Below, in pieces: positions 1-64,000 of a stretch of DNA of 64,000 bases. The stretch is from Candidatus Nomurabacteria bacterium GW2011_GWD2_36_14. GTDB lineage: Bacteria; Patescibacteriota; Minisyncoccia; Phycocordibacterales; UBA9973. Within the stretch, counting starts at the first letter, position 1, and each line of letters begins with the position of its first letter. The translations under genes were made by a program, and so were the position numbers. A model generated the notes under the pieces. The model saw only the letters and a program-made list of their open reading frames with translations. It was not told where the DNA came from and did not search any database. The stretch covers positions 3,744 through 67,743 of the forward strand of contig LBRL01000001.1 in NCBI GenBank assembly GCA_000991405.1, written 5' to 3'.

Positions 1-2
1 CT

Positions 3-173
3 ACAGTAACAACAGAGAATACTTCTACATCAGATAGTAGCACTACTATAGGAGGCACAACAACTACTACACCGTCAGATGTTGTAGCTCCAGATTCAAT
101 TACCAGTGAAGTAGTAACTCCTGCTGTAGAAGCACCAGCTGAAAGTACCTCGGTTGTAAGTAGTACGTTATAA
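3..173 (+). CDS. C-terminal fragment of a Thr/Ser-rich (probably secreted) protein; the gene starts upstream of the window
   Basis: The open frame runs from the window edge to TAA at 171-173. Translation is ..TVTTENTSTSDSSTTIGGTTTTTPSDVVAPDSITSEVVTPAVEAPAESTSVVSSTL, with low-complexity T/S/V composition like the surface proteins downstream. Confidence 0.3.
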   Translation, partial: TVTTENTSTSDSSTTIGGTTTTTPSDVVAPDSITSEVVTPAVEAPAESTSVVSSTL

Positions 174-180
174 GATAAAA

Positions 181-1209
181 ATGATACATTCTTTTCATCA
201 GAAAAATAAAACGAAAAACAATAGATTACATTATTTTTTTTATGTAGCGATTTTTTTTGTTGTTGTATTCTTACCTATTTCGTATCTTTACGCGGCCCTT
301 TCTTGCTCGATTACTACTTCAGTGGCTTGTGGTTCTGATACGGTAATACTTCGAATGTCGGGAAGTACGAATGCTCATGCCGAGCTTCCAAGTCAGTCCA
401 CGGGGGCTTATGATAGTAACGTTGTTTGTTGTACTGGAGTGACAGGATTAGACAATTCTTGTGCCTCCAGCAACAAGGCAATTATTGCTCGACTCTCAGG
501 AGTGACCAATGCACATGTCGAGAAGAATACTGAAGCCAATGCCAACTACACACAGAATGCTTGTATGTCTAGTGCTTATGCTGGAGATGAAATAACTATT
601 GGATACCAAGCGACAAATTGTACAGGGTACGACACTACACTTTTTTCTATGGAGAAGACCCCAACCAATTCTATGGTTGGAAGTCCCGCTACTTATACCA
701 ACAAAGTTTGCGCCAAGGTTTATTCGCAATCAATTTCTTTTAATTTATCTTCATCCTCAGCTGGTTTTGGTAACTTAAATTCTTCTGGTTTACGCTATGC
801 GACTGCTGATGGGGTAGGAAGCTCGACAGAAGCTGAGTCTTATTCTTTGAGTGCCAGTACTAATGCTCCATCGGGTTATGTTCTTATGGTTAAAGGGTCC
901 GCTCCCTCCAAAGGGGCTATTGTTATTGATCCTATAGGTGGTACACCTACAACTCCCACACCAGGCTCGAAAGCTTTTGGTATTAGAGCTGTTGCGACGG
1001 GAGGGGCTGGTACTGTTGTTTCTCCTTATAACGGGTCAGGTTTTGCTTATGATGCCAGTGACACTAGCTTTACAACACTAGCTCAAGCTTCATCGGGGGA
1101 TGGGAATAGTACTTCTTATTCTGTCCGTTCAGTTGCCACTATAGATTCACTTTTAGATCCGGGTATTTATTCTACAAATTTGACATACATTGTTGTTGCC
1201 AACTTTTAA
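181..1209 (+). CDS. Secreted Cys-containing surface protein (paralog 1 of 3). Its C-terminal ~170 aa are homologous to the next two genes
   Basis: It has an N-terminal hydrophobic segment and internal repeats RMSGSTNAHAE / RLSGVTNAHVE. The C-terminal region shares the blocks FGNL.SSG, STNAP.GY, FGIRA.A.GG.G.V, YSVR..A.I and a ..NF end with ORFs 1309-2364 and 2382-3458. Confidence 0.55.
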   Translation: MIHSFHQKNKTKNNRLHYFFYVAIFFVVVFLPISYLYAALSCSITTSVACGSDTVILRMSGSTNAHAELPSQSTGAYDSNVVCCTGVTGLDNSCASSNKAIIARLSGVTNAHVEKNTEANANYTQNACMSSAYAGDEITIGYQATNCTGYDTTLFSMEKTPTNSMVGSPATYTNKVCAKVYSQSISFNLSSSSAGFGNLNSSGLRYATADGVGSSTEAESYSLSASTNAPSGYVLMVKGSAPSKGAIVIDPIGGTPTTPTPGSKAFGIRAVATGGAGTVVSPYNGSGFAYDASDTSFTTLAQASSGDGNSTSYSVRSVATIDSLLDPGIYSTNLTYIVVANF

Positions 1210-1308
1210 GCAAAACAGTGTATAACTTTTTGCTATATATGGTTATATTGTTGTATAATAGACATGTAACATAATTTATCTTTTATTATAACTGTCAATT
1301 ATTTTTTT

Positions 1309-2364
1309 ATGATTAAGAAACTCACGAGTTCCGTTTTAATTCTCGGGATTATAATAATAAATTTTAGTTTTATAACACCACCCATTGCGATGGCGGCCAG
1401 TTTAACCTCTCTATCAGACACCGTATCCAATTTGACAGCCAGCACTGTAGCCAACCACGTTATCAGATTCACTACTCCGACCGGTGTTCCTGCAAGTGGA
1501 ACGATTATTCTTACTTTCGATAATGGTACCAATACAGGATCTGTTGATTATACAGATGTGGACATTCAAGATGATGGTGTTGATGTTGCTGTTGCAGCAA
1601 CTCCTGTAACTACAACGTGGGGAGTAGCCAGGACATCATCCACTGTTATTACTCTTACCAATGGTTCTGCTGCTGTTGCAGGCGGAAGTGTCATTACTAT
1701 AGATATAGGTACCAATGCAACTTATGGAGTTACAGGTACCCATCAGATTACCAACGGTACTGCGGGTACGACAGTTCTTCGTGTTAGTGGAAGTTTCGGA
1801 GATACAGGGGCCATGTCTACTGCCATTGTTTCCAATGGTGTTGTTTCTTTGTCAGCTGAAGTTCTAGCTTCTCTTACTTTTACTGTTTCTGATAACACCA
1901 TTTACTTTGGTAACTTGAAATCATCTGGTAGTTCATGTTGGGCACAAGGTACTGATCCTGGATATGTCACTTGTCCTACTGTCGCTGAGGCTGAGGCCTT
2001 CAATATGACCGCTGCCACAAATGCACCAACTGGTTATACTATAAGTGTCCAAGGGCCTACTCTAACCTCAGGTTCCAACACTATTACAGCTCTAGCTTCA
2101 GCCACTGCTCCTTCTATTGGTAGTGAACAATTTGGTATACGAGCCAATGCATCAGGTGGAAGTGGAGCCGTAAATGCAACTTATGGCACAGCAGGACAAT
2201 ATGCTTTCACTGCCAATGCTACGACAGCAGTAGCTGTGGCGACAGCCTCAGCTCCTTCGGCTACGACTACATACTCCGTTCGTTATATCGCCAACATTTC
2301 TCCCACAACAGAAGCAGGTAGTTATACCGCGGCACATACTTACATTGCAACGGGTAACTTTTGA
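1309..2364 (+). CDS. Secreted surface protein (paralog 2 of 3), function unknown
   Basis: It has a Sec-type signal peptide (MIKKLTSSVLILGIIIINFSFITPPIAMAA). It is ~65% identical along its whole length to the next ORF and ends in the shared ..TGNF tail. It is T/S/G/A-rich. Confidence 0.6.
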   Translation: MIKKLTSSVLILGIIIINFSFITPPIAMAASLTSLSDTVSNLTASTVANHVIRFTTPTGVPASGTIILTFDNGTNTGSVDYTDVDIQDDGVDVAVAATPVTTTWGVARTSSTVITLTNGSAAVAGGSVITIDIGTNATYGVTGTHQITNGTAGTTVLRVSGSFGDTGAMSTAIVSNGVVSLSAEVLASLTFTVSDNTIYFGNLKSSGSSCWAQGTDPGYVTCPTVAEAEAFNMTAATNAPTGYTISVQGPTLTSGSNTITALASATAPSIGSEQFGIRANASGGSGAVNATYGTAGQYAFTANATTAVAVATASAPSATTTYSVRYIANISPTTEAGSYTAAHTYIATGNF

Positions 2365-2405
2365 TTATTATTAGTTAATTATTGTTATTATTAATTTTAT
2401 TTTTT

Positions 2406-3458
2406 ATGATTAAAAAAATTTTGAGTTTTGTGTTAACGGTCGGAATGGTTGTTATAAATTTTGGATTTATAACACCACAGGTGGTTTCTGCTGCTAATTT
2501 GACTTCTATGTCAGACGTAGTGTCAAATCTAACAGCAAGTGCAGTTGCCAACCATACCATAACCTTTACAACACCTACAGGTCTTGCTTCTGGGGCAACT
2601 CTTATCCTTACCTTTGATAACAGTACCAGTATTGATGCTGCATTAACTTATGCAGACGTTGACTTTAGATATGCTTCCACCGATGTTACTTTGGCGGCGG
2701 CTCCATCTGGAGCAACTATGGGAGTAGTTCGTACTTCAGCAACGGTTCTTACATTTACCAATGGAACTACTGTGATTGCTGGAGGTTCAGTAATAGTGAT
2801 TAAGATAGGTACCAATACAACTATAGGTGGTACTGGAACTCACCAAATAACCAACGGTACTGCTGGCACTACACTCCTTCGTGTTAGTGGCACATTTGGA
2901 GATACAGGAGCTATGTCAATGTCAATAATTTCAAATAGTATCGTAGCTGTCTCAGCTGAAGTTCTCTCCAGTCTTTCCTTTACTGTTTCCAGTAATGCTA
3001 TTTACTTTGGTAACTTAAGAACGGCTGGTGCTTGTTTTGCTCAAAATACAAATCCAGGCTATGTAACTTGTCCGACTACAACAGAAACTGAAGCTTTCAA
3101 TATGACAGCTGGAACAAATGCTACAGCTGGTTATACTATAAGTGTCCAAGGTGACACTCTGACCTCAGGAGCCAATACTATTACAGCCCTAGCTTCAAAC
3201 ACGGCTTCTTCTCCTGGTAGTGAACAATTTGGATTGAGAGCAACAGCTACAGGTGGAGGAGGTGCAGTTCAGGCTCCATATGCAGCCGCTGGTTATGCTT
3301 ATACAGGCACAACATCAACTCCAGCCACAGTGGCTACTGCTTCAGCTCCATCCGCTACGACTACATATTCCGTTCGTTATTTAGCCAACATTTCAGCTGT
3401 AACAGAAGCAGGAAGTTATTCTACCTCTCATACTTATGTAGCAACAGGTAACTTCTAA
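2406..3458 (+). CDS. Secreted surface protein (paralog 3 of 3), function unknown
   Basis: The start was moved to the Met of MIKKILSFVL at 2406, which matches the paralog 2 N-terminus. It is collinear with paralog 2: SNLTAS.VANH.I.FTTPTG, LRVSG.FGDTGAMS, YFGNL, GYVTCPT, GSEQFG(I/L)RA, TTTYSVRY.ANIS, ATGNF. Confidence 0.6.
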   Translation: MIKKILSFVLTVGMVVINFGFITPQVVSAANLTSMSDVVSNLTASAVANHTITFTTPTGLASGATLILTFDNSTSIDAALTYADVDFRYASTDVTLAAAPSGATMGVVRTSATVLTFTNGTTVIAGGSVIVIKIGTNTTIGGTGTHQITNGTAGTTLLRVSGTFGDTGAMSMSIISNSIVAVSAEVLSSLSFTVSSNAIYFGNLRTAGACFAQNTNPGYVTCPTTTETEAFNMTAGTNATAGYTISVQGDTLTSGANTITALASNTASSPGSEQFGLRATATGGGGAVQAPYAAAGYAYTGTTSTPATVATASAPSATTTYSVRYLANISAVTEAGSYSTSHTYVATGNF

Positions 3459-3483
3459 TTATTATATATTTCTTGGTAATTAA

Positions 3484-4509
3484 ATGAAAATTAAAAAAAC
3501 AAAATTCAGTTTAATATTTATCGCGGTAATCATCATATCTTTTGTTTATTGCAATAATAGTGCTCAAGCTTTGACTATTTCACCAGCACGTATAGAAGTG
3601 AGTGGAGACCCTGGGACAGTTATCAGTAAAGAGATCACTTTATTGAACGATAGTAAGGCAGGAGAAGAAACTTACTATGTTTCTTATTCCAACTTTGAAG
3701 CTCAAGGCGAGACAGGAAGTCCTTTATTTGTAGAACCTAAGGGCGATCTTGGTACATGGATGAACGCAGGTCAGTCAGTAACTCTTAGGGCCAATGAATC
3801 CAAAAAGATTCTCCTAACTATAACAATACCTCAGGATGCATATTCTGGTGGACACTTTGCTGTTGTTTTCTTTGGCAACAATCCCGACAACGGTGGACAA
3901 GTTTCAGTTGGGGCAAAGACGGGAACCCTCGTTCTTTTAACTGTCAACGGTGATGTTTTAGAAGCCGGAGGTCTTTCCTCTTTTAATACCAAGAATCATA
4001 AATTGTTTTACAATACCTTACCTGTTTCCTTGGAGTATCGATGGAAGAATGATGGAAACGATCGTGTAAAGCCGGATGGGAAAGTTACTATTAGAAATAT
4101 ATTCTATATTCCAGTAGCTCATATAGACGCGAATGCTGTCTCAGGTAATATCTTGCCTCATAGTACTCGTCTTTTTAATGTTGAATGGTTGAAATATAAA
4201 TCTCCTAAAGACGAAGTTGTCAGTCGTTCGTTTCTTGGTTCATTTTTTGAGCGCGTAGATTATCAATGGAAGAACTTTGCTGTCGGACCTTATCTTGCGC
4301 ATCTAGATCTTAATTATGGCAAAGACAATCTTCACAGTAGTAAAACCTTATTATTTTTTGTCTTTCCTTGGCAATTGTTGATTATTATTTTGGTGGTTCT
4401 AATTATTGTATTTTATATTGGAAGGAAACTATTGAAATCATACAATCAACGTATTATCGAGAAAGCTCGCTTGGATATCAATACTCCCAAGCAAGCTAAT
4501 CATGCTTAG
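3484..4509 (+). CDS. Secreted beta-sandwich-like protein with a C-terminal transmembrane anchor. It resembles DUF916-type cell-surface proteins from Firmicutes WxL/Csc surface loci
   Basis: It has a signal peptide. ISPARIEVSGDPG...TLLNDS...SGGHFAVVFFG matches the DUF916-like pattern (V.V.P...L.N.S ... GG..f). The C-terminal hydrophobic stretch LLFFVFPWQLLIIILVVLIIVFYIGRK is followed by basic residues. Confidence 0.4.
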   Translation: MKIKKTKFSLIFIAVIIISFVYCNNSAQALTISPARIEVSGDPGTVISKEITLLNDSKAGEETYYVSYSNFEAQGETGSPLFVEPKGDLGTWMNAGQSVTLRANESKKILLTITIPQDAYSGGHFAVVFFGNNPDNGGQVSVGAKTGTLVLLTVNGDVLEAGGLSSFNTKNHKLFYNTLPVSLEYRWKNDGNDRVKPDGKVTIRNIFYIPVAHIDANAVSGNILPHSTRLFNVEWLKYKSPKDEVVSRSFLGSFFERVDYQWKNFAVGPYLAHLDLNYGKDNLHSSKTLLFFVFPWQLLIIILVVLIIVFYIGRKLLKSYNQRIIEKARLDINTPKQANHA

Positions 4510-5302
4510 AATTCTATTAAAAAATATTCTCATATGTTTTTCATTATTTGTGTTTTTGATTCCACAAGTACTTTTTGCTGATGGGTCAGCAACTGTCACT
4601 ATCTCAGCTATGGTTGGAGTATCTGCTCCAGTATCTCCAGATGAAGGTGGTGGAAGCGGAAGTGGCGTGGGTGGCGTATTGGTAACCATACCAGATAGCC
4701 CAACGGTTATAAATTTTTCTGGTTTTGCGTACCTTTTCTCCAGTGTTTATATTTTAATAGATGGCCAAGCTATCATGGCAACAACCCCCGATAAAACGGC
4801 TCATTTTTCAGCATCAATTTCAGGACTACAAGCTGGGACTTACAATTTCTCCATTTATGGAGAGGATGATAATGGGAAGAAATCTTCTGTTTTATCATTT
4901 CCGATAATTGTGACCAAGTCTAATATTATCAATATTAGTAACATATTTTTATCTAGAACTCTTGATTTAGATAATAATGAAATTAAAACGGATACTAATC
5001 TAGTAGATATCCTTCCCAAGAATGATTCTCTAAAGACAAAACCTCCTCTGGAAGGGAAAACAACGGAAGACCAAGCCCTCGACCCTCTTTTAAATAGAGA
5101 CACAACTATACCTAACAATGGAGTTAATTATTACGTATCAAGGGTGGATTTCAATAGCGATAATCATATTGATTTAAAGGACTTCTCTGTGCTTGTTAGT
5201 TGGTATACGAAACCAAAACCTCCAAGGGGTATTGATCTAAATGATGACGGCAAGATTACCTTAGCAGACTTTAGTATTATGGCATCTCATTGGACTGATT
5301 AA
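4502..5302 (+). CDS. Secreted protein with a C-terminal dockerin domain (two Ca-binding repeats)
   Basis: It has a signal peptide. The C-terminus has two EF-hand-like dockerin repeats: DFNSDNHIDLKDFSVLVSWY and DLNDDGKITLADFSIMASHW. Both fit DxNxDGxxxxxD followed by an aromatic residue. Confidence 0.7.
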   Translation: MLRILLKNILICFSLFVFLIPQVLFADGSATVTISAMVGVSAPVSPDEGGGSGSGVGGVLVTIPDSPTVINFSGFAYLFSSVYILIDGQAIMATTPDKTAHFSASISGLQAGTYNFSIYGEDDNGKKSSVLSFPIIVTKSNIINISNIFLSRTLDLDNNEIKTDTNLVDILPKNDSLKTKPPLEGKTTEDQALDPLLNRDTTIPNNGVNYYVSRVDFNSDNHIDLKDFSVLVSWYTKPKPPRGIDLNDDGKITLADFSIMASHWTD

Positions 5303-5308
5303 ATATTT

Positions 5309-6199
5309 ATGAGAAAAATTATAATATTTACAATCTTTTTTATCTTAAATTTATTTATAACAAATAAGATATTTGCTGCCACTTTGACATTAGTTTCTTC
5401 AAAGGAATCTCTTGGTGTTGGTGAACAATTTTACATGGATCTCATGTTAGACCCAGAAGGAAAATCATTAAATGCCATAGAGGGAAATATTTCATTCTCG
5501 AGCGATTATGTTTCTTTCGTTCGAGCTGAGGAAGGTAAATCCATTGTCAGTCTGTGGGTAGAGAAACCAAAACTAAATAATATTAACGATAATTCTATTA
5601 ATTTCTCTGGGATTATACCCAATGGATTTAGTGGTGTTATTGATCCATTTAATCCTAAATATAAATTATCAGTCTTAGTACTTCGTTTTGTTTTTGAAGC
5701 TAAAAAGCCAGGAATAGCCAACTTTTCTTCCTTGCCTTTTTCTTTATATCTAAACGATGGATTAGGTACCGAGATAAAAGCGCTCCCCGTTAATATGTCA
5801 CTCAATATTGATAATTTTGTTTTTCATTACACATATGAGAATAAGAATGAAAGCATTCCAACCTTAGAAGCACATGTCGTACGTACTCCAAATATTTTTA
5901 ACAACAAGTATACTATCATTTTTGATGCTAGAGATAAGGAAGTAGGAATAAAAAGTGTATTTATAAAAGAAGGTAACAGCGAATGGAAAGAAATAGAAAG
6001 TCCATATAAACTTGAAGATCAATCTCGTCATAGTGACATCACCTTACAAGCTATCAACTTTTCTGAAGCTAGTATTATTATGAAGATTGATAAAGTACCA
6101 TATAGTATAAAGTTTTATATTCAAATAATTATTATTATTCTTATTGTTACTATTTCTTCTATTATTTTAATTCGAAAGAGATATCTTAAAGATAAATAA
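5309..6199 (+). CDS. Cohesin-like domain protein with a C-terminal transmembrane anchor (putative membrane-bound scaffoldin)
   Basis: It has a signal peptide. LTLVSSKESLGVGEQFYMDLMLDPEGKSLNAIEGNISFSSDYVSFV..GKSI fits the cohesin N-terminal strand pattern (V.V....V..G..F.V.V......gi.a..f.l.yd...L). The C-terminal segment FYIQIIIIILIVTISSIILIRKRY is a membrane anchor. Confidence 0.5.
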   Translation: MRKIIIFTIFFILNLFITNKIFAATLTLVSSKESLGVGEQFYMDLMLDPEGKSLNAIEGNISFSSDYVSFVRAEEGKSIVSLWVEKPKLNNINDNSINFSGIIPNGFSGVIDPFNPKYKLSVLVLRFVFEAKKPGIANFSSLPFSLYLNDGLGTEIKALPVNMSLNIDNFVFHYTYENKNESIPTLEAHVVRTPNIFNNKYTIIFDARDKEVGIKSVFIKEGNSEWKEIESPYKLEDQSRHSDITLQAINFSEASIIMKIDKVPYSIKFYIQIIIIILIVTISSIILIRKRYLKDK

Positions 6200-6314
6200 A
6201 GTCTTTGTTTATAAGGATAAAATCATCATTTTAGTACTAGCTTTTAAGGTGATTTTTTGCTATAATATACACGTAAGTTATCCATTTTAGTGGATATTTT
6301 AAATTTATATTTAC

Positions 6315-8444
6315 ATGAAAAAAGAAGAAAAAAAGGTTAAAAAAGAGGGAAGTTATGGAGCAGATCAGATATCGGTTTTGGAGGGTCTAGAGCCTGTCAG
6401 ACGCCGTCCGGGTATGTATATCGGATCTACTGGCGTAGATGGTCTTCATCATTTGGTATGGGAAATTTTCGACAACTCACGCGACGAAGCGATGGGAGGA
6501 TTTTGTGACCATATTGAAGTTACAATGCTTCCCGACAATTCTGTCCGAGTCGTGGACAACGGCCGAGGTATTCCAGTAGATATTCATTCCAAGACGAAAG
6601 TTTCAGCCTTAGAAACTGTTATGACGACTCTTCATGCCGGAGGCAAATTCGGAGGTGATGATAGTGGCTACAAAGTTTCAGGCGGTCTTCACGGAGTAGG
6701 TGCTTCTGTTGTGAACGCACTTTCTATTTACACTAAGGCCGAAGTTCACAAAGATGGAGGCAAATATGTCCAAGAATATTCGAAAGGGTTAAAGAAAGCT
6801 TCTGTCAAGAAAGTTGGAAGTACAAAGAATCATGGTACCATTATTGCTTTTCAACCAGATGAAGAAATTTTCAAACAAGTTAAGTTTGACTGGGATACAG
6901 TAGTTGCTCATCTACGTCAGCAAGCTTACTTGGTGAAGGGCTTACGTATAGATATTATAGATGCACGAGAGTGGGACCCTATAACAGGAGGCAAGGGTAA
7001 GAGTAACGACTACGAGAATGCTTTCTGGTTTAGAGAGTTAGAGCTCGAAGTCCCTTCCACCACTTTTTATTTTGAAGGAGGACTTGTGTCCCTTGTGAAG
7101 TTTTACAACAAAGTCGAGAAGCCAATTCACTCGACTGTATTTTATGTCGAGAAAGAAGCTGATGGTGTAGGAGTAGAAGTTGCATTGCAGTATGTAGATA
7201 ATTTTAGTTCAACCATTATCCCTTTTGCGAACAATATTCACAATCCTGAGGGAGGTACACATGTTACAGGATTCAAGACTGCCTTAACCCGCGTTATCAA
7301 TACCTATGGCAAGAAGAATAATCTTATCAAAGAAGCCGATGGTGGATTCACTGGGGACGATGTCTTAGAAGGTCTTATGGCTGTTGTATCTGTGAAGCTT
7401 CGAGAAATCCAATTCGAAGGTCAGACGAAAGCCAAGCTTGGCTCGACAGAGGCTCAAGGTGCTGTAGCTACAGTCTTTGGTGAAGCTTTTGCATCATTCT
7501 TAGAAGAGAACCCAGATGAAGCAAAATCTATGATTAGTAAGTCTTTGCTTGCTTTGCGTGCTCGTAAGGCCGCTAAAGCAGCCAAGGATTCAATATTGAG
7601 AAAGGGTGCTCTTGAAGGCATGACTCTTCCGGGCAAGCTAGCCGATTGTCAGGTCAAAGATGCTGAAAGTGGAGAACTCTTCATTGTGGAGGGAGATTCC
7701 GCTGGTGGTACAGCCAAGATGGGACGAGATAGAAAGACTCAAGCTATCCTTCCTCTAAGAGGTAAAATTTTAAATGTTGAACGTGCTCGATTGGATAGAA
7801 TGCTCGGAAGTGAACAGATTAAGAATCTAGTTATAGCTATGGGGACATCCATTGGGGATACTTTTGATTTAGAAAAAATGCGTTATCACAAGATAATCCT
7901 TGCAACCGATGCCGACGTGGACGGAGCTCACATTCGTACACTTATACTTACTCTCATGTATCGTTACTTCCGTCCAGTCTTAGATGCTGGGTATGTCTAT
8001 ATTGCTCAGCCACCACTATTCAAGATCAAGATTGGTAAAGAAATTTCATATGCATATACCGATGAAGAACGCGATAAGATTCTCGGCAAAGATGCTCCTT
8101 CTTTAGAAGATTTATTAACTGAATCAGCCAACGAAGAGGGAAGTGAAGAAGTTGAAGAAGAAGAGGAAGTCGCCTCGAGGGCGGCAGTCCGAGAAGGCGG
8201 GAAGGAAGACGTTAAAAAACAGTCTAGTAAGATTCACATTCAGCGATATAAAGGTCTCGGAGAAATGAATTCCGATGAACTCTGGGAAACGACCATGGAC
8301 CCTGCTCGTCGAATTCTCAAGCAAGTCTCTGTAGTAGATGCCGAAGATGCCAACAAGGTCTTCGATATGCTCATGGGCTCTGAAGTTCCTCCTCGCAAAT
8401 CCTTCATCACTTCCCACGCCAAAATGGCCAATCTAGACATATAA
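6315..8444 (+). CDS. gyrB: DNA gyrase subunit B
   Basis: Motifs present are the GHKL ATPase LHHLVWEIFDNSRDEAMGG, the Toprim block EL(F)IVEGDSAGG, and PLRGKILNVE. There is an acidic insertion EEGSEEVEEEEEV near the C-terminus. Confidence 0.95.
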   Translation: MKKEEKKVKKEGSYGADQISVLEGLEPVRRRPGMYIGSTGVDGLHHLVWEIFDNSRDEAMGGFCDHIEVTMLPDNSVRVVDNGRGIPVDIHSKTKVSALETVMTTLHAGGKFGGDDSGYKVSGGLHGVGASVVNALSIYTKAEVHKDGGKYVQEYSKGLKKASVKKVGSTKNHGTIIAFQPDEEIFKQVKFDWDTVVAHLRQQAYLVKGLRIDIIDAREWDPITGGKGKSNDYENAFWFRELELEVPSTTFYFEGGLVSLVKFYNKVEKPIHSTVFYVEKEADGVGVEVALQYVDNFSSTIIPFANNIHNPEGGTHVTGFKTALTRVINTYGKKNNLIKEADGGFTGDDVLEGLMAVVSVKLREIQFEGQTKAKLGSTEAQGAVATVFGEAFASFLEENPDEAKSMISKSLLALRARKAAKAAKDSILRKGALEGMTLPGKLADCQVKDAESGELFIVEGDSAGGTAKMGRDRKTQAILPLRGKILNVERARLDRMLGSEQIKNLVIAMGTSIGDTFDLEKMRYHKIILATDADVDGAHIRTLILTLMYRYFRPVLDAGYVYIAQPPLFKIKIGKEISYAYTDEERDKILGKDAPSLEDLLTESANEEGSEEVEEEEEVASRAAVREGGKEDVKKQSSKIHIQRYKGLGEMNSDELWETTMDPARRILKQVSVVDAEDANKVFDMLMGSEVPPRKSFITSHAKMANLDI

Positions 8445-8510
8445 AAAGTAGTAGAAAGTTGTAAAGTTGTAAAGTTTATAAAGTAGAAAATATAAATTTT
8501 AATTTATAAA

Positions 8511-8948
8511 ATGATTTATAATGAACAGCCAAATAATTTTATCCCAGACATAGAAGTCGTTGGTTGTTTAGTTGAGTGTGATGGCAAGATACTTTTACTT
8601 CATCGACATGAGTACAAGTCAGAAGGCGGTAAGTGGGGTATTCCAGCTGGCAAAATAGACAAAGAAGATACAAGCAAAGAATCTGCTTTAACAAGAGAAA
8701 TATTTGAAGAAACAGGATTAAGAATAAAAGAAGAAGATCTTAATTTTCACAGGACTTTCTTTGTAGAATATCCTAATAAAAAATATTTTTATCATTACCA
8801 TAAAACAACACTTAGAGGAGAGGCAGAAATTACTATTGAGAAGAATGAACATCAAGACTTTATTTGGGTCACCCCACAAGAAGCCTTAACCATGCCCCTT
8901 ATTACCCACGAAGACCACTGTTTAAAAGATTATTTTAGAATTAAGTAA
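8511..8948 (+). CDS. NUDIX hydrolase
   Basis: The Nudix box is GKWGIPAGKIDKEDTSKESALTREIFEETGL (Gx5Ex7REUxEExGU). Confidence 0.8.
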   Translation: MIYNEQPNNFIPDIEVVGCLVECDGKILLLHRHEYKSEGGKWGIPAGKIDKEDTSKESALTREIFEETGLRIKEEDLNFHRTFFVEYPNKKYFYHYHKTTLRGEAEITIEKNEHQDFIWVTPQEALTMPLITHEDHCLKDYFRIK

Positions 8949-8951
8949 AAA

Positions 8952-8985
8952 TTACAATTAAGAAACGGCCGTTTCTTAATTGTAA
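8952..8985. repeat. 34-bp perfect palindrome ttacaattaagaaacgg|ccgtttcttaattgtaa; member 1 of a two-copy family flanking the PaaX-like gene
   Basis: Read directly from the sequence. It has a 17-bp perfect stem and lies 4 nt after the NUDIX stop. Confidence 0.8.
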
Positions 8986-9014
8986 AATGATAATATTAGG
9001 GTTATAATATTATC

Positions 9015-9560
9015 ATGAAATATAAAGGTTATAGAGTAGGTTCAGTTGAAAGAGAATTATTGAAAGTAATTCTTAGTGTTAAAGATAGGGAATTATCTAA
9101 TAAATACGATGAATCTTTTTCTGATATTTTTAAAACTGCTCGTCAGAAATATCAATATTCTGAGACAGTAAATAGAATGGAGAAAAAAGGTCTAATTCAA
9201 TTTGTTAATAAATATGGTGAATTAAAGATCACCATAAGCCCAAAAGGGCACAAAATAATAAAAAGTCTTATGTTGTCTGATTATAAGCAGATTAAAAAGC
9301 CTGTAAAATGGGACGGTAAATGGAGGATGGTTATGTTTGATATTCCTGAAGATAAGACTAAGTTACGTAATATAATTAGATTTCATTTAAAAAAGATTGG
9401 TTTCCTTCAGGTTCAGGGGAGTGTTTGGGTATATCCTTATCCATGCGAAGAAATTGTAACGATTATAAAAACTAACTTCAATTTTGATGATGAAATTATT
9501 TATGTAACTATTAATTCATTTGATAAAGATTTAAAATTTAAAAAATTATTCAAATTATAG
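9015..9560 (+). CDS. PaaX-C / Cas2-fold domain protein (N-terminal wHTH-like region plus C-terminal Cas2/VapD-like domain); no CRISPR array nearby
   Basis: The C-terminal WRMVMFDIPEDKTKLRNIIRFHLKKIGFLQVQGSVWVYP matches the Cas2/PaaX_C pattern (hhhh.YDI....R..h.k.L...G...Q.SVa). Confidence 0.45.
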   Translation: MKYKGYRVGSVERELLKVILSVKDRELSNKYDESFSDIFKTARQKYQYSETVNRMEKKGLIQFVNKYGELKITISPKGHKIIKSLMLSDYKQIKKPVKWDGKWRMVMFDIPEDKTKLRNIIRFHLKKIGFLQVQGSVWVYPYPCEEIVTIIKTNFNFDDEIIYVTINSFDKDLKFKKLFKL

Positions 9561-9562
9561 TA

Positions 9563-9600
9563 TTTTACATTTAAGAAACGGCCGTTCGTTAAATGTAAAA
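9563..9600. repeat. 38-bp near-perfect palindrome ttttacatttaagaaacgg|ccgttcgttaaatgtaaaa; member 2 of the family
   Basis: It shares the core ttaagaaacggccgtt with 8952-8985. It has 19-bp arms with two mismatches and sits between the convergent PaaX-like and thrS genes. Confidence 0.75.
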
Positions 9601-9654
9601 TTTTAGATATTAAAAATCCAGAAGTTTTACTTCTGGATTTTTTTTACATCTCAT

Positions 9655-11409
9655 TTAATTTAATGTTCTCTCTTCGATTTCTTTCTGAAGGTTTTCTATA
9701 AATACTTCAGTTGTTATATTTTCGAGTTTTTCGGTTCTACCTTCAACTGTTATTACTTTTGCTTCTTTTTCTTTGTCACCTATGACTATTACATAAGGCA
9801 CTTTGCTCATTTTTGCGTTACGGATTCTTTTACCGAGTGATTCATTTGAGTCATCAAGCTCTACTCGGATATCTGCATCTTTCAATGCTTGGAATACAGA
9901 GTCCGCGTATTCCTTTTGATGTTCGGATATTGGCAAGACTATAACTTGAACAGGGGAAAGCCATACTGGGAAATTACCTGCCGTATGTTCTATTAATATA
10001 GACATGAATCTTTCTATTGAGCCCATGATGGCAGCGTGAAGCATTACAATTCTTTCCTTTTCTCCTTTTTCATTTGAGCAAGTTAGGTCAAATCTTTCTG
10101 GCATATTCATATCAAGCTGAATTGTTGCAACTTGCCATTGTCTTCCAAGTGAATCTTTTGCCATAAAATCAAGCTTAGGTCCATAAAAAGCTGCTTCTCC
10201 TACACCATCTAAAGCAACAACATTTTTTTCTTTTATTATTTCTCTAAGAACACTTTCTGCTTGTTTCCATTTTTCATCACCACCCAAATATTTTTCCATA
10301 TGTTCTGGATCGTGGGTTGACAATCTGACTTCTAGATTAAATCCAAAAGAAGGATAAAAACTATGAATTACATCCCAAATTTTTAAGAATTCTTCTTTAA
10401 CTTGATTCATTCTACAAAATACATGAGCATCGTCCTGAGCAAAAGAACGTACTCTCGAGAGTCCCGATAGTTCTCCTGATTGTTCATCTCTATAACATGC
10501 TGTTGTGTTGGCATATCTTTGTGGAAGCTCACGATAACTCCATGCTTTTCTTGCATAAATTTGTGTGTGGTGAGGGCAATTCATTGGCTTCATTGCAAAT
10601 TCATGACCTTCACGTGTTGTAATACGGAAAAGTTCATCTTTAAACTTATCCCAGTGTCCACTTGTCTCATATAAATCCTTTTTTGTTATATGTGGAATTT
10701 CAACCTTACTGTATCCAAAATTTTTTCTAAGCTCCCAGACATACTCATCAAGGAGATTTCTCATTAAAGTTCCCCTAGGTGTCCAAAGGGGTAGTCCAGA
10801 TCCAACTAATTCTGAAAAAGTAAATAAATCTAATTCTTTCCCTAATTTTTTATGATCCCTTTTCTTGGCTTCTTCTTGCATTAATATATATGCATCTAGT
10901 TCTTCTTTGGTATTGAAGGCTAGGCCGTATATACGAGTCAGCATTTTGTTCTTTTCATCCCCACGCCAGTAGGCTCCAGCTATACGATCAAGTTTCCATG
11001 AGCCTTCCTTAATATTTTTCATATTATCAATATGTCCACCACGACAAAGGTCTGCAAAATTTCCTGATTTGTATATTGTGATTTCTTCTCCTTTTTCCAC
11101 TATGCCATTTATAAGTTCTTCTTTGTATACATTACCTGCGAACATTTTCAAAGCTTCCTCTTTGGATAGAACCTTCTTTTCAAAAGTAGACCATGTTTTT
11201 AAGAGTTCTTTCATTTTAGCCTCAACTTTTTCTAAGTCAGTATCAGTAATTTTGCCTTTAATATCTACATCATAGTAGAAACCATTGTCTACGGCTGGGC
11301 CAAGAGTAATCTGTGATCCTGGGTAAAGTTCCATGATAGATGCCCCTAGTAAATGAGCCAGAGAGTGGCGCTTGTGTTCTAGTTCGTTTATATTTTCCAT
11401 ACCATACAT
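9655..11409 (-). CDS. thrS: Threonyl-tRNA synthetase (short form lacking the N-terminal TGS domain)
   Basis: Class II core CPHHTQIYARKAWSYRELPQRYANTTACYRDEQSGELSGLSRVRSFAQDDAHVFC, and a C-terminal anticodon-binding domain. Confidence 0.9.
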   Translation of the reverse strand: MYGMENINELEHKRHSLAHLLGASIMELYPGSQITLGPAVDNGFYYDVDIKGKITDTDLEKVEAKMKELLKTWSTFEKKVLSKEEALKMFAGNVYKEELINGIVEKGEEITIYKSGNFADLCRGGHIDNMKNIKEGSWKLDRIAGAYWRGDEKNKMLTRIYGLAFNTKEELDAYILMQEEAKKRDHKKLGKELDLFTFSELVGSGLPLWTPRGTLMRNLLDEYVWELRKNFGYSKVEIPHITKKDLYETSGHWDKFKDELFRITTREGHEFAMKPMNCPHHTQIYARKAWSYRELPQRYANTTACYRDEQSGELSGLSRVRSFAQDDAHVFCRMNQVKEEFLKIWDVIHSFYPSFGFNLEVRLSTHDPEHMEKYLGGDEKWKQAESVLREIIKEKNVVALDGVGEAAFYGPKLDFMAKDSLGRQWQVATIQLDMNMPERFDLTCSNEKGEKERIVMLHAAIMGSIERFMSILIEHTAGNFPVWLSPVQVIVLPISEHQKEYADSVFQALKDADIRVELDDSNESLGKRIRNAKMSKVPYVIVIGDKEKEAKVITVEGRTEKLENITTEVFIENLQKEIEERTLN

Positions 11410-11453
11410 AATAGCATATTTGCATTTTAAGTAAAAATCAGTATACTATTTAT

Positions 11454-11669
11454 ATGGTAATACGAATGCGACATACACGAGCCCATACAGGGAATCGTCG
11501 ATCACATCACGCTTTAAAAGCAAAGACTTTTGCTGTCTGTACTAATTGCGAACAGCCTAAGGAAACTCACATTGTTTGCAAGAACTGTGGCTTTTATCGT
11601 GGCCGTAAGGTAGTAGATGTGGTTAAGAAAATGGAGAAAAAACAAGCTAAGAAAAAGAGTAGTAAGTAG
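11454..11669 (+). CDS. rpmF: 50S ribosomal protein L32
   Basis: RHTRAHTGNRRSHHALK...CxxC...CKNCG is the bL32 zinc-ribbon pattern. The true start may be the Met at 11466. Confidence 0.7.
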   Translation: MVIRMRHTRAHTGNRRSHHALKAKTFAVCTNCEQPKETHIVCKNCGFYRGRKVVDVVKKMEKKQAKKKSSK

Positions 11670-11746
11670 TGAGCAGTAGGTAGTAAGGTCTGTGTATCTT
11701 GCTACTTGCTACATTCTACATACTTCGAAATTTATATTATATAAAT

Positions 11747-12652
11747 ATGGCAAACAGGCACCTTTCACGTTCAATTGTTCTTCAGACACTCTTCGAGTGG
11801 GATTTTGCTGTTGAGAAGGATACCACCCCCGAGGAGATGCTCGAGCGTAATATACAAGAATTTGGCCCAGGTCTTGATGACTCTCACTTTATGGGTGAGA
11901 TATTTCAGGGTATCATAAAGAAAAAGGTAATTATAGATGAGATTCTTGAGAAGGCTGCTCCTGACTGGCCTATCGACAAGATTTCTATCATAGATAGGAA
12001 TATTCTTCGCCTAGGTTTATATGAACTTCTTTTTGGTGATAGAGAGCAAGTGCCTCCCAAGGTTGCTATCAATGAAGCTATCGAGCTTGGAAAAAGTTTC
12101 GGTGGAGAGAATTCTAGTCGTTTTATAAATGGAGTTCTAGGTGGTGTTTATAAGGAACTCGGCGAACCTGGTAAGGATGATGTAGGTACCAAGAAGAAGC
12201 ACAAGCACTTTGAAACCGACCCTGCCAAGTTCCCTATAGAGAAGAAGGCCGGCGCTGTGGTATATGCTATTAAGGATGGCCACATTTATTTTGCTTTCGT
12301 TCACGATGTCTTTGGATATTGGACTTTATCTAAGTGTGGAGTTAAAGAAAATGAGAGTGAAGAAGATGCAGCAATAAGAGCGATTAAAGTAGAGATGGGA
12401 GTAGATATAAAAATCAAAGAACTTCTTGGAAGAAGTGAATATATTGCAACTCATCCTGAGCAAGGCAAGATTCGCAAGCAAGTCTCATTTTTCTTAGGAG
12501 AAGGAGAATATAAAGAGTTGGTACTAGAGAAAGAAAATGGTGGGCTCGATGGTACAGAGTGGTTCCCAATGGAAGAAGTTGCCAATTTGAAAATTTACGA
12601 CAACATGATTCCACTTCTGACAAAGGCTGTAGAAATATTAACAAAAGAATAA
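11747..12652 (+). CDS. nusB: Transcription antitermination factor NusB with a ~150-aa C-terminal Nudix-like extension
   Basis: The N-terminal LSRSIVLQTLFEWDF...ILRLGLYELLF...INEAIELGKSFGGENSSRFINGVLG is NusB. The C-terminal GVKENESEEDAAIRAIKVEMGV is a degenerate Nudix box. The start was moved to the ATG at 11747. Confidence 0.8.
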   Translation: MANRHLSRSIVLQTLFEWDFAVEKDTTPEEMLERNIQEFGPGLDDSHFMGEIFQGIIKKKVIIDEILEKAAPDWPIDKISIIDRNILRLGLYELLFGDREQVPPKVAINEAIELGKSFGGENSSRFINGVLGGVYKELGEPGKDDVGTKKKHKHFETDPAKFPIEKKAGAVVYAIKDGHIYFAFVHDVFGYWTLSKCGVKENESEEDAAIRAIKVEMGVDIKIKELLGRSEYIATHPEQGKIRKQVSFFLGEGEYKELVLEKENGGLDGTEWFPMEEVANLKIYDNMIPLLTKAVEILTKE

Positions 12653-12660
12653 TTAATTTT

Positions 12661-13356
12661 ATGATTGATTTTTCCCAATTTGAAAAAAAGACAAAAATAG
12701 TTTTTAAAGACAAAAAGCTTCTCGAGCAAGCGTTTATTCACCGTTCCTATATCAATGAGAATAGTGGAGGAAAACTTTGCCACAATGAACGTCTAGAATT
12801 CCTAGGTGATGCCGTCTTAGAGCTTATCGTAACTGACTATTTATACAATAAATATCCCGATAGGGATGAAGGCGAGCTGACTGCTTATCGCTCTGCTCTT
12901 GTAAATGCAATCATCATAGGTGAGATTGCATTATCTCTAGGTATGAATGATTACCTTCTTTTGTCGAAAGGTGAAGCCAAGGACATCGGCAAGGCTCGCA
13001 GTTATATACTAGCCAATACTTATGAAGCATACGTAGGAGCCGTATATCTGGATCAAGGATACGATATAGCTCGTGATTTTATTGCAAGTACTTTATTTGG
13101 TAAGATCGACGACATTGTTGCACAGAAGCTATGGCGTGATGCCAAGAGTCTTGTTCAAGAGAAAGCCCAAGAATATATCAACGTTACTCCCTCATATAAA
13201 GTTATAAATGAAGTTGGTCCTGATCATGACAAGCATTTCACTGTCGGTATTTTCTTTGGAGAGGATAAAATAGCAGAAGGTAAAGGTCACTCCAAGCAAG
13301 AAGCTGAGCAATCGTCTGCCAGAGCAGCATTAGAAGCTAAGAATTGGCTTGATTAA
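12661..13356 (+). CDS. rnc: Ribonuclease III
   Basis: The signature is ERLEFLGDAVLELIVTDYLY, followed by a C-terminal dsRBD. The start was set at the ATG at 12661, after the nusB stop. Confidence 0.9.
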   Translation: MIDFSQFEKKTKIVFKDKKLLEQAFIHRSYINENSGGKLCHNERLEFLGDAVLELIVTDYLYNKYPDRDEGELTAYRSALVNAIIIGEIALSLGMNDYLLLSKGEAKDIGKARSYILANTYEAYVGAVYLDQGYDIARDFIASTLFGKIDDIVAQKLWRDAKSLVQEKAQEYINVTPSYKVINEVGPDHDKHFTVGIFFGEDKIAEGKGHSKQEAEQSSARAALEAKNWLD

Positions 13357-15640
13357 AATGACACTAAAGTCTATCGAATTATTTGGTTTTAAATCATTCG
13401 GGAAGAAAAGTTCTCTGTCCTTTACGAATCCTATTACTTGCGTCGTCGGTCCCAATGGATCAGGTAAGTCCAACATCGTAGAAGCAATGCGTTTCGTATT
13501 AGGAGAGCAGTCTATGAAGTCTCTTCGTGGTAAAGGGGGCGTAGATCTTATATTCAAAGGTTCCAAAATGATTGCCTCTTCCAACAGAGCAGGAGTCAAT
13601 ATAACTTTTGATAATAGTCAGAAGATTTTTTCATTTACGAACAGTGGCATAGGAGTCTCGCTCGATTACGATGAAGTCACCATTGGCCGTGAAGTTTTCG
13701 CCGATGGTGCCAACAAATACAGCATCAATGGCACAGAAGTTAGACTCAAGGATGTTATTGACTTGCTTGCATCAGTCAATATTGGTTCATCAGGCCACCA
13801 CATCATTTCTCAAGGTGAAGCGGATAGAGTCCTCAATGCTTCGAACAAAGACCGCCGAAGTATGATCGAAGATGCTCTAGGATTAAAGATTTATCAATAC
13901 AGAATAAAAGAATCCGAGAGAAAGCTCGACAAGACCATTATAAACATGAAAGAAGTCACAGCACTTCGTCGCGAGATTGCTCCGCATTTAAATTTTCTAA
14001 AGAAGCAAGTTGAGAAAGTAGAGAAGGCCCGTGCCATGCGGGAGGACTTGCGTAGTCTGTACAAGGATTACTTTTCTTCCGAGTATACATATATTAGTAA
14101 CGAGGGAGCTCGTATATCAAGTAAGCGTCAGGAGCTAGACCAGAAAGCTTTAGTCTTAGATGAGAAGATAAGTGAACTCGAGAAGTTGAAGGAAGGCAAC
14201 GTTACTGAAAGTGAACTTTCTAAAATTATAAAAGAAAAGGAGTTCACTTTACATGAAGTAAGAAGCAAGAAGGACGAAATATCTCGTTCCTTAGGGCGTA
14301 TAGAGGGTATTATAGAAGGTATCGAGCATCAGTTTGCAAAGGTTCCCGAAGTCACAGAACGTATTATCAAAGAGTCTGAATGGAAGTCTTTGGTAGAAGA
14401 GCTCGAAGTGAAGATTGATGAAGCTATGCGTCTAGAAGATCTTCCTTTGGTTATAGACATCCTTCGCAACATAAAATCCAAGTTAGGAGAGTTCACACAT
14501 AGTGCCAGGGAAGCTAGCGCCGATATGCCAGCATTAGAAGATAGTGCTGAGTACAAGGAAATGCAAAAAGCCAAAGAAGAGATACTTGCCCAAGTTTCCA
14601 AGAGTAGGGAAGAAGAGTTAAGTATTATTAATGAGATAAATGATCTTAAAGAAAAAGAGCGGGAGTCAGAATCTTCCTTACGTGACAATGAACGTGCCCT
14701 TTATGATGTGCTTCGCGACAAGAACGAAGTTGTATCTGCTATTCATGGGCTCAGTTTTGAAGAAGAGCGACTTTCAGCTATCAAGAATGCTTTTGAAATG
14801 GAGCTCGCAGAAGGTGGAGTCCTTATCGGTAGAGAAGTTGTAGACTTCGCTAGGATAAAGGTAGAAGGGGAGATAATCCGTAGTACCCAAGAAGACATGC
14901 GTCGCAAGATAGAACGCATCAAGATCAAGCTCGAAGATTCTGGTAGTGGTAACGCCAGTGATATTATGAAAGAGTACGATGATACGGCCGAGCGGGATGT
15001 ATTCTTAGGTAGAGAATTAGAAGATTTGAATAAAAGTATAGATTCTCTTCGTGTTTTAATACAAGAATTAAAAGAGACTTTAGATAAAGAATTTAAGGGA
15101 GGTGTAGAGAAGATCAACAAGCAATTCCAAGACTTCTTTGCGCTTATGTTCGGAGGTGGTTCTGCGTTTCTGTCTATTACAATGGAACACAAGAAGGTAA
15201 GGAAGAGTGATGAGAAAGTTACAGAAGAAGATGAAGGCGACGAAGAAAGTGAAGACGAAGAAGATGGCAATGACTTAGGTTTTGAGCGGGGGATAGAGAT
15301 CAACGTAACTCTTCCTCAGAAGAAAGTGAAGGACTTGCATATGCTCTCCGGAGGAGAGAGATCACTGACTTCTATTGCACTTCTATTTGCAGTCTCACAA
15401 GTGAATCCTCCACCATTCTTGGTTCTCGATGAGACGGACGCAGCGCTAGATGAAGCGAACTCTCGCAAGTATGGAAATATGCTTGAGAACTTGTCCAAGT
15501 ATTCACAGCTCATAGTGGTAACTCATAATAGAGAGACTATGTCTCGAGCCCAAGTCCTCTACGGAGTGACCATGAGTGCCGAAGGCGCCTCCAAGCTCCT
15601 CTCCATCCGTCTCGAAGACGCCACAAGTTACGCAAAATAA
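13349..15640 (+). CDS. smc: SMC-family chromosome segregation ATPase (shortened, 763 aa)
   Basis: It has Walker A GPNGSGKSN, long coiled-coil regions, and the C-terminal signature LSGGERSLTSIALLFA with Walker B/D-loop LVLDETDAALD. Confidence 0.75.
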   Translation: MIKMTLKSIELFGFKSFGKKSSLSFTNPITCVVGPNGSGKSNIVEAMRFVLGEQSMKSLRGKGGVDLIFKGSKMIASSNRAGVNITFDNSQKIFSFTNSGIGVSLDYDEVTIGREVFADGANKYSINGTEVRLKDVIDLLASVNIGSSGHHIISQGEADRVLNASNKDRRSMIEDALGLKIYQYRIKESERKLDKTIINMKEVTALRREIAPHLNFLKKQVEKVEKARAMREDLRSLYKDYFSSEYTYISNEGARISSKRQELDQKALVLDEKISELEKLKEGNVTESELSKIIKEKEFTLHEVRSKKDEISRSLGRIEGIIEGIEHQFAKVPEVTERIIKESEWKSLVEELEVKIDEAMRLEDLPLVIDILRNIKSKLGEFTHSAREASADMPALEDSAEYKEMQKAKEEILAQVSKSREEELSIINEINDLKEKERESESSLRDNERALYDVLRDKNEVVSAIHGLSFEEERLSAIKNAFEMELAEGGVLIGREVVDFARIKVEGEIIRSTQEDMRRKIERIKIKLEDSGSGNASDIMKEYDDTAERDVFLGRELEDLNKSIDSLRVLIQELKETLDKEFKGGVEKINKQFQDFFALMFGGGSAFLSITMEHKKVRKSDEKVTEEDEGDEESEDEEDGNDLGFERGIEINVTLPQKKVKDLHMLSGGERSLTSIALLFAVSQVNPPPFLVLDETDAALDEANSRKYGNMLENLSKYSQLIVVTHNRETMSRAQVLYGVTMSAEGASKLLSIRLEDATSYAK

Positions 15641-15658
15641 ACCCTTGAAATAAGGGTT
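15638..15658 (+). terminator. Rho-independent terminator after smc
   Basis: The hairpin aaaccctt-gaaat-aagggttt is followed by a T-run. Confidence 0.6.
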
Positions 15659-15749
15659 TATTTTTATTGACTTTATCATATTTTCATGATATAATATACG
15701 AGAAAATTTGAAATAAATATAATAAAATATAAACCTAAAATTTTAGCTC

Positions 15750-16484
15750 ATGAAAAAATTTTTGTTACTTATCGTCATTTTTGTGCTTGCGGGCATAGCT
15801 TATTTTTTTGTTTATCTTGATGTAAACAAAAAAGAAATTAGAAAAGTTCCTCATGATCATTCTGCTGACCTAGCCAACGAGATGGGTCGTAAAAAAACAA
15901 ACATGGAAAGAGATATCTATGTAGAACTTGATCCTCCCTCTTACAAAATTAGCAATAAGGAGATCGCTAATTTTATTTATGCCGCATGGAAACTTAGTCC
16001 TTGGATTAAAAATCCAAATAGAATTTTTTACAACAAGGATTCTATAAAGTGGAATTATATCCTCTTTGGACTCGACACTAAAAATCCTACTTTTAAAGTG
16101 GCTTATGGTCACTCAATGTGGGTAACCGCGGAAGAAATTCTGAGATATAATAATTACTCGGGATATTCATCTGTGGCAACAGGAAAAATAGAAAAAAATA
16201 AAAAACCCATTTTTTTTAAGCCAAAACCAGACATGATAAGAGATCGTGGGCGAACTGATTCGAGTGGAAAATATAGACCATTTCGAACTAAAGACCAGAA
16301 GGATCAAGATTTGATTGTCTTAGCTGAACAACAAAGATTGGCAGATATACAAGCTAAAAACTTGTATGCCGATGAGTATAATAAAAAGGTACTCAAAGTA
16401 CTGATACCATTGATTTTTTTTGTTCCAATGTTGGCTGCTCTATTTTTTAAATTTCTATTTTTATGGTTTGGTAATAAAAAATAA
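15750..16484 (+). CDS. Hypothetical membrane protein with N- and C-terminal transmembrane segments
   Basis: It has hydrophobic N- and C-termini and no recognisable motif. Confidence 0.4.
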   Translation: MKKFLLLIVIFVLAGIAYFFVYLDVNKKEIRKVPHDHSADLANEMGRKKTNMERDIYVELDPPSYKISNKEIANFIYAAWKLSPWIKNPNRIFYNKDSIKWNYILFGLDTKNPTFKVAYGHSMWVTAEEILRYNNYSGYSSVATGKIEKNKKPIFFKPKPDMIRDRGRTDSSGKYRPFRTKDQKDQDLIVLAEQQRLADIQAKNLYADEYNKKVLKVLIPLIFFVPMLAALFFKFLFLWFGNKK

Positions 16485-16516
16485 TAAAAAAGAAATTTAG
16501 ATTTATAAAAAAGATT

Positions 16517-16548
16517 CAGACCGTTGCGATTTATTGCAACGGTCTTTT
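16517..16548 (+). terminator. Terminator hairpin agaccgttgc-gatttatt-gcaacggtct plus T-run
   Basis: Read directly. A related hairpin occurs at 16794-16826. Confidence 0.6.
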
Positions 16549-16586
16549 CTATTGACTATAATATACTTTCCTGATATAATACAATT

Positions 16587-16769
16587 ATGAAAAATTTTTT
16601 AATCATATTTGCAGTTGTTTTTGTTACTTTTTTTTCTAGTAGTATAGCTATGGGGAAAGAACAAGCTTCTACCAGTAGTATCAGTAATAAGTATTGTTTT
16701 GATATTTATGTGGATTTGGAGGGTAACCCTATTTTAGTTGAAATTCCTTGTCCTATCGGTAGTAGATGA
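16587..16769 (+). CDS. Small putative secreted peptide (60 aa, signal peptide, 3 Cys)
   Basis: It has a signal-like N-terminus MKNFLIIFAVVFVTFFSSSIAMG. It is bracketed by two terminator hairpins of the same sequence family. Confidence 0.25.
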   Translation: MKNFLIIFAVVFVTFFSSSIAMGKEQASTSSISNKYCFDIYVDLEGNPILVEIPCPIGSR

Positions 16770-16793
16770 TAGTTTTTAAATTGATTATAAAAA

Positions 16794-16826
16794 GGCCGTT
16801 GCGATTTGCAACGGTCATTTTATTCA
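16794..16826. terminator. Bidirectional terminator hairpin ggccgttgcgatttgcaacggtc with A-run upstream and T-run downstream
   Basis: It lies between the convergent small ORF and capA, and shares ccgttgcgattt..gcaacgg with 16517-16548. Confidence 0.55.
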
Positions 16827-16864
16827 ACTTTTTCTTTTTGAGTTAAATCCTCTTCTGCAAAGAT

Positions 16865-17872
16865 TCATTCGGGTTGGAATTTCTTATTTAAAGTTATTAT
16901 TTTACTTTCTGTATTTTTTAAAATTTTATCTTCATATTTTATTTCGAAAAGCATCCCACGCATTGTATTAGTTGAAAAATATTGATCGAAGATAAAGTTA
17001 CCAAGTGAGTAGACTATAGGCTTGCCTTTATATTCTCCTATATCTTGTATTACGTGAGGATGGTGTCCTATGACTATATCTGCGCCATTGTCTATTATTA
17101 TTTTCGCTAGACTTTCCTGTCTTCTATTATGTATGGTTTTATATTCATCACCCCAATGTATTGAAACGATAAGTATATCAGACTCTGACTTTGCATTTTT
17201 TATTATTTCAGGTAAATGAGGATTTGTTGCTAGTAGAATTCCAGCTTTATCATCTCCTGCTTCCATCCATGCCGGCCCAACATCTGATAATCCTAGGAAA
17301 CCAAACTTAATACCATTCTTTTCTATTATAGTTGGTGTTTGCACCTCGGTATTATTTATACCGGCACCAGTTTTCAGAATTTCATTATTATAAAGTCTTG
17401 CAAGTGTATCTTTAAATGCATTTACATTCCAATCTCCTACGTGATTATTGGCAAAAGACACAATATCAAATCCTGCATTTTTCATTGCAAGAAGTATCTC
17501 TGGATCCATACGGAATGAATATTTACTTCCGACATTATTTCCGACGTCTGATACTGGCCCCTCAAGATTTCCAAAAAGGATATCAGCATCCTTAAGCTCC
17601 TGTACATTTTCAAAAAGTTTATTATAGTCTCCGTCCCAGTTCTTCTTCACAGAGGCCCCGACTCCTCTAGTAAGCATCATGTCTCCAACGAAAAACAGGG
17701 TAGTTTCTTTAGGAATTATTTCGGGTACTTTTTCTTCCGCTGTAGCTATTACTTGTGCTTTTTGTCTGTCGGCTTTAATCTCCGATATTTTATCGCTAAT
17801 CACAAAACCACACCAGAATCCAATAATCGAGATCGTGAGTATTCCTAGCCCATATGATATTTTCTTAGTCAT
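16865..17872 (-). CDS. CapA/PgsA-family metallophosphoesterase (poly-gamma-glutamate capsule synthesis-like)
   Basis: Metallophosphatase motifs FFVGDMML, GNLEGP, ANNHVGDW, IVSIHWGDEY and VIGHHPHV. Confidence 0.8.
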   Translation of the reverse strand: MTKKISYGLGILTISIIGFWCGFVISDKISEIKADRQKAQVIATAEEKVPEIIPKETTLFFVGDMMLTRGVGASVKKNWDGDYNKLFENVQELKDADILFGNLEGPVSDVGNNVGSKYSFRMDPEILLAMKNAGFDIVSFANNHVGDWNVNAFKDTLARLYNNEILKTGAGINNTEVQTPTIIEKNGIKFGFLGLSDVGPAWMEAGDDKAGILLATNPHLPEIIKNAKSESDILIVSIHWGDEYKTIHNRRQESLAKIIIDNGADIVIGHHPHVIQDIGEYKGKPIVYSLGNFIFDQYFSTNTMRGMLFEIKYEDKILKNTESKIITLNKKFQPE

Positions 17873-17873
17873 T

Positions 17874-18686
17874 TTATTCTATTATATCCTTCGGGTCGAC
17901 GTAAGTATATCCTTTTGATTCTATATCAATCAGCAGTGCATCTAGGTTCGCTACGGACCAAGGATGCTCGTGGATGAGGATTATAGATCCATTGTGTATA
18001 TTCCTCATAACGTTCCCCACAAATACATCCTTCTCTATAGTAGACTTTTCCCAGTCGAGAGCTGTCCCTGACCAGTCCATGAATATCATTCCGGCATCTT
18101 TCACAAGCTTCCTTACATGAGGATTACTATCTCCATAAGGTGCACGGAAGAATCGAGGCTTACTACCTGTAAGTTTAGTTATCAGATCTGTGTTTTTATT
18201 TATTTCTTGTTCAATAATTTTTTCATCTGTTGCCTTTCTAAGGTTAAGATGATCCCAAGTGTGGTTACCGACGGCAAATCCTTCTTTGTAAGTATCTTCT
18301 ATAATACTCGGATAGTCCTTCGCATGCATACCATTTATAAAGAATATTGCTTTGGCATTGTGCTTATTTAGTATTTCTATCATTTCTTTTGTATGAGAGC
18401 TAGGTCCATCGTCTATGGTTAAGAGGATGGCTTTTGTTTTGTTTTTTATATCCTCTGGCACTACAACACTTCTGCTGACAATTTTATATTTTAATTCCGG
18501 AGAGAGACTAGGTGACCCAATTTTATTTTCTTCAAGAGCTGTGCTAATTACGTTCTTTACTTCCTCTACATTTTTTACTACAGGTGCCTCTATCTTTCTG
18601 AAAGGGAAAGCGTATACGACTATAGTTATCAATACAAAAGCCAGTATTATTATGTATAATTTTTTATTTTTATTAGTTGTTTTCAT
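17874..18686 (-). CDS. Polysaccharide deacetylase (NodB homology domain)
   Basis: Motifs LTIDDGPS and AVGNHTWDH, plus an N-terminal transmembrane segment. Confidence 0.8.
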   Translation of the reverse strand: MKTTNKNKKLYIIILAFVLITIVVYAFPFRKIEAPVVKNVEEVKNVISTALEENKIGSPSLSPELKYKIVSRSVVVPEDIKNKTKAILLTIDDGPSSHTKEMIEILNKHNAKAIFFINGMHAKDYPSIIEDTYKEGFAVGNHTWDHLNLRKATDEKIIEQEINKNTDLITKLTGSKPRFFRAPYGDSNPHVRKLVKDAGMIFMDWSGTALDWEKSTIEKDVFVGNVMRNIHNGSIILIHEHPWSVANLDALLIDIESKGYTYVDPKDIIE

Positions 18687-18694
18687 TTTCTTTT

Positions 18695-20671
18695 TTATAT
18701 CAACGTATAATCTATCGTCTTCTTATTCATATCTGCTCCCACAACTTTAAATTTTGCTTTATCACCCAAGGTATATTTCTTGTGAGTCTTCTGACCTCTG
18801 ATACTCATGAACTTTTTATCGAAAATATAATAATCATCTTTGAGATCTCTCATCCTTATCATACCTTCGCATTTAGTTTCTTTTTCTTCTACGTATAGAC
18901 CCCATTCTGTCACTCCAGTAATGATACCTTCGTAAGTCTGACCTACTCGCTTAGACATATACTCAACTTGTTTGTATTTGATCGATGAGCGTTCTGCTTC
19001 AGCTGCCTCCTTCTCTTGGCTTGAAGCCTCCTCGCTCATGTGTTCATACTCGTACCACTTCTCTTTGGGTATAGCCTTATTAGCTAGGAAGTCTTTTAGT
19101 AGTCGGTGCACTATCACATCAGGGTAGCGTCTAATAGGTGAAGTGAAGTGAGTATAGAATTTAAATCCGAGGCCATAGTGGCCAATATTTTTAGTGGAGT
19201 AGATAGCCTTGGCCATCGTACGGATTATAGCTGTGTGAACTGTATCGCGGAGAGGGTTATGTTCTAGTTTACCTATTAGTATATTTATTTCTTCCGAGGG
19301 AATTATGCCATCCTTAAGCTTCATGTGGTAGCCAAGCCTTTTTAGGAAGGTAGCCAGGTCACCCATTTTATCTTTGTTGGGTAAGTCGTGGATTCTATAA
19401 AGGAAGACGCTTTGTTTGCCAATTTTTTTGCCAGACATATACTCAGCTACACGACGATTAGCAAGAAGCATAAATTCTTCCACAAGCTTATTTGTATCTC
19501 CTCGTTCTTTTGTATAGACAGATATAGGTACACCATGCTCGTCCAATTTAAATTTAACTTCTTCTTGTTCTAGCATTATTGCTCCTTCGTCGAATCTTTT
19601 TTTATTAAGTTTTTTAGCAATCAGATTCAATATATTTAATTCATCGTAGAATTCACCTTTTTTGTTATCTAGAATTTTTTGAGCATTTTCATATGTAAAT
19701 CTTTTGTCAGAGTGAATAATTGTTTCTCCGAACCACTCACTGTATATTTTGCCATTCATATCAAGCTCAAATACAGCCGAGAAGGTGAGTCGGTCGACAT
19801 TTGGATTTAGACTACAGAGTCCATTTGAAAGCTCCTCAGGTAGCATAGGTATTGTCCGATCTACAAGGTAGACAGAAGTGCCTCTACTTTGAGCTTCATC
19901 ATCGAGAGCTGTGTTTAATTTTACATAATGAGTTACATCAGCAATATGAATACCAATTTCAAGATGTCCATTTAGGAGTCTTTCAAGAGAGATGGCGTCA
20001 TCGAAATCTTTTGCATCGACAGGGTCTATAGTGAATGTTGTCACAGAACGCATATCTCTACGATCTTTTAAATCTTTTTCTGTGATTCCACGTTTAGATA
20101 TTTCAATTGCCTCTTTTTTTACTACAGAAGGGAAGTCAGCCGAGAATCCTTTCTCCAGAGCAATCGCTTCCATTTCGGCATTATGCTCCATGGGCATTCC
20201 TAGGATTTTATTTACTTCTCCTATTGGGGCTTTTTTTGCATCTTTCCATTCTGTAATAATTACGAAAACTTTTTGTCCGATTTTAGCCCCGGCTAGTTTG
20301 TTCTCGGGGATTATAATGTCAGCATACATTCTAAGGTCACTAGGTATCAGGAAGTAGGTATCGTTTTCTTTTTCAAGTACCCCGGAATATCCCTTCTTAG
20401 AACGACGGAGAATTTCTACCACTTCGCCAGTCTGGGTTAATCCTGATCTTTTAGGATGAAGCAGAACTTTGACGGTATCGCCATGGCAAGCTGTATGTAG
20501 GAAGCTATGCTCTATTTCTATAGTGTCGTCTTTACCCTTTATTCGCACTACCCCCATACCTTTATGAGATATAGTGATTATCCCTTCTGCATGCCTATCT
20601 ATCTTTTGTTTTTGCCTCGAATCCATTTTATGTTGTTTTATCTTGTTTTTCACAATGTCAGTATAGCACAA
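18695..20671 (-). CDS. rnr: Ribonuclease R (RNB family 3'-5' exoribonuclease)
   Basis: The RNB motif is TIDPVDAKDFDDAIS, with a C-terminal S1 domain. The start may be the Met at 20626. Confidence 0.9.
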   Translation of the reverse strand: MCYTDIVKNKIKQHKMDSRQKQKIDRHAEGIITISHKGMGVVRIKGKDDTIEIEHSFLHTACHGDTVKVLLHPKRSGLTQTGEVVEILRRSKKGYSGVLEKENDTYFLIPSDLRMYADIIIPENKLAGAKIGQKVFVIITEWKDAKKAPIGEVNKILGMPMEHNAEMEAIALEKGFSADFPSVVKKEAIEISKRGITEKDLKDRRDMRSVTTFTIDPVDAKDFDDAISLERLLNGHLEIGIHIADVTHYVKLNTALDDEAQSRGTSVYLVDRTIPMLPEELSNGLCSLNPNVDRLTFSAVFELDMNGKIYSEWFGETIIHSDKRFTYENAQKILDNKKGEFYDELNILNLIAKKLNKKRFDEGAIMLEQEEVKFKLDEHGVPISVYTKERGDTNKLVEEFMLLANRRVAEYMSGKKIGKQSVFLYRIHDLPNKDKMGDLATFLKRLGYHMKLKDGIIPSEEINILIGKLEHNPLRDTVHTAIIRTMAKAIYSTKNIGHYGLGFKFYTHFTSPIRRYPDVIVHRLLKDFLANKAIPKEKWYEYEHMSEEASSQEKEAAEAERSSIKYKQVEYMSKRVGQTYEGIITGVTEWGLYVEEKETKCEGMIRMRDLKDDYYIFDKKFMSIRGQKTHKKYTLGDKAKFKVVGADMNKKTIDYTLI

Positions 20672-20735
20672 AAATGACAGTCTTTATTTGTTTATTCAAC
20701 CTAGATCTTAGAACTTAATGTGATATAATTTTATT

Positions 20736-21596
20736 ATGGAAGAACATAAAAAAATTCTAAAATTACTAGATATTTGGGAAAATGATATTAGTATTAAATC
20801 TATAGATGGAGGGATGACAAATAATAATTATTTTGTCAGTGATGGTAATAAAAAATATATTGCCCGTTTTGCTCCCCACAACACAAAAATCCTTGGTCTT
20901 AATCGTCAAAAAGAAATACAAAATACAAAAATTGCATCAGAAAACAACATAGGGCCAGATGTAAAAAAATATTACAAAAATTATGACTTACTTATTCTTG
21001 AATTTATAGAAGGAAATATTCTTTCTGTGGGTGTAGCACAACAAATTGATACCATTAAAAAAATAGCAGAATTGTTTTTGAAATTGCATTCCCTTGCTGG
21101 TTTTAGTGGAAATAGGTTACCTTTGCAAAGAGCAGAGAGCTACTTTAATGAAGTTAAGTCAAGAAATGGGTGGATACCAGATAATCTTGAAGAAAGTTTT
21201 ATTAAAACAAAAGAAATAATTTCGCAACTGAAACCTTGTGTTTCGTGTTCATGTCATCTTGATGTTATGTTAGAAAATGTGATTGTTTGTAGTGATGGTA
21301 ATTTAAAATTAATTGATTGGGAGTATTCTGAAAATGCAGACCCTAGATATGATTTGGCAATGTATATTATTAAAGCTAAATTAAACAGAGAACAAGAAGA
21401 ACATCTCTTTTTGTGTTATGGCATAAACAAAGAAGAAGATAAACAAGATATAAGAAAGATGAAAACCTTAGTTGCACTAGCTGAGGCAACTTATGGTGTT
21501 TTGCAGAATGTTATTTCTGACAGAATATCTGTAGGTTATAGGGAATATGCTGAATCTGAACTTAAGGAACTAGAAAGTCTTTTGACTGATGTTTAG
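20736..21596 (+). CDS. Phosphotransferase of the APH / choline-ethanolamine kinase family
   Basis: It has the catalytic loop HLDVMLENVIV (HxDxxxxN) and IDWEYS (the DFG-equivalent). Confidence 0.7.
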   Translation: MEEHKKILKLLDIWENDISIKSIDGGMTNNNYFVSDGNKKYIARFAPHNTKILGLNRQKEIQNTKIASENNIGPDVKKYYKNYDLLILEFIEGNILSVGVAQQIDTIKKIAELFLKLHSLAGFSGNRLPLQRAESYFNEVKSRNGWIPDNLEESFIKTKEIISQLKPCVSCSCHLDVMLENVIVCSDGNLKLIDWEYSENADPRYDLAMYIIKAKLNREQEEHLFLCYGINKEEDKQDIRKMKTLVALAEATYGVLQNVISDRISVGYREYAESELKELESLLTDV

Positions 21597-21656
21597 TTTT
21601 TACCATAATCTCTGTTTGGGGATACTTCCAAGTTCGGAACTAATAAAATACCATAC

Positions 21657-21683
21657 AAATACTTGCTCGTTTTGTGTCTTTAT
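21657..21683 (+). repeat. 26-bp direct repeat aatacttgctcgttttgtgtctttat (copy 1), upstream of fic
   Basis: It matches 23064-23090 exactly. Confidence 0.85.
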
Positions 21684-21833
21684 TTGTTATATAAAGATTT
21701 GTATTTTATTAACTAATACTCATAGAGTTAAATAGTCTTATTAATCCTTGTTAAATCTTAATAATATATATTATTGAAAAAAGTCTACAAATGAAGTATA
21801 ATTTGATGGTATTGTTAAATCATATAAATAATA

Positions 21834-23009
21834 TTGTTAAATCATATGGAAGAAAATAATCAAATAAATAAGGTACAAATTCCAACTTTCCCTTTTGAGA
21901 GTAAATTGGCTGATTTAATCATTAGTTTAGACCATTTGAGAAGTGGTCAAATACAAGGAACAACGCCAGTAAATATTTTTATGGACTTAAAAAAATTATT
22001 TCATTTATTGGAAAGTGTTCAGTCTACAAGAATAGAAGGGAATAGAACAACAATATTAGAAGCTATAGAAAAAAAGATTGAGAATGAAAAAATCAATAAT
22101 GATGAAGGGTGGAAGGAAATTGAAAATATAGAAAAAGCATTACAGTTTATTGAGACACATGTTGAGAACGGAAAAATTGATAGAATATTTATTTCTGAGT
22201 TACACAGAATAGTCGTATTTGATTTAGTCAGAGAAGGAAGCAAAAACCCTGGTAATTTTCGAATTGAACCTGTTAAAATAACCAACTCAAAACATATACC
22301 CCCCTCAGGAACTATCGTGGAAAGTTACATGAATGAATTATTAGATTTTATAAACGAAAAACATGGTAATAAATATGATTTAATAAAAGTTGCAGTAGCA
22401 CATCATAGATTTACATGGATACACCCATTTGATAATGGTAACGGAAGAATGTCTCGTCTTCTTACTTATGCGATGCTTATGAAATATGGTTTTAGAGTAC
22501 AAAATGCCAAAAGAGTTTTAAACCCTACTGGATTATTCTGTGTAGATAGAAACAAATATTATGATATGCTCCAAGAAGCAGATTTAAATGGTAATAATGG
22601 GCTAATTAAATGGTGTGAGTATGTTTTGGGTGGACTTGTTGGAGAAATAGAAAAGATAGATAAACTTACAGATTATGAATATCTTAAAAAAGAAATAATT
22701 TATCCTTCCATTACATATGCCAATAAAATGGGAACAATAACAAAGGAGGAGATGTTTATTTTATCCCTTGCTCTAGACAAAGAGGTTCTTGTTGCTGGTG
22801 ATATAAAAGAAGTATTTCCAGATTATTATTCAGTTAAAGTTTCAAGGATGATAAAAGAGTTAAGAGATAAAAATTACTTAAAGCCATTCCCTAATGAAAA
22901 TAGCAAAAGTTACGTTATTAATTTTTCAGATAATTTATTATTAAAATATTTAGCAAAAGAACTATACAATAAAGGTTTTATATTAAGTGATACGAAAGAA
23001 GATTTTTAA
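21834..23009 (+). CDS. fic: Fic-family AMP transferase (class II, with an N-terminal inhibitory helix motif)
   Basis: The Fic motif HPFDNGNGRMSRLL (HPFx[DE]GNGRxxR) and the inhibitory STRIEGN ([ST]xxxE[GN]) motif near the N-terminus. Confidence 0.85.
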   Translation: MLNHMEENNQINKVQIPTFPFESKLADLIISLDHLRSGQIQGTTPVNIFMDLKKLFHLLESVQSTRIEGNRTTILEAIEKKIENEKINNDEGWKEIENIEKALQFIETHVENGKIDRIFISELHRIVVFDLVREGSKNPGNFRIEPVKITNSKHIPPSGTIVESYMNELLDFINEKHGNKYDLIKVAVAHHRFTWIHPFDNGNGRMSRLLTYAMLMKYGFRVQNAKRVLNPTGLFCVDRNKYYDMLQEADLNGNNGLIKWCEYVLGGLVGEIEKIDKLTDYEYLKKEIIYPSITYANKMGTITKEEMFILSLALDKEVLVAGDIKEVFPDYYSVKVSRMIKELRDKNYLKPFPNENSKSYVINFSDNLLLKYLAKELYNKGFILSDTKEDF

Positions 23010-23063
23010 TATTTATTATTGTATAATCTCTTTTTGAATATCATATTAAGTTCTGATTCACAT

Positions 23064-23090
23064 TAATACTTGCTCGTTTTGTGTCTTTAT
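23064..23090 (+). repeat. 26-bp direct repeat aatacttgctcgttttgtgtctttat (copy 2), overlapping the rpsP promoter region
   Basis: It matches copy 1 exactly. It is followed by taggat (a -10-like hexamer) 10 nt before the rpsP ATG. Confidence 0.85.
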
Positions 23091-23108
23091 GGTAGGATAC
23101 TTTTACAT

Positions 23109-23414
23109 ATGTTAAAGATAAGATTACAAAGAATAGGGCGCAAGAATGATCCAGCTTTTAGAGTACTTTTGACAGATTCTAAGAACTCAGCTAAGAGTGG
23201 TAAATTTAAAGAAATCTTGGGTTCATACAATCTAAAGAAAGGCGAAGTTATATTCAAGGCAGACCGCATCAAGCATTGGATAAGTGTTGGAGCTCAGACT
23301 TCAGATACAGTTCACAATTTCCTAGTTAGCCAGAAATTAATAGAAGGCAAGAAGAGAAACGTACTTTCGAAAAAGTCTCCAACTAAAGCTAAAAAAGAAC
23401 TTAAAAAAGCATAA
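23109..23414 (+). CDS. rpsP: 30S ribosomal protein S16
   Basis: MLKIRLQRIGRKNDPAFRV... is the bS16 N-terminus. The start was set at the ATG at 23109. Confidence 0.9.
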   Translation: MLKIRLQRIGRKNDPAFRVLLTDSKNSAKSGKFKEILGSYNLKKGEVIFKADRIKHWISVGAQTSDTVHNFLVSQKLIEGKKRNVLSKKSPTKAKKELKKA

Positions 23415-23417
23415 TTA

Positions 23418-23447
23418 AAATCCCCCAAGCCTTGCTTGGGGGATTTT
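23418..23447 (+). terminator. Terminator hairpin aaaatcccccaagc-cttg-cttgggggatttt
   Basis: A perfect 13-bp stem plus a T-run immediately after the rpsP stop. Confidence 0.7.
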
Positions 23448-23541
23448 ATGTTGCATAAGAAAAGCTCTATATGGTATGATTATAGTCAGCAGGAGTAGTC
23501 GGTACACTGCAGAAATTATGAATAATTACTAAATACATTAT

Positions 23542-23916
23542 ATGATGGCAGATGATAAAGCATTTCTAGAATATATCGTTAAGGCTCTAGTTGATAATCC
23601 AAACGATGTGAAGATTGATCGAACCGTAGACGAAATGGGCGTTCTTATTACAATGACAGTAAATAGTGCTGATATGGGCAAGATTATTGGTCGCCAAGGC
23701 AATACAGCCAAGGCTATCCGCACACTATTGCGCGTTATCGGTATGAAGAACAATGCTCGTGTGAACTTGAAGATTAATGAACCAGAAGGAGGTAGAGTTG
23801 TGTCTGAACATGCGGAGCATACAGAGGCACCAACAGTTGCTCAAGCTCCTACAATGACAGCTAGCGAAGCTTCTAAGTCAGTTGATGCTGCTCTTGATGA
23901 TCTTAAGGGTATTTAA
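23542..23916 (+). CDS. KH-domain RNA-binding protein (UPF0109/KhpA-like, typical of the rpsP-rimM-trmD neighbourhood)
   Basis: The KH GxxG loop is MGKIIGRQGNTAKAIRTLL. There is a C-terminal low-complexity tail. Confidence 0.75.
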   Translation: MMADDKAFLEYIVKALVDNPNDVKIDRTVDEMGVLITMTVNSADMGKIIGRQGNTAKAIRTLLRVIGMKNNARVNLKINEPEGGRVVSEHAEHTEAPTVAQAPTMTASEASKSVDAALDDLKGI

Positions 23917-23944
23917 GATAAAATAAATAAAACGACCTCATTTG

Positions 23945-24020
23945 CTTTGTTGCAGGTTCCGGGTGCTCGGTCAATGTAGAATTACTACATATCCCTCGCA
24001 TCCTCACCTGCGCCTCGCAT
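23945..24020 (+). repeat. GC-rich ~75-nt element (copy A) between the KH gene and trmD; candidate structured RNA
   Basis: It matches the reverse complement of 58141-58214 at ~85% identity. The outer stem gcaggt...acctgc and the inner hairpin atgtag-aatta-ctacat are visible. It stands out by GC content in an AT-rich spacer. Confidence 0.5.
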
Positions 24021-24067
24021 CTGGGGTCGTTTTCTGTATTTTATTGAATTCGTGGTATATTGATTTT

Positions 24068-24805
24068 ATGCGATTCCATGTAGTAACACTTTTCCCTGAA
24101 ATGTTTGACTCTTATCTAGGAGGGTCTATTTTAGGGCGGGCAATAAAGGAGAAGAAGATTTCTGTTTCTTTTGTGAACCCTCGTAAATTTGTAACAGGCA
24201 AATATAGAAAAGTTTGGCCAGATGGCAATGTATCCCTCCAAGTAGACGAGCGTCCTTATGCCGGAGGTCCAGGGATGGTCATGATGGCAGAGCCGGTTAT
24301 CAAAGCGGTGGAATCAGTGTTGAAAAAAATTAAGAATTACGAATTAAGAATTAAGAATGGAAAAGTTAAAACTAAACAGCAAACACCAAAAAGCAAGGCA
24401 TTGATTATAAATTTTATTCCTTCCGCCGAGAAGTTTACGACAGCAGTTGCCAAAAGTATTTCCAAGAAATACACAGACGTTATTTTAATTTGTGGACGTT
24501 ATGAAGGTATTGATGCTCGAGTTGATAAAATTCTTAAAACTAAGAAGTATTCCATAGGGGACTATGTGCTGACAGGAGGCGAAATTCCCGCTATGGTTTT
24601 GATTGATTCTGTCTCCCGACAAATAGACGGAGTCTTAGGTAACTTTGATTCTCGCGAAGAGGAAAGAGTCTCTACCAGCGAGATATATACTCGTCCTGAA
24701 GTACTGATTTATAAAAACAAAAAGTATAAAGTTCCCAAGGTTTTATTATCTGGAAATCACAAAGACATAGAAGATTGGAAAAGTTTGACAAAAAGTGTTA
24801 AATAG
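24068..24805 (+). CDS. trmD: tRNA (guanine37-N1)-methyltransferase
   Basis: MRFHVVTLFPEMFDSYLGGSILGRA and LICGRYEGIDARV. The start was set at the ATG at 24068. It carries a lysine-rich internal insertion. Confidence 0.9.
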   Translation: MRFHVVTLFPEMFDSYLGGSILGRAIKEKKISVSFVNPRKFVTGKYRKVWPDGNVSLQVDERPYAGGPGMVMMAEPVIKAVESVLKKIKNYELRIKNGKVKTKQQTPKSKALIINFIPSAEKFTTAVAKSISKKYTDVILICGRYEGIDARVDKILKTKKYSIGDYVLTGGEIPAMVLIDSVSRQIDGVLGNFDSREEERVSTSEIYTRPEVLIYKNKKYKVPKVLLSGNHKDIEDWKSLTKSVK

Positions 24806-25106
24806 GATAGGATGAAATCCAGATTGAATAGATTGAGTTATGGCAAATCAATCCTCGTTTATTAAGGTTTTAGCATACAAAAGTGTTAAACAATATCATT
24901 GCCAGTAATTATAAATAAAAAATCTAAATAAGGTTTGGTCACCTTGTTGTTTTTTGCGTTTTAACTTTATTAATAGATTAAAACGAAGGCATATATTTAA
25001 AATTTATGAGTAGGTGTGGGCGCGCCGAAGCGTAACGAAGTGGAGCGGAGAGGGCTAAGCGAATAAATTTTAAATATACGCCGAAGTTGTAATCCAAATT
25101 ATTCAT

Positions 25107-28100
25107 ATGAAAAAAACAGCCGTAGTAAAGAAGTATTTTTCGCGTTACAAGAAACCCCTAGCCCCGTTTCCTAATCTTATTGAAGATCAATTAAATTCTT
25201 TTAATTGGTTAGTAGAAAAGGGAATCAAGGAAGTCTTCAAAGAATTCTCACCAATCAACGATTACTCAGACAAGAAGTTTCAGCTCGACTTTACTTCTTT
25301 TACTCTCGGAGAACCGAAATTTGATGAAGAGTATTCAAAAGTAAATAAATTAACTTACGAAGGACCACTCAAAGCTCGTGTTCGTCTTTTGAATAAAAGT
25401 ATTGGAACTTCAAAAGAACAAGAAATTTTCATGGCTGATGTACCCCTCATGACCAAGCATGGTACATTCATCATCAATGGCGTTGAACGTGTTATTGTGG
25501 CTCAGCTCACTCGATCCTTCGGAGTATTTTTCACTGAGTCAGAATCAAAAGGTAAACGATATTTTGGAGCTAAAATTATTCCTGCTCGCGGTGTTTGGAT
25601 TGAAGTTGAATCTGATTCTGATGGAGCTGTCTATGTTCGTATTGACAAGAAACGCAAATTCTCAGTCGCTTCGCTTCTTCGTGTTTTAGGATTAAATACA
25701 GATGAAGCAATACTTAAGGCTTTTGGAGATAATGAGGAAATTTTGAAAGTTATAAAAGTTTGTCTTGAAAAAGATCCAGCCAAAACTCTTTCTGAGTCTT
25801 ATATAGAGATATATAAGCGTCTTCGTGATGGAGATCTCGCTACTCCAGATAATGCTCGCGAATTTATGAGCATTCTTCTTTCAAACGAACGCTATGATAT
25901 ATCTCCTGTTGGACGTTTTCGATTTAATAAGCGTTTTGAGAAAAATATGGACGAAAAGGAAATGGAGCGTCGCACCATATCATCCGATGATGTGGTCACT
26001 ATTGTCAAGAATATTATTGATTTAAATAATGACATTCATGCAAAAGGAGACGATATCGATCACCTAGGTCAGCGCCGTGTTCGTTATGTTGGAGAAATGT
26101 TCCAACAAAAAATCCGTACTGGTATGGCTCAGATAAAGAGAAATGTTCAAGACCGTATGTCGACAATCGATGTAGGGACTACAATGCCTATACAGATAAT
26201 CAATCAGCGTCCCTTACAAGCACGTATCAAGGAATTCTTCACAGCTAACCAGCTTTCCCAATTCATGAACCAAGAAAATGTTATGGCTGAAGTCGAGCAC
26301 TTGCGCATTCTCTCAGCCTTAGGTCCAGGGGGATTAACTCGTGAACGTGCAGGTCTTGAAGTTCGTGATGTGCACACTTCTCACTATGGACGTGTCTGTC
26401 CTATCCATACTCCAGAAGGTCCAAACATTGGTCTTATATTACACTTATCTACTTATGCGAAGATAAACGAATTTGGTATTATTGAAACTCCATATGTCAA
26501 AGTCAAGAACGGCAAGATAACTTCTGAGGTTGTTTACTTAAATGCGCTTGAAGAAGAAAAGTACAATATTGCTCATGCAGGTATCGACTACGATGATAAA
26601 GGAAATATATTAGAAGACAAAGTAGAGGCTCGTCTTAAGACAAAGCCAGGTATGATTTCAAAAATGGAAATCGACTTTATCGACGTAGCTACCAACCAAG
26701 CTTTCTCTGTTGCTACGAGTATGATTCCATTCCTCGAACACGATAATGCTCACCGTACACTCATGGGAAGTAACATGCAGAAACAGGCTCTTCCTTGTAT
26801 TATTCCTGAGGTTCCTTTAGTTGCTACAGGTATCGAAGAGTTGGCAAGTCGTGATTCTGGACGTTTGGTAATTTCAGAAGTAACGGGTGTTATATCTTAT
26901 GTAGATGCCAAGAAAATAATAGTTAAAGATGATAAAGGTAAAGATCATGCTTACCCTTTGATTACTTTCTCACGTACAAACAATTTCTCAATATTCCATC
27001 AGCGCCCTTCTGTTTCTATGGGGGATAAGATAAAGAAAGGGGATGTTCTTGCTGATACAAGCACTACAGATCACGGACAGATTGCTATTGGACAGAATGC
27101 CCTTATCGCCTTTATGTCGTGGGGTGGAGCAAACTACGAAGATGCTATTATTCTTTCAGAAAGACTAGTTAAAGAAAGTAAGTTTACAAGTATTTATGTT
27201 ACAGAATTCGTTTGTAATGTTCGTGATACAAAGCTTGGACCTGAAATCACAACTCGTGATATTCCAAACGTTGGAGAAAATAAACTAAAAGATTTAGATG
27301 AAGACGGCATCATTGTCGTTGGGGCGGAAGTTGTTGAAAATGATATTCTTGTTGGTAAAATTACTCCAAAAGGGGAGACAGAACTTACTCCCGAAGAAAG
27401 ACTTCTACGTTCTATCTTCACCGAAAAAGCTCGCGATGTGAAAGATACATCACTACGTCTTGAACATGGCAAGAAAGGTAGAGTTACTGGAGTTAAGATA
27501 TTCTCACGCGACCAGGGTCACAATCTTGAATCAGGAATTATCAAGAGAATTGTTGTTGAAATTGCACAGATCAGAAACATTTCAGTTGGAGATAAACTTT
27601 CAGGACGTCATGGTAACAAAGGTGTTATTTCAGTTATATTACCTGAAGAAGAAATGCCATTCATGGCCGACGGTACACCTGTCGACGTTATTTTGACCCC
27701 ACTTGGAGTTCCATCTCGTATGAACTTAGGGCAGGTACTCGAAATGCATCTTGGTTATGCCGCTCATACACTTGGATACCAAGCTATAGTTCCTCCTTTC
27801 TCTTCAGCCACAGTTACAGAAATCAAGGAAGAACTTGTGAAGGCTGGAATGCCAGAGAGTGGAAGAGTTACTCTATATGATGGACGTACAGGAGATGCTT
27901 TCGAGCAAGATGTTGCTATTGGATATATGTATATGTTGAAGCTTCACCACATGGTTGAAGACAAACTTCATATGCGTTCTATCGGTCCTTACTCTCTCAT
28001 TACACAGCAACCTCTCGGTGGTAAGGCTCAAGGCGGAGGTCAGCGTTTCGGAGAAATGGAGGTCTGGGCTTTGGAAGGACACGGTGCTGCTTACTCCTTG

Positions 28101-28274
28101 CGAGAAATGCTTACAATCAAGTCTGATGATATTATGGGTCGCTCTCAGACATTCGACGCTATTATCAAGGGTCTACCTATCGGAGAACCAAATATTCCTG
28201 CCTCATTCAATGTTCTATTGAACTACCTACGCGGACTTTCTCTTGATGTAGAATTAAAAAAGTCGAACGAATAA
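25107..28274 (+). CDS. rpoB: DNA-directed RNA polymerase subunit beta
   Basis: Conserved RpoB blocks are present throughout, for example GRFRFNKRF, HYGRVCPIHTPEGPNIGL, NMQKQALP and GGQRFGEMEVWALE. Confidence 0.97.
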   Translation: MKKTAVVKKYFSRYKKPLAPFPNLIEDQLNSFNWLVEKGIKEVFKEFSPINDYSDKKFQLDFTSFTLGEPKFDEEYSKVNKLTYEGPLKARVRLLNKSIGTSKEQEIFMADVPLMTKHGTFIINGVERVIVAQLTRSFGVFFTESESKGKRYFGAKIIPARGVWIEVESDSDGAVYVRIDKKRKFSVASLLRVLGLNTDEAILKAFGDNEEILKVIKVCLEKDPAKTLSESYIEIYKRLRDGDLATPDNAREFMSILLSNERYDISPVGRFRFNKRFEKNMDEKEMERRTISSDDVVTIVKNIIDLNNDIHAKGDDIDHLGQRRVRYVGEMFQQKIRTGMAQIKRNVQDRMSTIDVGTTMPIQIINQRPLQARIKEFFTANQLSQFMNQENVMAEVEHLRILSALGPGGLTRERAGLEVRDVHTSHYGRVCPIHTPEGPNIGLILHLSTYAKINEFGIIETPYVKVKNGKITSEVVYLNALEEEKYNIAHAGIDYDDKGNILEDKVEARLKTKPGMISKMEIDFIDVATNQAFSVATSMIPFLEHDNAHRTLMGSNMQKQALPCIIPEVPLVATGIEELASRDSGRLVISEVTGVISYVDAKKIIVKDDKGKDHAYPLITFSRTNNFSIFHQRPSVSMGDKIKKGDVLADTSTTDHGQIAIGQNALIAFMSWGGANYEDAIILSERLVKESKFTSIYVTEFVCNVRDTKLGPEITTRDIPNVGENKLKDLDEDGIIVVGAEVVENDILVGKITPKGETELTPEERLLRSIFTEKARDVKDTSLRLEHGKKGRVTGVKIFSRDQGHNLESGIIKRIVVEIAQIRNISVGDKLSGRHGNKGVISVILPEEEMPFMADGTPVDVILTPLGVPSRMNLGQVLEMHLGYAAHTLGYQAIVPPFSSATVTEIKEELVKAGMPESGRVTLYDGRTGDAFEQDVAIGYMYMLKLHHMVEDKLHMRSIGPYSLITQQPLGGKAQGGGQRFGEMEVWALEGHGAAYSLREMLTIKSDDIMGRSQTFDAIIKGLPIGEPNIPASFNVLLNYLRGLSLDVELKKSNE

Positions 28275-28298
28275 TTAGTAACCATAATATTAAAATAT

Positions 28299-31200
28299 AT
28301 GAAAATAATTGATACAACAAATTTCGACTCTATTACTTTGAAACTTGCCTCACCCGAGAGGATCAAGGAGTGGTCTTATGGTGAAGTTACAAAACCAGAA
28401 ACTATAAATTACAGAACAGGCCGTTCAGAAAGAAGTGGCTTATTCGACGAGAGAATTTTCGGACCAGAGAAGGATTATGAATGTTACTGTGGTAAATACC
28501 GAAGAATTCGTTACAAGGATATTATTTGTGAGAAATGTGGAGTGGAAGTTACTCGCTCTATAGTTCGTCGTGATCGTATGGGTCACATTGAGCTTGCAAG
28601 TCCTGTCTCACACATCTGGTTCCTACGTGGCGTGCCTTCTCGTATGTCTACTTTGCTCAACATTACAGTCTCAGACCTTGAGAAAGTTATTTACTTTGCT
28701 GGATACATTGTTATCAAAGTTTCAGCTGAAGAAAAGGAAACTATTTCCAAGAACCTAGAAAGTGAATTCAAATCCAAGATTAAAAGTGCCAACAACGAAG
28801 AAGAGAAGGAGAAGCTAAAGGAGTTGCTCTTAAATACCAAACGTGAAATAGCCGAGATAGTCCCCGGTAAAGTTTTGAATGAAATAGCGTATCATCACTT
28901 CGGTCTCAAGTATGGAAGTTGTTTTGAAGCAAGTATTGGAGCTGAAGCTATCTTTACTATTTTCAAGAATCTTGATTTAGAGAAGCTTAAGGCTGAGACT
29001 CTAGCCATGATTCCAAAAGCTTCAAGTATCGACAAGGAGAAGCTTGAGAAGAGAATGTCTCTTATCCGTTCAATGCTTCACTCTGGTATTCGTCCTGAAT
29101 GGATGTTCTTGACAGTCATTCCAGTTATTCCTCCAGCACTTCGCCCTATGGTTGCTCTAGATGGTGGACGTCACGCAACTTCAGATCTAAACGACCTATA
29201 TCGTCGTGTTATAAATAGAAACAATCGTCTAAAGAAATTAAAGGAAATTGGTGCCCCAGATGTAATCCTCCGAAATGAAAAAAGAATTCTACAAGAAGCA
29301 GTAGATGCCCTTATCGACAATTCCATTGCCAAACAAAATGATTCTCAGGCTGTCTCTGCTTCACAGAAGCGTGCACTTAAATCTTTGTCCGACAATCTTA
29401 AATCAAAGCAAGGTTTGTTCCGTCAGAATTTGCTTGGTAAGCGTGTAGACTACTCAGGACGTTCTGTTATCGTTGTGGGTCCTGGACTCAAGCTTAATCA
29501 ATGTGGACTTCCTAAGCATATGGCTCTTGAACTTTTCAAACCATTTGTAATTTCCAAAATTCTTGAGACAGAACTTGCCTTCAATATTCGTGGGGCAAAC
29601 CGCTTAATAGAAGAAGGTATCCCTGAAGTTTGGGCAATACTTGAAGAAGTGATTCGTGGTAAGTACGTACTCCTAAACCGTGCGCCTACGCTTCACAGAC
29701 TAGGTATTCAAGCTTTCAACCCTATTCTTATTGAAGGCCATGCTATCCAAGTGCATCCACTCGTTTGTGCTGGATTCAACGCTGACTTCGACGGAGACCA
29801 GATGGCTGTCTATGTACCTCTTTCCGATATGGCTCAAATGGAAGCACGTGAATACATGGCTTCCAATAAAAACTTATTAAAGCCTCAAGATGGTTCTCCT
29901 ATTATCTTACCGAAGATGGATATCGTTCTTGGTTGTTACTGGATGACGAAAACAGTTGATGGAGAAAAGGGTGAAGGCATGTATTTTGCAAGCCCCAACC
30001 AAGCTATTACAGCTTTCGATCTTGGTATTATTACTTTCCGTGCGAAAATTAAAGTTCTAGGTACAGATACTGCTAGATACGATAAATTTGAAGGAAAAGT
30101 TTTCGAAACAACAGTTGGAAGATTATTCTTCAATAGTATTTTCCCAAATGATTTTCCTTATCTAAATGAAGAAATTACAATTAAGAGAATGTCATTACTA
30201 GTTGACGAACTTATTGTTCACTATGGTATTGATGCAACTCCAAAAGTTCTAGATAAAATTAAAGATTTTGGATATCATTATGCGACCTACTCAGGGGTCA
30301 CTTGGGGTATTGATTCGGTGACTGTTCCTCCAAGCAAAAAAGAAATTGTGGCTAAATTCCACAAAGAAGAAGAAATTGTTCGCGAACAATTTGCAGAAGG
30401 TCTCCTTTCTGAAGATGAACAATACCAAAAAGTTATTGAAATATGGGAACACGCTAAAAAAGAAATTGAAAAATTAATTCCAACTATGCTTGATCCTAAT
30501 GGTTCGACTTATGACCTGATCACTTCCGGAGCTCGAGGAAGTATGGGATCAATGGTGCAGATGTGTGGAATGGTAGGGTTGATTGTAAATACTTCAGGAG
30601 CAACTCTCGACTTCCCAATTATTCCATCATATATCGAGGGTCTTTCACCGCTTGAATACTTCATTACGACTCATGGTTCTCGTAAGGGTGCTGCCGACAC
30701 CGCTTTGAACACAGCCAAGGCTGGTTATCTTACACGTCGTCTAGTAGACGTCGCTCAGGACGTTGTGGTGACTGAGGAAGACTGTGGTACAAAGAATGGC
30801 AAGAAGATCGTAGCGATTGGCAATGACTTTGCCAAGTACATTCATGGACGCGTATTGCTTGCAGATATAAAGGGTGCTGACGGAGCTGTCATATTTAAGA
30901 AGGGAACTCTCATTATGAAAGAAGATGCAAGACTCTTAGAGAAGATGGGTATAAAGGAAGCTCTAGTTCGTACACCGCTTTCTTGTGAGACGACTCACGG
31001 CATCTGTCGTATTTGTTATGGTCTAGATCTAGGGCGTAACATCATGGTAGAGCTTGGACAAGCAGTAGGTATTATCGCCGCTCAAGCTATTGGTGAGCCT
31101 GGAACACAGCTTACTCTTCGTACTTTCCACGCTGGAGGAGTTGCGACTGTCGATATTACTACAGGTCTTCCTCGTGTTGAAGAAATTTTTGAAAGACGTA

Positions 31201-31922
31201 TTCCGAAGAATCCAGCAATTATTTCTCAGACAGATGGAGAAGTGCTAGAAATTACAGACAACGGTAAGGAGAAGACTATTAAAGTTCTATCAGATACCAA
31301 GGCCGATGGTAAAAAGAATGAAATGGAGTATACAGTTGCCTTCCGTCGTCAGCCGTTAGTCAAAGCAGGTGCTCACATCAAGAAAGGTGAGTTACTTACA
31401 GACGGATCTGCCGATATCAATGAAATAGTGAAGTATGGAGGCAAGGAAGTTGCCGAAGAGTACATCGTAGATGAGATAAACAAAGTTTATGATCTGCAGA
31501 GTGCTTCTATTTCCAGAAAGCATATTGAGATCATCATTCGCCAAATGTTCTCACGTAAGAAGATTAAAGATGCAGGTGATACTACCTTCTCACCAGGAGA
31601 GATAGTTGAAACTATTGAACTTATAGAAGAGAATAACCGTCTAGAAGAAGAGGGTGGAGGCACTCCAGCTACTGCCGGAACTATCGTTCTAGGTATTACT
31701 GAAGTTTCTCTTACTACCAAGAGTTGGCTCTCAGCTGCTTCATTCCAAAATACAAACAGAGTCCTTATCAACAATGCCATCCGTGGCGGAGTAGACAATC
31801 TACGTGGGCTTAAGGAGAACGTCATCATCGGTAATCTTATCCCAGCAGGTACAGGCTTCGGTGTAAAACGTGCAAGTAAAGCCGAAAAAGAAGAAGTGAA
31901 TGAAGAAGAAAGTGTTGCTTAA
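28299..31922 (+). CDS. rpoC: DNA-directed RNA polymerase subunit beta'
   Basis: The zinc motif CYCGKY..C..CGVE, the catalytic [11 protein letters not shown], and the trigger loop and bridge helix blocks. Confidence 0.97.
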
Positions 31923-31930
31923 TAAATAAT

Positions 31931-31959
31931 GCCAGTCCGAAGCTTCGCTTCGGACTGGC
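31931..31959 (+). terminator. Terminator hairpin gccagtccgaagc-ttcg-cttcggactggc
   Basis: A GC-rich perfect stem plus T-rich tail after rpoC. Confidence 0.65.
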
Positions 31960-31984
31960 TGGGCTCTAATTTTTACAAGCAAAT

Positions 31985-33745
31985 ATGTCATCATCTGTTG
32001 AGAAAATCAAAGAAAGGCTTTCCATTGTTGATGTTATTTCTTCGTACATGCAAGTAGAACAGTCTGGTAAGAATTTTAAAGCGAAGTGCCCATTTCACAA
32101 TGAGAAGACACCTTCCTTTTTCATATCTGCCGACAGGGGGACTTACTATTGTTTTGGTTGCGGAGAGAAGGGCGACATATTCTCTTTTGTTCAGAAGTTT
32201 GAAGGTACTGACTTTATGGGAGCGCTCAAGCTCTTGGCGGAACGTGCCGGAGTGACTCTTGAGGCAAGGCCTAAAGATTCTAATGACAAAGAGAAGAAAG
32301 AACTTTATTATGAAATTCTAGAAGAAGCTACCAAGTTCTTCGAAAGTAATTTTGATAAAGAGCCAAAAGCTCGTGCATATCTTGTAAGTAGAGGTCTGAC
32401 AGATAATAGTATTAAAGATTTCAGAATTGGATATGTGAAAGATGAATGGAGATCTCTTTCTGACTATTTAATAGTCAAGGGTTATAAAATACAAGATTTG
32501 GAAATTGTTGGCTTAGTGAAGAAGTCTGAGAAAGGCACATATGACAGATTTCGTTCACGCATAATGTTTCCTATAAGTGATTCAAGCGGTAGAGTTATAG
32601 CTTTCTCTGGAAGAATTTTTAATAAAGATGATAAGGAAGAGGCCAAGTATTTAAATAGTCCTGATACTCCACTTTTCAATAAATCCAATGTATTATTCGG
32701 TATAGATAAGGCCAAGCTAGCCATAAGGAAGAGGGGTTATAGTATCGTAGTTGAAGGGCAGATGGATCTAATACTTTCTCATCAAGCAGACTTTACCAAT
32801 ACTGTGGCTGTGTCAGGCACGGCCTTTACAGACAGCACTGTAGATCAAGAATCCAAGATAAATAATCTAGGACTCATTCGTAGACTCTCTCCCAATATTA
32901 TTTTTGCTTATGACGGGGACTCTGCTGGTATCAGGGCCGCTAGTCGTTCAGCTATGATAGCCCTATCACTCGATATGCAAGTAAAAATAGCCAAATTGCC
33001 AGAGGGCAAGGATCCAGCAGATATTATAAAAGAGAACCCCGATGAATGGAAAGAAATTATTAAGAATTCTACAGATATTATTACTTTCCATGTAGATAGA
33101 ATTTGCAAGAATACCAACGACATAAGGCAAAGAGGTAAGCTTATCCGAGATGTTATATTTCCATTTTTAGTTATAATTAAGAGCTCTATAGACAAGTCTT
33201 CTTATATTTCTATTATCAATTCCAAGACGGGGATTCCTATAGACGCAATCATGGATGATTTCAAGTCTTATGAGAAGAATCATATAGTAGAGAGTAATAC
33301 AAAATTAGAGAAGAATATGCCAACCGGTAAGGATGAGTTTATTCCAAGGAGAGATAGCTTAGAGAAAAGGTTGTTTGGAATTATTTTCCTTCAAGATAAG
33401 AATGATATCGGAGTAGATAAGGAAAAGACCTTTTTATTACTCAAGGAAAAGATTGGAGAAGAAGAATTTAATAAAATATATGAAGCTCATTTGCCATTTG
33501 GAGACCTTCTTGCACAAGATATCGAAAGGTTGTATGGTAGTAATATTGAAGATATGAGTCGTCATTTAGATGAGTTGATTCTCAATCTAGAAGGGGAAAT
33601 ACTAGGAGAACGTTTGTATTTATTAAGAGACAAGATTAATCAACAGTCAAGTTCAAATGAAGACTTTGACCCAGGGCCTATACTTAAGGATATTCAAAAG
33701 ATAGGTGAACGTTTAGAAATAATTAAAAGTAATAGATCACAATAA
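31985..33745 (+). CDS. dnaG: DNA primase
   Basis: The CHC2 zinc finger is [14 protein letters not shown]...[11 protein letters not shown]. The Toprim block is VVEGQMDLI...DGDSAG. Confidence 0.9.
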
Positions 33746-33749
33746 CATT

Positions 33750-35114
33750 ATGGCAAAAAAGATAAAACAGAAAAATAAAAAGATAGTTCCTAAAAAAAAG
33801 ATCCTAGCTAAAAAAGTCATAAAGAAAGCTCCTACTAAAAAGTCTTCCAAGACAAAGAAAGTTACAAAAAAAGTAGCAAAGAAAACAGCTAAAAAAACTG
33901 TTGTCAAAAAAGTCGTCAAGAAAGCCTCCTCTGCTAAAGCTAAGGCGAGCCGAAGTAAAAAGGCTATAAAAAAAGTTTCCAAGGGAAGTAAGCCTAAGGT
34001 AAAAGTTATTTCTGCTTCTAAGAAGGAGCAACTAGAAAACAAGCAAAAGGATCATGAAAAGAGGTCTTTAGAAATGATAGAGAAAGGCAAGAAGAGAGGC
34101 TTCGTCACTTACGATGAGATTATCAAGGAATTCCCCGATATAGAGACCGATATTCTTTTCTTAGATGAACTTTATGAGCGTTTTGCCGTAGCAGGGATTG
34201 ATGTACTTGAGGGAGGCAATTTACTTGATACAACGGGTGATGTAGAGAAGCTAGCTCTCAAGTATAGTAAAGATGCCAAGACTTACGACTCTATACAGAT
34301 GTATTTGAAAGAGATAGGCCAGTATCCTTTGATAGCAGCCAACGAAGAAAGAGAGCTTGCTAAAAGGATAGAGAAAGGGGACATAGAAGCCAAGAATCTA
34401 CTCGCTCGTGCGAACCTTCGTCTTGTTGTGTCTATTGCCAAGAAGTATGTGGGCAGAAGCTCTGACCTTACCTTGCTTGATTTGATTCAAGAGGGTAATC
34501 TTGGACTCTTTAAGGCTGTTGAGAAGTTTGACTGGACAAAGGGCTACAAATTCTCCACTTATGCTACATGGTGGATTCGTCAGTCTATTACTCGTGCACT
34601 TGCTGATCAGTCGCGTACTATCCGTATTCCGGTTCACATGGTAGAGACTATTTCGAAGTATAAGCAGGTTGTCAGACGCTTGTCTCAAGATCTTGGACGC
34701 GAGCCTTTAGTTGAAGAGATAGCAACCGAAATGAACTTAGAAGTAGAGAAGATTCATATTATAGAACAGATCAATCAAGAGACAGTTTCTTTAGAACAAC
34801 CAATAGGGGATGATGATGAGAAGTCCACACGTGGTGAGTTCATTCCAGACGACAAGATTCTTCGCCCCGACCAAGATTCTTCCAGAAGAATTCTCTCCGA
34901 TCAGATAAGAGAAGTACTTGAGACTTTGAGTCCCAAAGAGAGGAAGATCCTTGAACTTCGTTATGGCCTTATGGATGGGGTACAGCACACCCTAGAAGAA
35001 GTAGGCCAAGAGTTCGGTGTTACTCGTGAGCGTATTCGTCAGATTGAAGCCAAGGTCCACGAGAAGCTTCGCAACAATGAAAAGATTGCAAGACTAAAAA
35101 ATTATTTTGATTAA
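33750..35114 (+). CDS. rpoD: RNA polymerase sigma-70 factor RpoD with an N-terminal Lys/Ala-rich histone-H1-like tail
   Basis: Regions 2-4 are present ([24 protein letters not shown], and a C-terminal HTH). The first ~95 residues are KKxxKK repeats: [34 protein letters not shown]. Confidence 0.9.
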
Positions 35115-35120
35115 TTAAAA

Positions 35121-35156
35121 CAAAACAATCTCCCCTAGGCAAGGCCCAGGGGAGAT
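35121..35156. terminator. Bidirectional terminator acaatctcccct-aggcaaggccc-aggggagattgt
   Basis: A 12-bp perfect stem with an A-run before and a T-run after. It lies between the convergent rpoD and dsbA-like genes. Confidence 0.65.
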
Positions 35157-35193
35157 TGTTTTTGATGTATTAAATTCTTAATTCCTAACTGTC

Positions 35194-35937
35194 TTATAGA
35201 TTATCTGTTGCTGTTGTATCTTCTTCTGTCTTCATTAATCCAAATACAAGATCAACATATTTCCAGAAAGCATCATTGCCCTTAAGCTTAGCTACACATT
35301 CAGCAGCTCCGGCCTTTGGCAGTGCTCCAGGATGTACTACCCAGTGACGATAAACCCAAGCAATTTCTCCATTTGAGTTAGCCACAAGTTCTTTCATTGT
35401 TCCACTGAATCTTTTACAGTAAGGACATTCGAGATCTGAATATTCTACTATGACGATAGGAGCATCTGGGTTACCTATGATATGATCTTCTGCTGTTACA
35501 GGTGCTAGGTCTCCCGTATATGGTGTTGTTACTTTGCCAGCCTTAACCTCGTCTATTAATTTTTGAACATCGGCTATTGGGTAGGCTCCACGTATTTCAG
35601 CTTTTGATCCATTTTTCCCAACGATGACACTGTATGGAGTTCCTCTTTGATCTGCCGGAATTCCTTTCATAGAATTTTCTGCTACAGTATTTGTCGCTAG
35701 TCTCAATGCATTTAGATCTGTATCTTTCATACACTGTGTGAACTTTGCCTTGTTTACTCCTACTTGTTCTGATAAGGTTTTTTCTTTACTTGAACCGCCC
35801 AATTTACCCCCTCCATTAGTTATTAAAATTGCTATCATTATAAGTACTCCTGCAACTATAATCGCTGTAGGTGTATTAATTTGTCTCCCTTCGGAAGATT
35901 TTTCGGAAGGAATGTTTTTTGTTTCTTCATTTTCCAT
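35194..35937 (-). CDS. DsbA-family thiol:disulfide oxidoreductase (membrane-anchored thioredoxin fold)
   Basis: It has an N-terminal transmembrane helix and the CxxC active site in VIVEYSDLECPYCKRF. An alternative start is the Met at 35985. Confidence 0.75.
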   Translation of the reverse strand: MENEETKNIPSEKSSEGRQINTPTAIIVAGVLIMIAILITNGGGKLGGSSKEKTLSEQVGVNKAKFTQCMKDTDLNALRLATNTVAENSMKGIPADQRGTPYSVIVGKNGSKAEIRGAYPIADVQKLIDEVKAGKVTTPYTGDLAPVTAEDHIIGNPDAPIVIVEYSDLECPYCKRFSGTMKELVANSNGEIAWVYRHWVVHPGALPKAGAAECVAKLKGNDAFWKYVDLVFGLMKTEEDTTATDNL

Positions 35938-36024
35938 GTCATGATTATAGCATAAATTTATATAAAACAACTGAAATTTAGACATTGAAAAAGAGGTTGA
36001 ATTATGATATAATGCTCATTAGTT

Positions 36025-37296
36025 ATGGAGGGGATATATACTATCATTTTCTATGTTTTTTCATTCATTTCTGTATATGTACAGATCTTTTTTTTGGTAA
36101 CATTTTTAGACAAACGCCGTAATATAGCTTGGAGTCCTAAAAATATAGAACTATCTCATTATCCCACAGTAACTATCGCTGTACCTTGTTACAACGAGCA
36201 ATCCACAATTCATAAAACCATAGAATCACTTCTTGCCCTTGATTACCCAAAAGATAAATTAACTATATTGATAGTTGATGATGGCAGTAAAGATGACACT
36301 TGGAAAATTATTCAAGGTTTTGATAATGGAACTAGCGTTAGGGCTTTTCATAAAGAAAATGGTGGTAAGCACACAGCCGTTAATTTTGCCTTAGAAAAAA
36401 GTACAGGAGAATTCTTTGGATGTCTTGATGCAGATTCTTTTGTTCATAATCAGGCTCTGAAGAGAATAATGAGATATTTTGAAAATGATCCAAGAAATAT
36501 GGCAGTAATTCCTTCTGTTCTTAGTCACAATCCAAAGAACATAATTCAAAATGCTCAAAAGGTTGAATATGACATGGGTGTTTATATTAAAAAAATGTTA
36601 GGACTAATTGGAGGTATTCAGGTTACACCAGGACCTCTCTCAACTTTTAGAAAAAAAGTTTTTGATGAATTAGGTCCATATAGAAAAGCTCACAATACTG
36701 AAGATCAAGAGATCGCTTTAAGAATGCAGGAACATGGATATAAAATAGATTATTGTCCAGATGCCTATGTTTATACAAATACTCCTGATTCAGTAATGAA
36801 GCTTTATAGGCAACGTTTACGCTGGATTTACGGGTTCATAAAGAACCTAGTAGATTACCGTCATTTATTGTTTAGGAAGAAATATGGGACTGTTGCCTTG
36901 TTTACACTACCTACGGGTATGGTATCTGTTTTTGGAATTATCTTTGTTTTCTTTACTGTTGTTTATAACGTTATAAATCTAATTTATAATAAAATTGTAC
37001 AAATTCACGTTATAGGATTTCATAACTTTTTCCAGATAGGTTACAAGTTTGACTGGTTCTTTATTAATACAAAAGCCATGTTGTTTTTATCAATCTTTTT
37101 GTATATACTTGTCATTGTATCTGTATTGATAGGGAGAAAAATGTCCACGGGAAAGGCTAATTTTTCTGTTTCAATAATTTATTTTAGTATTATTTATAGC
37201 ATGATAGCGCCGTTTTGGATGTTGAGAGCAATCTATAACTCAATTTTCTCAAAGGAGTCAAGTTGGACATTTGAGCGTCGCGTCACAAACAATTAA
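36025..37296 (+). CDS. Family-2 glycosyltransferase, processive membrane beta-glycan synthase type
   Basis: Motifs VPCYNE, IVDDGSKDDT, DADS and QRLRW (QxxRW), with multiple C-terminal transmembrane helices. Confidence 0.8.
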   Translation: MEGIYTIIFYVFSFISVYVQIFFLVTFLDKRRNIAWSPKNIELSHYPTVTIAVPCYNEQSTIHKTIESLLALDYPKDKLTILIVDDGSKDDTWKIIQGFDNGTSVRAFHKENGGKHTAVNFALEKSTGEFFGCLDADSFVHNQALKRIMRYFENDPRNMAVIPSVLSHNPKNIIQNAQKVEYDMGVYIKKMLGLIGGIQVTPGPLSTFRKKVFDELGPYRKAHNTEDQEIALRMQEHGYKIDYCPDAYVYTNTPDSVMKLYRQRLRWIYGFIKNLVDYRHLLFRKKYGTVALFTLPTGMVSVFGIIFVFFTVVYNVINLIYNKIVQIHVIGFHNFFQIGYKFDWFFINTKAMLFLSIFLYILVIVSVLIGRKMSTGKANFSVSIIYFSIIYSMIAPFWMLRAIYNSIFSKESSWTFERRVTNN

Positions 37297-37298
37297 TT

Positions 37299-38048
37299 AT
37301 GCATCAACACGAACCAAATGATTGGAAGAAATATGTGATAGTTTTGTTTATAACAACAACTATATTTATCACAGGACTATGGCTTTCGAATTATTTTAAT
37401 AACAAAAAAATAGATCAGCTTAAAAGCATAGAAGATAAAATTTCTTTAGATTTAATGTCCTCTGAAACACAATTTTCTCTCCTTCAAGAATTGTCTTGCA
37501 AAGATGTTTCAACAACAGTCTTGTCTTCTGAATTAAATTCTTTAGCTGAAAAAATTTCTTATAGTGAAAGTAATATGGGGAGTACTGACGATAATGTTAT
37601 TTCTTTGAAAAAATATTACTCTCTACTTGAGATAAAAGATTATTTATTAATGAAGAAGATTACTGAACGTTGTGGTCAGAAATCAATATTTGTCTTATAT
37701 TTCTACAAAAATGAAAAGTGTGATGATTGTACCAAGCAGGGCTATGTACTAACTTCACTTCGTGAAAAATATCCAAATCTTCGTGTTTATTCATTTGACT
37801 ATAATTTGGATCTTTCGGCTATCAGAGCCATGACTTCTATTTATAAAGTTCCAGATGATTTACCAGCTGTCGTCATAAATGGTAAGGTATATAGTGGTTT
37901 TAAAACGGTGGAAGAGATAGAGAAAACTTTTCCAGAGCTTGAGAGTATCAAGAAGTCAGAGGAAGTGGTTAAGCCTAAAACCTCAACAAAAGCAAAGGTT
38001 ACTGCTCCTATAACAACTTCAACAGTTGAGACAGTTAAGACGAATTAG
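37299..38048 (+). CDS. Membrane-anchored protein with a C-terminal glutaredoxin/thioredoxin-like domain
   Basis: It has an N-terminal transmembrane segment. The CDDC (CxxC) motif and LPAVVINGKVYSGF resemble the glutaredoxin vP.vfi.G motif. Confidence 0.45.
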   Translation: MHQHEPNDWKKYVIVLFITTTIFITGLWLSNYFNNKKIDQLKSIEDKISLDLMSSETQFSLLQELSCKDVSTTVLSSELNSLAEKISYSESNMGSTDDNVISLKKYYSLLEIKDYLLMKKITERCGQKSIFVLYFYKNEKCDDCTKQGYVLTSLREKYPNLRVYSFDYNLDLSAIRAMTSIYKVPDDLPAVVINGKVYSGFKTVEEIEKTFPELESIKKSEEVVKPKTSTKAKVTAPITTSTVETVKTN

Positions 38049-38055
38049 TACTGAA

Positions 38056-38140
38056 CCGGCATACGAGGAATCGTCACACATAATTTCTTGCAAACATAAT
38101 AGGGCCGGCAGACGAGGAATCGTCAGGCATAATTTTCTGG
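38056..38140 (+). repeat. Two ~34-bp direct repeats (ccggcatacgaggaatcgtcacacataatttct / ccggcagacgaggaatcgtcaggcataattttct) resembling the 3' end of the adjacent tRNA-Thr
   Basis: Read directly, at 38056-38090 and 38105-38140. Compare the tRNA 3' end on the + strand, gccggcacgaggattcgaa. Confidence 0.55.
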
Positions 38141-38283
38141 TGAAAATTTGCACGACCCTCATTCAGTAGAATGACTTACGTGTGCCTCCCGCCTTGTCTC
38201 ACGACACGATTTACTAATCGGTGGTCCGGCTTTCGAATCCTCGTGCCTAATAAAAAAATACCCAAAAGGGTATTTTTTTCTAG

Positions 38284-38356
38284 AGCCGGCACGAGGATTC
38301 GAACCCCGGACATCCACTTTACAAAAGTGGCGCTCTACCAACTGAGCTATGCCGGC
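38284..38356 (-). tRNA. tRNA-Thr (anticodon UGU)
   Basis: The reverse complement GCCGGCATAGCTCAGTTGGTAGAGCGCCACTTTTGTAAAGTGGATGTCCGGGGTTCGAATCCTCGTGCCGGCT folds as a cloverleaf. The anticodon loop is TTTGTAA and the T-loop is TTCGAAT. Confidence 0.85.
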
Positions 38357-38403
38357 TAAACATTTTAATAAAAACAAATTTCTTACTCAACTATACTAGC
38401 ATA

Positions 38404-38868
38404 TTATAGGATTTTATCAACTTCATTTGTTTCTTCACTGACTGGGGTTTCTACTGGTGTTTCTATTTTGTCTTCATGCTCCTTTTTAATCTTATCCTTA
38501 ACTTTCTTTATTTTTATTTTTGATTCAATCACGGCTCTTTGTATAAAGGAAATTTTCCTAGAGTCGGTTCCGTTTGTTTCTTTCCTAAAGAAGTTGTGTA
38601 TTTTAGGAAGTTTATTCTGGAACCAGATTTTTGTTTTTGTAGCAATCAGGTACCATACTTTCACAATAAACAAGACTACAGACTGAATTACATGCTTAGC
38701 CAAGAATAGGAATATCTTTTCAAAATATTTAAAGGATAGTTGTGGTTTAAATATTTCTGTATTCTCGTCAATTACCACTCTCTTTGTTCGAAGTTTCCAA
38801 TCACGAACTAGTAGCATTCCAAATGCGCTAATTATTGCTATGAAGAAAATGATAATAGTTAAAATCAT
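38404..38868 (-). CDS. Hypothetical membrane protein (N-terminal transmembrane segment, Lys/Glu-rich C-terminus)
   Basis: It is co-oriented with and directly upstream of tsf, and has a hydrophobic N-terminus. Confidence 0.35.
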   Translation of the reverse strand: MILTIIIFFIAIISAFGMLLVRDWKLRTKRVVIDENTEIFKPQLSFKYFEKIFLFLAKHVIQSVVLFIVKVWYLIATKTKIWFQNKLPKIHNFFRKETNGTDSRKISFIQRAVIESKIKIKKVKDKIKKEHEDKIETPVETPVSEETNEVDKIL

Positions 38869-38870
38869 AA

Positions 38871-39653
38871 TTAACCAATAGATTCATGAATGAAGCTTAC
38901 GAAAGTCGCACCCTTCTCTTTGAGTAGGTTGTCGATAGTTAGGTCAGGATTTTTAATAAATGGTTGATCCATCAAAGTTTGTTCTTTGAAGTATGTAGAT
39001 ATTTTACCATCGAGCATTTTCTTTTTTATCTCTTCGGGTTTGTCTGATTCTGATACTTCTTTTTCGAAGACTTCTATAACCTTCGCTTTATCTTCTTCTG
39101 TTATGTCATCTGCTTTTACAAAGGCAGGCTTCATAGCTGCTATGTGCATAGCTATATCTTTTGCAAGTTCTGTTGTTCCTCCTGTAAGTGTTACTATGAC
39201 AGCTCTTTTACTTCCGTGTACGTAGCTACCTAGAGTAGAACCAGTTATTAGCTCTACCTTTCCAAGTTCAATCTTTTCTCCAACTTTCTGAACCACAGGA
39301 TTTATGATATCTAGAGATTTTGCTTGTATAGCTTCTACTCCATCCTTCCAAGCTAGTTGTGCCAATTCGTTGGCGAGAGCTATAAAGTCAGCATTTCTAG
39401 CCACAAAGTCAGTCTCAGAATGAAGAGTAAGAAGTAAAGCTTTTCCTGTACCTTCAACTACCACAATGATACCATCGTGGGCTGTGCGGTCAGACTTCTT
39501 CATAGCGATACTGCTTGATTTCTTTTTAAGGATAATCAAGGCTTTCTCCATATCTCCTTCTGCTTCTTCAAGTGCATTTTTACATTGCATGACAGAGACA
39601 CCAGTTGCATCTCTTAATTCTTTGACTAATTCTGCGGTTATTTTTATAGACAT
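38871..39653 (-). CDS. tsf: Elongation factor Ts
   Basis: The N-terminal UBA-like ITAELVKELRDATGVSVMQCKNALEEAEGDMEKAL. Confidence 0.9.
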   Translation of the reverse strand: MSIKITAELVKELRDATGVSVMQCKNALEEAEGDMEKALIILKKKSSSIAMKKSDRTAHDGIIVVVEGTGKALLLTLHSETDFVARNADFIALANELAQLAWKDGVEAIQAKSLDIINPVVQKVGEKIELGKVELITGSTLGSYVHGSKRAVIVTLTGGTTELAKDIAMHIAAMKPAFVKADDITEEDKAKVIEVFEKEVSESDKPEEIKKKMLDGKISTYFKEQTLMDQPFIKNPDLTIDNLLKEKGATFVSFIHESIG

Positions 39654-39702
39654 GATTTTATTATAGATTGGTTGTATGACCTTAACAAATAATTTTTTTT
39701 AA

Positions 39703-40401
39703 CTACTTCTTATCTCCAGATACTCCTTTATTGTAAGCATTTTTGATTTGAGTCAAGAAGAAACTGATACTAGATACAGAGGCATCGTTGGCGATAATAG
39801 GGAATTCGGATTGCTTTATATTACAGTCTGTATTCATAACGGAAATAACAGGTAGATTCATTTTGTGAGCTTCTGTTACCGCGATGTGTTCTTTCTTAGG
39901 GTCAATTACGAACATTGCATCTGGAGTTTTGGTTATACCTGTAAGACCTTGGAAGTTCTTTGTCATGTCATCCATTTCTCGGTCTATTAGTAGTCTTTCT
40001 TTCTTAGTATATTTATCAAGGCCACCTTTTTCTTTTTGATCACGTAGGTCTAGAAGTTTGGTAATACGTTTTTTAATTTCAGGGAAGTTTGTAAGAGCAC
40101 CTCCAACCCAACGCTCAGATACATAAGGCATGTTTAAAGATAAAGCAGTCTCTATTATTTGCTGGCGAGCTTCTGCCTTAGTTCCAACGAAAAGGATAGT
40201 CTTACCAGCTTGGGCAAGCTCTGTAACTTTTTCTATTGCTTTATTGAAGAGTTCATTAGTCTTCTCAATATTTATAATATCTACTCCGTTCTTCGTTGCG
40301 AAGATATAAGGGGTAGTAGATGGGTGGCGACGACTCTTGGAGTACCCGTAGTGAGTACCATTTGCAAACATTTCTTCTATAACACTATTTTGTGTAGTCA
40401 T
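39703..40401 (-). CDS. rpsB: 30S ribosomal protein S2
   Basis: MFANGTHYGYSKSRRHPSTTPYIF... and the usual rpsB-tsf order. Confidence 0.9.
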   Translation of the reverse strand: MTTQNSVIEEMFANGTHYGYSKSRRHPSTTPYIFATKNGVDIINIEKTNELFNKAIEKVTELAQAGKTILFVGTKAEARQQIIETALSLNMPYVSERWVGGALTNFPEIKKRITKLLDLRDQKEKGGLDKYTKKERLLIDREMDDMTKNFQGLTGITKTPDAMFVIDPKKEHIAVTEAHKMNLPVISVMNTDCNIKQSEFPIIANDASVSSISFFLTQIKNAYNKGVSGDKK

Positions 40402-40596
40402 ATTGTTTTTTGTCTAAGGCGAACCTATAGACTTTATGGTTAATTAATTATAATACTAACCGTTTTTAAGCATTCCAGCTCGCCCGACCATAGGTCTAGG
40501 GCTTATTTACAAAGGTCTTTTAAACAAAAAAGTCCTTCACGGAAAGTACCCACATAATACCAGAAAAAGCATTATTTTGCAAATAGAATTTTCACT

Positions 40597-40623
40597 AATT
40601 CTACTAGACAGGACCTAGTCGAT
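40597..40623 (+). repeat. Degenerate copy (22/27) of the REP-like hairpin ccgactagg-caaga-cctagtcgg
   Basis: tctactagacaggacctagtcgatttt, compared with the canonical copies at 42031 and 42737. Confidence 0.5.
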
Positions 40624-40661
40624 TTTTGGTTTTTTATATTTAAAAGTGCTAATATATTGGA

Positions 40662-42041
40662 ATGGAAGGATTAAATAAAAATACTCCAAAAGAAACAATC
40701 TCAGAAAATAACAGTAATCTTAAAAAGAAAGAAAAACAAATTTCAATTATTGAAATTGATGGTATTAAAATTGAGGCTCAAAAAGAATATTTTGAATATC
40801 CTGAATATATACAAAAAGAAAGTGGTGTTATTGGATATGATAGAACTATAATTGATGACAAATCATTATTTAATATTATAAACAATATATGTAAAAATAA
40901 GGGCATTGATCTTTTAAATGAGGGAGCTTTTGATTTCCATTCTTTGAAAGAAAAGATTATAAATCAATTTTCTACTTTTGTCTTAGACGAAGATCATCGT
41001 CTCAATGCAACTCCTGAATTGATTGAAATGTTTGGTGGAATGAAAAAAGAAGTACCTTCTATTTTTAGAAAAGTAGAAGAAATAATGAGAGAGTTACTCA
41101 AAGGTTTACTTTTAACATTTTCTAATGGAGAATATCCAAATAAGTGCTTTACTCACCAAATGGGTGCAGATTATAATAGAAATCGACGAGATGAATTTAA
41201 ACAAGATCTTGTGGAGAATAAATTTTTTGTTCATAAAATTTATGATATTGATTATGTAAAAGAACAAACCGACAAAAAAGGATTTGATCATACACTATTT
41301 AATGCTACTGGAGGTCTTGAATCATGGAATACTATAAAATCAGATTTGGTAATTTATGACAATACAGGGGAAGAAGTTGAGGCTGGAATGATTGCTAAGC
41401 TTGGTTCCCCTAAATATTTTGAAGGCATAAAAAATGGAAGTTTGTTTGCGTGTACTCCTAAATCAGGCTTTAATGTTGATACTGGAAAATTTTTCTATTC
41501 GCATGAAGGTGGGTTAACAGATCCAGTACCATCTTTTGGATTTTCAATGAAAAATAATATTTTTTTTCAAGAATATTTAAATAAATCATTAGATATATAC
41601 ACAAAAGAAATTAAAGGAATAGATTGGAAAGAATTAGAAGGTGGGGGTATTAACTCTATCGTTCAAGAATTAGTTTTGAGTGATTCTACGGTGCAAGAAA
41701 TAATTTATAAAAAACAAGGAGATAAAGAATATATTAAGGTTGAAAAATATGATGATTCTATTATAAGAGCAGTTAAAAACGTAGTAGAAAAAATAGAAGA
41801 AGATCACGGTATAAAATTGAATGATTACTTAATAAGTTCAGATGTTGTGGGGGATATAATTAGTTCCATGAATTCTAGAAGTGATCGTGAGAAACGCCTT
41901 CCTGTTTTTATAGGTAAAGATGATATTCCACAACTTTGTTGGGGGCACGCTTCTTTCTGTCATTTTATGAGTTCTAAAGGGTTCAATTTTATTAGATTCA
42001 AACATGCAGATCATTTGCCAAATAAAGATAAAACCGACTAG
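40662..42041 (+). CDS. Hypothetical protein (459 aa, no recognisable domain). Its stop codon lies inside a REP-like hairpin
   Basis: It is a long ORF with balanced composition. No motif is recognised. It ends with the TAG embedded in the hairpin at 42031-42060. Confidence 0.5.
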   Translation: MEGLNKNTPKETISENNSNLKKKEKQISIIEIDGIKIEAQKEYFEYPEYIQKESGVIGYDRTIIDDKSLFNIINNICKNKGIDLLNEGAFDFHSLKEKIINQFSTFVLDEDHRLNATPELIEMFGGMKKEVPSIFRKVEEIMRELLKGLLLTFSNGEYPNKCFTHQMGADYNRNRRDEFKQDLVENKFFVHKIYDIDYVKEQTDKKGFDHTLFNATGGLESWNTIKSDLVIYDNTGEEVEAGMIAKLGSPKYFEGIKNGSLFACTPKSGFNVDTGKFFYSHEGGLTDPVPSFGFSMKNNIFFQEYLNKSLDIYTKEIKGIDWKELEGGGINSIVQELVLSDSTVQEIIYKKQGDKEYIKVEKYDDSIIRAVKNVVEKIEEDHGIKLNDYLISSDVVGDIISSMNSRSDREKRLPVFIGKDDIPQLCWGHASFCHFMSSKGFNFIRFKHADHLPNKDKTD

Positions 42042-42060
42042 GCAAGACCTAGTCGGTTTT
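42031..42060. repeat. REP-like hairpin aaaaccgactagg-caaga-cctagtcggtttt (copy 1)
   Basis: A 9-bp perfect stem with a 5-nt loop, and A/T runs on both sides. It is identical to 42737-42768. Confidence 0.85.
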
Positions 42061-42061
42061 G

Positions 42062-42718
42062 TTATTTATTATAATTAAGCCATTCAAAAATTTCTTTTGT
42101 GAATGATTTTTTGTTTGGAAAATATTTTGGAAAGGTTTCTTTATTTAAAATATTGTTTTGAATTCTTTCTATCCCCAAATAATCAAGATAACTACTATAT
42201 TGGTAATTGTATAAATATTCTAAGGTTTCTTTTTTATTTTTAACCCCGACTTCTTTCCAATCTTTTTGTATAAGTTTTATTGGATTTAAGTGAATATATG
42301 AAAATAAGTATTTTAAATAACGCTCTTCACTTACATGCTCTGATTTAAATTTACCTTCAAAAAGTCCACCAGTATGTTTGTATTTTTTATTATAATACAT
42401 TACATATGCAGTAGTTAATTTTTGCATAAATTTGCTTATACTGCCATCTTCTATCTGTGTTATAAGAATATGAAAATGATTAGGCATAATACAAAAAGAT
42501 CCTATTGATACTAACTGCTTGCCCCTTTCAAAATCATATGGGCTTTCTTTTACACCAAGACCAAACATTCTGAAATTATTTTCAGAATTACAAGCAAACA
42601 TAAGACCCATAAAATGAAAACAATCCTCATTGTCATGAAAGATTTTTTGTTTACTATTACCACGATTAAATACATGATAATACTCATTATTAACTAGGTT
42701 TACCTTTCTAATAGACAT
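42062..42718 (-). CDS. IS200/IS605-family Y1 (HuH) transposase of the REP-associated tyrosine transposase (RAYT) type
   Basis: YHVFNRG, the HuH motif MPNHFHILI, and the catalytic Tyr region YLFSYIHLNPIK. The gene is bracketed by identical hairpins. Confidence 0.7.
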   Translation of the reverse strand: MSIRKVNLVNNEYYHVFNRGNSKQKIFHDNEDCFHFMGLMFACNSENNFRMFGLGVKESPYDFERGKQLVSIGSFCIMPNHFHILITQIEDGSISKFMQKLTTAYVMYYNKKYKHTGGLFEGKFKSEHVSEERYLKYLFSYIHLNPIKLIQKDWKEVGVKNKKETLEYLYNYQYSSYLDYLGIERIQNNILNKETFPKYFPNKKSFTKEIFEWLNYNK

Positions 42719-42736
42719 AATTATATTATATACTTA

Positions 42737-42768
42737 AAAACCGACTAGGCAAGACCTAGTCGGTTTTT
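42737..42768. repeat. REP-like hairpin aaaaccgactagg-caaga-cctagtcgg-tttttt (copy 2)
   Basis: It is identical to copy 1 and lies directly upstream of proS. Confidence 0.85.
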
Positions 42769-42801
42769 TGTTTTGACCCAAAGTGATTTTTAGGGTAGTA
42801 T

Positions 42802-44067
42802 GTGGGTATGAAGCAATCACAACTATTTACTAGAACAAAGAAGGAAAGTCCAGCGGATGAAGTATCTCTAAATGCTGAACTCCTTATAAGAGCAGGTTTT
42901 ATAAACAAAGAAATGGCAGGGGTATATTCTTATCTACCTCTTGGTCTTCGTGTTTTGAAGAAGATAGAAAGCATTATTAGAGAAGAAATGGACAATATTG
43001 GTGGTACAGAGATGAGGACAAGTGTCATTCAAAATAAAGAAGTTTGGGAGAAATCAAACAGATGGGATGATGAAGTGGTAGATAATTGGTTTAAAACAAA
43101 ATTAAAAAATGGAACAGAGGTTGGGTTATCTTTTACAAACGAAGAAGCTTATTCAAATATTTTGAAACATTACATAAATTCTTATAAAGATTTACCTATA
43201 TATCCTTATGATTTTAAAAATATCTTTAGAAACGAAGCTCGAAGTAAGTCTGGAATTCTAAGAGGAAGAGAGTTTTATTGGAAAGCGTTATATTCTTTCT
43301 CTAAGGATGAGAAGGAACACAATGAATTTTATGAGAAGGCTAAGGAAGCTTATAAGAACATCTTTAAAAGAGCAGGAATAGGTCATCTTACTTATCTTAC
43401 TTTTGCTTCTGGTGGAAGCTTCTCAAAATTCTCTCATGAATTCCAGACTATAACTTCTGCAGGTGAAGACACTATTTATGTCGATGAAAACAAGGGAATA
43501 GCTATCAATAAAGAAGTTTATAATGATGAGGTTCTTGAAAGTCTTGGTGTTAAAAAAGATGATTTAGTTGAAAATAAGGCTGTAGAAGTAGGAAATATAT
43601 TTTCACTTGGAACAAAATTTTCAGCACCTTTTGATTTGAAATACAAAGATGAAAATGGAGAGGAGAAGCTAGTCATAATGGGTAGTTATGGTATTGGATT
43701 GGGTAGACTAATGGGTACTGTAGTAGAAGTCCTATCTGACGACAAGGGTATCATCTGGCCAGAAAGCATTGCTCCTTTTAAGGTTCATTTATTGTTACTT
43801 GGTGGAGATGAAAATGTTAAGAATGAAGCAGGGGGTCTTTACAATAAACTCAAAGAAAAAAATATTGAAGTTCTATTTGACGATCGTAGCGATATAAGTG
43901 CTGGAGAGAAATTTGCTGATTCTGATCTTATTGGTATCCCTTATAGAATAGTTATTTCAAAACGAAGTCTAGCTGATGGAGGATACGAAGTTAAGAAGCG
44001 CACAGAGTCCAGTGGTAAAATAATAAATATTGATGAACTAATTAGTTTACTAGAAACTAAAAACTAG
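42802..44067 (+). CDS. proS: Prolyl-tRNA synthetase (short form without an editing domain)
   Basis: The N-terminal KQSQLFTRTKKESPADEVSLNAELLIRAGFI...GVYSYLPLGLRVLKKIESIIREEM matches the ProRS N-terminus, and the class II core follows. Confidence 0.7.
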   Translation: MGMKQSQLFTRTKKESPADEVSLNAELLIRAGFINKEMAGVYSYLPLGLRVLKKIESIIREEMDNIGGTEMRTSVIQNKEVWEKSNRWDDEVVDNWFKTKLKNGTEVGLSFTNEEAYSNILKHYINSYKDLPIYPYDFKNIFRNEARSKSGILRGREFYWKALYSFSKDEKEHNEFYEKAKEAYKNIFKRAGIGHLTYLTFASGGSFSKFSHEFQTITSAGEDTIYVDENKGIAINKEVYNDEVLESLGVKKDDLVENKAVEVGNIFSLGTKFSAPFDLKYKDENGEEKLVIMGSYGIGLGRLMGTVVEVLSDDKGIIWPESIAPFKVHLLLLGGDENVKNEAGGLYNKLKEKNIEVLFDDRSDISAGEKFADSDLIGIPYRIVISKRSLADGGYEVKKRTESSGKIINIDELISLLETKN

Positions 44068-44088
44068 TCACTAGAACCTAATTTATAT

Positions 44089-45135
44089 ATGTTTAAAAAA
44101 TTTTATCAAATGTTTTCTAATGATATCGGTATCGACCTAGGGACTGCCAACACCTTGGTGTATTTGAAGGGGCACGGTATCGTCATCAACGAACCTTCCG
44201 TGGTAGTTGTGAATCAGAAGACAGGTCAGATTGTAGCTGTCGGTGCCGAAGCCAAGCAGATGCTTGGACGTACCCCAGGACACGTGCGAGCTATTCGACC
44301 GATTATTGATGGAGTTATTTCCGACTTTGAAGTTACAGAAGAAATGCTTTCCTATCTTATAGGCAAGGCAGAAAAGATTTCCAAGAAGTTCATTCGTCCT
44401 CGCGTTGTTCTAGGTGTGCCAACTGGTATCACCAACGTAGAGATACGTGCCGTAGAGGACGCCGCTCTCTCAGCTGGTGCCCGCGAAGTTTATATTATCG
44501 AAGAGCCAATGTCTGCCGCTATAGGTATACGTCTACCAGTCAAGGAAGCCATGGGTTCGGTCATAGTTGATATCGGTGGAGGTACGACCGATGTGGCTGT
44601 CATATCTCTCTCGGGAGTTGTTCGCTCAAAGAATTTGAAAATTGCTGGAGATCTTCTCAATACCAATATTATAAATTACATGAAAGATGAATTTAAGTTA
44701 CTCATTGGAGAGAGAACTGCTGAAGGTGTGAAGATTGCCATAGGTTCCGCTATTGAAGGTGAACCCATGGAAGCTGAAGTTAGAGGCCGAGACCTAGTCA
44801 CTGGTCTACCTCGTCAAGTAATAGTTACAGACTCCGATATACGTGAAGCCATTCTACCTTCTATCATTAGCTTAGTAGATGGAGTGAAGGAAGTACTAGA
44901 GACTACTCCCCCAGAAATACTCTCCGACATAATGTACAGAGGTCTTGTTCTTTCGGGTGGTGGGGCTCTTATCAGAGGCTTGGATACTTTACTTCAGCAA
45001 ACCCTTAAGATTCCTATATATATAGCCGAAGATCCTCTCACCGCAGTAGCTCGTGGTACCGGTGTGGTACTTGATGACTTTGAAAATTACCAAGAAGTTT
45101 TATTAAACACAGATGATTCATCAGTTCCGAGATAA
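44089..45135 (+). CDS. mreB: Rod-shape determining actin homolog MreB
   Basis: DIGIDLGTANTLVY, VIVDIGGGTTDVAV, LSGGGALIRGLD. Confidence 0.95.
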   Translation: MFKKFYQMFSNDIGIDLGTANTLVYLKGHGIVINEPSVVVVNQKTGQIVAVGAEAKQMLGRTPGHVRAIRPIIDGVISDFEVTEEMLSYLIGKAEKISKKFIRPRVVLGVPTGITNVEIRAVEDAALSAGAREVYIIEEPMSAAIGIRLPVKEAMGSVIVDIGGGTTDVAVISLSGVVRSKNLKIAGDLLNTNIINYMKDEFKLLIGERTAEGVKIAIGSAIEGEPMEAEVRGRDLVTGLPRQVIVTDSDIREAILPSIISLVDGVKEVLETTPPEILSDIMYRGLVLSGGGALIRGLDTLLQQTLKIPIYIAEDPLTAVARGTGVVLDDFENYQEVLLNTDDSSVPR

Positions 45136-45910
45136 AAAGCAAATAGCGAAAAAGAGAAAGTTAGTCAAGAATATTATCTTCTTGATAGGCTTTTTATTAT
45201 TATCAGTTGGAGGAGTTTTTGCTTATACAAGCGGAGCTTTGCACTTTATTGGTAGACCTATCTGGAAAGCTAAGACTGCTGTTGTGGACAACATAGAGAG
45301 CAAGGGTTACATTTTCCGTTCAAAGGCTTCCGTATACAAGGACAATGCAAATCTTTTGAATGAAAATGCTCAACTCAAAATTTCCATGATTGATTACAAT
45401 ATTTTGAAAGATGAGAATCTGAAGCTCAAGGAATTATTTGGTCGCACAACTCCCACCAAGGATCTTGTCCTTTCCAGTATTTTAACGAAGCCAAACTTTT
45501 CACCTTATGATACGATCATTATCGATATCGGAACCAACTTGGGTGTAGCAGTAGGGGATAAGGTTTACTCTGACGTCGTTACTCCCTTAGGAGAAGTAAG
45601 TGCCGTCTACTCTGATACATCCTTAGTAACTCTTTATTCCAATCCAGGCCAAGTCACCGAGGCTATGATGGATGGTACCAATACTAGCGTAGAGTTAGTT
45701 GGTCGTGGAGGTGGCAACTTTGAAATGACGATTCCCATAGACTTACCTTATACCAATGGCACCTTCGTTTATCTTCCAAATTTTAAACCGGAGGTAGTAG
45801 CTACGATAGAAGAAGTAATATCCTCTCCCAACGACCCAGTGAAGAAGGTTCTCTTGCGATCTCCCGTCAATGTCCAGAGTCTCAAATGGGTTTTCGTCAG
45901 TCGAGAATAA
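45113..45910 (+). CDS. mreC: Rod-shape determining protein MreC
   Basis: It directly follows mreB. It has an N-terminal transmembrane segment and a coiled coil, then a beta-rich domain. Confidence 0.6.
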   Translation: MIHQFRDKKQIAKKRKLVKNIIFLIGFLLLSVGGVFAYTSGALHFIGRPIWKAKTAVVDNIESKGYIFRSKASVYKDNANLLNENAQLKISMIDYNILKDENLKLKELFGRTTPTKDLVLSSILTKPNFSPYDTIIIDIGTNLGVAVGDKVYSDVVTPLGEVSAVYSDTSLVTLYSNPGQVTEAMMDGTNTSVELVGRGGGNFEMTIPIDLPYTNGTFVYLPNFKPEVVATIEEVISSPNDPVKKVLLRSPVNVQSLKWVFVSRE

Positions 45911-45917
45911 AGCCTGT

Positions 45918-47216
45918 ATGAAGAAAGCTATTGATTTTAAAATTGAAAAAAGGTTAGAGGGATTTCTAGGTAGAGCAGGGACTCTGACTACACCGCATGG
46001 AGTTATTGAGACTCCGTCTTTTGTCGTTGTAGGTACAAAAGGTACAGTCAAGGCCATGACTCCCGAACAACTCAAGGAGATAGGTGTGCAAGTTACACTT
46101 GCCAATACTTATCATCTTTATCTACAACCAGGAAATGAGCTTATACGTGAGGCAGGAGGTTTGCACAAGTTCATGAATTGGCAGGGGCCCATGATGACAG
46201 ACTCTGGTGGATTCCAAGTATTTTCTCTTGGTGTGGCTTACGGCAAAGAGCTTTCCAAAGTTGTTTCTGTAACTGATCCTAGCTTGCTTATTCCGGAAAG
46301 GTCCACGGCAGAAGATGGAGTACCAAGACTTGCAACCATAGGGAACGATGGAGTTTCTTTCCGATCACACTTAGATGGATCGCTTCATTATATAACTCCA
46401 GAAAAGTCTATCGAGATTCAGCACAACTTAGGAGCCGATATTATATTTGCTTTTGATGAATGTACTTCTCCGACTGAGACTGCTCGATACCAAGAAGAAG
46501 CTCTTTCTCGTACTCACTCTTGGGCCAAGAGGAGTTTGGAGGAGCATAAGAAACGGGAGGAAGCAAAGCAAGAATATGCGAATTCTTCACGCTTTACCCT
46601 AAAGGGCTCCGACGCGACTCAGAATTCTCATATTCTTGCTTCACTTCCTCAGGCTCTCTTTGGTATTGTTCAAGGTGGACGTAGTGAAGAACTTAGGAAG
46701 AAGTCTGCTAAAGTTATAGGAGAAATGGACTTCGATGGTTTTGGTATTGGTGGTTCTTTTGCAAAAGAGGATATGTCTACTGCTGTAAAGTGGGTCAATG
46801 AAGTGCTCCCAGAAGACAAGCCTCGCCATTTACTAGGTATCGGTGAACCGGAAGACTTATTTTCTGGAGTAGAAAACGGAGTAGATCTCTTTGACTGCGT
46901 CGGCCCTACTCGCATTGCTCGCAACGGGACAATGTTTACAAAGAACGGCAAGATAAATATTCTCAATGCAAAGTTTGTAAAAGATTTTGGTTCAGTAGAT
47001 GAAGGGTGCGGTTGTAATACTTGCCAGAATTATACTCGAGCTTATCTTTCACATTTATTCCGTGCCAAGGAAATGCTAGGAGCAACCCTTGCTTCTATTC
47101 ATAATGTCTACTTCATCACAAATCTTGTAAAGCAAATGCGCAATGCTATACTAAATGATACATTCCATGAATTTAAAAATGAATTTTTAAAAAATTATGC
47201 CAAACAAAGTATTTAA
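45918..47216 (+). CDS. tgt: Queuine tRNA-ribosyltransferase, carrying an in-frame ~24-aa insertion
   Basis: TPHGVIETPSFV..., LGIGEPEDL and the zinc site CGCNTCQNYTRAYLSHL. The start is the ATG at 45918. The insertion QEYANSSRFTLKGSDATQNSHILA lies between WAKRS and ALFGIVQGG. Confidence 0.9.
   Translation: MKKAIDFKIEKRLEGFLGRAGTLTTPHGVIETPSFVVVGTKGTVKAMTPEQLKEIGVQVTLANTYHLYLQPGNELIREAGGLHKFMNWQGPMMTDSGGFQVFSLGVAYGKELSKVVSVTDPSLLIPERSTAEDGVPRLATIGNDGVSFRSHLDGSLHYITPEKSIEIQHNLGADIIFAFDECTSPTETARYQEEALSRTHSWAKRSLEEHKKREEAKQEYANSSRFTLKGSDATQNSHILASLPQALFGIVQGGRSEELRKKSAKVIGEMDFDGFGIGGSFAKEDMSTAVKWVNEVLPEDKPRHLLGIGEPEDLFSGVENGVDLFDCVGPTRIARNGTMFTKNGKINILNAKFVKDFGSVDEGCGCNTCQNYTRAYLSHLFRAKEMLGATLASIHNVYFITNLVKQMRNAILNDTFHEFKNEFLKNYAKQSI
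46569..46638 (+). repeat. In-frame palindromic miniature element (copy in tgt)
   Basis: caagaatatgcgaattct-tcacgctttaccctaaagggctccgacgcgactc-agaattctcatattcttg. It has 18-bp inverted arms and a conserved 30-bp core that is nearly identical in uvrA and uvrC. Confidence 0.85.
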
Positions 47217-49356
47217 ATTAAAGAGTGAATATAAACCCGATGGTGATCAGCCCAAGGCTATAAAAGATCTTCTAGAGGGTCTTAAGAAGGGTTTCCGTAA
47301 GCAAACACTTCTGGGTGCTACTGGTACAGGCAAGACTTTTACTATAGCCAATGTTATCGAAGAATGGGGGAAGCCGACCTTAGTCATAGCTCACAATAAA
47401 ACTCTCGCAGCTCAACTTGCTCAAGAATTTAGGGAGTTTTTCCCTGATGCCGCTGTTCACTATTTCGTGTCTTATTATGACTATTATCAGCCAGAAGCTT
47501 ATATGCCAGTGACTGATACTTATATAGAGAAGGACGCTCAGATAAACAAAGAGATAGACAGGCTTCGTCATGCTACGACGCAGTCTCTACTTACTCGTCC
47601 AGACGTCATTATTGTAGCTTCGGTCTCTTGTATTTATGGTCTAGGAAGTCCAGAAGAATATGAGAAGGTAAATTTAAAACTTGAAATTGGTTCTAAAATT
47701 AGCCGAACCGATATTATGAGAAAATTACTTGGAGTTCATTTTGAAAGAACGAATTCAGACCTTACTCCAGGAACTTTCCGTTCTATTGGAGATAGAGTAG
47801 AAGTCATGCCTATATCGGAGACTTTTATTTATCAGATAGAATTTGCAGGAGGTGCTATTTCTAAAATTTTAAAAGTAGACCCTGTGTCTGCTCATGTTTT
47901 GAAAGAAGAGCAAGGAATATTCCTTTTCCCTGCCAAGCATTTTATTACCGAGACAGAGAAAGTAAAAGTGGCGCTTAAGAATATTAAATTAGAATTGACA
48001 CAGCAATTAAAAAAGTTTGAGAAGGAAGGCAAGCTTCTTGAGGCAGAGAGAATTAAAAGACGAACCAATTATGATTTAGCTATGATAAAGGAAGTTGGCT
48101 ATTGTAGTGGTATCGAGAATTACAGTAGACAGCTTTCTGGAAAGAAGGAAGGGGAAGCCCCAGATACACTCCTCTCATATTTCAAGAGTGATTTCTTAAC
48201 TATTATCGATGAGTCTCATGTGACCCTGCCTCAGCTAGGTGGTATGTACGCTGGTGATGCCTCTCGCAAGAAGACTCTTGTAGACTTCGGCTTCCGTCTG
48301 CCTTCTGCCAAGGACAATAGGCCTCTTAAATACAATGAATTTGAAGAAAGAATTGGAGATGTCATATACGTATCAGCTACTCCAAGTGAGACAGAAAGGA
48401 CTACAAGTGCTCAGGTAGTCGAACAGATTATTCGCCCTACAGGGCTTATAGATCCAGAAATATTGGTAAGGCCAGTCTCTGTAATGGGTTCCCTTAGGTC
48501 GGACCTAGGGGCAAATAGTAAAGAATTAAAGACCCTAGGTCCGACCTATGGTCCATACCCTGGACAAATAGAAGACTTTGTACAAGAAGCCGATAGAGTT
48601 ATCAAGAAAGGTTTTCGTGCTATTGCTACGACTCTTACTAAGAAGATGGCAGAGGATCTAACTTTGTTCTTAAAAGAAAAGGGATTCAAAGCAGAGTACT
48701 TACATAGTGATATTAAAACCATAGAGAGAATTCAAATACTTTCTTCTTTTAGAAGAGGGGACTTCGACATTCTTATCGGAGTCAATTTGCTTCGCGAAGG
48801 ATTAGACTTGCCAGAGTTAGCCCTCATAGGAATCTTGGATGCAGACAAAGAAGGCTTCCTTCGCTCAGAAACTTCGCTTATTCAGATTATAGGGCGTGCT
48901 GCTCGTAACGTAGAAGGTAGAGTAGTACTATATGCTGATCATATGACCAAGGCGCTAGAGAGTGCCATAGGCGAGACGAACAGACGAAGAGATATACAGA
49001 TAGCTTACAACAAGAAGCACGGTATCACCCCCAAGACTATTATAAAAAATATTAAAGACATTACAGAAGAGCTCGAGAACAAACACGAGAAGGCTGTGAA
49101 TGTAGAGCTAGACTTGGATGTAGAATTGTTCAAGAAGACTTTTGTAACTAGCAAGAGCAATAAGGGTAAGGGAGAAAGAGAGTCTATCAAGAATTTGCTT
49201 CTTTCAGATGAAGACAGGAATAAAAGTATTTACGAGAAGATAATAAAGATAAAAGAGAAGGAGATGAATAAGGCAGTGAAAGAATTAGACTTCGAAACAG
49301 CTGCAATACTTCGAGATGAGATAATTGTTTTGAATGATAAATTTTTAGGCAAATAA
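47197..49356 (+). CDS. uvrB: Excinuclease ABC subunit B
   Basis: Walker A GATGTGKT, the helicase motifs, and the C-terminal UVR domain ETAAILRDEI. Confidence 0.95.
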   Translation: MPNKVFKLKSEYKPDGDQPKAIKDLLEGLKKGFRKQTLLGATGTGKTFTIANVIEEWGKPTLVIAHNKTLAAQLAQEFREFFPDAAVHYFVSYYDYYQPEAYMPVTDTYIEKDAQINKEIDRLRHATTQSLLTRPDVIIVASVSCIYGLGSPEEYEKVNLKLEIGSKISRTDIMRKLLGVHFERTNSDLTPGTFRSIGDRVEVMPISETFIYQIEFAGGAISKILKVDPVSAHVLKEEQGIFLFPAKHFITETEKVKVALKNIKLELTQQLKKFEKEGKLLEAERIKRRTNYDLAMIKEVGYCSGIENYSRQLSGKKEGEAPDTLLSYFKSDFLTIIDESHVTLPQLGGMYAGDASRKKTLVDFGFRLPSAKDNRPLKYNEFEERIGDVIYVSATPSETERTTSAQVVEQIIRPTGLIDPEILVRPVSVMGSLRSDLGANSKELKTLGPTYGPYPGQIEDFVQEADRVIKKGFRAIATTLTKKMAEDLTLFLKEKGFKAEYLHSDIKTIERIQILSSFRRGDFDILIGVNLLREGLDLPELALIGILDADKEGFLRSETSLIQIIGRAARNVEGRVVLYADHMTKALESAIGETNRRRDIQIAYNKKHGITPKTIIKNIKDITEELENKHEKAVNVELDLDVELFKKTFVTSKSNKGKGERESIKNLLLSDEDRNKSIYEKIIKIKEKEMNKAVKELDFETAAILRDEIIVLNDKFLGK

Positions 49357-49460
49357 AAAGGCTGTCGAGAGTATGAATTCCGACAGCCAGTTTGTGTTGA
49401 GGGGAATGGCTTAAACCCTCAACGATATATAAAATTAGAGAAAAAATGAACAAAATTAAG

Positions 49461-49534
49461 TCGGGGTAGCCAGACTCGAACTGACGACCCCCTGGGCCCA
49501 AACCAAGTGCGCTACCAAGCTGCGCTATACCCCG
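49461..49534 (-). tRNA. tRNA-Pro (anticodon UGG)
   Basis: The reverse complement CGGGGTATAGCGCAGCTTGGTAGCGCACTTGGTTTGGGCCCAGGGGGTCGTCAGTTCGAGTCTGGCTACCCCGA folds as a cloverleaf. The anticodon loop is TTTGGGC. Confidence 0.8.
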
Positions 49535-49549
49535 AACTTTAAAGAAACG

Positions 49550-49623
49550 GGCCCTTACTCGGATTCGAACCGAGGACCCTCAGATTACAGATCTGATGCT
49601 CTGGCCAACTGAGCTATAAGGGC
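49550..49623 (-). tRNA. tRNA, anticodon read as UGU (Thr) with an atypical C at position 33; identity uncertain
   Basis: The reverse complement GCCCTTATAGCTCAGTTGGCCAGAGCATCAGATCTGTAATCTGAGGGTCCTCGGTTCGAATCCGAGTAAGGGCC folds as a cloverleaf. The anticodon stem is TCAGA/TCTGA and the loop is TCTGTAA. Confidence 0.6.
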
Positions 49624-49724
49624 AATGATTTAATTTCATTCTTATATTACTTATTTCAAAATCTTTGTCAAGCTTATGGTTTTGTGTTATTATGTGACTA
49701 GTTAAATATTGATTCACCCCCACA

Positions 49725-49784
49725 CCCATATTTTTATTGCAGGTAATCCTGCGTTGAAAACTATAAAAATATAGGTGTGGGGGT
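49725..49784. promoter_or_regulatory. GC-rich inverted repeat cacccccacacccatatttttat ... ataaaaatataggtgtgggggt, with G5/C5 tracts, upstream of uvrA
   Basis: It has 21-bp arms with one mismatch and a ~15-nt spacer containing the mini-hairpin gcagg-taatc-ctgc. A further tract gggggtatacaccccc follows. Confidence 0.4.
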
Positions 49785-49922
49785 ATACACCCCCTATGAC
49801 AAATAGGAGGAATGTTTAAGTTTATAAATATATGAAAGAAATGAAGAAGCAACCCCGAATGAATTTTCTAAATATAATTTAATGTTTAACGAGGCTTAAT
49901 AGTATAAATAATTTTAAAATAT

Positions 49923-52598
49923 ATGATAAAAAAAAGTGAAAATTCTGACGGGGCAAGAATAATAATAAAAGGAGCTCGTACTCACAATCTGAAGAATATT
50001 AGTGTTGAGATGCCTAGGAATAAAATGATAGTTATTACTGGTATGTCAGGCTCTGGGAAGTCTTCTTTGGCGTTTGATACTATCTTTGCTGAAGGTCAGC
50101 GTCGCTATGTGGAGAGTCTTTCGGCTTATGCCCGCCAATTCTTGAATCAAATGCCGAAGCCCGATGTCGATGAGATTACTGGTCTTTCTCCTGCTATTTC
50201 TATAGACCAGAAGTCTCGGTCGAACAATCCTCGTTCGACAGTTGCGACCATCACTGAAATATATGACTATCTTCGTGTTCTTTATGCACGTATCGGGCAC
50301 CCTCATTGTCCAGAATGTGGCAATGAGATCAAGAAGCTTTCAAATGATGAAATACTTCACTTTGCCATAGATAAGATAAAGAATTTTCAAAAGGATAACA
50401 AGAAAAAGAAAGTAATGGGTGTCGAATGGAACGAAGCACCTATCTCCATTCTTGCTCCTGTTGTTCGAGGTAGGAAAGGTGAGTATTATCAACTTCTTTA
50501 TGATTTACTCAATAAAGGATTTGCCGAGGTTCGTCTCGATGGACAGATCAAGAAACTAAGAGAGAGAATCGATATTACGAAGACAAAGAAACACGACATA
50601 GAAGTTATCGTAGATACTTTCGCTATTCATGAATTTAAAGACAATGAGAAGGATTCTTACTCAAGATTAGCTGAGAGTGTTGAGAGGGCTCTATTAGAGT
50701 CAGACGGACTTGTAATTATTAAAATAGATGAAGATGAATACCTTATGTCTTCCAAGTTCTCTTGTGCTATTGACGGCTTCGCTTTTCCTGAAATAGAGCC
50801 TAGGCTCTTCTCTTTCAATTCTCCGTACGGAGCCTGTCCTACTTGTAATGGGCTTGGTACCAAGTATTTTGGTGGCACAGAGCCCTGCGATGATTGTAAG
50901 GGCTTGCGATTACGACCTGAAGCACTTCATGTATATTTAGGCCAATCCGCTTCGCAGAAACATAAAAATTCTTCCCGCTTTACCCTAAAGGGCTCCGACG
51001 CGGATAAGAATTTTCATGTTTCTGCTTCGCTTAACATTGTAGATGTTACGAAGTTATCAATCGCTGATGTTGCTGACTTTTTTATTGAACTACAGTTGAA
51101 TGATCAAGAAAAGGAAATTTCGAAGGTTGTCATAAAAGAGATTGAAGCTCGAATACAATTCTTACTGAACGTAGGGCTTGATTATTTATCACTCGATAGA
51201 AAAGCCAATACTCTCTCAGGAGGAGAAGCACAGAGGATACGCTTGGCTTCACAGTTAGGTTCACGACTTGTCGGAGCTTTGTATGTACTCGATGAACCGA
51301 CGATAGGTTTACACCAGAGAGATAATGATAAACTCATCAAGACACTAGAAAATCTTCGTGACCTAGGGAATACTATCATAGTAGTTGAACACGACGAAGA
51401 TACTATATATGCATCGGATTATATTGTAGATATAGGCCCGAAAGCTGGAGTACATGGAGGGCAAGTTATCGTGTCGGATTATTTACAAGATTTACTAGAT
51501 GCACCAAAGAACGTTTCTAATTCTAGAACTTTGGCATATCTTAGAAATGAAGTCAGAATAGAAATTCCAGAGAAAAGAAGGAATAGTGATAAGGGTGCTA
51601 TTAAAATAATTGGAGGTAAAATTTTCAATATTGAAAATTTAAATGCGGAAGTTCCACTAGGAAAGCTTGTAACTATTACTGGAGTATCAGGAAGTGGGAA
51701 GAGTTCCTTTGTGTATGAGATTATTCACAAGAATCTTCAGGCCAGATACGAAAGGAAGTTTAGAACAGCAAAGATTTTCAACTGTGCATCTTTCACTGGG
51801 ACGGAATATGCTTCTCGCGTCGTTCTTATCGATCAGTCTCCGATAGGCCGTACTCCTCGCTCCAACTTGGCTACTTATACAGGCGCCTTTACTCATATCC
51901 GTGACATGTTTGCCTTAAGTGAAGAAGCAAGGCTCAAAGGTTGGAAGGCCAATAGATTCTCTTTCAATGTGAAAGGTGGGCGTTGTGAAGCTTGTGAAGG
52001 TAATGGCGAGGTAGCGGTAGAGATGCACTTCCTTCCTACTGTGTATGTCACTTGTGACGTATGTAATGGCAAGAGATTCGATAAGGAGACCCTGACTGTG
52101 AAGTACAAGAAGAAGAATATTTATGAAGTTCTTCAAATGACAGTTGAAGAAGCGATTGTGTTTTGGGAAGATATTCCGGCTGTTTATGATCGTATGAAGA
52201 CTCTTATGGAAGTCGGTCTTGGCTATGTGAAACTTGGTCAGTCTGCTACAACTCTCTCAGGAGGAGAAGCACAACGTGTGAAAATTTCTTCAGAACTTTT
52301 TAGACCATATGAAGAGAAAACAATATATCTATTAGACGAGCCAACAGTTGGACTTCATTACGATGATGTAGCTAAGTTGCTTGAAGTTTTGAATAGACTT
52401 GTAAATAAAGGCAATAGTGTAGTGGTAATAGAGCACAATATGGATATTATAAAGTCTTCAGACCATATCATAGATATTGGTCCTGAAGGAGGGTTAGGTG
52501 GTGGCAAGATTGTAGCTAAGGGAACTCCTGAAGAAGTTGCTAATACAATAGGAAGTCATACGGGTAAATATCTTAAAAAAGTTTTGAAGAGGAAATAA
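49923..52598 (+). CDS. uvrA: Excinuclease ABC subunit A (short, 891 aa), carrying an in-frame insertion
   Basis: It has two ABC modules (GMSGSGKSSL, GVSGSGKSS, LSGGEAQR twice) and zinc fingers. The insertion QKHKNSSRFTLKGSDADKNFHVSA follows PEALHVYLG. Confidence 0.95.
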   Translation: MIKKSENSDGARIIIKGARTHNLKNISVEMPRNKMIVITGMSGSGKSSLAFDTIFAEGQRRYVESLSAYARQFLNQMPKPDVDEITGLSPAISIDQKSRSNNPRSTVATITEIYDYLRVLYARIGHPHCPECGNEIKKLSNDEILHFAIDKIKNFQKDNKKKKVMGVEWNEAPISILAPVVRGRKGEYYQLLYDLLNKGFAEVRLDGQIKKLRERIDITKTKKHDIEVIVDTFAIHEFKDNEKDSYSRLAESVERALLESDGLVIIKIDEDEYLMSSKFSCAIDGFAFPEIEPRLFSFNSPYGACPTCNGLGTKYFGGTEPCDDCKGLRLRPEALHVYLGQSASQKHKNSSRFTLKGSDADKNFHVSASLNIVDVTKLSIADVADFFIELQLNDQEKEISKVVIKEIEARIQFLLNVGLDYLSLDRKANTLSGGEAQRIRLASQLGSRLVGALYVLDEPTIGLHQRDNDKLIKTLENLRDLGNTIIVVEHDEDTIYASDYIVDIGPKAGVHGGQVIVSDYLQDLLDAPKNVSNSRTLAYLRNEVRIEIPEKRRNSDKGAIKIIGGKIFNIENLNAEVPLGKLVTITGVSGSGKSSFVYEIIHKNLQARYERKFRTAKIFNCASFTGTEYASRVVLIDQSPIGRTPRSNLATYTGAFTHIRDMFALSEEARLKGWKANRFSFNVKGGRCEACEGNGEVAVEMHFLPTVYVTCDVCNGKRFDKETLTVKYKKKNIYEVLQMTVEEAIVFWEDIPAVYDRMKTLMEVGLGYVKLGQSATTLSGGEAQRVKISSELFRPYEEKTIYLLDEPTVGLHYDDVAKLLEVLNRLVNKGNSVVVIEHNMDIIKSSDHIIDIGPEGGLGGGKIVAKGTPEEVANTIGSHTGKYLKKVLKRK
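50955..51024 (+). repeat. In-frame palindromic miniature element (copy in uvrA)
   Basis: cagaaacataaaaattctt-cccgctttaccctaaagggctccgacgcggat-aagaattttcatgtttctg. The arms are complementary to each other but differ from those of the tgt and uvrC copies. Confidence 0.85.
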
Positions 52599-52601
52599 AA
52601 A

Positions 52602-52628
52602 AAGAAGCGCGTATTATTGGCGCTTCTT
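52602..52628. terminator. Bidirectional terminator aagaagcgc-gtattattg-gcgcttctt
   Basis: A 9-bp stem between convergent genes. Confidence 0.55.
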
Positions 52629-52647
52629 GAGTAAATATACAGAGAAT

Positions 52648-52941
52648 CTAATTTAATAAAGTAACTTCACATTCTCTATACACAACAGTCTTAACAATAT
52701 ATTTACCTTCTTCTTTTGAAGGTTCTATTGATCGTACTGTGTTGGTGACACCAAAACCTACTCCTGAGTCATCAGAAAATTCTTTTATGGAACTTCCTGG
52801 TGTGATCGGTTCAGCTAATTTTATATTTCCATGATCACGGAAAATTTCTCTTTTTGGATTGGTGTTGAATACTACTAAATTTATCACTGAACCACGTTTC
52901 CCAATTTCTTGAATTTTGTCTGGCATGATTTTCTCCTCCAT
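52648..52941 (-). CDS. Hypothetical small protein (97 aa)
   Basis: Supported by the ORF only; no motif recognised. Confidence 0.3.
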   Translation of the reverse strand: MEEKIMPDKIQEIGKRGSVINLVVFNTNPKREIFRDHGNIKLAEPITPGSSIKEFSDDSGVGFGVTNTVRSIEPSKEEGKYIVKTVVYRECEVTLLN

Positions 52942-52992
52942 TTTTTAGTTTAACATTTGTACAATATCTATTTTTAATCTAATATAATCTAT

Positions 52993-54258
52993 ATGAATAG
53001 TCAACAGGTCAAAAAAATAGGTTTGCCAGATAAATCAGGGGTTTATTTTTTCAAGGTGGGGGATAAGATTCTCTATATAGGCAAGGCCACTTCTTTGCGG
53101 GATAGGGTAAAGAGCTATTTTTCTAAGGATATCATCGTTACCAGAGGGTCACATATCTTAGATATGACGGTAAAAGCGGATAGGGTAGAATGGCAGGAAA
53201 CTGGTAGTGTGCTGGAAGCCTTAATACTTGAGGCGAACTTAATAAAGAAATATAAGCCGAAATACAATACCAAAGAGAAAGACAATAAGAGTTTCAACTA
53301 TGTCTGCATTACCAAAGATAAATTACCCAAGGTTTTAATTGTTCGTGGTAGAGGAATGGATAAAAAGTTGTATAGCAAAGTTTATGGTCCATTCCCCAAT
53401 GGTCAGCAATTAAAAGAAGCGATGAAAATCATTCGTAGAATTTTCCCGTATTTTGATAATGATTCGTTAAAGAAAAATAATAGAGAATTTTACAAACAAA
53501 TAGGATTAGTACCTATAGTTGAATATAAAAACAATATAAAGAATCTTAAATTATTTTTCGAAGGGAAAAAGAAAAGCATAATAATAAATTTGAAGAAGGA
53601 AATGCTAGCTTTTGCAAAAAAGAAAGAATTCGAGAAAGCTGGTGAAGTTAAGAATAGAATTTTTGCTTTGAATCATATAAATGATGTTGCTCTTATAAAA
53701 GAAGATTTAATTGCTCCACAGAAAAACGCTTCACAGGAATATGCGAATTTTTCGCGCTTTACCCTAAAGGGCTCCGACGCGACTCAAAATTCGCATATTC
53801 CTGTTTCGCTTTTTCGTATCGAAGCTTATGATGTGGCTCACATGGGAGGCAAGGATATGGTGGGAGTTATGACTGTCGTTGAGAATGGTGAAGTCAATAA
53901 AAGTGAATACAAGAAGTTCATTATCAGAACTCAAAGTGATGCGAATGACACAGGAGCACTCGAGGAAGTACTTTCTCGTAGATTGCGTCATACAGAGTGG
54001 GGACTACCTAGTTTGGTTGTTGTCGACGGTAGTACCGCTCAAGTAAATGTGGCCAAGAGAATTCTTGCCAGATATCAGTTTAAGGTACCTATAGTCGGAG
54101 TTGTGAAAGATGACAAACATAGACCGAAAGCACTTATAGGGAGTGAAGAAATAATTAAAATATACAAAAAGCAGATCCTACTTGCCAATAGTGAGTCGCA
54201 TAGGTTTGCAATTACTTTCCATAAACAAAAGAGAAATAAAAGTTTCTTAAATAAGTAA
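52993..54258 (+). CDS. uvrC: UvrC-like excinuclease (GIY-YIG N-terminus; short, lacks the C-terminal HhH/RNaseH-like region), carrying an in-frame insertion
   Basis: The GIY-YIG motif is GVYFFKVGDKILYIGKATSLRDRVKSYF. A UvrBC-interaction-like region is present. The insertion is QEYANFSRFTLKGSDATQNSHIPV. Confidence 0.75.
   Translation: MNSQQVKKIGLPDKSGVYFFKVGDKILYIGKATSLRDRVKSYFSKDIIVTRGSHILDMTVKADRVEWQETGSVLEALILEANLIKKYKPKYNTKEKDNKSFNYVCITKDKLPKVLIVRGRGMDKKLYSKVYGPFPNGQQLKEAMKIIRRIFPYFDNDSLKKNNREFYKQIGLVPIVEYKNNIKNLKLFFEGKKKSIIINLKKEMLAFAKKKEFEKAGEVKNRIFALNHINDVALIKEDLIAPQKNASQEYANFSRFTLKGSDATQNSHIPVSLFRIEAYDVAHMGGKDMVGVMTVVENGEVNKSEYKKFIIRTQSDANDTGALEEVLSRRLRHTEWGLPSLVVVDGSTAQVNVAKRILARYQFKVPIVGVVKDDKHRPKALIGSEEIIKIYKKQILLANSESHRFAITFHKQKRNKSFLNK
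53734..53803 (+). repeat. In-frame palindromic miniature element (copy in uvrC)
   Basis: caggaatatgcgaatttt-tcgcgctttaccctaaagggctccgacgcgactc-aaaattcgcatattcctg. It has perfect 18-bp arms. Confidence 0.85.
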
Positions 54259-54277
54259 TTCTTGATATAATACTTCT

Positions 54278-55276
54278 ATGATAAAAGTTGGGGTTATACG
54301 TGGGGGTATAAGTGGTGAGTACGAAGTATCTCTTAAGACGGGAAGTAATGTCCTTTCTCATTTGAGAGGAGATAAGTTAAATCAAACATATAAAGCCATC
54401 GACATTCTTATCGACAAGGAAGGTGTTTGGCATATAAATGGCAAGCCTGTATCGACAGCAGATGTATTCCATTCTGTGGATGTTGTTTTCAATGCCCTAC
54501 ATGGTGACTTTGGCGAAGATGGCAAGGTTCAGCAAATGCTAGACCAATGGAAGATTCCTTATACTGGTTCAGGAGCCTTCGCTTCTGCTTTAGGATATAA
54601 CAAAGTTTTAGCCAAAGAACAATTTAGTAGACTTGGAGTGAAGACCCCAAATCATTTTGTGGTGCCTCGGTATCACGAAGAAGATGGTGATTTTGAAACT
54701 TATGCTGTTAATGTTGCAAAGCAAATTCACGACAAGTTAGTACCTCCTTGGATAGTGAAGCCTCTCTCTGGTGGTTCTTCTGTGGGCATGAAGATGTGTA
54801 GGACTTATCCAGAATTAATATCTGCTTTTATGGAAGGTGTAAACATGGAGACCGATGTTCTAGTAGAAGAACTTATAGAAGGCAAGGAAGCGACAGTCGG
54901 CGTTGTTAATAATTTTCGTAATAAGGCTGTTTATGTGCTTCCTCCTATTGAGATACGAATTCCTACTAGTAAAACATTTTTTGACTATGAAGCCAAGTAC
55001 ACTGGAGTGTCGGAAGAAGTTTGCCCCGGCAATTTCTCCAATAGTGAAAAGGAGGAACTCCTAAGGCTGGCCGAGGTTATTCACACAGGGCTTAATCTGG
55101 ACCATTATTCACGAAGTGATTTTATCATACATCCGAAGAAGGGTATTTATGCGCTTGAAGTGAATACTTTACCAGGACTTACCGATGAATCATTGGTTCC
55201 TAAAATGCTTAATGCAGTGGGGGCAACAGCCCCTGAGTTTATAGACCACATTATTAAACTTGCTTTAAAGAGATAA
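54278..55276 (+). CDS. ddl: D-alanine--D-alanine ligase
   Basis: KVGVIRGGISGEYEVSLKTG and ALHGDFGEDGKVQQMLD..IPYTGSG, with an ATP-grasp fold. Confidence 0.85.
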   Translation: MIKVGVIRGGISGEYEVSLKTGSNVLSHLRGDKLNQTYKAIDILIDKEGVWHINGKPVSTADVFHSVDVVFNALHGDFGEDGKVQQMLDQWKIPYTGSGAFASALGYNKVLAKEQFSRLGVKTPNHFVVPRYHEEDGDFETYAVNVAKQIHDKLVPPWIVKPLSGGSSVGMKMCRTYPELISAFMEGVNMETDVLVEELIEGKEATVGVVNNFRNKAVYVLPPIEIRIPTSKTFFDYEAKYTGVSEEVCPGNFSNSEKEELLRLAEVIHTGLNLDHYSRSDFIIHPKKGIYALEVNTLPGLTDESLVPKMLNAVGATAPEFIDHIIKLALKR

Positions 55277-55287
55277 TATACTTGTGT

Positions 55288-56115
55288 ATGAAAATTTCTA
55301 TTTTAGGTTATGGAACTTTTGGTCAAGCTATTGCAACTCGTTTGATAATAAACGGGCATGAAATTTTAATAAATGAAGTAAAAGGGAGCGACATGATACT
55401 TGTCGCAACTCCTTCATACAGGGTGAAAGAGGCTCTCTTAGAGCACAAGGAGTTTATTATAAATCAGAAAATAATAATTTGTTCTAAAGGTTTTAATGAA
55501 GATGGGGATCTTATATCAACTGTATTAGGAAAGGAATTCCCTCATAATTCAATTTATTTCTTATACGGTCCAACTTTAGCCGAAGGATTAATAAATGGAG
55601 ATCTTTCAGCTATGGTTTTAGCTGGTGGATCTAGTAAAGAAGAAGTAAAGAAACAGATTGAATCACAGAATTTAAAAATTGAGCTAAGTGACGATGTAGT
55701 TGGAGTTCAGATAGGTGCTGCTATGAAGAATGTAGTAACTATTTTTGTGGGTATTGCCGAAGGAGCATCGTATGGTCAGAATACTCAAGCTTATATTTTT
55801 ACTAAAGGATTACAAGAAATACAGAAGCTAGGGGTTTCCTTAGGGGCAGAACCCAATACTTTTATAGGGTTAACATGTTCAGGTGATTTATCTTTACGTT
55901 CTAGGAATCGTCTACTTGGAATTGAGATTGGCAAAGGTAGAAAGATAGAGAATATTGTTGCTAAGAAAAAATACATGTTAGAAGGATTGGCAACAATTAA
56001 AAATCACAAAAACATCAGTAGTAAACTCGGAGTCGAGTTACCATTTGTTGATATTTTGTTTTCTATAATTTTTGAAGGATATTCAGTCGAAGAAGGAATA
56101 AGGAGAATTGTATAA
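55288..56115 (+). CDS. gpsA: NAD(P)H-dependent glycerol-3-phosphate dehydrogenase-like (short)
   Basis: The N-terminal Rossmann motif ISILGYGTFGQAIA, and GLTCSGDLSLRSRNRLLGIEIGKG, which matches the GpsA substrate-binding block. Confidence 0.6.
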   Translation: MKISILGYGTFGQAIATRLIINGHEILINEVKGSDMILVATPSYRVKEALLEHKEFIINQKIIICSKGFNEDGDLISTVLGKEFPHNSIYFLYGPTLAEGLINGDLSAMVLAGGSSKEEVKKQIESQNLKIELSDDVVGVQIGAAMKNVVTIFVGIAEGASYGQNTQAYIFTKGLQEIQKLGVSLGAEPNTFIGLTCSGDLSLRSRNRLLGIEIGKGRKIENIVAKKKYMLEGLATIKNHKNISSKLGVELPFVDILFSIIFEGYSVEEGIRRIV

Positions 56116-56127
56116 TTTTTATATTGA

Positions 56128-56754
56128 TTAATTTTTTCTGAATAAATCTATAATAAAGAACGTTACCTTAATACCATTACCAGAAAGGTTGAAGAGTATT
56201 GCTACGGTGAAGAGCGATAGTGCCAAGCTGTTACTAAAGAAGGACACAGCTATAGCCATAATCGCCGAACCGACAGGGAAGAGGATATGCATGTTGGCAT
56301 GTTCGTTTTCTTTTTTAGTGAAAGGAACGTTTTCTATTGTTCCAGACTTTATCACATAGTTACGCATTTTAAATAAAGTTGTACCTATAAGGATAATGTT
56401 TAATGCGAAGAATATTATTGCCGTTTCAGAATTAGCATATTGTCCTAAGAAACGAGAAGAGAATGGTACAAGAGCCACAAAGAACAGGAAGATCCCATTT
56501 AAGTTAGAGAATTTTGTATCAATATTTTTAGCAAGAACTGATGCTATGAGGTGGTGGCTTCTCCAATAAGTGAAAAGTAAAGAAAAACTAAGTAAATAGC
56601 TTAAGAAGAGGGGTGCCATTTCTACAAGTGTATTTAAGAGATGTTGTTCTGTGACTAATCCTGTAAAATTAGGAACACGTAATTCAAACACTAATATTGT
56701 CATAACGATAGCAAATATGCCATCGGAAAGCTGGTCTAATCTTGATTGTTTCAT
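56128..56754 (-). CDS. DUF1211/TMEM175-like membrane protein (putative K+ channel family)
   Basis: The N-terminal RLDQLSDGIFAIVMTILVFEL signature and multiple transmembrane helices. Confidence 0.6.
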   Translation of the reverse strand: MKQSRLDQLSDGIFAIVMTILVFELRVPNFTGLVTEQHLLNTLVEMAPLFLSYLLSFSLLFTYWRSHHLIASVLAKNIDTKFSNLNGIFLFFVALVPFSSRFLGQYANSETAIIFFALNIILIGTTLFKMRNYVIKSGTIENVPFTKKENEHANMHILFPVGSAIMAIAVSFFSNSLALSLFTVAILFNLSGNGIKVTFFIIDLFRKN

Positions 56755-56782
56755 ATACTTTTATTATACCATATGAATAATT

Positions 56783-57349
56783 TTATTTAAATATCTCATC
56801 TACAAGAGTTAGAACCCCTTTTCTTGTTTTATTCGAGAAGGGGATGATAGGGTGGTCGCCAACCACTTTTTTGATTTCAGCCATTTTCTTATGATAGTCG
56901 GATTGCTTTAGTTTATCTGTTTTGTTTGCAACTATTATAAAGTCTTTATGATGATTTCTAAGCTCGTTTAGCATGAGTATATCTTTGTCTGTCATGCCGA
57001 CACCAGCATCTATAATCATTACAACTTTCTTTTGAGTATAAATAGAATTGAAGAGGTAAGAGTCTATAAGTTCGCCTATCTTCTCGCGTCCTAGTCCCGA
57101 TGCTCGAGCGAAGCCGTATCCAGGCAAGTCTACCAAGTAGAAGGCATTATTTATCAGGAATATATTTATCTCTTGAGTTCTTCCTGGGAAGGAACTAGTA
57201 CGGGAAGCCTTACTGTTGGTTATAACATTTATAAGGCTTGATTTACCAACGTTCGAGCGCCCTATAAAGGCTATCTGGGGTATACCATCAGCCAAGATCT
57301 CATCATCTCCGACGATACCCTTCATGAATTTTGTAGTTGTTATTAACAT
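56783..57349 (-). CDS. engB: Ribosome biogenesis GTPase EngB/YihA
   Basis: G1 is IAFIGRSNVGKSSLIN, with G3 and G4 (NKTDK) present. Confidence 0.85.
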   Translation of the reverse strand: MLITTTKFMKGIVGDDEILADGIPQIAFIGRSNVGKSSLINVITNSKASRTSSFPGRTQEINIFLINNAFYLVDLPGYGFARASGLGREKIGELIDSYLFNSIYTQKKVVMIIDAGVGMTDKDILMLNELRNHHKDFIIVANKTDKLKQSDYHKKMAEIKKVVGDHPIIPFSNKTRKGVLTLVDEIFK

Positions 57350-57963
57350 ATTTATATCTTAGCAGAAAAAGGACTTTGAAGCGAAGGTAAATAAAAAAAC
57401 GAATAAATCTGATATTAACAAAATTTAATCGTTTTAGTTAAAAGGGAACCCCCTAAATATTATGAAGTATGGTTGGTCATAACATACTTCAGAATTTTCA
57501 TAAGGCTTTTCGTTTAGCATAACAGTAGGATAATTATCCCACGATTCCAAATAAAATGTTTCTTTTTTCATGGAATAAATATTATTTATCATTTATATAC
57601 TTTTTTAACACCCAACTTGTTAGTCTGAGCATTAAAATAAAATATATAATAAGAAAAAATAAGGTAAAATATGCCCAAAAATAATTTTGCCCCATAATAT
57701 ATTATTTTTTAATTTTACAAATATAACTGTCAATATAATGATACAGGGGATTAAACATGTATGCAAATAATTTTGTGTATCACAAGTTACTACATGACCG
57801 CGAGTACGCTTCTCGACTCTTACAGAGTCAGTACACCTTTTCCATTCGTGAGTACACTCATATGGAAAAGGTTTTCTCGTCCTGTACGGAAAGCATACAA
57901 ATGCTTTCCTAGGGTCCACCCAAGAAAAAAGGCACGCTTTCGCGTGTCTCTTTTTTCTACGGG

Positions 57964-58037
57964 TGGACCCTACAGGACTCGAACCTGCCACCTCCTCATT
58001 GCAAATGAGGCGCTCTAGCCAGATGAGCTAAGGGCCC
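57964..58037 (-). tRNA. tRNA-Ala (anticodon UGC)
   Basis: The reverse complement GGGCCCTTAGCTCATCTGGCTAGAGCGCCTCATTTGCAATGAGGAGGTGGCAGGTTCGAGTCCTGTAGGGTCCA has the G3:U70 identity pair and the anticodon loop TTTGCAA. Confidence 0.85.
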
Positions 58038-58140
58038 TTAAATAATTAATAATTAAGAATTAATAATTAAGATACACATATATTACCTTATTTTATAATT
58101 TTTGCAAGACTTTTTATAAAACAACAGAAAAGTATTAGGT

Positions 58141-58214
58141 ACGAGGCGCAGGCGAGGATTGCGACCAAGATGTAGTAATTCTACATTGCGGGAGCAACCG
58201 GAGCCTGCAACAAA
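58141..58214 (-). repeat. GC-rich ~75-nt element (copy B, reverse orientation) between mntH and tRNA-Ala; candidate structured RNA
   Basis: Its reverse complement aligns with 23945-24020. It shares the identical inner hairpin atgtag-aatta-ctacat. The outer stem is gcaggc...gcctgc, compared with gcaggt...acctgc in copy A. Confidence 0.5.
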
Positions 58215-58242
58215 GTAGATGATATTTTTATGTTGTTTTATT

Positions 58243-59565
58243 CTAGAACAGTGATATTATCGCCGCTATAGCCGTAACACTCATAAGTATAGTTGCTATC
58301 CATCCCAGTGCTTTTGTGATTGGCTTGTTGTGGAATTCTCCCATTATTTTTTTACTACTACTTATTTTCACTATGAATACTAGCATCACAGGAGCGACTA
58401 TTCCGTTGGCAATAGCAGAGTAGAGTAAGGCCTTGATAGGATCAATACCAATAAAGTTTAGAAGTATCCCTACGATGATAGACACAGCGATAACTCCATA
58501 GAAAGCATGAGCAGTTTTCCATTTACGATAAAGTCCTTCCTTCCATCCAAAGCTTTCTGTTATAGCGTAAGCAGTTGAGCCAGCTAGTACTGGTATAGCT
58601 AGAAGTCCCGTCCCTATAATTCCAATTGCAAAGAGTAGATATGCTAGAGATCCAGCGAGAGGACGTAGTGCCAAGGCTGCATCCGAGGCAGTATTTATAT
58701 TTGTGATTCCGTTTATAAAGAGTGTATTGGCACATACAGCAATTATGAAGAACATCACAATATTAGAAAGGAACATCCCAACCCAGATATCTAGTCGCAT
58801 TTCTTTGACTTCCTTGTGAGTCGTACCTTTACGTGATGCGACTGTCTTCTTGCCATCTCTTATTTCTTCTTCAATTTCTTCAGATGTTTGCCAGAAGAAT
58901 AAGTAAGGAGAGATTGTTGTTCCCAAGATACCTGTTATCAGAAGAATTTGAGATTTCGAGAAGGTTATGTGTGGTATAAGTCCATCGCGAAGTAAAACTG
59001 ACCAGTCCATATGGATTATAAGCCCTGTCACAATATATGCGAACACAGCTATGACAAGCCACTTTAGATACTTTGTATAAATTCGATAAGGGACGATTAT
59101 TTCTAAGAGTAGCCCAGAGATACCAGTGAATATGACTAGAAATACGAACGACATCTTTGGGGCTAGTAGTTGCACTGCCTTGGCCATAGCTCCCAAGTCT
59201 GCTCCGATATTTAATGTATTAGCAAAGAAAAGTAAAATAGTACAAATATAAAGAATTTTCTTTGGGAAATTTCTTTTGATATTTGAAGCAAGTCCTCGTC
59301 CTGTGACCATGGCTATGCGGGCACACATTTCTTGGATAGTGGAAACGAGTGGATAAACCCATAGAGCTAGCCACACCAAGCTTGTCCCAAATTGAGCCCC
59401 AGCTTGAGAATAAGTAGCAATACCAGAAGGATCGTCGTCTGCTGCTCCGGTAATAATTCCAGGGCCAATTTTCTTCATGTATTCCTCACTCTCTTCTAGG
59501 ATTGTTTCCTTTTTTTCTATTAGAATTACTTCTTCATCTTTTGGTGCTTCTTTTTCATTCTTCAT
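58243..59565 (-). CDS. mntH: NRAMP-family divalent metal (Mn2+/Fe2+) transporter
   Basis: GPGIITGAADDDPSGIATYSQAGAQFG and ~11 transmembrane helices. Confidence 0.85.
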   Translation of the reverse strand: MKNEKEAPKDEEVILIEKKETILEESEEYMKKIGPGIITGAADDDPSGIATYSQAGAQFGTSLVWLALWVYPLVSTIQEMCARIAMVTGRGLASNIKRNFPKKILYICTILLFFANTLNIGADLGAMAKAVQLLAPKMSFVFLVIFTGISGLLLEIIVPYRIYTKYLKWLVIAVFAYIVTGLIIHMDWSVLLRDGLIPHITFSKSQILLITGILGTTISPYLFFWQTSEEIEEEIRDGKKTVASRKGTTHKEVKEMRLDIWVGMFLSNIVMFFIIAVCANTLFINGITNINTASDAALALRPLAGSLAYLLFAIGIIGTGLLAIPVLAGSTAYAITESFGWKEGLYRKWKTAHAFYGVIAVSIIVGILLNFIGIDPIKALLYSAIANGIVAPVMLVFIVKISSSKKIMGEFHNKPITKALGWIATILMSVTAIAAIISLF

Positions 59566-59621
59566 ATATTACATAATATACTATTTTAAAAGAATTTGGT
59601 ACAATATAGTCACTACTCAAT

Positions 59622-61121
59622 ATGGCGCTAAACAAACCAAACAAAATCCAGATTATCAAGTATGCTCCACCACCTCCAGATCTACCAACTTTAGGCAGAG
59701 TTGATCCCAGTGATGTTGTATTTATCGGTCGTACCAACTACGTAGCTTCTTTAGAAGAAAAGAAGTTTGTTTTTGGCTTCAAGCGAATTGATCGCCGTCG
59801 CCATTTGTATATTATAGGGAAGTCTGGTGTCGGTAAGTCCAAGCTCCAAGAGCTAATGATTCGTCAGGACATAGCTTATGGTCATGGTGTTTGTATTATC
59901 GATCCACACGGAGAACTTATTGAGGATATTCTGAACTTTGTTCCCGAGGAAAGAATCGAAGATGTCTGTATTATTGATCCAGGCGACATAGACTATCCTT
60001 CATCTTTCAATCCACTTTCCAACATCGATCCAACTTTCAAGCATCAACTTACCCAAGGCTTGATTGAAGTTTTGCGTAAGCAGTTCGGTGCTAACTGGAC
60101 GCCTCGTCTCGAGCACGTTTTTCGCTTTACCGTTCTGGCTTTGCTCGACTATCCTTATGCGACAATGCGTGGCATGATTAGTATGCTGACCGATCGTAAT
60201 TACCGTCAGAAAGTTGTGGAGTATATCGAAGACGACATGGTCAAACGCTTCTGGGCTATTGAATTCGCCGACTGGTCTGAGAAGTTCGATACAGACGCCA
60301 TCATTCCTTTGGTCAACAAGTTAGGGCAATTCCTTTCCGATCCAATGCTTCGCAATATTTTCGGACAAAAGGAGAACAAAATAGACCTCGAGCAAATCAT
60401 GAACGAACAGAAGATTCTCTTAATCAATCTTTCCAAAGGTAAGATTGGAGAGGAGAACTCTTCATTCTTCGGATCAATGTTCCTCACGAAGATCAAGCAG
60501 GCTGGTATGGCTCGTGCCAAGCTTGAGCCGAAGGATCGTGCCGACTTTTATGTATACGTCGACGAGTTCCAGAACATTGTGACGGATACTTTCGAGAACA
60601 TTCTTTCAGAGGCTCGTAAGTATGGGCTGAATCTCATCGTCGCTCACCAGTATGTTGCTCAGCTTCTACCGAAGGTTCAGCAAGCTGTCCTAGGTAACGT
60701 TGGATCCATTATTACTTTCCGTGTGGGAGGGGATGATGCTACCAAGTTGAAGCCCGAGTTCGCTCCAATCTTTGATGTGAAGGACATGATCAACTTAGGA
60801 GTTGGAGAATTCTATATCAAAATGACTATTGACGGAGAGAGTTACGACCCATTCTCAGGGGAAACGTTGCAAGTATTACCAGCCACTCATCCATCTTATA
60901 GACAAAGAATTATAGAAGCATCTCGTCGCAAGTATTCTATCCCAGCTGGCGATGCTCAGCGTCTAATCGCTGAAGAGGAAGCCACTATCATCCGTAGCGC
61001 CCAAGAGAAAGCCGCAATTACAGGGAAAAAGGAAGAGAAAGAGGAAACCACCGAAAACGTCAATGACAATAAAAAAGAAGAAGTAAAAAAGGAAGAGAAA
61101 GGTGGTGAACCGTTAATTTAA
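59622..61121 (+). CDS. P-loop ATPase of the VirD4/TraG/TraD (DUF87-like) type IV-secretion coupling-protein superfamily
   Basis: Walker A is HLYIIGKSGVGKSKL, followed by IIDPHGEL. Walker B is FYVYVDEFQN. The C-terminus is acidic/lysine-rich. Confidence 0.55.
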   Translation: MALNKPNKIQIIKYAPPPPDLPTLGRVDPSDVVFIGRTNYVASLEEKKFVFGFKRIDRRRHLYIIGKSGVGKSKLQELMIRQDIAYGHGVCIIDPHGELIEDILNFVPEERIEDVCIIDPGDIDYPSSFNPLSNIDPTFKHQLTQGLIEVLRKQFGANWTPRLEHVFRFTVLALLDYPYATMRGMISMLTDRNYRQKVVEYIEDDMVKRFWAIEFADWSEKFDTDAIIPLVNKLGQFLSDPMLRNIFGQKENKIDLEQIMNEQKILLINLSKGKIGEENSSFFGSMFLTKIKQAGMARAKLEPKDRADFYVYVDEFQNIVTDTFENILSEARKYGLNLIVAHQYVAQLLPKVQQAVLGNVGSIITFRVGGDDATKLKPEFAPIFDVKDMINLGVGEFYIKMTIDGESYDPFSGETLQVLPATHPSYRQRIIEASRRKYSIPAGDAQRLIAEEEATIIRSAQEKAAITGKKEEKEETTENVNDNKKEEVKKEEKGGEPLI

Positions 61122-61137
61122 TTAAGAATTAAGAATT

Positions 61138-62781
61138 ATGAAAAAGATTTGCGAACATTGCGGTAAAGAATTCATAATAACAGAGACAGAACAATCTCTC
61201 AGTGAAAAGATTGGCTTAGAATTATCTACTGTATGTTCAAGGTGTTTACTGAAACAACATTTGTCTTTTTGGATGTTTGGTAAATTTAGAAAAGGGAAGT
61301 CTGATTTATCGGGAGAGAGTATGATTACAGTATTACCAGAAAGTCGCTACCCACTTTATTTACTAAAAGAATGGCATAGTGACGCTTGGGATGCTATGGA
61401 TTATGGTGTGGATTATAATCCAAGTGAATCATTTTTCAAACAATTACAGTCTTTACAAGAGAAAGTTCCTCATCCTCATCAAAATGGCTCAAACAATACA
61501 GGGTGTGATTATTGTGATGATGTCTGGAATTCAAAAAATTGTTATTTAGCTCGCTCTATGGAATTTTGTGAAGATTTGCTTTATTCATACAGAAATTTAA
61601 AAGTAAAGAATTCTATGGATACAGTTATTTGTTATGCATCAGAAAGATTGTTCTCATCTCTCAATTGTATAAATTGTTATAAGCTTTTTTATTCTAGAAA
61701 TTCAAAAGATTGCATAGATTCATCTTTTCTTTTTGATTGTCGCAATTGTCAGGATTGTTTTATGTGTTGGAATCTAAGAGGAAAAAGTTATTGTATAGAA
61801 AATATTCAATATACGAGAGAAGAATATAAAGAAAAGCTACAATCTTTTAATTTAGGTTCTTATTCTGCTATTGAATCTTTTAAAGAACACTTTGAAGATA
61901 TTCTTAAAAATGAAGCAATTCACAAGCTGAATTTTAATATTAAGGCATATAATTCTACTGGTGATAATCTTTTGAATGTAAATAATTGTCAAAATTGTAA
62001 TACAATATCTGATTCAGAAGATGCTGTGAATGCAATAAGAGGAATGAAACACAGTAATACCTTAAATGCCAATGGTTGTTGGTATATAGAACTATCTGGT
62101 AATTGTGGCGAGTGCCTTAATTCTTATGGGCTTAAATATTCTACTTGGTCTTCGTCAAGATTTTCAGAATATTTAGATTTATGCACAGAATGTGAATATT
62201 GTTTTGGTTGTGTGGGGCTTAAGAAGAAAAAGTATTGCATTTTGAACAAACAATATACCAAAGAAGAATATGAAAAATTAAAAGATGAAATTATAAATAA
62301 AATGAAAGAAGATGGAGAATATGGGAAATTCTTGCCATATTCTATGAGTGCTGGGCCATTTAATTTTTCTACTAGCTATTTATACTTTCCAAAGACAACT
62401 AAAGAAGAAATTTTAGGGCTGGGTGGTTATTGGCAAGATATAGATGAAAGTAATATAGAGGGAATGCCTACAAGTGAATTACCAGATTCTATAAATGATG
62501 TAGATGAAAGTATTTGTACTCAAGCCTTAATATGTCCAGAAACTGGATGGAGGTTCAATATTTCAAACAATGAACTAGAATTTTATAAACAATACAATAT
62601 TCCACTTCCTCGCAAGCATTTTGATGTAAGAATAAAAGATTTAGTAAAGTATTCCATGGTATTAGATACTTCAACTTATAATTGTTTTTATTGTAAACAA
62701 AAAATACAAGCTTTTTATCCCAAAGAATGGGGTTACCAGAATATTGCTTGTGAGAATTGCTATCAGCAGAATTTAAACTAG
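61138..62781 (+). CDS. Cysteine-rich repeat protein (547 aa), function unknown
   Basis: It has dozens of Cys in recurring ~20-aa units (NC..C....S..S, for example NCINCYKLFYSRNSKDC, CRNCQDCFMC, NCGECLNSYG, CTECEYCFGC). It has no signal peptide. Confidence 0.5.
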   Translation: MKKICEHCGKEFIITETEQSLSEKIGLELSTVCSRCLLKQHLSFWMFGKFRKGKSDLSGESMITVLPESRYPLYLLKEWHSDAWDAMDYGVDYNPSESFFKQLQSLQEKVPHPHQNGSNNTGCDYCDDVWNSKNCYLARSMEFCEDLLYSYRNLKVKNSMDTVICYASERLFSSLNCINCYKLFYSRNSKDCIDSSFLFDCRNCQDCFMCWNLRGKSYCIENIQYTREEYKEKLQSFNLGSYSAIESFKEHFEDILKNEAIHKLNFNIKAYNSTGDNLLNVNNCQNCNTISDSEDAVNAIRGMKHSNTLNANGCWYIELSGNCGECLNSYGLKYSTWSSSRFSEYLDLCTECEYCFGCVGLKKKKYCILNKQYTKEEYEKLKDEIINKMKEDGEYGKFLPYSMSAGPFNFSTSYLYFPKTTKEEILGLGGYWQDIDESNIEGMPTSELPDSINDVDESICTQALICPETGWRFNISNNELEFYKQYNIPLPRKHFDVRIKDLVKYSMVLDTSTYNCFYCKQKIQAFYPKEWGYQNIACENCYQQNLN

Positions 62782-62853
62782 TTTGTTTACAAATCTGGGG
62801 AGAGTGTTACAATTATATTGTAAAGGTCGTGCAGTTAATCGTCTATATATTTT

Positions 62854-63159
62854 ATGGTATTTATATATACAACATGCGAAAATATGGATGAGGCAAAGAA
62901 GCTCGGAAGCTTAATTATAGACAAGAAGATCGCAGCTTGTGTGGATTTCTGGTCTATATCATCCTGTTATAACTGGGAGGGGGAGTCAAAGTGCGTAGAG
63001 CACGCCATGCTCCTTATTACTACTTTTGAAGCCAAGCTAGATGCTGTGACTCAGATTATTTCTGAGAATCATACCTATAGTGTTCCTCTTATAGCTGGAG
63101 TGGATGTCAGACGTATAAATCACCCATACAAAGAATGGATGATGAAGGAGATAGTATAA
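62854..63159 (+). CDS. cutA: Divalent-cation tolerance protein CutA
   Basis: IAACV...YNWEGE...E..LLITT...HTYSVPLIAGV...Y..WM matches the CutA1 signature. Confidence 0.75.
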   Translation: MVFIYTTCENMDEAKKLGSLIIDKKIAACVDFWSISSCYNWEGESKCVEHAMLLITTFEAKLDAVTQIISENHTYSVPLIAGVDVRRINHPYKEWMMKEIV

Positions 63160-63161
63160 TA

Positions 63162-63590
63162 ATGCCTCAAATTATAAACTCCAAGAAAATATTAATATTT
63201 GGCGTTTTCGATGGTGTCCACGATGGGCATCTTTCTTTTATAAATGAAGCCAAAGAGCAAGGAGGTCATCTTATAGCGATTGTCGCACGCGACAGTATGG
63301 TAGAAAAGTTGAAAGGCAAGAAGCCTATGAATAATGAAGTAGAAAGGATTAGAAATCTTTTAGAAATTCACGAAGTCGACAGAGTGCTCTTGGGTGACTT
63401 AGATATAGGCACATATAATATTCTCAAAGAAGTTGCTCCTGACGTCGTATTCTTAGGTTATGATCAGGAAGCTTTATATGAGAATTTAAATGAATTTATA
63501 AAAAGGGGAACTTTGGGCGATATTAAAATATTAAAAGGTAAACCCCACAAACCCGACACCCACCACTCGTCGATTTTGAATAAAAAGTAG
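63162..63590 (+). CDS. Cytidylyltransferase-superfamily nucleotidyltransferase (HxGH; RibL/TagD-like)
   Basis: ILIFGVFDGVHDGHLSFINEA contains the (T/H)xGH motif. The start was set at the Met at 63162. Confidence 0.55.
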   Translation: MPQIINSKKILIFGVFDGVHDGHLSFINEAKEQGGHLIAIVARDSMVEKLKGKKPMNNEVERIRNLLEIHEVDRVLLGDLDIGTYNILKEVAPDVVFLGYDQEALYENLNEFIKRGTLGDIKILKGKPHKPDTHHSSILNKK

Positions 63591-63664
63591 AAGACCGGAG
63601 ACAACAAATGTTGTTCCGGTCTTTTCCTCAATAATAATTAACCTTTTCTCAAAACCACAAATAA

Positions 63665-63985
63665 TTAAACCACCGGAATAAGTGATTCAGCACCAGGATA
63701 AGATAAAGCCATAATCATCGATACGTCGTTTACATTGTTAGATGAATTAAAACTTATCTGAAAGAAACCTACATCGCTTGGCAACATTTTTCCGATCATA
63801 GTTCCATTTGTAACGGCAACTGATTCTGTAGTAGAAGTAAATGATGTAATTTGCCCAATGTCGGTAGCAGCCATCAAATCACCTTCACTTTTAACCTTTG
63901 TAGTATTTGCAACTTCACTTTCAGTAGATTTAGATACACTTGCTAACTTTACATCCTGGCCGGTATCATTCATCATCTTTTGCAT
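63665..63985 (-). CDS. Hypothetical T/S-rich protein, partial (the ORF probably continues beyond the window end)
   Basis: The open frame reaches the window edge. It has low-complexity S/T/V composition. Confidence 0.3.
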   Translation of the reverse strand: MQKMMNDTGQDVKLASVSKSTESEVANTTKVKSEGDLMAATDIGQITSFTSTTESVAVTNGTMIGKMLPSDVGFFQISFNSSNNVNDVSMIMALSYPGAESLIPVV

Positions 63986-64000
63986 CCAAGTAGCAGTCGA

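Follow-up and report, generated by a model that had tools for sequence, protein, structure and literature searches.

A single-copy class-2 HuH/Y1 gene with probable cognate hairpins at a fixed chromosomal site in Nomurabacteria-type genomes

Analysis of a 64-kb stretch of a Candidatus Nomurabacteria genome (hereafter the window) uncovered a gene for a 218-aa HuH/Y1 protein that lies between two identical hairpins. We consider it probable that this locus is a domesticated, single-copy class-2 HuH/Y1 gene with its own cognate palindromes, similar to REPtrons and TIRtrons and without a dispersed REP population. The class is known, and the variant, a REPtron/TIRtron-like domesticated Y1 module in CPR, is new. 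As originally predicted from the letters, the unit sits between rpsB and proS; rpsB/tsf adjoin one end and proS/mreB the other. Its DNA has the lowest G+C of the surroundings (0.27-0.30). The same DNA is also present in the Nomurabacteria-type CPR assembly GCA_000991485.1. The features of the locus are as follows.

40600-40622, no strand assigned: hairpin relic H0, TCTACTAGACAGGACCTAGTCGA (18 of 23 bases match; 15.6 bits)
40662-42041, + strand: 459-aa orphan ORF in a variable slot between H0 and H1; no family match
42030-42060, no strand assigned: hairpin H1, 3′ of Y1, between the convergent 459-aa ORF and Y1 (family model, 44.2 bits)
42062-42718, − strand: class-2 HuH/Y1 (RAYT/TIRYT-like) gene, 218 aa (Pfam Y1_Tnp, 39.3 bits)
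42725-42752, − strand: predicted Y1 promoter (consensus scan)
42736-42768, no strand assigned: hairpin H2, 5′ of Y1, between the divergent Y1 and proS (family model, 44.6 bits)

The Y1 protein resembles RAYTs in motifs and predicted fold

The original prediction described the 218-aa protein as a Y1 transposase with HuH (HFH) and Tyr motifs, and homology searches agree. The Pfam Y1_Tnp profile matches at 39.3 bits, relative to a gathering cut-off of 23, the HuH motif is N80-H81-F82-H83 (encoded around 42470-42481), and the catalytic Tyr141 lies within YIHLNP (around 42296-42298). The protein also contains F97-M-Q99 and an SS motif at residues 175-176 (S175-S176). In the AF2 model (pLDDT 83.6), residues from about 155 to 218 form a helical C-terminal tail, in which Pfam finds no match, including to DnaA-like or HTH domains. 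Its relatives in the protein collection number more than 5000, and among 31 homologues that are 65-88% identical, residues N80, H81, F82, H83, Y141, H143, L144, and N145 are invariant, while I142 and P146 are at least 90% conserved.

When searched against the PDB, a sequence profile of the Y1 family reached only the ISDra2 TnpA (E about 0.9) and not the E. coli RAYT. As a profile this weak in the PDB could not place the protein, fold comparison was needed. The best PDB match of the model is 4er8, the E. coli TnpA-REP bound to REP (probability 1.0; TM 0.64, normalised to the target), which ranks above the IS608 and ISDra2 TnpAs. The motifs NHFH, YIHLNP, and SS, along with the protein length, fit subclass 2.1 when compared by eye with Table 1 of PMC6006769. 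PHROGs and PADLOC contain no match for Y1. Together, the motifs and the modelled fold support a class-2 (Y---NP) TnpA-Y1 of the RAYT kind and not a minimal IS200 TnpA. The narrower RAYT identity that had been proposed stands in part: the Y---NP motif and a fold nearest to 4er8 speak for it, but the match to the NCBIfam equivalog REP_Tyr_transpos (NF047646) scores 43.9 bits, below the cut-off of 80.

Y1 is inherited in place and strongly constrained

The exact Y1 protein is found on 24 contigs, in a single genomic context in all of them, and the window contains no second Y1. Every long locus whose Y1 is at least 79% identical retains the gene order proS-Y1-slot-rpsB, apart from locus L012, in which the unit sits at the far side of proS. 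More distant orthologue groups occupy other contexts, each with its own conserved synteny, and the rank order of Y1 identities follows that of proS. RAYTs are typically chromosomal genes of single or low copy number with mainly vertical inheritance (Bertels 2017), and Y1 shares this trait, as seen from its one context in 24 contigs and its conserved synteny. A check for viral origin recovered only one match, 25% identical, in 2.9 million viral contigs.

Nonsynonymous divergence of Y1 is low (dN 0.11-0.15) versus that of rpsB, tsf, and proS in the same pairs (0.28-0.42); dS is saturated or nearly so. Y1 has a dS of 1.0 in the L014 pair, where its neighbours exceed 2, so the high identity of Y1 could in part reflect exchange between lineages. 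These comparisons show that Nomurabacteria-type genomes inherit Y1 at one fixed place in the chromosome and, as judged from sequence, that it has an intact HuH/Tyr catalytic centre under strong purifying selection and is more conserved than ribosomal protein S2.

Two identical hairpins bracket Y1, and a relic lies by the rpsB promoter

Three hairpin copies had been reported, two identical and one degenerate, with the identical pair directly bracketing the minus-strand HuH/Y1 gene, and this arrangement is confirmed (42030-42060 and 42736-42768). The window contains exactly two copies of a 23-nt core, CCGACTAGGCAAGACCTAGTCGG, both of them + strand (42034-42056 and 42741-42763), while 0 copies are expected in shuffled sequence; the third hairpin, H0, matches the core at 18 of 23 bases. 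Including the A/T runs, H1 and H2 are identical over 31 nt and have the same orientation. Their stems are 13-14 bp long (H2 has a 14-bp stem and a 5-nt loop), and the H2 apex reads AGG-TCTTG-CCT on the Y1 strand. As single-stranded DNA, each folds at about −14 to −15 kcal/mol (z about −8), and both qualify as short extragenic palindromes with a stable hairpin, a trait of REPs. With its flanking A-run and T-run, H1 resembles a bidirectional terminator, and its 5′ arm contains the TAG stop codon of the 459-aa ORF (42039-42041), as had been noticed in the letters. An Rfam search of 38000-45000 with E up to 1 returned one tRNA and, for the hairpins, sub-threshold noise only.

H0 is located directly upstream of the rpsB −35 box, 40 nt ahead of the 459-aa ORF, and folds no better than shuffled sequences (z −0.25 and −1.25 on the two strands). 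It is a real relic, because better-preserved copies are found at the same place by the rpsB promoter in relatives (32.7 bits in L009 and 31.4 bits in L092); the L071 counterpart is a relic as well.

The upstream hairpin overlaps the predicted promoter of Y1. A predicted −35 box, TTGCCT (42752-42747), falls within the apex and 3′ arm of H2, followed 16 nt on by a predicted −10 box, TATAAT (42730-42725), and 6 nt later by the ATG, so that the Y1 mRNA would be leaderless. The layout TTGCCT-15..18 nt-TAnnnT-4..9 nt-ATG recurs in 22 of 31 distinct orthologous upstream regions.

Hairpins with an invariant apex and covarying stems accompany Y1 orthologues

Flanking hairpins on both sides of Y1 were found at about 30 related CPR loci, and in an unbiased search of the flanks, nearly all orthologues with at least 57% identity proved to have the same apex on either side. 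The 11-nt apex, AGG-YCTTG-CCT, is invariant across related loci, whereas the basal stem covaries, differing between species and loci and matching between the two flanks of one locus. In an alignment of 56 distinct hairpins from the flanks of Y1 orthologues, double changes occur at 8 of 12 stem pairs, and the covariation score is 0.63 versus 0.17 in shuffles. Paired cells make up 93% of the alignment, a value inflated by the choice of hairpins on core and pairing, versus 29-48% with a slid partner. The closest relatives, L012 and L071, contain TTGCTAGG in the hairpins seen beside Y1. The H0 relic of L071, unlike its Y1-adjacent hairpins, retains the older ACTAGG type. In loci that have lost Y1 (L092 and L097), the 3′ arm of H1 has decayed, and a paralogous Y1 clade has its own, different flanking palindrome. 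By this comparative reading, the flanking hairpins are cognate, protein-linked palindromes and not chance terminators, and the proposal that they belong to the Y1 protein is borne out by the shared apex at the flanks of its orthologues and by the covarying stems at about 30 loci.

The upstream hairpin is almost fixed in its orientation relative to Y1, while that of the downstream hairpin varies by locus and is inverted in many. A downstream hairpin found in either orientation is awkward for a strictly strand-specific two-end reaction. Mismatches within the stems include 14 G.T and 12 A.C pairs, without strand bias, so no working strand is indicated. Neither a conserved guide or cleavage motif nor a conserved asymmetric flank was found beside the 56 aligned hairpins. 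REPIN-like inverted doublets flank Y1 in L048, and doublets also occur in L034 and L024.

It had also been suggested that the hairpins double as terminators. This fits the window, where H1 has a terminator shape on both strands and H2 on the + strand only, but it does not extend to the family as a conserved property, given that a T-rich tail follows only 18 of the 56 hairpins. Third hairpins at other loci were considered as brackets of cargo, and this idea was dropped because the gene bracketed in L018 is an ordinary one, encoding a class II fructose-bisphosphate aldolase; extra hairpin copies can thus simply punctuate ordinary genes.

The hairpins are concentrated at Y1

REPs are dispersed in extragenic space, usually at more than 100 copies per genome (Nunvar 2010), and the hairpin foot of canonical REPs carries a 5′ GT[AG]G tetranucleotide. 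The original prediction took the hairpins for a dispersed family of this kind, and the copy count that it called for, made over the 64-kb window and a related whole MAG, does not support it: exact copies were found only at Y1. The window contains no further exact copy, and no same-stem copy even at 7 mismatches. When the GTDB species set was searched with a pattern that allowed any loop, the related MAG yielded only two copies, both flanking Y1. The other four matches to the pattern, in three Fructobacillus genomes and the MAG ELA257, have different apexes or hosts. The ELA257 match has a different loop and no adjoining Y1 gene and was set aside as chance or a terminator, while the Fructobacillus matches have no Y1 relative in their loci and were judged to be chance from the host alone.

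Across 26 loci, about 60 family matches lie within 1.5 kb of Y1, versus 2-3 in the 140 kb beyond, an approximately 40-fold concentration, and 228 kb of loci that carry only paralogous Y1 contain 0. The foot of the hairpins is an A-run or AAC, and GT[AG]G is absent. Copies in the window are single and in direct orientation, with no inverted REPIN or BIME pair.

Two remote hairpins of the window match the family model.

35124-35160, − strand: hairpin with the same apex, GGGCCTTGCCT (36.4 bits; −19.5 kcal/mol)
23414-23450, + strand: hairpin with a related apex, AAGCCTTGCTT (34.8 bits; −16 kcal/mol)

The hairpin at 35124-35160 has an unrelated stem and lies between convergent rpoD and dsbA-like genes; at the syntenic site, L092 has a different hairpin. 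It is possibly a sparse family member, or else a terminator whose apex arose by convergence. The hairpin at 23414-23450 is located at the 3′ end of a 114-aa ORF and is doubtful as a family member. Beyond the 64 kb covered, the genome may contain a sparse, dispersed population. Little weight is given to a hairpin-like 24-mer inside dnaG (32249-32285), considered as an in-frame insertion of REP type; its linker has the length seen in 18 relatives, and 9 of the bases that match code for the conserved xLE motif.

The 459-aa gene is a resident of a hypervariable slot

The 459-aa ORF had been described as a passenger gene with no recognisable domain. The latter description holds, as the protein has no match in Pfam, NCBIfam, PHROGs, or PADLOC. 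A search for relatives, proposed at the outset, did recover homologues, including some at sites without Y1. An exhaustive profile search of 1.84 billion proteins gave 176 representatives, and the family, which is of Nomurabacteria type, has a conserved N-terminal motif, FEYPExIQKETGILGYER, and a conserved C-terminal motif, IPQLxWGHA...KFKHxDHLP. Ten distant relatives contain no significant Pfam domain, with one sub-threshold ABM match in one of them. Structure prediction, likewise proposed, produced a model (pLDDT 76.6, pTM 0.80) with no fold match in the PDB or BFVD.

The 459-aa protein is only 30-42% identical where neighbouring housekeeping proteins are mostly 74-89% identical. Homologues occur at the rpsB-proS site without Y1 (L092 and L097) and elsewhere without Y1 or hairpins (L095, L099, and L101). 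Conversely, Y1 is found at the rpsB-proS site without the 459-aa gene in L012, L014, and L015. In other loci, the slot contains proS itself (L012), small ORFs (L071 and L015), about 650 bp of uncharacterised sequence (L014), or an unrelated 428-aa ORF (L009), which was rejected as a diverged 459-aa homologue (hhalign probability 0.4%). Because the gene and Y1 each occur at the site without the other, the 459-aa gene is not a passenger; it is a separate, fast-evolving, lineage-specific resident of a hypervariable slot and not part of the Y1 module.

Relation to known HuH/Y1 systems

REPtrons (E. coli yafM, 4er8; Nunvar 2010, Ton-Hoang 2012, Quentin 2018 PMC6006769) share with this locus a class-2 HuH/Y1 protein with Y---NP, a single-copy, vertically inherited, domesticated-looking gene, and clade-specific short palindromes on both sides. 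The modelled fold of Y1 is nearest to 4er8, and the loop-determined specificity for REPs parallels the invariant apex seen here. REPtrons differ in their dispersed, high-copy REPs and the GT[AG]G foot, neither of which was found here in 64 kb or in the related MAG. The flanking pair here is single and direct, the protein is longer (218 aa), has a helical tail, and falls below the NCBIfam equivalog cut-off, and the host is a reduced CPR genome, of a group unsampled in published surveys.

Subclass 2.1 (Bertels group 1) is characterised by an SS tail and the motifs NH[YF]H, FQ/W[EQ], and Y[IV]HLNP; its proteins have a median length of 238 aa, and it was reported to be without REP-like structures near the gene (PMC6006769). 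Proteins of subclass 2.1, or TIRYTs, have a C-terminal HTH-like domain (Bac_DnaA_C, HTH_23, or HTH_28). TIRYT genes predominate in species without REPs, and the repeats at their flanks often lie outside any genome-wide family, some being self-complementary (Di Nocera 2013, PMC3733652). Y1 shares NH[YF]H, Y[IV]HLNP, SS, and a length near 238 aa, its membership being read from motifs only. Many TIRtron repeats have GGGGWSAS in common, whereas the repeats here are perfect hairpins with the AGG-YCTTG-CCT apex, and the window pair is in direct orientation.

The TnpA of IS200 is about 150 aa long with Y---Q and occurs in near-identical multiple copies with a patchy distribution (PMC6006769), and none of these properties is true here. 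What IS200 does share is a unit of roughly 0.7 kb with a Y1 gene between hairpins, which in the window are both on the same strand. The end hairpin of IS200 also has transcriptional roles, and in this respect the two systems are apparently alike.

A working model and its alternatives

For the preferred reading, a domesticated Y1 gene with its own palindromes, we propose the following mechanism. By analogy with the E. coli TnpA-REP and the IS608 TnpA, the protein would bind the hairpin as folded single-stranded DNA, recognising its loop and closing pairs and not the stem sequence; for TnpA-REP on small perfect-palindrome REPs, loop positions and not stems are the specific determinants (PMC8266576). 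The protein could cut and rejoin DNA at the hairpin, and this activity, or hairpin-templated conversion, would keep both flanking copies identical, while H0, which would not be re-copied, would decay. As the upstream hairpin gives the predicted −35 box, hairpin formation or protein binding would couple the expression of Y1 to its own site. The genome is AT-rich, and the copies with A/T flanks may also separate Y1, the 459-aa gene, and proS from one another as insulators or bidirectional terminators.

A different activity, in which Y1 and the hairpins form a single-strand recombination module that exchanges genes in the slot, integron-like or IS608-like at a fixed site, appears improbable to us. 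It would explain why unrelated ORFs occupy the slot between the same H0 and H1 in sister species whose housekeeping genes are about 80% identical, why the Y1-adjacent hairpins are identical while H0 fossilises, and why Y1 is under stronger constraint than ribosomal protein S2 when the genome offers hardly any repeats to mobilise. We give an equally slim chance to a strict REP-RAYT system, in which the hairpins would belong to a genome-wide, RAYT-disseminated REP/REPIN population with this locus as its REPtron. A class-2 gene with its fold nearest to a RAYT and cognate palindromes on its flanks would be expected there, and the two further window hairpins with a shared apex and other stems (36.4 and 34.8 bits), as well as the REPIN-like doublets in L048, L034, and L024, could be taken as traces of such a population. 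However, no same-stem copy exists in 64 kb at up to 7 mismatches, the related MAG has only two copies, and only 2-3 family matches fall in 140 kb off Y1; the GT[AG]G foot is missing, the window copies are single and direct, and the NCBIfam score is 43.9 bits against a cut-off of 80. It is likewise very unlikely that the locus is an active or recently dead IS of the IS200/IS605 type, organised as hairpin-tnpA-hairpin and perhaps extended by a passenger to H0. The protein has Y---NP, not Y---Q, and is 218 aa long; the gene is single-copy in one context, with conserved synteny and identity ranks that agree with proS; and its dN is below that of ribosomal and translation genes. Moreover, many loci have the downstream hairpin inverted, a TnpB-type domain is absent from the 459-aa protein, whose gene and Y1 occur independently, and the family is practically absent from viral contigs. 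In favour of an IS are an IS200-sized spacing of about 730 bp between two identical, same-orientation hairpins, the placement of the L012 unit across proS, the other contexts of distant orthologues, and a local G+C that is the lowest of the area (0.27-0.30).

Ordinary regulatory DNA, in the form of locally duplicated terminators or of a palindromic, double-stranded operator to which HuH chemistry would be irrelevant, is an unlikely explanation, even though several observations fit it. With their A and T runs, both H1 and H2 receive terminator scores, H1 lies between convergent genes, and the apex holds the predicted −35 box of Y1 at a conserved spacing. An operator could serve, for example, autoregulation through the C-terminal tail of Y1, palindromic operators likewise evolve symmetrically, and the upstream copy is almost fixed in orientation while the downstream copy occurs either way. 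Yet H2 and H0 lie between divergent genes, where transcripts do not end, and of the 56 hairpins of the family no more than 18 are followed by a T-rich tail. The stems vary freely and remain complementary, which argues for intramolecular pairing rather than base-specific contacts. The downstream copy keeps the same apex though no promoter is needed there, every Y1 clade has its own palindrome, and the catalytic residues are invariant, which suggests that the chemistry of Y1 is under selection.

Class-2 Y1 RAYTs are usually proposed to spread or maintain REP/REPIN populations. Here, Y1 is retained in reduced CPR genomes with essentially only two or three cognate hairpins, at its own locus. If this is true genome-wide, the selected function cannot be the upkeep of a large repeat population and would act at or from the flanks of the gene; candidates are self-regulation, local recombination, and ssDNA processing at replication. 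Subclass 2.1 had no flanking structures in published surveys, which overlooked a large clade where they do occur. Minimal as it is, with a single gene and a pair of 31-nt hairpins that share an invariant 11-nt apex, the locus would make a convenient in vitro model of hairpin recognition by this superfamily.

Locus layout and the Y1 protein

Between rpsB and proS the window carries a 218-aa HuH/Y1 gene (hereafter Y1) bracketed by two identical hairpins, H1 downstream and H2 upstream, with a third, decayed copy (H0) close to rpsB and a 459-aa ORF in the variable interval, or slot, between H0 and H1.

Features of the rpsB-proS interval, from reading of the sequence and, for genes, of the ORFs
39703-40401, minus strand: rpsB
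40600-40622: H0, degenerate palindrome (18 of 23 core bases matched)
40662-42041, plus strand: 459-aa ORF
42030-42060: H1, perfect palindrome
42062-42718, minus strand: Y1, 218-aa ORF
42736-42768: H2, palindrome identical to H1
From 42802/42808, plus strand: proS

The 23-nt hairpin core occurs exactly twice in the 64 kb window, both times on the plus strand, against a chance expectation of none, and H0 is the sole further match when up to seven mismatches are allowed. H1 and H2 have folding energies of -14 to -15 kcal/mol (z ~ -8), while the hairpin fold is gone from H0; the 459-aa ORF ends with a TAG codon inside the 5′ arm of H1. The exact core pair, its folding and the degenerate H0 confirm the layout of hairpins, Y1 and 459-aa ORF described in the original prediction. 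The same DNA is also present in Nomurabacteria-type CPR assemblies (e.g., GCA_000991485.1), and the exact 218-aa protein has one identical neighbourhood in 24 of 24 contigs read. Nearby, a tRNA gene (38284-38356, minus strand; Rfam tRNA, 70 bits) lies between a 154-aa ORF downstream of tsf and a 249-aa ORF.

Searches with protein profiles upheld the predicted Y1 transposase identity, with a score above the gathering threshold of Pfam Y1_Tnp; for NCBIfam REP_Tyr_transpos the protein reached 43.9 bits and missed the cut-off of 80. The Y---NP signature marks it as a class 2 member of the TnpA-Y1 superfamily, and its NHFH, YIHLNP and SS (S175-S176) motifs and its length fit subclass 2.1 as defined in Table 1 of PMC6006769, a subclass equivalent to Bertels group 1 and including the TIRYTs (PMC6006769). 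More than 5000 relatives were found, the closest 120 of which are 65-88% identical and hosted by Nomurabacteria and Paceibacterota; N80-H81-F82-H83, Y141, H143 and N145 are invariant in 31 of the closest relatives. The top PDB match of the AlphaFold model (pLDDT 83.6) is 4er8, the E. coli TnpA-REP with REP bound, ranking ahead of the IS608, ISDra2 and IS200 TnpAs. A sequence profile of the Y1 family searched against PDB did not reach 4er8.

The flanking hairpins co-vary with Y1

The best hairpin was sought in the 110 nt on either side of each Y1 gene in 80 metagenomic loci encoding Y1 relatives, without input from the window's sequence. In nearly all orthologues at least 57% identical, the upstream and downstream hairpins share the apex AGG-(T/C)CTTG-CCT. 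The basal 6-9 bp vary among loci (CCGACT, TTGCT, CTGCA, GTACA, GAGCT, TCCTG and others), with complementarity kept and the same sequence in both flanks of any one locus. Across 56 distinct aligned hairpins, nine bases in the middle of the apex (GG-CTTGCCT, besides the variable Y) are fixed, and the A of AGG is kept in at least 90%. Compensatory double changes occur at 8 of 12 stem pairs, and the covariation score is 0.63 versus 0.17 in shuffles. Paired cells amount to 93%, versus 29-48% with the partner slid, a figure inflated by the hairpins having been picked partly by pairing, which leaves pair-type diversity unaffected.

A covariance model applied to 26 distinct loci gave ~60 matches within 1.5 kb of Y1 and only 2-3 across the remaining 140 kb, and none in 228 kb of loci with only paralogous Y1 genes. 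This paralogous clade (L014:2112-2816 and loci L059-L091; 33-39% identity, ~220-230 aa), present in some of the same genomes as Y1, is flanked by a palindrome of its own, TGTCCAAAGC-tcg-GCTTTGGACA, with TTGACA within the arm. The apex drifts once Y1 identity falls below ~57% (e.g., TCTGA, TCAGA); the flanks of one locus (L048) are inverted, REPIN-like hairpin doublets; and in two loci that have lost Y1 (L092 and L097) the 3′ arm of H1 is decayed.

The two identical hairpins could in principle reflect chance duplication of a terminator, an explanation ruled out by the combination of apex conservation, covarying stems, concentration at Y1 and clade-specific palindromes. The pattern is that of co-evolution as known for RAYTs and their REPs. 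Together with the class 2 signature and the fold match to 4er8, it shows the original prediction to have been right in proposing a RAYT-type enzyme with cognate hairpins. Loop-specific, stem-tolerant recognition has been demonstrated experimentally for small REPs (PMC8266576) and suits the invariant apex well as a model.

Stem identity also points to concerted change of the flanking pair. Locus L012 is nearer the window than L009 by every protein compared, yet the window shares stem CCGACTAGG with L009, while stem TTGCTAGG is found in both flanking hairpins of L012 and in the single one on the truncated contig of its near-twin L071. In L071 the H0 relic, located at the corresponding spot beside the rpsB promoter, retains the older ACTAGG type. 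We infer that the Y1-adjacent pair was re-copied or homogenised as the third copy decayed. We take this as an indirect sign that the hairpins undergo an active process, which would be either Y1-catalysed strand transfer or hairpin-templated conversion.

Predicted promoter and terminator roles of the hairpins

Read on the Y1 strand, TTGCCT within the H2 apex is followed by 16 nt, TATAAT, 6 nt and the ATG. Orthologues share this layout (TTGCCT-15..18 nt-TAnnnT-4..9 nt-ATG) in 22 of their 31 distinct upstream regions, and the upstream hairpin copy is nearly always oriented promoter-wise, whereas the downstream copy may lie either way. Because layout and upstream orientation are conserved, the upstream hairpin very likely supplies the -35 box of a predicted leaderless Y1 promoter. 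The proS -35 box directly adjoins H2.

The suggestion that the hairpins double as terminators is consistent with the window, where both H1 and H2 are bordered by runs of A and T and score like terminators, but not as a property of the family: only 18 of 56 hairpins have a T-rich tail, so termination appears to be a local bonus rather than a conserved function.

Predicted -10 boxes ~6-9 nt ahead of the start codons of proS (42773-42810) and Y1 (42718-42752) suggest leaderless mRNAs in this organism. The rpsB 5′ UTR (40402-40556, minus strand) is strongly conserved in six Nomurabacteria-type loci (the window, L009, L012, L071, L092 and L097), with a long-range helix (TTCCGTGAGG ... ACGGA) and inner hairpins. 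Searched against Rfam up to E = 1 it gives no match, and it is a candidate for an S2 autoregulatory leader not described before.

A hairpin population largely limited to its gene

The original prediction of a dispersed REP family was not borne out: no same-stem copy lies beyond the locus in 64 kb, and the GT[AG]G foot is absent from the 56 aligned hairpins. In a scan of GTDB (one genome per species, fixed stems, any loop), the hairpin occurred in one CPR genome only, the MAG of L009, where there are just two copies, each beside Y1; the scan's four remaining matches were unrelated. A classical REP family is therefore not supported by the sequences surveyed. Two strong window hairpins (35124-35160, between convergent rpoD and dsbA-like genes, and 23414-23450) have the same or a similar apex and unrelated stems, and the site in L092 syntenic with the former carries a different hairpin. 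The genome may hold a sparse population of hairpins with diverged stems, roughly one per 30-50 kb. A weak family-model match lies in dnaG (32249-32285, minus strand), where 24 nt in a variable linker of DNA primase are identical to a Y1-flanking hairpin of locus L043 (TCTTTAGGCCTTGCCTCAAGAGTC). The linker has the same length in 18 relatives, and nine of the matching bases encode a conserved xLE motif; the stretch may match by chance or descend from an ancient in-frame copy of the hairpin.

Gene and hairpins are arranged as in a REPtron (PMC6006769; PMC2817692), and the closest cases are TIRtrons with their TIRYT genes (PMC3733652), which involve class-2 Y1 genes in REP-less species and flanking repeats that are sometimes self-complementary and fall outside large families (PMC3733652). 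Unlike subclass 2.1 as published, which is described without flanking structures, the window Y1 has flanking hairpins, and these lack the GTAG foot of canonical REPs and the GGGGWSAS motif of many TIRYT repeats. Further departures from the published picture are that hairpins of this kind hardly occur away from the gene and that the hairpin apex is also a predicted promoter -35 box. The host, too, differs from those of published surveys in being a CPR bacterium; surveys of TnpA-Y1/RAYT genes make no mention of CPR bacteria, and our literature search turned up no publication that treats RAYTs in Patescibacteria. The main value of Y1 and its hairpins is as a minimal system, and the locus is an argument that domesticated Y1 enzymes may be under selection for something other than the maintenance of a large repeat population.

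Inheritance of Y1 and variability of the adjacent slot

The order proS-Y1-slot-rpsB is found in loci with Y1 at least 79% identical and long enough to judge, the exception being the closest relative, L012 (4468-7996), where Y1 and its hairpins lie between an archaeal/eukaryote-type ProRS gene (ProRS-C_1 domain) and a bacterial-type one. Each of these ProRS genes is preceded by the same ~40-nt promoter stretch. Among more distant orthologues, synteny is conserved within groups and differs between them. The identity ranking of Y1 is that of proS, and Y1 is 79-81% identical versus 53-55% for S2, 47-56% for EF-Ts and 60-66% for ProRS, with dN of 0.11-0.15 versus 0.28-0.42 for these neighbours and dS at or near saturation. 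In one pair the Y1 dS (1.0) is below that of the neighbours, so some lateral exchange between lineages may have occurred. Viral contigs contain practically no members of the Y1 family.

The 459-aa protein has no match in Pfam, NCBIfam, PHROGs or PADLOC, and its family counts only 176 representatives among 1.84 billion proteins; ten distant members gave no significant Pfam domain (ABM sub-threshold in one). Neither PDB nor BFVD yielded a fold matching its structure model, which is fairly confident (pTM 0.80). Conserved blocks lie at the N-terminus (FEYPExIQKETGILGYER) and C-terminus (IPQLxWGHA...KFKHxDHLP), and H165, H429, H448 and W427 are invariant. Members in the window, L092 and L097 are 30-42% identical, compared with mostly 74-89% for housekeeping neighbours, which points to very fast, or diversifying, evolution.

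This gene had been taken for a passenger of the Y1 unit, a view contradicted in both directions: homologues occur without Y1 at the same rpsB-proS site (L092, L097) and at other sites with neither Y1 nor hairpins (L095, L099, L101), and L012, L014 and L015 have Y1 but lack the 459-aa gene. The slot of L009 instead holds an unrelated 428-aa ORF. From H1 to the rpsB promoter the slot is strikingly variable among sister species, from which one could argue, at low probability, that the Y1-hairpin module promotes cassette turnover there. At the position of Y1, the loci L092 (7452-8160) and L097 (6490-7190), from two related species, carry a gene for a 163-aa winged-HTH and Cas2-like protein (PaaX_M/CRISPR_Cas2) with relic hairpins. 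With its flanking ~25-nt direct repeats (TTTTACCCAGCT(T/A)CTGCTATCGC), this gene has the appearance of a further small cassette at this hot spot.

What the first reader, a model, noticed from the sequence alone, without database searches (positions are those of the whole stretch)
46569..46638. A ~70-bp palindromic miniature element is inserted in-frame in three unrelated repair/modification genes (tgt, uvrA, uvrC)
The same nucleotide block occurs inside tgt (46569-46638), uvrA (50955-51024) and uvrC (53734-53803). It consists of 18-19-bp terminal inverted arms and a nearly invariant 30-bp core, cgctttaccctaaagggctccgacgcg. All three copies sit on the coding strand. All three begin at codon position 1 with ca(g/a), and each adds about 24 residues (QEYANSSRFTLKGSDATQNSHI..) without breaking the reading frame. 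The reverse orientation has stop codons in all three frames, and forward frame 2 has TAA. The observed orientation and phase are therefore among the few survivable ones, which is the pattern expected for a mobile element purified by selection. Within each copy the two arms are perfectly complementary. The arms differ between copies (caagaatatgcgaattct, caggaatatgcgaatttt, cagaaacataaaaattctt), so the hairpin or cruciform potential is maintained copy by copy. Comparison with E. coli Tgt and UvrA indicates that the host loops are about 26-28 aa longer here, consistent with insertion rather than ancestral sequence. This is the behaviour described for Rickettsia palindromic elements (RPEs), which also land in-frame in proteins. 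I cannot tell from the sequence whether an equivalent family has been described in this lineage.
Basis: partly seen in the sequence, partly recalled or inferred. Interest (0 to 1): 0.9.

Follow-up and report, generated by a model that had tools for sequence, protein, structure and literature searches.

The report
Hairpin repeat inserted in-frame in Patescibacteria genes
A roughly 81-base hairpin-forming DNA repeat, found in many ultra-small Patescibacteria (CPR bacteria), lies between genes and also inside tgt, uvrA and uvrC, always in the one reading frame where it reads as a harmless 27-residue loop, much as the palindromic elements of Rickettsia do.

Summary
An identical 25-nt core occurs three times in the window, with 0 expected by chance. 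Each copy is an 81-nt (27-codon) in-frame insert: tgt 46563-46643, uvrA 50949-51029, uvrC 53728-53808.

The same core is found in many Patescibacteria MAGs and metagenome contigs, giving 147 distinct copies. The element is one long hairpin. The 20-30-bp stem varies in sequence but covaries strongly. The apical loop of 21 nt, TTTACCCTAAAGGGCTCCGAC, is nearly invariant.

- All 39 copies inside genes are on the coding strand in one frame (FTLKGSD). They occupy at least 13 sites in UvrA, UvrC, Tgt, RNase HII, DprA, IleRS, a WecG/TagA-family glycosyltransferase and RpoC.
- Close relatives have empty sites.
- The Tgt, UvrA and UvrB sites are hot spots that hold different hairpin families in different relatives.
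- Intergenic copies nearly fill operon spacers and show a 50:12 orientation bias.

No Rfam family, paper or viral contig matched. The best reading is a new family, probably a superfamily, of REP/RPE-like palindromic elements. They are presumably mobile and are filtered by selection when they land in genes. How they move is unknown. Intragenic palindromes in uvr genes, aminoacyl-tRNA synthetase genes and tRNA-modification genes are already documented in other phyla, so this is a new variant of a known kind.

The parts
46563..46643 (+). Family-A palindromic element inside tgt: 81 nt, 27 codons (AKQEYANSSRFTLKGSDATQNSHILAS). Stem P1 arms 46569-46586 / 46621-46638. Stem P2 46590-46592 / 46614-46616. 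Invariant apical loop 46593-46613, holding the mini-hairpin CCC-TAAA-GGG at 46597-46606.
   Evidence: Boundaries come from the empty alleles L074, L080 and L081 and are good to about 3 nt.
46557..46650 (+). Full hairpin at the tgt site. It includes the outer stem GAGGAAG / CTTCCTC, made of host codons (EE.. / LPQ). The empty allele L074 also has this stem, as GAGGAAA / TTTCCTC.
   Evidence: (I11).
50949..51029 (+). Family-A element inside uvrA: 27 codons (ASQKHKNSSRFTLKGSDADKNFHVSAS). Apical loop 50979-50999. P2 variant CCGC / GCGG.
   Evidence: Empty alleles L043, L178 and L180, and a family-B element at the same site in L020.
53728..53808 (+). Family-A element inside uvrC: 27 codons (ASQEYANFSRFTLKGSDATQNSHIPVS). 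Apical loop 53758-53778. The 18-nt arms are perfectly complementary.
   Evidence: A clean 27-codon gap in L004 and L017, and a truncated remnant in L020.
45870..47216 (+). Host gene tgt (queuine tRNA-ribosyltransferase).
   Evidence: (PF01702).
49923..52598 (+). Host gene uvrA.
52993..54258 (+). Host gene uvrC (short form, 421 aa).
   Evidence: and 53 (homologue P0121).
24972..25096 (-). Related hairpin element of another family (B). It has similar AT-rich arms and the ACTCA linker, but a longer GC-rich core. It lies between the ORF ending at 24805 and rpoB (starting 25107).
   Evidence: I10; 29.1 bits. The same core sits in-frame in tgt (L078), uvrA (L020) and uvrB (L004, L041).
48491..48551 (+). 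A different in-frame palindrome inside uvrB. The arms CCTTAGGTCGGACCTAGGG / CCCTAGGTCCGACCTATGG are 95% complementary. It sits at a site that is empty in L128 and holds family B in L004 and L041.
   Evidence: (I12).

Best explanation
The three blocks are copies of a dispersed palindromic repeat specific to Patescibacteria. It belongs to the same kind of element as REP and RPE repeats.

The unit is about 81 nt and folds as one long hairpin. From the base upward it has:
- a short outer stem;
- a symmetric pyrimidine internal loop, T(T)C opposite T(T)C;
- a 20-25-bp stem whose sequence differs between copies but stays paired;
- a small bulge (ACTCA);
- a 3-4-bp GC stem;
- a nearly invariant 21-nt apical loop that holds a mini-hairpin.

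**Shown.** Copies occur at many unrelated loci and in many genomes. Close relatives differ in whether a site is filled or empty. Identical 74-nt copies sit at two loci of one MAG. Most copies lie in the short spacers between co-directional genes. Copies inside genes are found only on the coding strand, in the one frame that reads as a hydrophilic, stop-free 27-residue peptide. In Tgt this peptide is a low-confidence loop absent from solved structures.

**Inferred.**
- The element is, or recently was, mobile and non-autonomous.
- The hairpin with its loop is what the unknown propagating machinery recognises. This would explain why the loop is invariant and the stem only needs to pair.
- Insertions in other frames, in the other orientation, or at buried protein sites are removed by selection, leaving the pattern seen.
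- The better pairing of the minus strand and the 4:1 orientation bias suggest a single-stranded intermediate or a strand-specific constraint.
- Pairing of the arms may also be restored by templated repair within the palindrome.
For: **Copies and structure**
- exact core in the window, in 73 GTDB stretches from many Patescibacteria MAGs (6-11 exact copies per MAG in the best-sampled ones), and in more than 107 metagenome stretches.
- 87.9% of cells paired against 66.3% in shuffles; 399 double changes against 128; covariation 0.486 against 0.07-0.13 when the structure is slid.
- core variants keep or lengthen the mini-hairpin (CCCAG..CTGGG, CCCGTC..GACGGG).

**Frame and orientation**
- 39 of 39 genic copies are in + frame 0.
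- at least 13 sites in 8 proteins.
- frame +2 or one reverse frame is stop-free in 16 and 10 of 75 copies, yet neither is ever used.
- 50 sense against 12 antisense copies in co-directional spacers, with median gaps of about 11 nt.
- the minus strand folds better in 68 of 73 copies. A:C mismatches on the plus strand (which read as G:U on the minus strand) outnumber G:T by 109 to 40.

**Presence and absence**
- presence/absence and family turnover at the tgt, uvrA, uvrB and uvrC sites.
- L011 and L016, from the same MAG, are identical over 74 nt with unrelated flanks.

**Location in the protein**
- the insert is an extra, low-confidence loop in Tgt.

**Precedent**
- PMC3733652 and PMC10969869: intragenic REP/RPE elements in uvrA and uvrB, other excision- and recombination-repair genes, aminoacyl-tRNA synthetase genes and tRNA-modification genes.
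Against: - No transposase, RAYT or other dedicated enzyme was seen next to any copy. Neighbours are housekeeping genes.
- There are no clean target-site duplications. Flanks only fit a degenerate YTNCR motif on both sides.
- The arms vary more than the loop, which is the reverse of a classical MITE with conserved terminal repeats.
- The exact-match searches inflate the apparent invariance of the core. The covariance-model (CM) search found about 10% variant cores and a sister subfamily (TTTACCCYAGAGGGGCCCTAC).
- Hairpins in genes are as intact as intergenic ones. Purely selfish, decaying insertions would not predict this, so some constraint or repair acts on them in place.
- No actual movement has been observed.
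Confidence: 0.7

Rival explanations
1. It is mainly a host-useful cis element rather than selfish DNA. One version is an RNA hairpin in operon transcripts that stabilises, processes or attenuates mRNA, as proposed for REP and ERIC repeats. Another is a single-stranded DNA site used in replication or DNA uptake. In either case a conserved Patescibacteria protein would recognise the invariant loop. Copies inside genes would be tolerated by-products.
For: - The loop is conserved across many lineages and the stem covaries.
- Copies nearly fill the spacers between co-directional genes and show a strong orientation bias.
- Hairpins are kept intact even inside genes.
- REPs are thought to act as RNA elements in similar positions (PMC3733652).
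Against: - Sites are filled or empty among close relatives, and unrelated hairpin families occupy the same sites. A fixed regulatory role at a given locus is therefore unlikely.
- The strand that folds better is usually the untranscribed one.
- No U-tract or other known regulatory signature was seen, and there is no Rfam family.
Confidence: 0.2
2. The arms are not carried by the element. Only the GC-rich core is inserted, by template switching or fold-back synthesis at existing small palindromes. The stem is built locally by inverted copying of host flanks and is then kept perfect by repair within the palindrome. In this view the elements are products of a mutational process, not of transposition.
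For: - The family-D hairpin at the tgt site uses host codons (KRE.EK) as its left arm. The right arm follows them with compensating changes between L075 and L079. A D copy elsewhere in the same MAG has unrelated arms.
- Outer stems at tgt and uvrC are host sequence.
- Some empty sites are themselves palindromes: 7 bp in L074, 9 bp in the uvrC of L004, and window 53333-53415.
Against: - Family-A arms are clearly homologous between different genes and loci within a lineage. L011 and L016 are identical over 74 nt.
- Other empty sites (L081, L178, L180) are not palindromic.
- An identical 21-nt core at over a hundred loci still needs a copying source.
Confidence: 0.15
3. The block is removed before or during translation, as a mini-intron or a translational bypass element, so the peptide is never made.
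For: The hairpin is strong. CPR bacteria are known for insertions in rRNA genes (my own knowledge, not tested here).
Against: All 39 genic copies are in frame and free of stops, and the inserts are whole numbers of codons. A removed element would be under no such constraint.
Confidence: 0.03
4. It is a conserved peptide module selected for a function in the host proteins.
For: The peptide FTLKGSD is conserved in several proteins.
Against: - About 73% of copies lie between genes.
- Unrelated hairpin families encoding unrelated peptides replace it at the same Tgt, UvrA and UvrB sites.
- The insert is predicted to be disordered.
- Close relatives do without it.
Confidence: 0.02

Closest known systems
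Rickettsia palindromic elements (RPE-1 to RPE-10)
   Same: Both are short palindromic repeats in a reduced-genome, host-dependent bacterium. Both occur between genes and in-frame inside unrelated housekeeping genes, where they add a short peptide at sites compatible with the fold. No transposase is known for either (PMC10969869; PMC3733652).
   Different: - The lineage is different (Patescibacteria) and there is no evident sequence relation.
- The unit is 81 nt, against the ~150 bp given for RPEs in PMC10969869.
- The architecture is one long covarying stem capped by an invariant 21-nt loop.
- All 39 genic copies use a single frame.
- Several hairpin families share the same codon-level hot spots.
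GTAG- and CGTC-tagged REP families, including intragenic REPs and head-to-head dimers (Di Nocera et al. 2013, PMC3733652)
   Same: - Both are mostly intergenic, lying between co-directional genes and close to ORF ends.
- A subset sits inside genes and encodes 20-30 residues.
- Host genes are enriched for excinuclease ABC proteins, aminoacyl-tRNA synthetases and tRNA-modifying enzymes.
- CGTC REPs also lack a dedicated transposase.
   Different: - REP units are 20-40 bp, with a 5-13-bp stem, a terminal GTAG or CGTC tag and a short tail.
- Here CGTC occurs only inside the apical loop, on the minus strand.
- Here the stem is 20-30 bp.
- Here the conserved part is the loop, not the stem.
Bacterial MITEs (for example Correia/NEMIS, ERIC, RUP)
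   Same: Both are small, non-coding, AT-rich units with inverted-repeat ends. Both are dispersed, are often co-transcribed with neighbouring genes, and occasionally form in-frame fusions (PMC10969869).
   Different: The terminal repeats are not conserved in sequence. There is no clear target-site duplication and no parent insertion sequence was identified.
GC clusters of yeast mitochondrial genomes (comparison from my own knowledge)
   Same: Both are GC-rich palindromic cores scattered in an AT-rich genome. Both fall into several families, show optional in-frame insertions in a protein gene, and move by an unknown mechanism.
   Different: GC clusters are eukaryotic organelle elements with no sequence relation to these. 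This comparison was not tested here.

Membership tests
Rickettsia palindromic elements (RPE) | Palindromic repeat able to form a stable hairpin | tested here: met
   Folding z = -5.7 to -9.4. Covariation in the stem.
Rickettsia palindromic elements (RPE) | Inserted in-frame in several unrelated protein genes, as well as intergenically | tested here: met
   39 of 39 genic copies are in frame, at 13 or more sites in 8 proteins. About 73% of copies are intergenic.
Rickettsia palindromic elements (RPE) | Sequence homology to one of the RPE families, and occurrence in Rickettsia | not tested
   No RPE sequences were available to compare. All records carrying the element are titled Patescibacteria/CPR or uncultured bacterium. 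There was no Rfam hit.
CGTC/GTAG REP families | Short stem-loop (20-40 bp) with a GTAG or CGTC tag at one end, a 5-13-bp stem, a short loop and a short unpaired tail (PMC3733652; CGTC families: stem 8-9 bp, loop 4-5 nt, 3-nt tail) | tested here: not met
   The unit is 81 nt with a 20-30-bp stem. CGTC occurs only inside the loop, on the minus strand (CGCGTCGGAGCCC). The mini-hairpin next to it is 3-4 bp.
CGTC/GTAG REP families | Association with a RAYT (IS200/IS605-type tyrosine transposase) gene flanked by the repeats. This applies to GTAG REPs only. | not testable with these tools
   Only stretches of up to about 15 kb around copies were held, and whole genomes were not searchable. Inspected neighbours are housekeeping genes.
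MITE | Terminal inverted repeats conserved within the family | tested here: inconclusive
   Inverted arms are always present. Their sequence varies between copies, with compensating changes, and only lineage subfamilies share arms.
MITE | Target-site duplication flanking each copy | tested here: inconclusive
   In 23 of 74 copies the first internal loop at or near the stem base reads the same on both sides, most often T(T)C. However, the identical copies L011, L016 and L034 have imperfect flanking repeats (2-4 of 5 positions).
MITE | Derivation from, and mobilisation by, an autonomous insertion sequence | not testable with these tools
   No longer element with the same ends was seen in 188 loci. 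The viral contig scan found nothing.
Described structured RNA families (Rfam 15) | Match to a curated covariance model | tested here: not met
   Only tRNAs reached the gathering score in the window. On L058, the one element-bearing locus where the permissive scan (L005, L058, L059) reported anything at the element, only sub-threshold microRNA-precursor and plastid 3'-UTR hairpin models overlapped it.
Intron or translational bypass element | The interruption breaks the frame or carries stops, so it must be removed or skipped | tested here: not met
   All copies are in frame, stop-free and a whole number of codons.

The most novel reading that the evidence does not exclude
The family-A element may be one member of a superfamily of hairpin elements with interchangeable GC-rich cores: A, B, D, the ILFERSSDEG type, the uvrB type and others. 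These would home repeatedly to the same codon-level sites in conserved genes (tgt, uvrA, uvrB, uvrC).

They would propagate without any transposase of their own, as single-stranded hairpins or by template switching. The arms would be partly rebuilt from the host flank and kept paired by repair within the palindrome.

That would be an insertion mechanism not yet described for bacteria. It could also explain how transposase-less palindromes such as RPEs and CGTC REPs spread.
Probability: 0.2. Interest if true: 0.85.

Novelty: new variant of a known kind. Interest (0 to 1): 0.62.

Why it matters
Palindromes that code for protein were long treated as a peculiarity of Rickettsia and a few REP-rich species. 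How they spread without a transposase is still open. This element shows the same behaviour in the candidate phyla radiation, another lineage of reduced, host-dependent bacteria.

The data are unusually clean:
- one frame in 39 of 39 genic copies;
- a nearly invariant loop on a covarying stem;
- filled and empty alleles among close relatives;
- hot spots holding at least eight hairpin families at one site of Tgt.

Thousands of Patescibacteria metagenomes exist. Fresh insertions, donor-target junctions and strand bias relative to replication could therefore be read directly from population data, which makes the mechanism testable.

There is also a practical side. These elements inflate and vary the length of conserved marker proteins, and they can cause mis-assemblies in CPR MAGs. 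One contig joins uvrC to rnhB at the element.

Tried and rejected
1. **Peptide searches.** A doubled 56-aa consensus found nothing because of the word index, which wasted one search. The 31-column profile against 1.84 billion representatives gave 4 hits. Only one was informative: P0121, a UvrC carrying the element at the same site.
2. **Rfam.** Neither the gathering-score scan nor the permissive scan found a family.
3. **Literature.** Searches for the sequence itself, and for palindromic elements or MITEs in CPR/Patescibacteria, returned nothing relevant.
4. **Viral contigs.** No match.
5. **Transposase between paired copies.** In L056 the two copies flank pth and dprA, which are housekeeping genes.
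6. **Clean target-site duplication.** Rejected. The flanks only fit a degenerate YTNCR motif, and the T(T)C/T(T)C pattern is better read as a symmetric internal loop of the hairpin.
7. **Insertion always into an existing palindrome.** Rejected as a general rule. L074, the uvrC site of L004 and window 53333-53415 are palindromic, but L081, L178 and L180 are not.
8. **A trans target complementary to the loop.** No other site in the window matches 12 nt of the loop with at most 1 mismatch in any meaningful way.
9. **A and B as one family.** They share GCTCCGRCGCG and CGCTTW, but the alignment is weak, so this is left as a lead only.
Full report
**1. The observation**

The 25-nt core CTTTACCCTAAAGGGCTCCGACGCG occurs three times in the window, at 46592, 50978 and 53757. 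All three are on the + strand. No match appeared in 100 dinucleotide-preserving shuffles, even with three mismatches allowed.

The repeat finder reports a three-copy family of 78 nt at 81-90% identity: 46569-46646, 50955-51032 and 53734-53811. The flanking sequences do not align.

The copies lie in the ORFs 45870-47216, 49923-52598 and 52993-54258. These are Tgt (PF01702), UvrA and UvrC. All three copies are in one frame, TTT ACC CTA AAG GGC TCC GAC = FTLKGSD, and carry no stop.

- The arms are perfect only in uvrC. The tgt and uvrA copies have one mismatch each.
- The insert is 81 nt, not about 70.
- The hairpin extends beyond the stated coordinates.
- One further forward frame is stop-free in the tgt and uvrC copies.

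**2. Anatomy**

Each copy folds as a single long hairpin, far more stable than shuffled sequence (z = -5.7 to -9.4).

I aligned 73 copies from many genomes and counted pairs on a structure I specified. From the base upward the structure is:
- a short outer stem;
- a symmetric internal loop, most often TC/TC or TTC/TTC, 22-25 positions from the core;
- a stem of about 20 bp whose sequence differs widely between copies;
- a 3' bulge, often ACTCA;
- a 3-4-bp GC stem, which itself covaries in L010, L053, L070 and L046;
- a 21-nt apical loop, TTTACCCTAAAGGGCTCCGAC, which holds the mini-hairpin CCC-TAAA-GGG.

On the pair counts, 87.9% of cells are paired against 66.3% in shuffles. There are 399 cells with changes on both sides against 128. 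The covariation score is 0.486, against 0.125 for shuffles and 0.07-0.13 when the structure is slid by 1-3 columns.

A covariance model built from the alignment found further copies with variant cores. Several of them lengthen the mini-hairpin with complementary bases: CCCAG-AGTA-CTGGG in L034 and CCCGTC...GACGGG in L069. A sister subfamily has the core TTTACCCYAGAGGGGCCCTAC.

The loop is therefore highly conserved but not strictly invariant. The exact-match searches overstate its invariance.

**3. Distribution**

The 22-nt core is present in 73 stretches of one-genome-per-species GTDB contigs. All of these come from records titled Patescibacteria/CPR (Nomurabacteria, Nealsonbacteria, Vogelbacteria, Paceibacterota, Parcubacteria, Minisyncoccales, 'Saccharibacteria') or uncultured bacterium. 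The best-sampled MAGs hold 6-11 exact copies each.

A viral contig scan found none. After removing duplicates there are 147 distinct copies.

Two copies in one MAG, L011 and L016, are identical over 74 nt and have unrelated flanks.

**4. Copies inside genes**

Thirty-nine copies have at least 45 open codons on each side. All 39 are on the coding strand in frame 0 (earlier subsets).

They occupy at least 13 different sites:
- three in UvrA;
- three in UvrC;
- one in Tgt;
- one in RNase HII;
- two in DprA;
- one in a class-I aminoacyl-tRNA synthetase (IleRS by its motifs);
- one in a WecG/TagA glycosyltransferase (Pfam);
- one in RpoC (recognised from its motifs).

Across 75 copies, frame +0 is stop-free in 48, frame +2 in 16 and one reverse frame in 10. 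The other three frames are never stop-free.

If about half of the stop-free possibilities are frame +0, then 13 independent sites all in +0 has a probability near 1e-4. This is my own arithmetic. Stop avoidance is therefore not the whole filter.

The +0 peptide is hydrophilic (ASQEYANSSRFTLKGSDATQNSHI). The +2 peptide is hydrophobic and rich in Cys and Phe. This difference gives a plausible second filter. A strand-specific insertion step would give a third.

**5. The inserts are insertions**

*UvrC.* L004 (80% identical) and L017 lack exactly the 27 codons. L020 keeps only GCTTCA + CATATCCCTGCTTCGCTT, a deletion derivative of the element.

*Tgt.* I aligned the 120 closest homologues (73-100% identity).
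- P0029, P0042, P0050, P0081, P0083, P0084 and P0107 are empty at the site.
- Most of the others carry some insert there.
- The inserts belong to at least eight unrelated peptide families, and some homologues carry two in tandem.
- The DNA of five representatives shows that each of these inserts is a strong hairpin with its own GC-rich core.

*UvrA.* At the window's site, L043, L178 and L180 are empty and L020 holds family B.

*UvrB.* The corresponding site holds a different palindrome in the window (48491-48551). It holds family B in L004 and L041, and nothing in L128.

These are therefore hot spots with rapid turnover.

Solved Tgt structures align up to query residue 217 and resume at 245. 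In the AlphaFold model, residues 225-240 have pLDDT below 50 and follow a long helix. In UvrA the element sits where the window protein has about 57 residues and solved UvrA proteins have about 144.

**6. Copies between genes**

I used a crude ORF caller for this analysis.

Among copies lying between co-directional genes, 50 have the element's + strand as the sense strand and 12 have the opposite orientation. Four lie between divergent genes and three between convergent genes. The median distance from the 85-nt element to either flanking ORF is about 11 nt. The element therefore nearly fills the spacer.

The minus strand nevertheless folds better in 68 of 73 copies, with a mean of -40.5 against -33.3 kcal/mol. 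Stem mismatches are mostly A:C on the + strand, which read as G:U on the minus strand: 109 against 40 (78 against 27).

Hairpins in genes are at least as intact as those between genes: 15.6 against 14.8 of 18 pairs matched.

**7. What it most likely is**

The best reading is a REP/RPE-like, non-autonomous palindromic element. It is probably one family of a larger set, and selection has filtered where it can persist inside genes.

Shown:
- dispersal across many loci and genomes;
- presence/absence differences between close relatives;
- identical copies at different loci of one MAG;
- use of a single frame;
- location in a loop of the protein;
- covariation in the stem.

Inferred:
- mobility itself;
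- recognition of the loop and hairpin by an unknown enzyme;
- a single-stranded or strand-specific step.

I found no transposase near any copy and no clean target-site duplication.

**8. Unresolved points**

*Palindromic empty sites.* Some empty sites are palindromes: GAGGAAA/TTTCCTC in L074, TATGGAAGT/ACTTCCATA in the uvrC of L004, and window 53333-53415 at UvrC site 2. Others are not: L081, L178 and L180.

*Family D arms.* At the tgt site the family-D hairpin uses host codons as its left arm. The right arm matches them with compensating changes between L075 and L079. A D copy elsewhere in the same MAG has unrelated arms. This hints at local extension of palindromes or at repair within them. 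It is the basis of the more novel reading.

*Shared framework.* Families A, B and C share the ACTCA linker and the CTTCGCAG...CTGCTTCG ends. Families A and B also share GCTCCGRCGCG. This may indicate a common framework.

**9. Comparison with what is known**

Rfam has no matching family. I found no paper that describes such elements in CPR bacteria, and none that contains the core sequence.

The behaviour itself is known.
- RPEs insert in-frame in many Rickettsia genes (PMC10969869).
- Di Nocera et al. (PMC3733652) report intragenic GTAG and CGTC REPs that encode 20-30 residues. Many of these lie in excinuclease ABC genes, aminoacyl-tRNA synthetase genes and tRNA-modification genes. The CGTC REPs have no dedicated transposase.

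The present element fails the structural definition of those REP families, which requires a tag at one end and a 5-13-bp stem. Unlike a classical MITE, it conserves the loop rather than the ends. I therefore file it as a new variant of a known kind and not as a member of any named family.

Noticed in passing
window 48491-48551 (inside uvrB, ORF 47197-49356): A different in-frame palindrome. The arms CCTTAGGTCGGACCTAGGG / CCCTAGGTCCGACCTATGG are 95% complementary, and each arm is itself nearly palindromic. The site is empty in L128 and holds a family-B hairpin in L004 and L041, so all four neighbouring genes (tgt, uvrB, uvrA, uvrC) carry hairpin hot spots.
   Followed up: partly
window 24972-25096 (minus strand), between the ORF ending at 24805 and rpoB (25107): A family-B hairpin element. 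Its arms and ACTCA linker resemble family A, but it has a longer GC-rich core. The same core occurs in-frame in tgt (L078), uvrA (L020) and uvrB (L004, L041), and in either orientation.
   Followed up: partly
Tgt homologues P0001-P0120, at the site equivalent to window 46563: At least eight unrelated insert families occupy this one site among proteins 73-100% identical. Examples are ILFERSSDEG..ARPSQKE, NWSGSSSSLIRGPENEQ, LEVQPLAGFGGCTS, HENRRCGRAGARNERRGISDFQEQ and KYCSFSGPRMREDE. Some homologues carry tandem doubles, and a few are empty.
   Followed up: partly
L134 (metagenome contig Ga0209083_1036664, 2223 nt): One open frame joins the N-terminal two-thirds of UvrC to the C-terminal part of RNase HII exactly at a family-A element. 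This is either a mis-assembly at the repeat or recombination between two copies.
   Followed up: no
window 53333-53415 (inside uvrC): An imperfect host palindrome with the inner arms GGAATGGA / TCCATTCC. It lies exactly at the UvrC site where L020 and L069 carry a family-A element.
   Followed up: partly
L004:509-612 (tgt of Nomurabacteria GW2011_GWE2_34_25): A chimeric copy. Its left arm is identical to the window's tgt copy, but its core is of the sister subfamily and its right arm is of the uvrA type, so the hairpin no longer pairs. This suggests conversion between copies.
   Followed up: partly
window 49923-52598 (uvrA), residues 314-370: Here the window's UvrA has about 57 residues where solved UvrA proteins have about 144 (chain residues 305-448). 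A domain is therefore missing, and the element sits in the shortened linker.
   Followed up: no
window 38224-38247 next to the tRNA gene at 38284-38356: A 24-nt inverted copy (92% complementary) of the 5' end of the tRNA gene (window 38288-38311) lies about 40 nt away from it.
   Followed up: no
window 40596-40633, 42030-42067, 42737-42774: Three copies of a terminator-like hairpin, AAAACCGACTAGGCAAGACCTAGTCGGTTTT (71-92% identical).
   Followed up: no
window 1303-2371 and 2400-3465: A tandem duplication of about 1.1 kb at 72-76% identity, apparently a pair of paralogous genes.
   Followed up: no
window 49716-49784 and 57910-57972: Two further strong intergenic hairpins with GC-rich ends (ACCCCCACACCC.../...GGTGTGGGGGT and TAGGGTCCACCC.../...GGGTGGACCCTA). 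They may belong to other element families.
   Followed up: no
window 45918-47213 (Tgt), residues 103-137: A second segment of about 31 residues is absent from Zymomonas Tgt and has pLDDT below 50. Unlike the hairpin insert, it is conserved in all 63 aligned homologues.
   Followed up: no

What the first reader, a model, noticed from the sequence alone, without database searches (positions are those of the whole stretch)
50955..51024. uvrA copy of the in-frame palindromic element: arms diverged from the other copies but still self-complementary
The conserved core is present with one substitution (gcggat versus gcgact). The arms are cagaaacat(a/g)aaaattctt. They share only the inner aattct with the tgt and uvrC copies, yet they still pair with each other. 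This favours a structure-maintaining process (hairpin-templated repair or transposition as a foldback) over decay of a dead insertion. The encoded peptide changes accordingly, to QKHKNSSRFTLKGSDADKNFHVSA.
Basis: seen in the sequence. Interest (0 to 1): 0.7.

Follow-up and report, generated by a model that had tools for sequence, protein, structure and literature searches.

The report
In-frame REP-like hairpin repeat in uvrA
The uvrA feature is one copy of an ~82-base hairpin-forming repeat that is scattered through the tiny genomes of Patescibacteria (CPR bacteria), both between genes and translated in frame inside them; it resembles the known REP and Rickettsia palindromic elements, and its stem is actively kept paired instead of decaying.

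Summary
Window 50954-50973 and 51006-51025 pair at 19 of 20 positions around a 32-nt core, in frame in uvrA. Identical 27-nt cores sit in tgt and uvrC.

A public scan found 117 copies in about 38 Patescibacteria genomes. The arms differ between copies but pair within each: 85% of cells are paired against 63% when shuffled, and all 20 arm pairs show double-sided changes. Nine orthologous copies in RNase HII show the same. Between orthologous carriers, fourfold-degenerate sites are near saturation (0.43-0.46 identity in uvrA for the two more distant carriers), while arms stay 0.75-0.93 identical with no codon periodicity. The constraint is therefore on the nucleic acid, not the peptide.

The better-folding strand is the complement of the coding strand. 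It carries CGTC/TGTC, or GTAG in sister families, next to a short GC hairpin. These are the known tags of REP elements, and some Rickettsia RPEs carry the CGTC form. The window also encodes a RAYT-like Y1 transposase, but its flanking hairpins belong to another family, so the enzyme link is only inferred.

Verdict: a new CPR variant of the REP/RPE kind, moderately interesting.

The parts
50949..51030 (+). The whole uvrA copy of the hairpin element ('type A'), about 82 nt. From the outside in: 2 outer base pairs, a TTC/TTC internal loop, 20-bp arms and a 32-nt apical core.
50954..50973 (+). Left arm, GCAGAAACATAAAAATTCTT
   Evidence: 19 of 20 positions pair with the right arm; the single mismatch is A.C on this strand, which is G.T on the complement.
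51006..51025 (+). Right arm, AAGAATTTTCATGTTTCTGC
50974..51005 (+). Apical core. It has an inner helix (CCGC 50975-50978 with GCGG 51000-51003), conserved internal-loop strands TTTA and CTCCGAC, and a tip hairpin CCC-TAAA-GGG (50983-50992). On the complementary strand, GACG at 50997-51000 reads CGTC.
49923..52598 (+). Host gene uvrA. The element is read through as a peptide of about 27 aa, at a point where Geobacillus UvrA (2r6f) has only 2 residues.
46563..46644 (+). tgt copy of the same family
   Evidence: 86.5 bits
53728..53809 (+). uvrC copy of the same family. At this site L026 has an unrelated short linker, L007 (the closest relative) has a short palindrome containing CCGAC that may be a remnant, and L029 has a clear remnant of the element.
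   Evidence: (95.9 bits)
42062..42718 (-). RAYT-like Y1 (HUH) transposase gene, flanked by identical hairpins at 42030-42062 and 42736-42770. It shows that a hairpin-specific ssDNA enzyme of the class that acts on REPs is encoded in this genome. Its link to type A is inferred only.

Best explanation
**What it is.** The uvrA feature is a copy of a multi-copy, REP/RPE-type hairpin repeat found in Paceibacteria-type Patescibacteria. An asymmetric, conserved apical module sits on top of a 20-25 bp AT-rich stem whose sequence drifts but whose pairing is kept.

**How it spreads and turns over.**
- Whole hairpins have been copied to many loci without target-site duplication.
- Copies landing in coding DNA survive only where the open frame of the element fits the host frame and the site tolerates an extra loop of about 27 aa. 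They are therefore read through, giving ..SRFTLKGSDA...
- Once in place, copies are inherited vertically for long periods. They occasionally exchange halves with other copies, and they are lost by internal deletion.

**What maintains it.**
- The constraint acts on the nucleic acid as a single-stranded fold of one particular strand.
- In this sub-family that strand is the complement of the coding strand. It carries a CGTC/TGTC or GTAG tetranucleotide 5' of a short GC hairpin, and purine-rich GNA/GNA loops near the stem base.
- This anatomy is the one recognised on single-stranded REP DNA by REP-associated tyrosine (Y1/HUH) transposases.
- Several RAYT-like genes are encoded in these genomes, one of them 4 kb upstream of the tgt copy.

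**Shown:** family membership, covariation, slow evolution, strand asymmetry, the tags, and the presence of RAYT-like genes.

**Inferred:** that a RAYT-like enzyme binds or mobilises this family, that the relevant single strand is DNA and not RNA, and that the peptide is present in the mature protein.
For: **Family and distribution**
- 117 copies with the exact 20-mer core occur in 109 stretches from about 38 CPR genomes, with up to 13 per genome.
- A covariance-model scan of 100 held loci finds 12 more diverged copies.

**Covariation**
- Over 109 copies, 85.1% of cells pair against 62.6% when shuffled. The covariation score is 0.504 against 0.131 shuffled and at most 0.145 with partners slid. 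All 20 arm pairs have double-sided changes.
- At one orthologous RNase HII site in 9 genomes, 93.3% of cells pair, 16 of 28 pairs carry double changes and none carries a one-sided change.
- The tip hairpin also covaries: CCC/GGG, CCCC/GGGG, CCCAG/CTGGG and CCCGTC/GACGGG. The loop strands TTTA and CTCCGAC stay fixed.

**Slow, non-coding-type constraint**
- Fourfold-site identity between carriers is 0.68 for the closest pair in uvrA (window versus L007) and 0.41-0.46 for the other five pairs. Arms are 0.75-0.93 and the core 0.88-1.0 identical between the window and the other three uvrA carriers.
- Arm identity shows no codon periodicity; position 3 is 0.72-0.88 identical.

**Strand asymmetry**
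- On the coding strand, A.C/C.A mismatches number 88 against 24 G.T/T.G. After de-duplicating sub-families the counts are 63 against 22.
- At pair 39-61, 36 of 109 copies are unpaired against 2 with T.G. Those 36 carry A at column 61 opposite C39, i.e. C.A, which reads TGTC on the complement.
- The complementary strand folds better in 106 of 109 copies, and in 100 of 109 when only the arms are folded.
- The same holds for the GTAG-bearing strand of sister families B and C and of sub-variant A2.

**Tags**
- The complement reads CGTC in 70 copies and TGTC in 36. A2, B and C read GTAG at the same position.
- These are the two REP heads, including the TGVC-type variant TGTC, described in PMC3733652.

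**Host genes**
- Hosts are uvrA (3 sites), uvrC (2 sites), ligA, rnhB, dprA, a pseudouridine synthase, tgt, tsaD and aminoacyl-tRNA synthetases.
- Intragenic REPs elsewhere show the same bias towards repair genes and pseudouridine synthase genes.

**RAYT-like genes**
- The window gene 42062-42718 scores 39.3 bits against Pfam Y1_Tnp (cut-off 23) and carries HFH and YIHLNP motifs.
- It has 5267 homologues, mainly named Nomurabacteria/Paceibacterota where named, with conserved synteny.
- Eight more paralogues lie in the held loci.

**Mobility and turnover**
- The same arms and the same mismatch occur at different loci of one genome.
- Sites differ in presence and absence between relatives, and deletion remnants are seen.
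Against: - No RAYT-like gene examined is flanked by type A. Each is flanked by its own private hairpin, such as CTAGG-TCTTG-CCTAG. PMC3733652 states that CGTC REPs have no dedicated transposase.
- Type A is not built like a REPIN. It has one asymmetric apex on AT-rich arms, not two inverted REP units.
- The apical stem is only 3-6 bp, shorter than the 8-9 bp stems described for CGTC REPs.
- Most copies were found through an exact 20-mer, so core conservation is over-estimated. Among extra copies found by the model, most have variant cores.
- Sub-families are not independent, so the mismatch statistics are weaker than the raw counts suggest; the ratio is 37 to 21 at the coarsest clustering.
- No expression or protein data are available.
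Confidence: 0.68

Rival explanations
1. Neutral palindrome. The copies are simply young, or mismatches are erased by quasi-palindrome template-switch correction during replication. Under this view arm complementarity needs no selection and the element has no activity or function.
For: - Template switching at quasi-palindromes is an established mutational route (own knowledge).
- It would produce double-sided changes without G.T intermediates, matching the 0 one-sided changes and their rarity.
- A double transversion is seen at one pair among the uvrA orthologues: A.C in the window and L007, C-G in L052, G-C in L026.
- Palindrome-type internal deletions are frequent.
Against: - Orthologous copies sit in genomes whose synonymous sites are close to saturation, so the copies are not young.
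- Templated correction does not slow substitution, yet arms and core change much more slowly than fourfold sites.
- The unpaired loop strands are the most conserved part, which correction cannot explain.
- Shared mismatches persist across copies.
- The strand asymmetry of mismatches is unexplained by this model.
Confidence: 0.12
2. cis-acting mRNA structure. The hairpin is selected as RNA in the host transcripts, for example as an RNase III site, a stabiliser or a translational pause, and its spread is secondary.
For: - All 43 in-ORF copies with the exact core, and 37 of the 46 intergenic copies that lie between co-directional genes, have the same orientation as the genes.
- The genome encodes RNase III and RNase R.
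- REPs elsewhere are thought to act as RNA elements.
Against: - In type A, the strand that would be in the mRNA is the worse-folding one. It is less stable in 106 of 109 copies and shows A.C mismatches where wobble pairs would be expected.
- G.U pairs are very rare.
- Nine intergenic copies are antisense to both neighbours.
- At the same RNase HII site the element occurs in either orientation in different lineages.
- There is no Rfam match.
Confidence: 0.08
3. Host-level DNA site. The conserved apex is kept because the host uses it as a chromosomal site, for example for a nucleoid protein, gyrase or termination, as proposed for E. coli REPs. Mobility would be only historical.
For: - Nucleotide-level conservation in situ over long times.
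- Intergenic copies fill spacers between genes.
- A sister hairpin family with a conserved apex looks like a set of bidirectional terminators.
- REP roles in supercoiling and termination are discussed in PMC3733652.
Against: - Close relatives lose copies without obvious replacement.
- Copy number varies from 1 to 13 per genome.
- A double-stranded DNA site would not show strand-asymmetric mismatches or require pairing of the arms.
Confidence: 0.09
4. Peptide module or intron-like segment. Either the ~27-aa peptide is itself the selected unit, or the segment is removed from the RNA so that it never reaches the protein.
For: - One frame is used in 43 of 44 in-ORF copies, giving a hydrophilic peptide.
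Against: - About 60% of copies are intergenic.
- Arm conservation has no codon periodicity.
- If the segment were spliced out there would be no need for an open frame, yet every in-ORF copy keeps one.
- The one-frame bias is partly explained by stop codons, since only frames S2, S1 and A1 are ever open.
- Opposite-orientation copies escape the exact-core search because they have altered cores.
Confidence: 0.03

Closest known systems
REP elements with GTAG or CGTC heads, including intragenic REPs (Di Nocera et al. 2013, PMC3733652)
   Same: - A strand-specific tetranucleotide (CGTC, its variant TGTC, or GTAG) lies next to a short GC-rich hairpin.
- Many dispersed copies occur mostly between co-directional genes.
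- Intragenic copies encode 20-30 aa and sit preferentially in uvrABC, ligase and pseudouridine synthase genes.
- RAYT-like genes are present in the genome.
   Different: - Here a single asymmetric apex sits on a long (20-25 bp) AT-rich covarying stem, instead of an 8-9 bp stem unit or a head-to-head dimer.
- The apical stem is only 3-6 bp.
- CGTC- and GTAG-tagged forms are clear homologues at the same site (A1 versus A2).
- The host is a CPR bacterium, a group not covered by that survey.
Rickettsia palindromic elements (RPE; Ogata et al. 2000, 2002, as summarised in PMC10969869 and PMC3733652)
   Same: - Palindromic repeats in a reduced genome, inserted in frame in many unrelated housekeeping genes and also between genes.
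- Each carries a conserved encoded peptide.
- RPE-4 and RPE-6 carry the CGTC tag.
   Different: - A different phylum.
- No sequence relationship was tested.
- RPE-1 is longer (about 100-150 bp).
- No RAYT link is described for RPEs.
REPIN-RAYT systems (Bertels and Rainey 2011, PMC3116915 and PMC3337134; PMC5581495; bioRxiv 10.1101/2021.07.10.451892)
   Same: - Hairpin-forming non-autonomous repeats of about 100 nt.
- They co-reside with vertically inherited, non-mobile Y1 transposase genes.
- They persist for a long time within lineages (abstracts; synteny).
   Different: - A REPIN is two inverted REPs with conserved arms and a variable spacer. Type A has a conserved centre and variable arms.
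- The RAYT-like genes found here are flanked by other hairpins, not by type A.
- The uvrB palindrome at 48492-48551 fits the REPIN layout better.
Classical bacterial MITEs (Correia/NEMIS, ERIC, RUP, Nezha)
   Same: Small, multi-copy, non-coding, hairpin-forming elements that are sometimes intragenic.
   Different: There are no sequence-conserved terminal inverted repeats, no target-site duplication and no parent insertion sequence.

Membership tests
REP (GTAG/CGTC-tagged palindromic repeats) | Conserved GTAG or CGTC (variants TGTC, CCTC) tetranucleotide at one end of the stem-loop, on one specific strand | tested here: met
   The complement of alignment columns 58-61 reads CGTC in 70 copies and TGTC in 36 of 109. 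A2, type B and type C read GTAG at the same position. The definition comes from PMC3733652.
REP (GTAG/CGTC-tagged palindromic repeats) | Short unit of 20-40 bp with a stem of about 8-9 bp or more and a 4-5 nt loop, often forming head-to-head dimers | tested here: not met
   The apical stem is 3-6 bp (CCC/GGG up to CCCGTC/GACGGG). The unit is embedded singly in an ~82-nt hairpin and there is no second tag in the other half.
REP/REPIN-RAYT system | A cognate RAYT gene flanked by the same repeat (a REPtron) | tested here: inconclusive
   RAYT-like genes are present (window 42062-42718 and 8 more in about 0.85 Mb of loci). All are flanked by other hairpins, and none by type A. Whole genomes could not be scanned. 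CGTC REPs are reported to lack a dedicated transposase.
REP/REPIN-RAYT system | [quoted passage not shown] | tested here: not met
   In type A the centre is conserved and asymmetric, and the arms are variable and AT-rich.
REP/REPIN-RAYT system | Insertion without target-site duplication (expected for Y1/HUH enzymes) | tested here: met
   The flanking TNC triplets are part of the hairpin, not duplications. The middle base is the same on both sides in only 12 of 35 copies, and the two bases beyond them covary as pairs. No repeat is seen outside the hairpin.
Rickettsia palindromic elements (RPE) | Palindromic repeat inserted in frame in ORFs of unrelated function, adding a conserved peptide, and also present between genes | tested here: met
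   44 of 117 copies lie in long ORFs, at about 18 independent sites in at least 12 gene families, and all keep the frame open. The rest are intergenic.
Rickettsia palindromic elements (RPE) | Sequence homology to the RPE-1 to RPE-10 consensus sequences | not testable with these tools
   No RPE sequences or models were available. Rfam has no such family and gave no match.
Classical MITE | Sequence-conserved terminal inverted repeats matching a parent IS, and a target-site duplication | tested here: not met
   Arms vary between copies. No split or autonomous copy was found. Genes lying between pairs of copies are housekeeping genes. There is no target-site duplication.
Integron attC site | Conserved R''/R' boxes (RYYYAAC / GTTRRRY) at the base of the hairpin, with sites arrayed next to an integrase gene | tested here: not met
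   By inspection of the 109 aligned copies, the stem bases read GYTNCGCAG...CTGCTNCRC and the copies are dispersed singly. No intI gene was looked for.
Any curated RNA family (Rfam 15) | Score at or above a family's gathering threshold | tested here: not met
   Only 4 tRNAs were found in the window. The best hits on the element are miRNA-precursor models at 20-22 bits against cut-offs of 55-70.

The most novel reading that the evidence does not exclude
CGTC-tagged REPs, GTAG-tagged REPs and RPE-like 'protein-coding palindromes' are one system. In CPR bacteria a single hairpin family switches between the two tags at the same chromosomal site. It is held under purifying selection as a strand-specific single-stranded DNA fold even inside essential repair genes. 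It co-persists vertically with domesticated RAYT-like enzymes. On this reading, a REPIN-RAYT-type partnership reaches into the coding sequence of some of the smallest known genomes.
Probability: 0.3. Interest if true: 0.7.

Novelty: new variant of a known kind. Interest (0 to 1): 0.5.

Why it matters
- These genomes are among the most streamlined known, yet they keep families of hairpin repeats, even inside uvrA, uvrB, uvrC, ligA and rnhB.
- If the constraint seen here is real, the repeats are long-lived structured DNA elements and not junk awaiting deletion.
- The family offers a clean natural experiment. It has many orthologous in-frame copies, both tag types in obvious homologues, and candidate Y1 enzymes next door. 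It can be used to ask how REP-type elements are recognised, why repair genes are hit again and again in unrelated phyla, and whether CGTC and GTAG repeats use the same machinery. PMC3733652 left that last question open.
- Practically, the inserts add 20-30 residues to conserved proteins, and they change between close relatives. This affects alignments, gene calls and strain typing of CPR genomes.

Tried and rejected
- **Rfam**, with the gathering threshold on the whole window and a permissive scan on the element: nothing relevant.
- **Literature.** A full-text search for the core string, and for palindromic element or MITE together with CPR names, found no description. Ogata 2002 (PMC186582) is not held.
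- **Viral contigs:** no copy of the core, so there is no sign of a phage vector.
- **Split or autonomous copies.** No half-cores were found separated by an ORF. Genes lying between pairs of copies are SerRS, Pth plus DprA, and DnaB, not transposases.
- **Target-site duplication:** rejected. The apparent direct repeat GCTTCGC is an internal loop plus two covarying pairs of the hairpin itself.
- **Orientation versus replication strand by local GC skew:** confounded with coding strand and uninformative.
- **Proximity of RAYT-like genes to type A copies:** 8-9 of about 105 loci against roughly 4 expected on a rough estimate. This is too weak to use.
- **K-turn, tetraloop-receptor and attC readings of the core** were considered by inspection and dropped because the motifs do not fit.
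- **Pristine empty sites for exact insertion boundaries.** The 'empty' relatives examined at the rnhB site (L113) and at the uvrC site (L029, and possibly L007) turned out to be deletion remnants.
Full report
**1. The observation**

At 50954-50973 and 51006-51025 the window has a 20-nt inverted repeat, 95% complementary, with 32 nt between the arms. The 90-nt stretch folds at -32 kcal/mol (z = -6.1; none of 200 shuffles does as well). It lies in frame in an 891-aa ORF (49923-52598) that is UvrA by Pfam, and it encodes ..SASQKHKNSSRFTLKGSDADKNFHVSASL...

In Geobacillus UvrA (2r6f) only two residues lie where this protein has about thirty. The segment is therefore an insertion relative to characterised UvrA.

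The 27-nt core CGCTTTACCCTAAAGGGCTCCGACGCG occurs three times in the window, in tgt, uvrA and uvrC, always on the + strand and in the same frame. A covariance model run with filters off finds only these three, at 86-96 bits; the next best hit scores 26 bits.

Two details of the finding need correction:
- The uvrA arm shares 14 of 20 positions with the tgt arm, not only AATTCT.
- The junction differs at several positions. It belongs to a recurrent sub-variant (CCCGC...GCGGAT) that adds one C-G pair.

**2. It is a large family in CPR bacteria**

An exact search for 20 nt of the core in one genome per species returned 109 stretches. All are from Patescibacteria MAGs labelled Nomurabacteria, Paceibacterota, Nealsonbacteria, Vogelbacteria or Minisyncoccales, plus bins labelled Saccharibacteria. 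Together with the window this gives 117 copies in about 38 genomes, up to 13 per genome. The window's closest relative among them is Nomurabacteria GW2011_GWE2_34_25, at 88% nucleotide identity in uvrA.

**3. Where the copies sit**

- 44 copies lie inside long ORFs and about 70 lie in tight intergenic spacers.
- The in-ORF copies occupy about 18 independent sites. These are uvrA (three sites), uvrC (two), tgt, RNase HII, DprA (two), an RluA-type pseudouridine synthase, LigA-, IleRS-, LeuRS- and PheT-like proteins, TsaD and WecG.
- 43 of the 44 use one frame.
- Part of this bias is a stop-codon filter. In 69 intergenic copies only frames S2 (29 copies), S1 (12) and A1 (9) are ever open.
- Part of it is ascertainment. 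At the RNase HII site some lineages carry the element in the opposite orientation, with a core altered so that it has no stops (L111). The exact-core search misses such copies.

**4.

On an almost ungapped alignment of 109 copies, a structure of 20 arm pairs, a 4-bp inner helix and a 3-bp tip gives these results:

| Measure | Observed | Shuffled | Partner slid |
|---|---|---|---|
| Cells paired | 85.1% | 62.6% (0 of 500 shuffles reach it) | 34.3-49.5% |
| Covariation score | 0.504 | 0.131 | at most 0.145 |
| Arm pairs with double-sided changes | 20 of 20 | not compared | not compared |

The stem continues past a TNC/TNC internal loop with two further covarying pairs.

Restricting the test to one orthologous site (RNase HII, nine genomes) gives 93.3% pairing. 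16 of 28 pairs carry double-sided changes and none carries a one-sided change.

The tip hairpin covaries too: CCC/GGG, CCCC/GGGG, CCCAG/CTGGG and CCCGTC/GACGGG. The unpaired strands TTTA and CTCCGAC stay fixed.

Arm complementarity is far better than chance, so the condition the finding named as its refutation is not met.

**5. Not a decaying insertion**

Carriers of the same insertion site are deeply diverged:

| Measure, uvrA, window versus other carriers | Identity |
|---|---|
| Fourfold-degenerate sites, versus L052 and L026 | 0.46 and 0.43 |
| Fourfold-degenerate sites, versus the closest relative L007 | 0.68 |
| Arms | 0.75-0.93 |
| Core | 0.88-1.0 |

Fourfold-site identity ranges from 0.32 to 0.68 across the uvrA and tgt sets, and falls to 0.11 in the most distant RNase HII pairs. 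Arm identity shows no codon periodicity, with position 3 at 0.72-0.88. The constraint is therefore on nucleotides, not on the peptide.

An unbiased look through 120 RNase HII orthologues shows the same arms kept across many species. At that one site the core toggles between sub-variants, other hairpin families occupy the site, and partial duplications and short remnants occur.

**6. Turnover**

- Copies at different loci of one genome share both the arms and the same A.C mismatch (PMDZ01: L019, L024, L055, L023). The whole hairpin is therefore copied as it is.
- There is no target-site duplication.
- Close relatives differ by internal deletions that leave remnants. L021 and L113 have 96% identical flanks. 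At the window's uvrC site L029 carries a clear remnant, and L007 carries a short palindrome that may be one.
- The tgt copy of L007 is a chimera. It has the left arm of the window's tgt copy joined to a core end and proximal right arm of the uvrA/A2 type. This indicates conversion between copies.

**7. Which strand matters**

- On the coding strand, arm mismatches are mostly A.C/C.A (88) and not G.T/T.G (24). After collapsing sub-families the counts are 63 to 22, or 37 to 21 at the coarsest level.
- At the pair closing the inner helix, 36 copies are unpaired and only 2 have T.G. The 36 carry A at column 61 opposite C, i.e. C.A.
- The pyrimidine loop TNC/TNC reads GNA/GNA on the other strand.
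- Accordingly the complementary strand folds better in 106 of 109 copies, by a mean of -7.9 kcal/mol. With the core replaced by a neutral loop it still folds better in 100 of 109, and with DNA parameters in 97 of 109.
- This is not what selection on the mRNA predicts. The GC skew of the window would favour the opposite mismatch type (inference).

**8. What the favoured strand looks like**

Read on the favoured strand, the apex is 5'-CGTC-GGAG-CCC-TTTA-GGG-TAAAG-CG. The tag is CGTC in 70 copies and TGTC in 36.

- Sub-variant A2 differs by four substitutions in the same arms at the same RNase HII site (L110). It reads GTAG at that position. So do the opposite-orientation form (type C, L111) and a second family (type B).
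- Type B has 7 copies. One lies in the window at 24976-25094. One lies at the very uvrA site in L029.
- In all of these the GTAG-bearing strand is the better-folding one.

GTAG and CGTC (with the variant TGTC) are exactly the two heads that define the REP super-families in Di Nocera et al. 2013. That paper also reports the following (PMC3733652):
- R. conorii RPE-4 and RPE-6 are CGTC repeats.
- Intragenic REPs encode 20-30 residues.
- Intragenic REPs lie preferentially in uvrABCD, recBCD, polymerase, ligase and pseudouridine synthase genes.
- E. coli RAYT cleaves single-stranded REP DNA at GTAG.

**9. A candidate enzyme class is present, but the link is not shown**

Window 42062-42718 (- strand) encodes a 218-aa protein. 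It matches Pfam Y1_Tnp above its cut-off and NCBIfam 'REP-associated tyrosine transposase' below its cut-off. It carries HFH and YIHLNP motifs.

- It has more than 5000 homologues, mostly named Nomurabacteria/Paceibacterota where named. It keeps the same neighbours (a class II aaRS and MreB) in other genomes, which suggests a resident gene and not a mobile one.
- It is flanked on both sides by an identical hairpin. That hairpin's apex, CTAGG-TCTTG-CCTAG, is conserved across genomes while its lower stem covaries. This is the same 'conserved top, drifting stem' design as type A.
- Eight more paralogues lie in the held loci, each with its own private flanking hairpin. None is flanked by type A.
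- This matches the published remark that CGTC REPs lack a dedicated transposase.

Mobilisation or binding of type A by a RAYT-like enzyme therefore remains an inference.

**10. Verdict**

The feature is real, and its stem is maintained by a constraint on a single-stranded fold. It belongs to the known kind of REP/RPE-type palindromic repeats that can sit in frame in genes.

What is new:
- The host group.
- The architecture, a single tagged apex on a long covarying stem.
- The clear homology between CGTC- and GTAG-tagged forms.
- The quantitative evidence for in-situ, strand-specific constraint inside essential genes.

No description was found in the searchable literature. The interest is moderate: it extends an existing picture and does not overturn it.

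Noticed in passing
window 24976-25094: A second hairpin family ('type B') lies just upstream of rpoB. It has 32-nt arms around the core GTAGGTGTGGGCGCGCC...GAGAGGGCTAAGCGA. Six more copies are in the fetched loci, one of them in frame at the same uvrA site in L029 (537 region). The GTAG-bearing strand folds better.
   Followed up: partly
window 48492-48551 (inside uvrB, 47197-49356): Another in-frame palindrome, CCTTAGGTCGGACCTAGGG ...22 nt... CCCTAGGTCCGACCTATGG, encodes ..GSLRSDLGANSKELKTLGPTYG... Each arm is itself a small palindrome, so this one has the REPIN (inverted doublet) layout. Its unit resembles the hairpin that flanks the RAYT-like gene. This means that tgt, uvrB, uvrA and uvrC all carry in-frame palindromes.
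   Followed up: partly
window 42030-42062, 42736-42770, 40604-40618 and 35135-35149; also L065, L015, L014, L011, L049, L052 and L068: A dispersed hairpin family with an invariant apex CTAGG-TCTTG-CCTAG (or CCTAGG-CCTTG-CCTAGG) and covarying lower stems, often with A-run and T-run flanks like bidirectional terminators. It flanks the RAYT-like gene in every genome examined. In the window there are 14 matches against 2.5 expected.
   Followed up: partly
L007:512-611 (the tgt copy of the closest relative): A chimeric copy. The left arm is identical to the window's tgt copy. The 3' part of the core and the proximal right arm are of the uvrA/A2 type, and the arms are now poorly paired (44 bits). 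This suggests half-element conversion between copies.
   Followed up: partly
RNase HII orthologues P0002, P0004, P0022, P0024 and others; L080:3901-4000: Partial tandem duplications of the element or of its left end at the same site (for example ..TLKGSDATQNLNNFAPYQLKGSDADKN.. and ..TSQFSKAASQNLPNF..). A similar duplicated left terminus (GCTCCACAG ... GCTTCACAG) lies before the window's uvrC copy at about 53711-53736.
   Followed up: no
L105 uvrA (site about residue 260) and L007/L052 uvrA (site about residue 160): Other short in-frame palindromes (CCCGCCCGA..TCGGGCGGG and CCCCGTAAAA..TTTAACGGGG) lie at the same uvrA positions that carry type A in other genomes. The same few permissive sites are used repeatedly by different hairpins.
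   Followed up: no
window 49923-52598: This UvrA lacks about 113 residues that are present in Geobacillus UvrA (2r6f residues 305-417) between the two halves of the zinc module.
   Followed up: no
window 38224-38311: A 24-nt inverted repeat, 92% complementary. An inverted partial copy of the 3' end of the tRNA gene at 38284-38356 faces that gene across a terminator-like hairpin.
   Followed up: no
window 49716-49784: A strong hairpin (22-nt arms ACCCCCACACCCATATTTTTAT, 95% complementary, -38 kcal/mol) lies between the two tRNA genes and the uvrA start. Its core is unrelated to type A.
   Followed up: no
window 181-6199: Six consecutive ORFs of 266-358 aa have no Pfam match. The first three are paralogues (35-67% identity), each with an N-terminal hydrophobic segment and Ser/Thr/Ala-rich sequence, possibly surface proteins.
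   Followed up: partly
window 11699-12652: A single ORF combines a NusB domain with a NUDIX domain. RNase III (12559-13356) follows and overlaps it.
   Followed up: no
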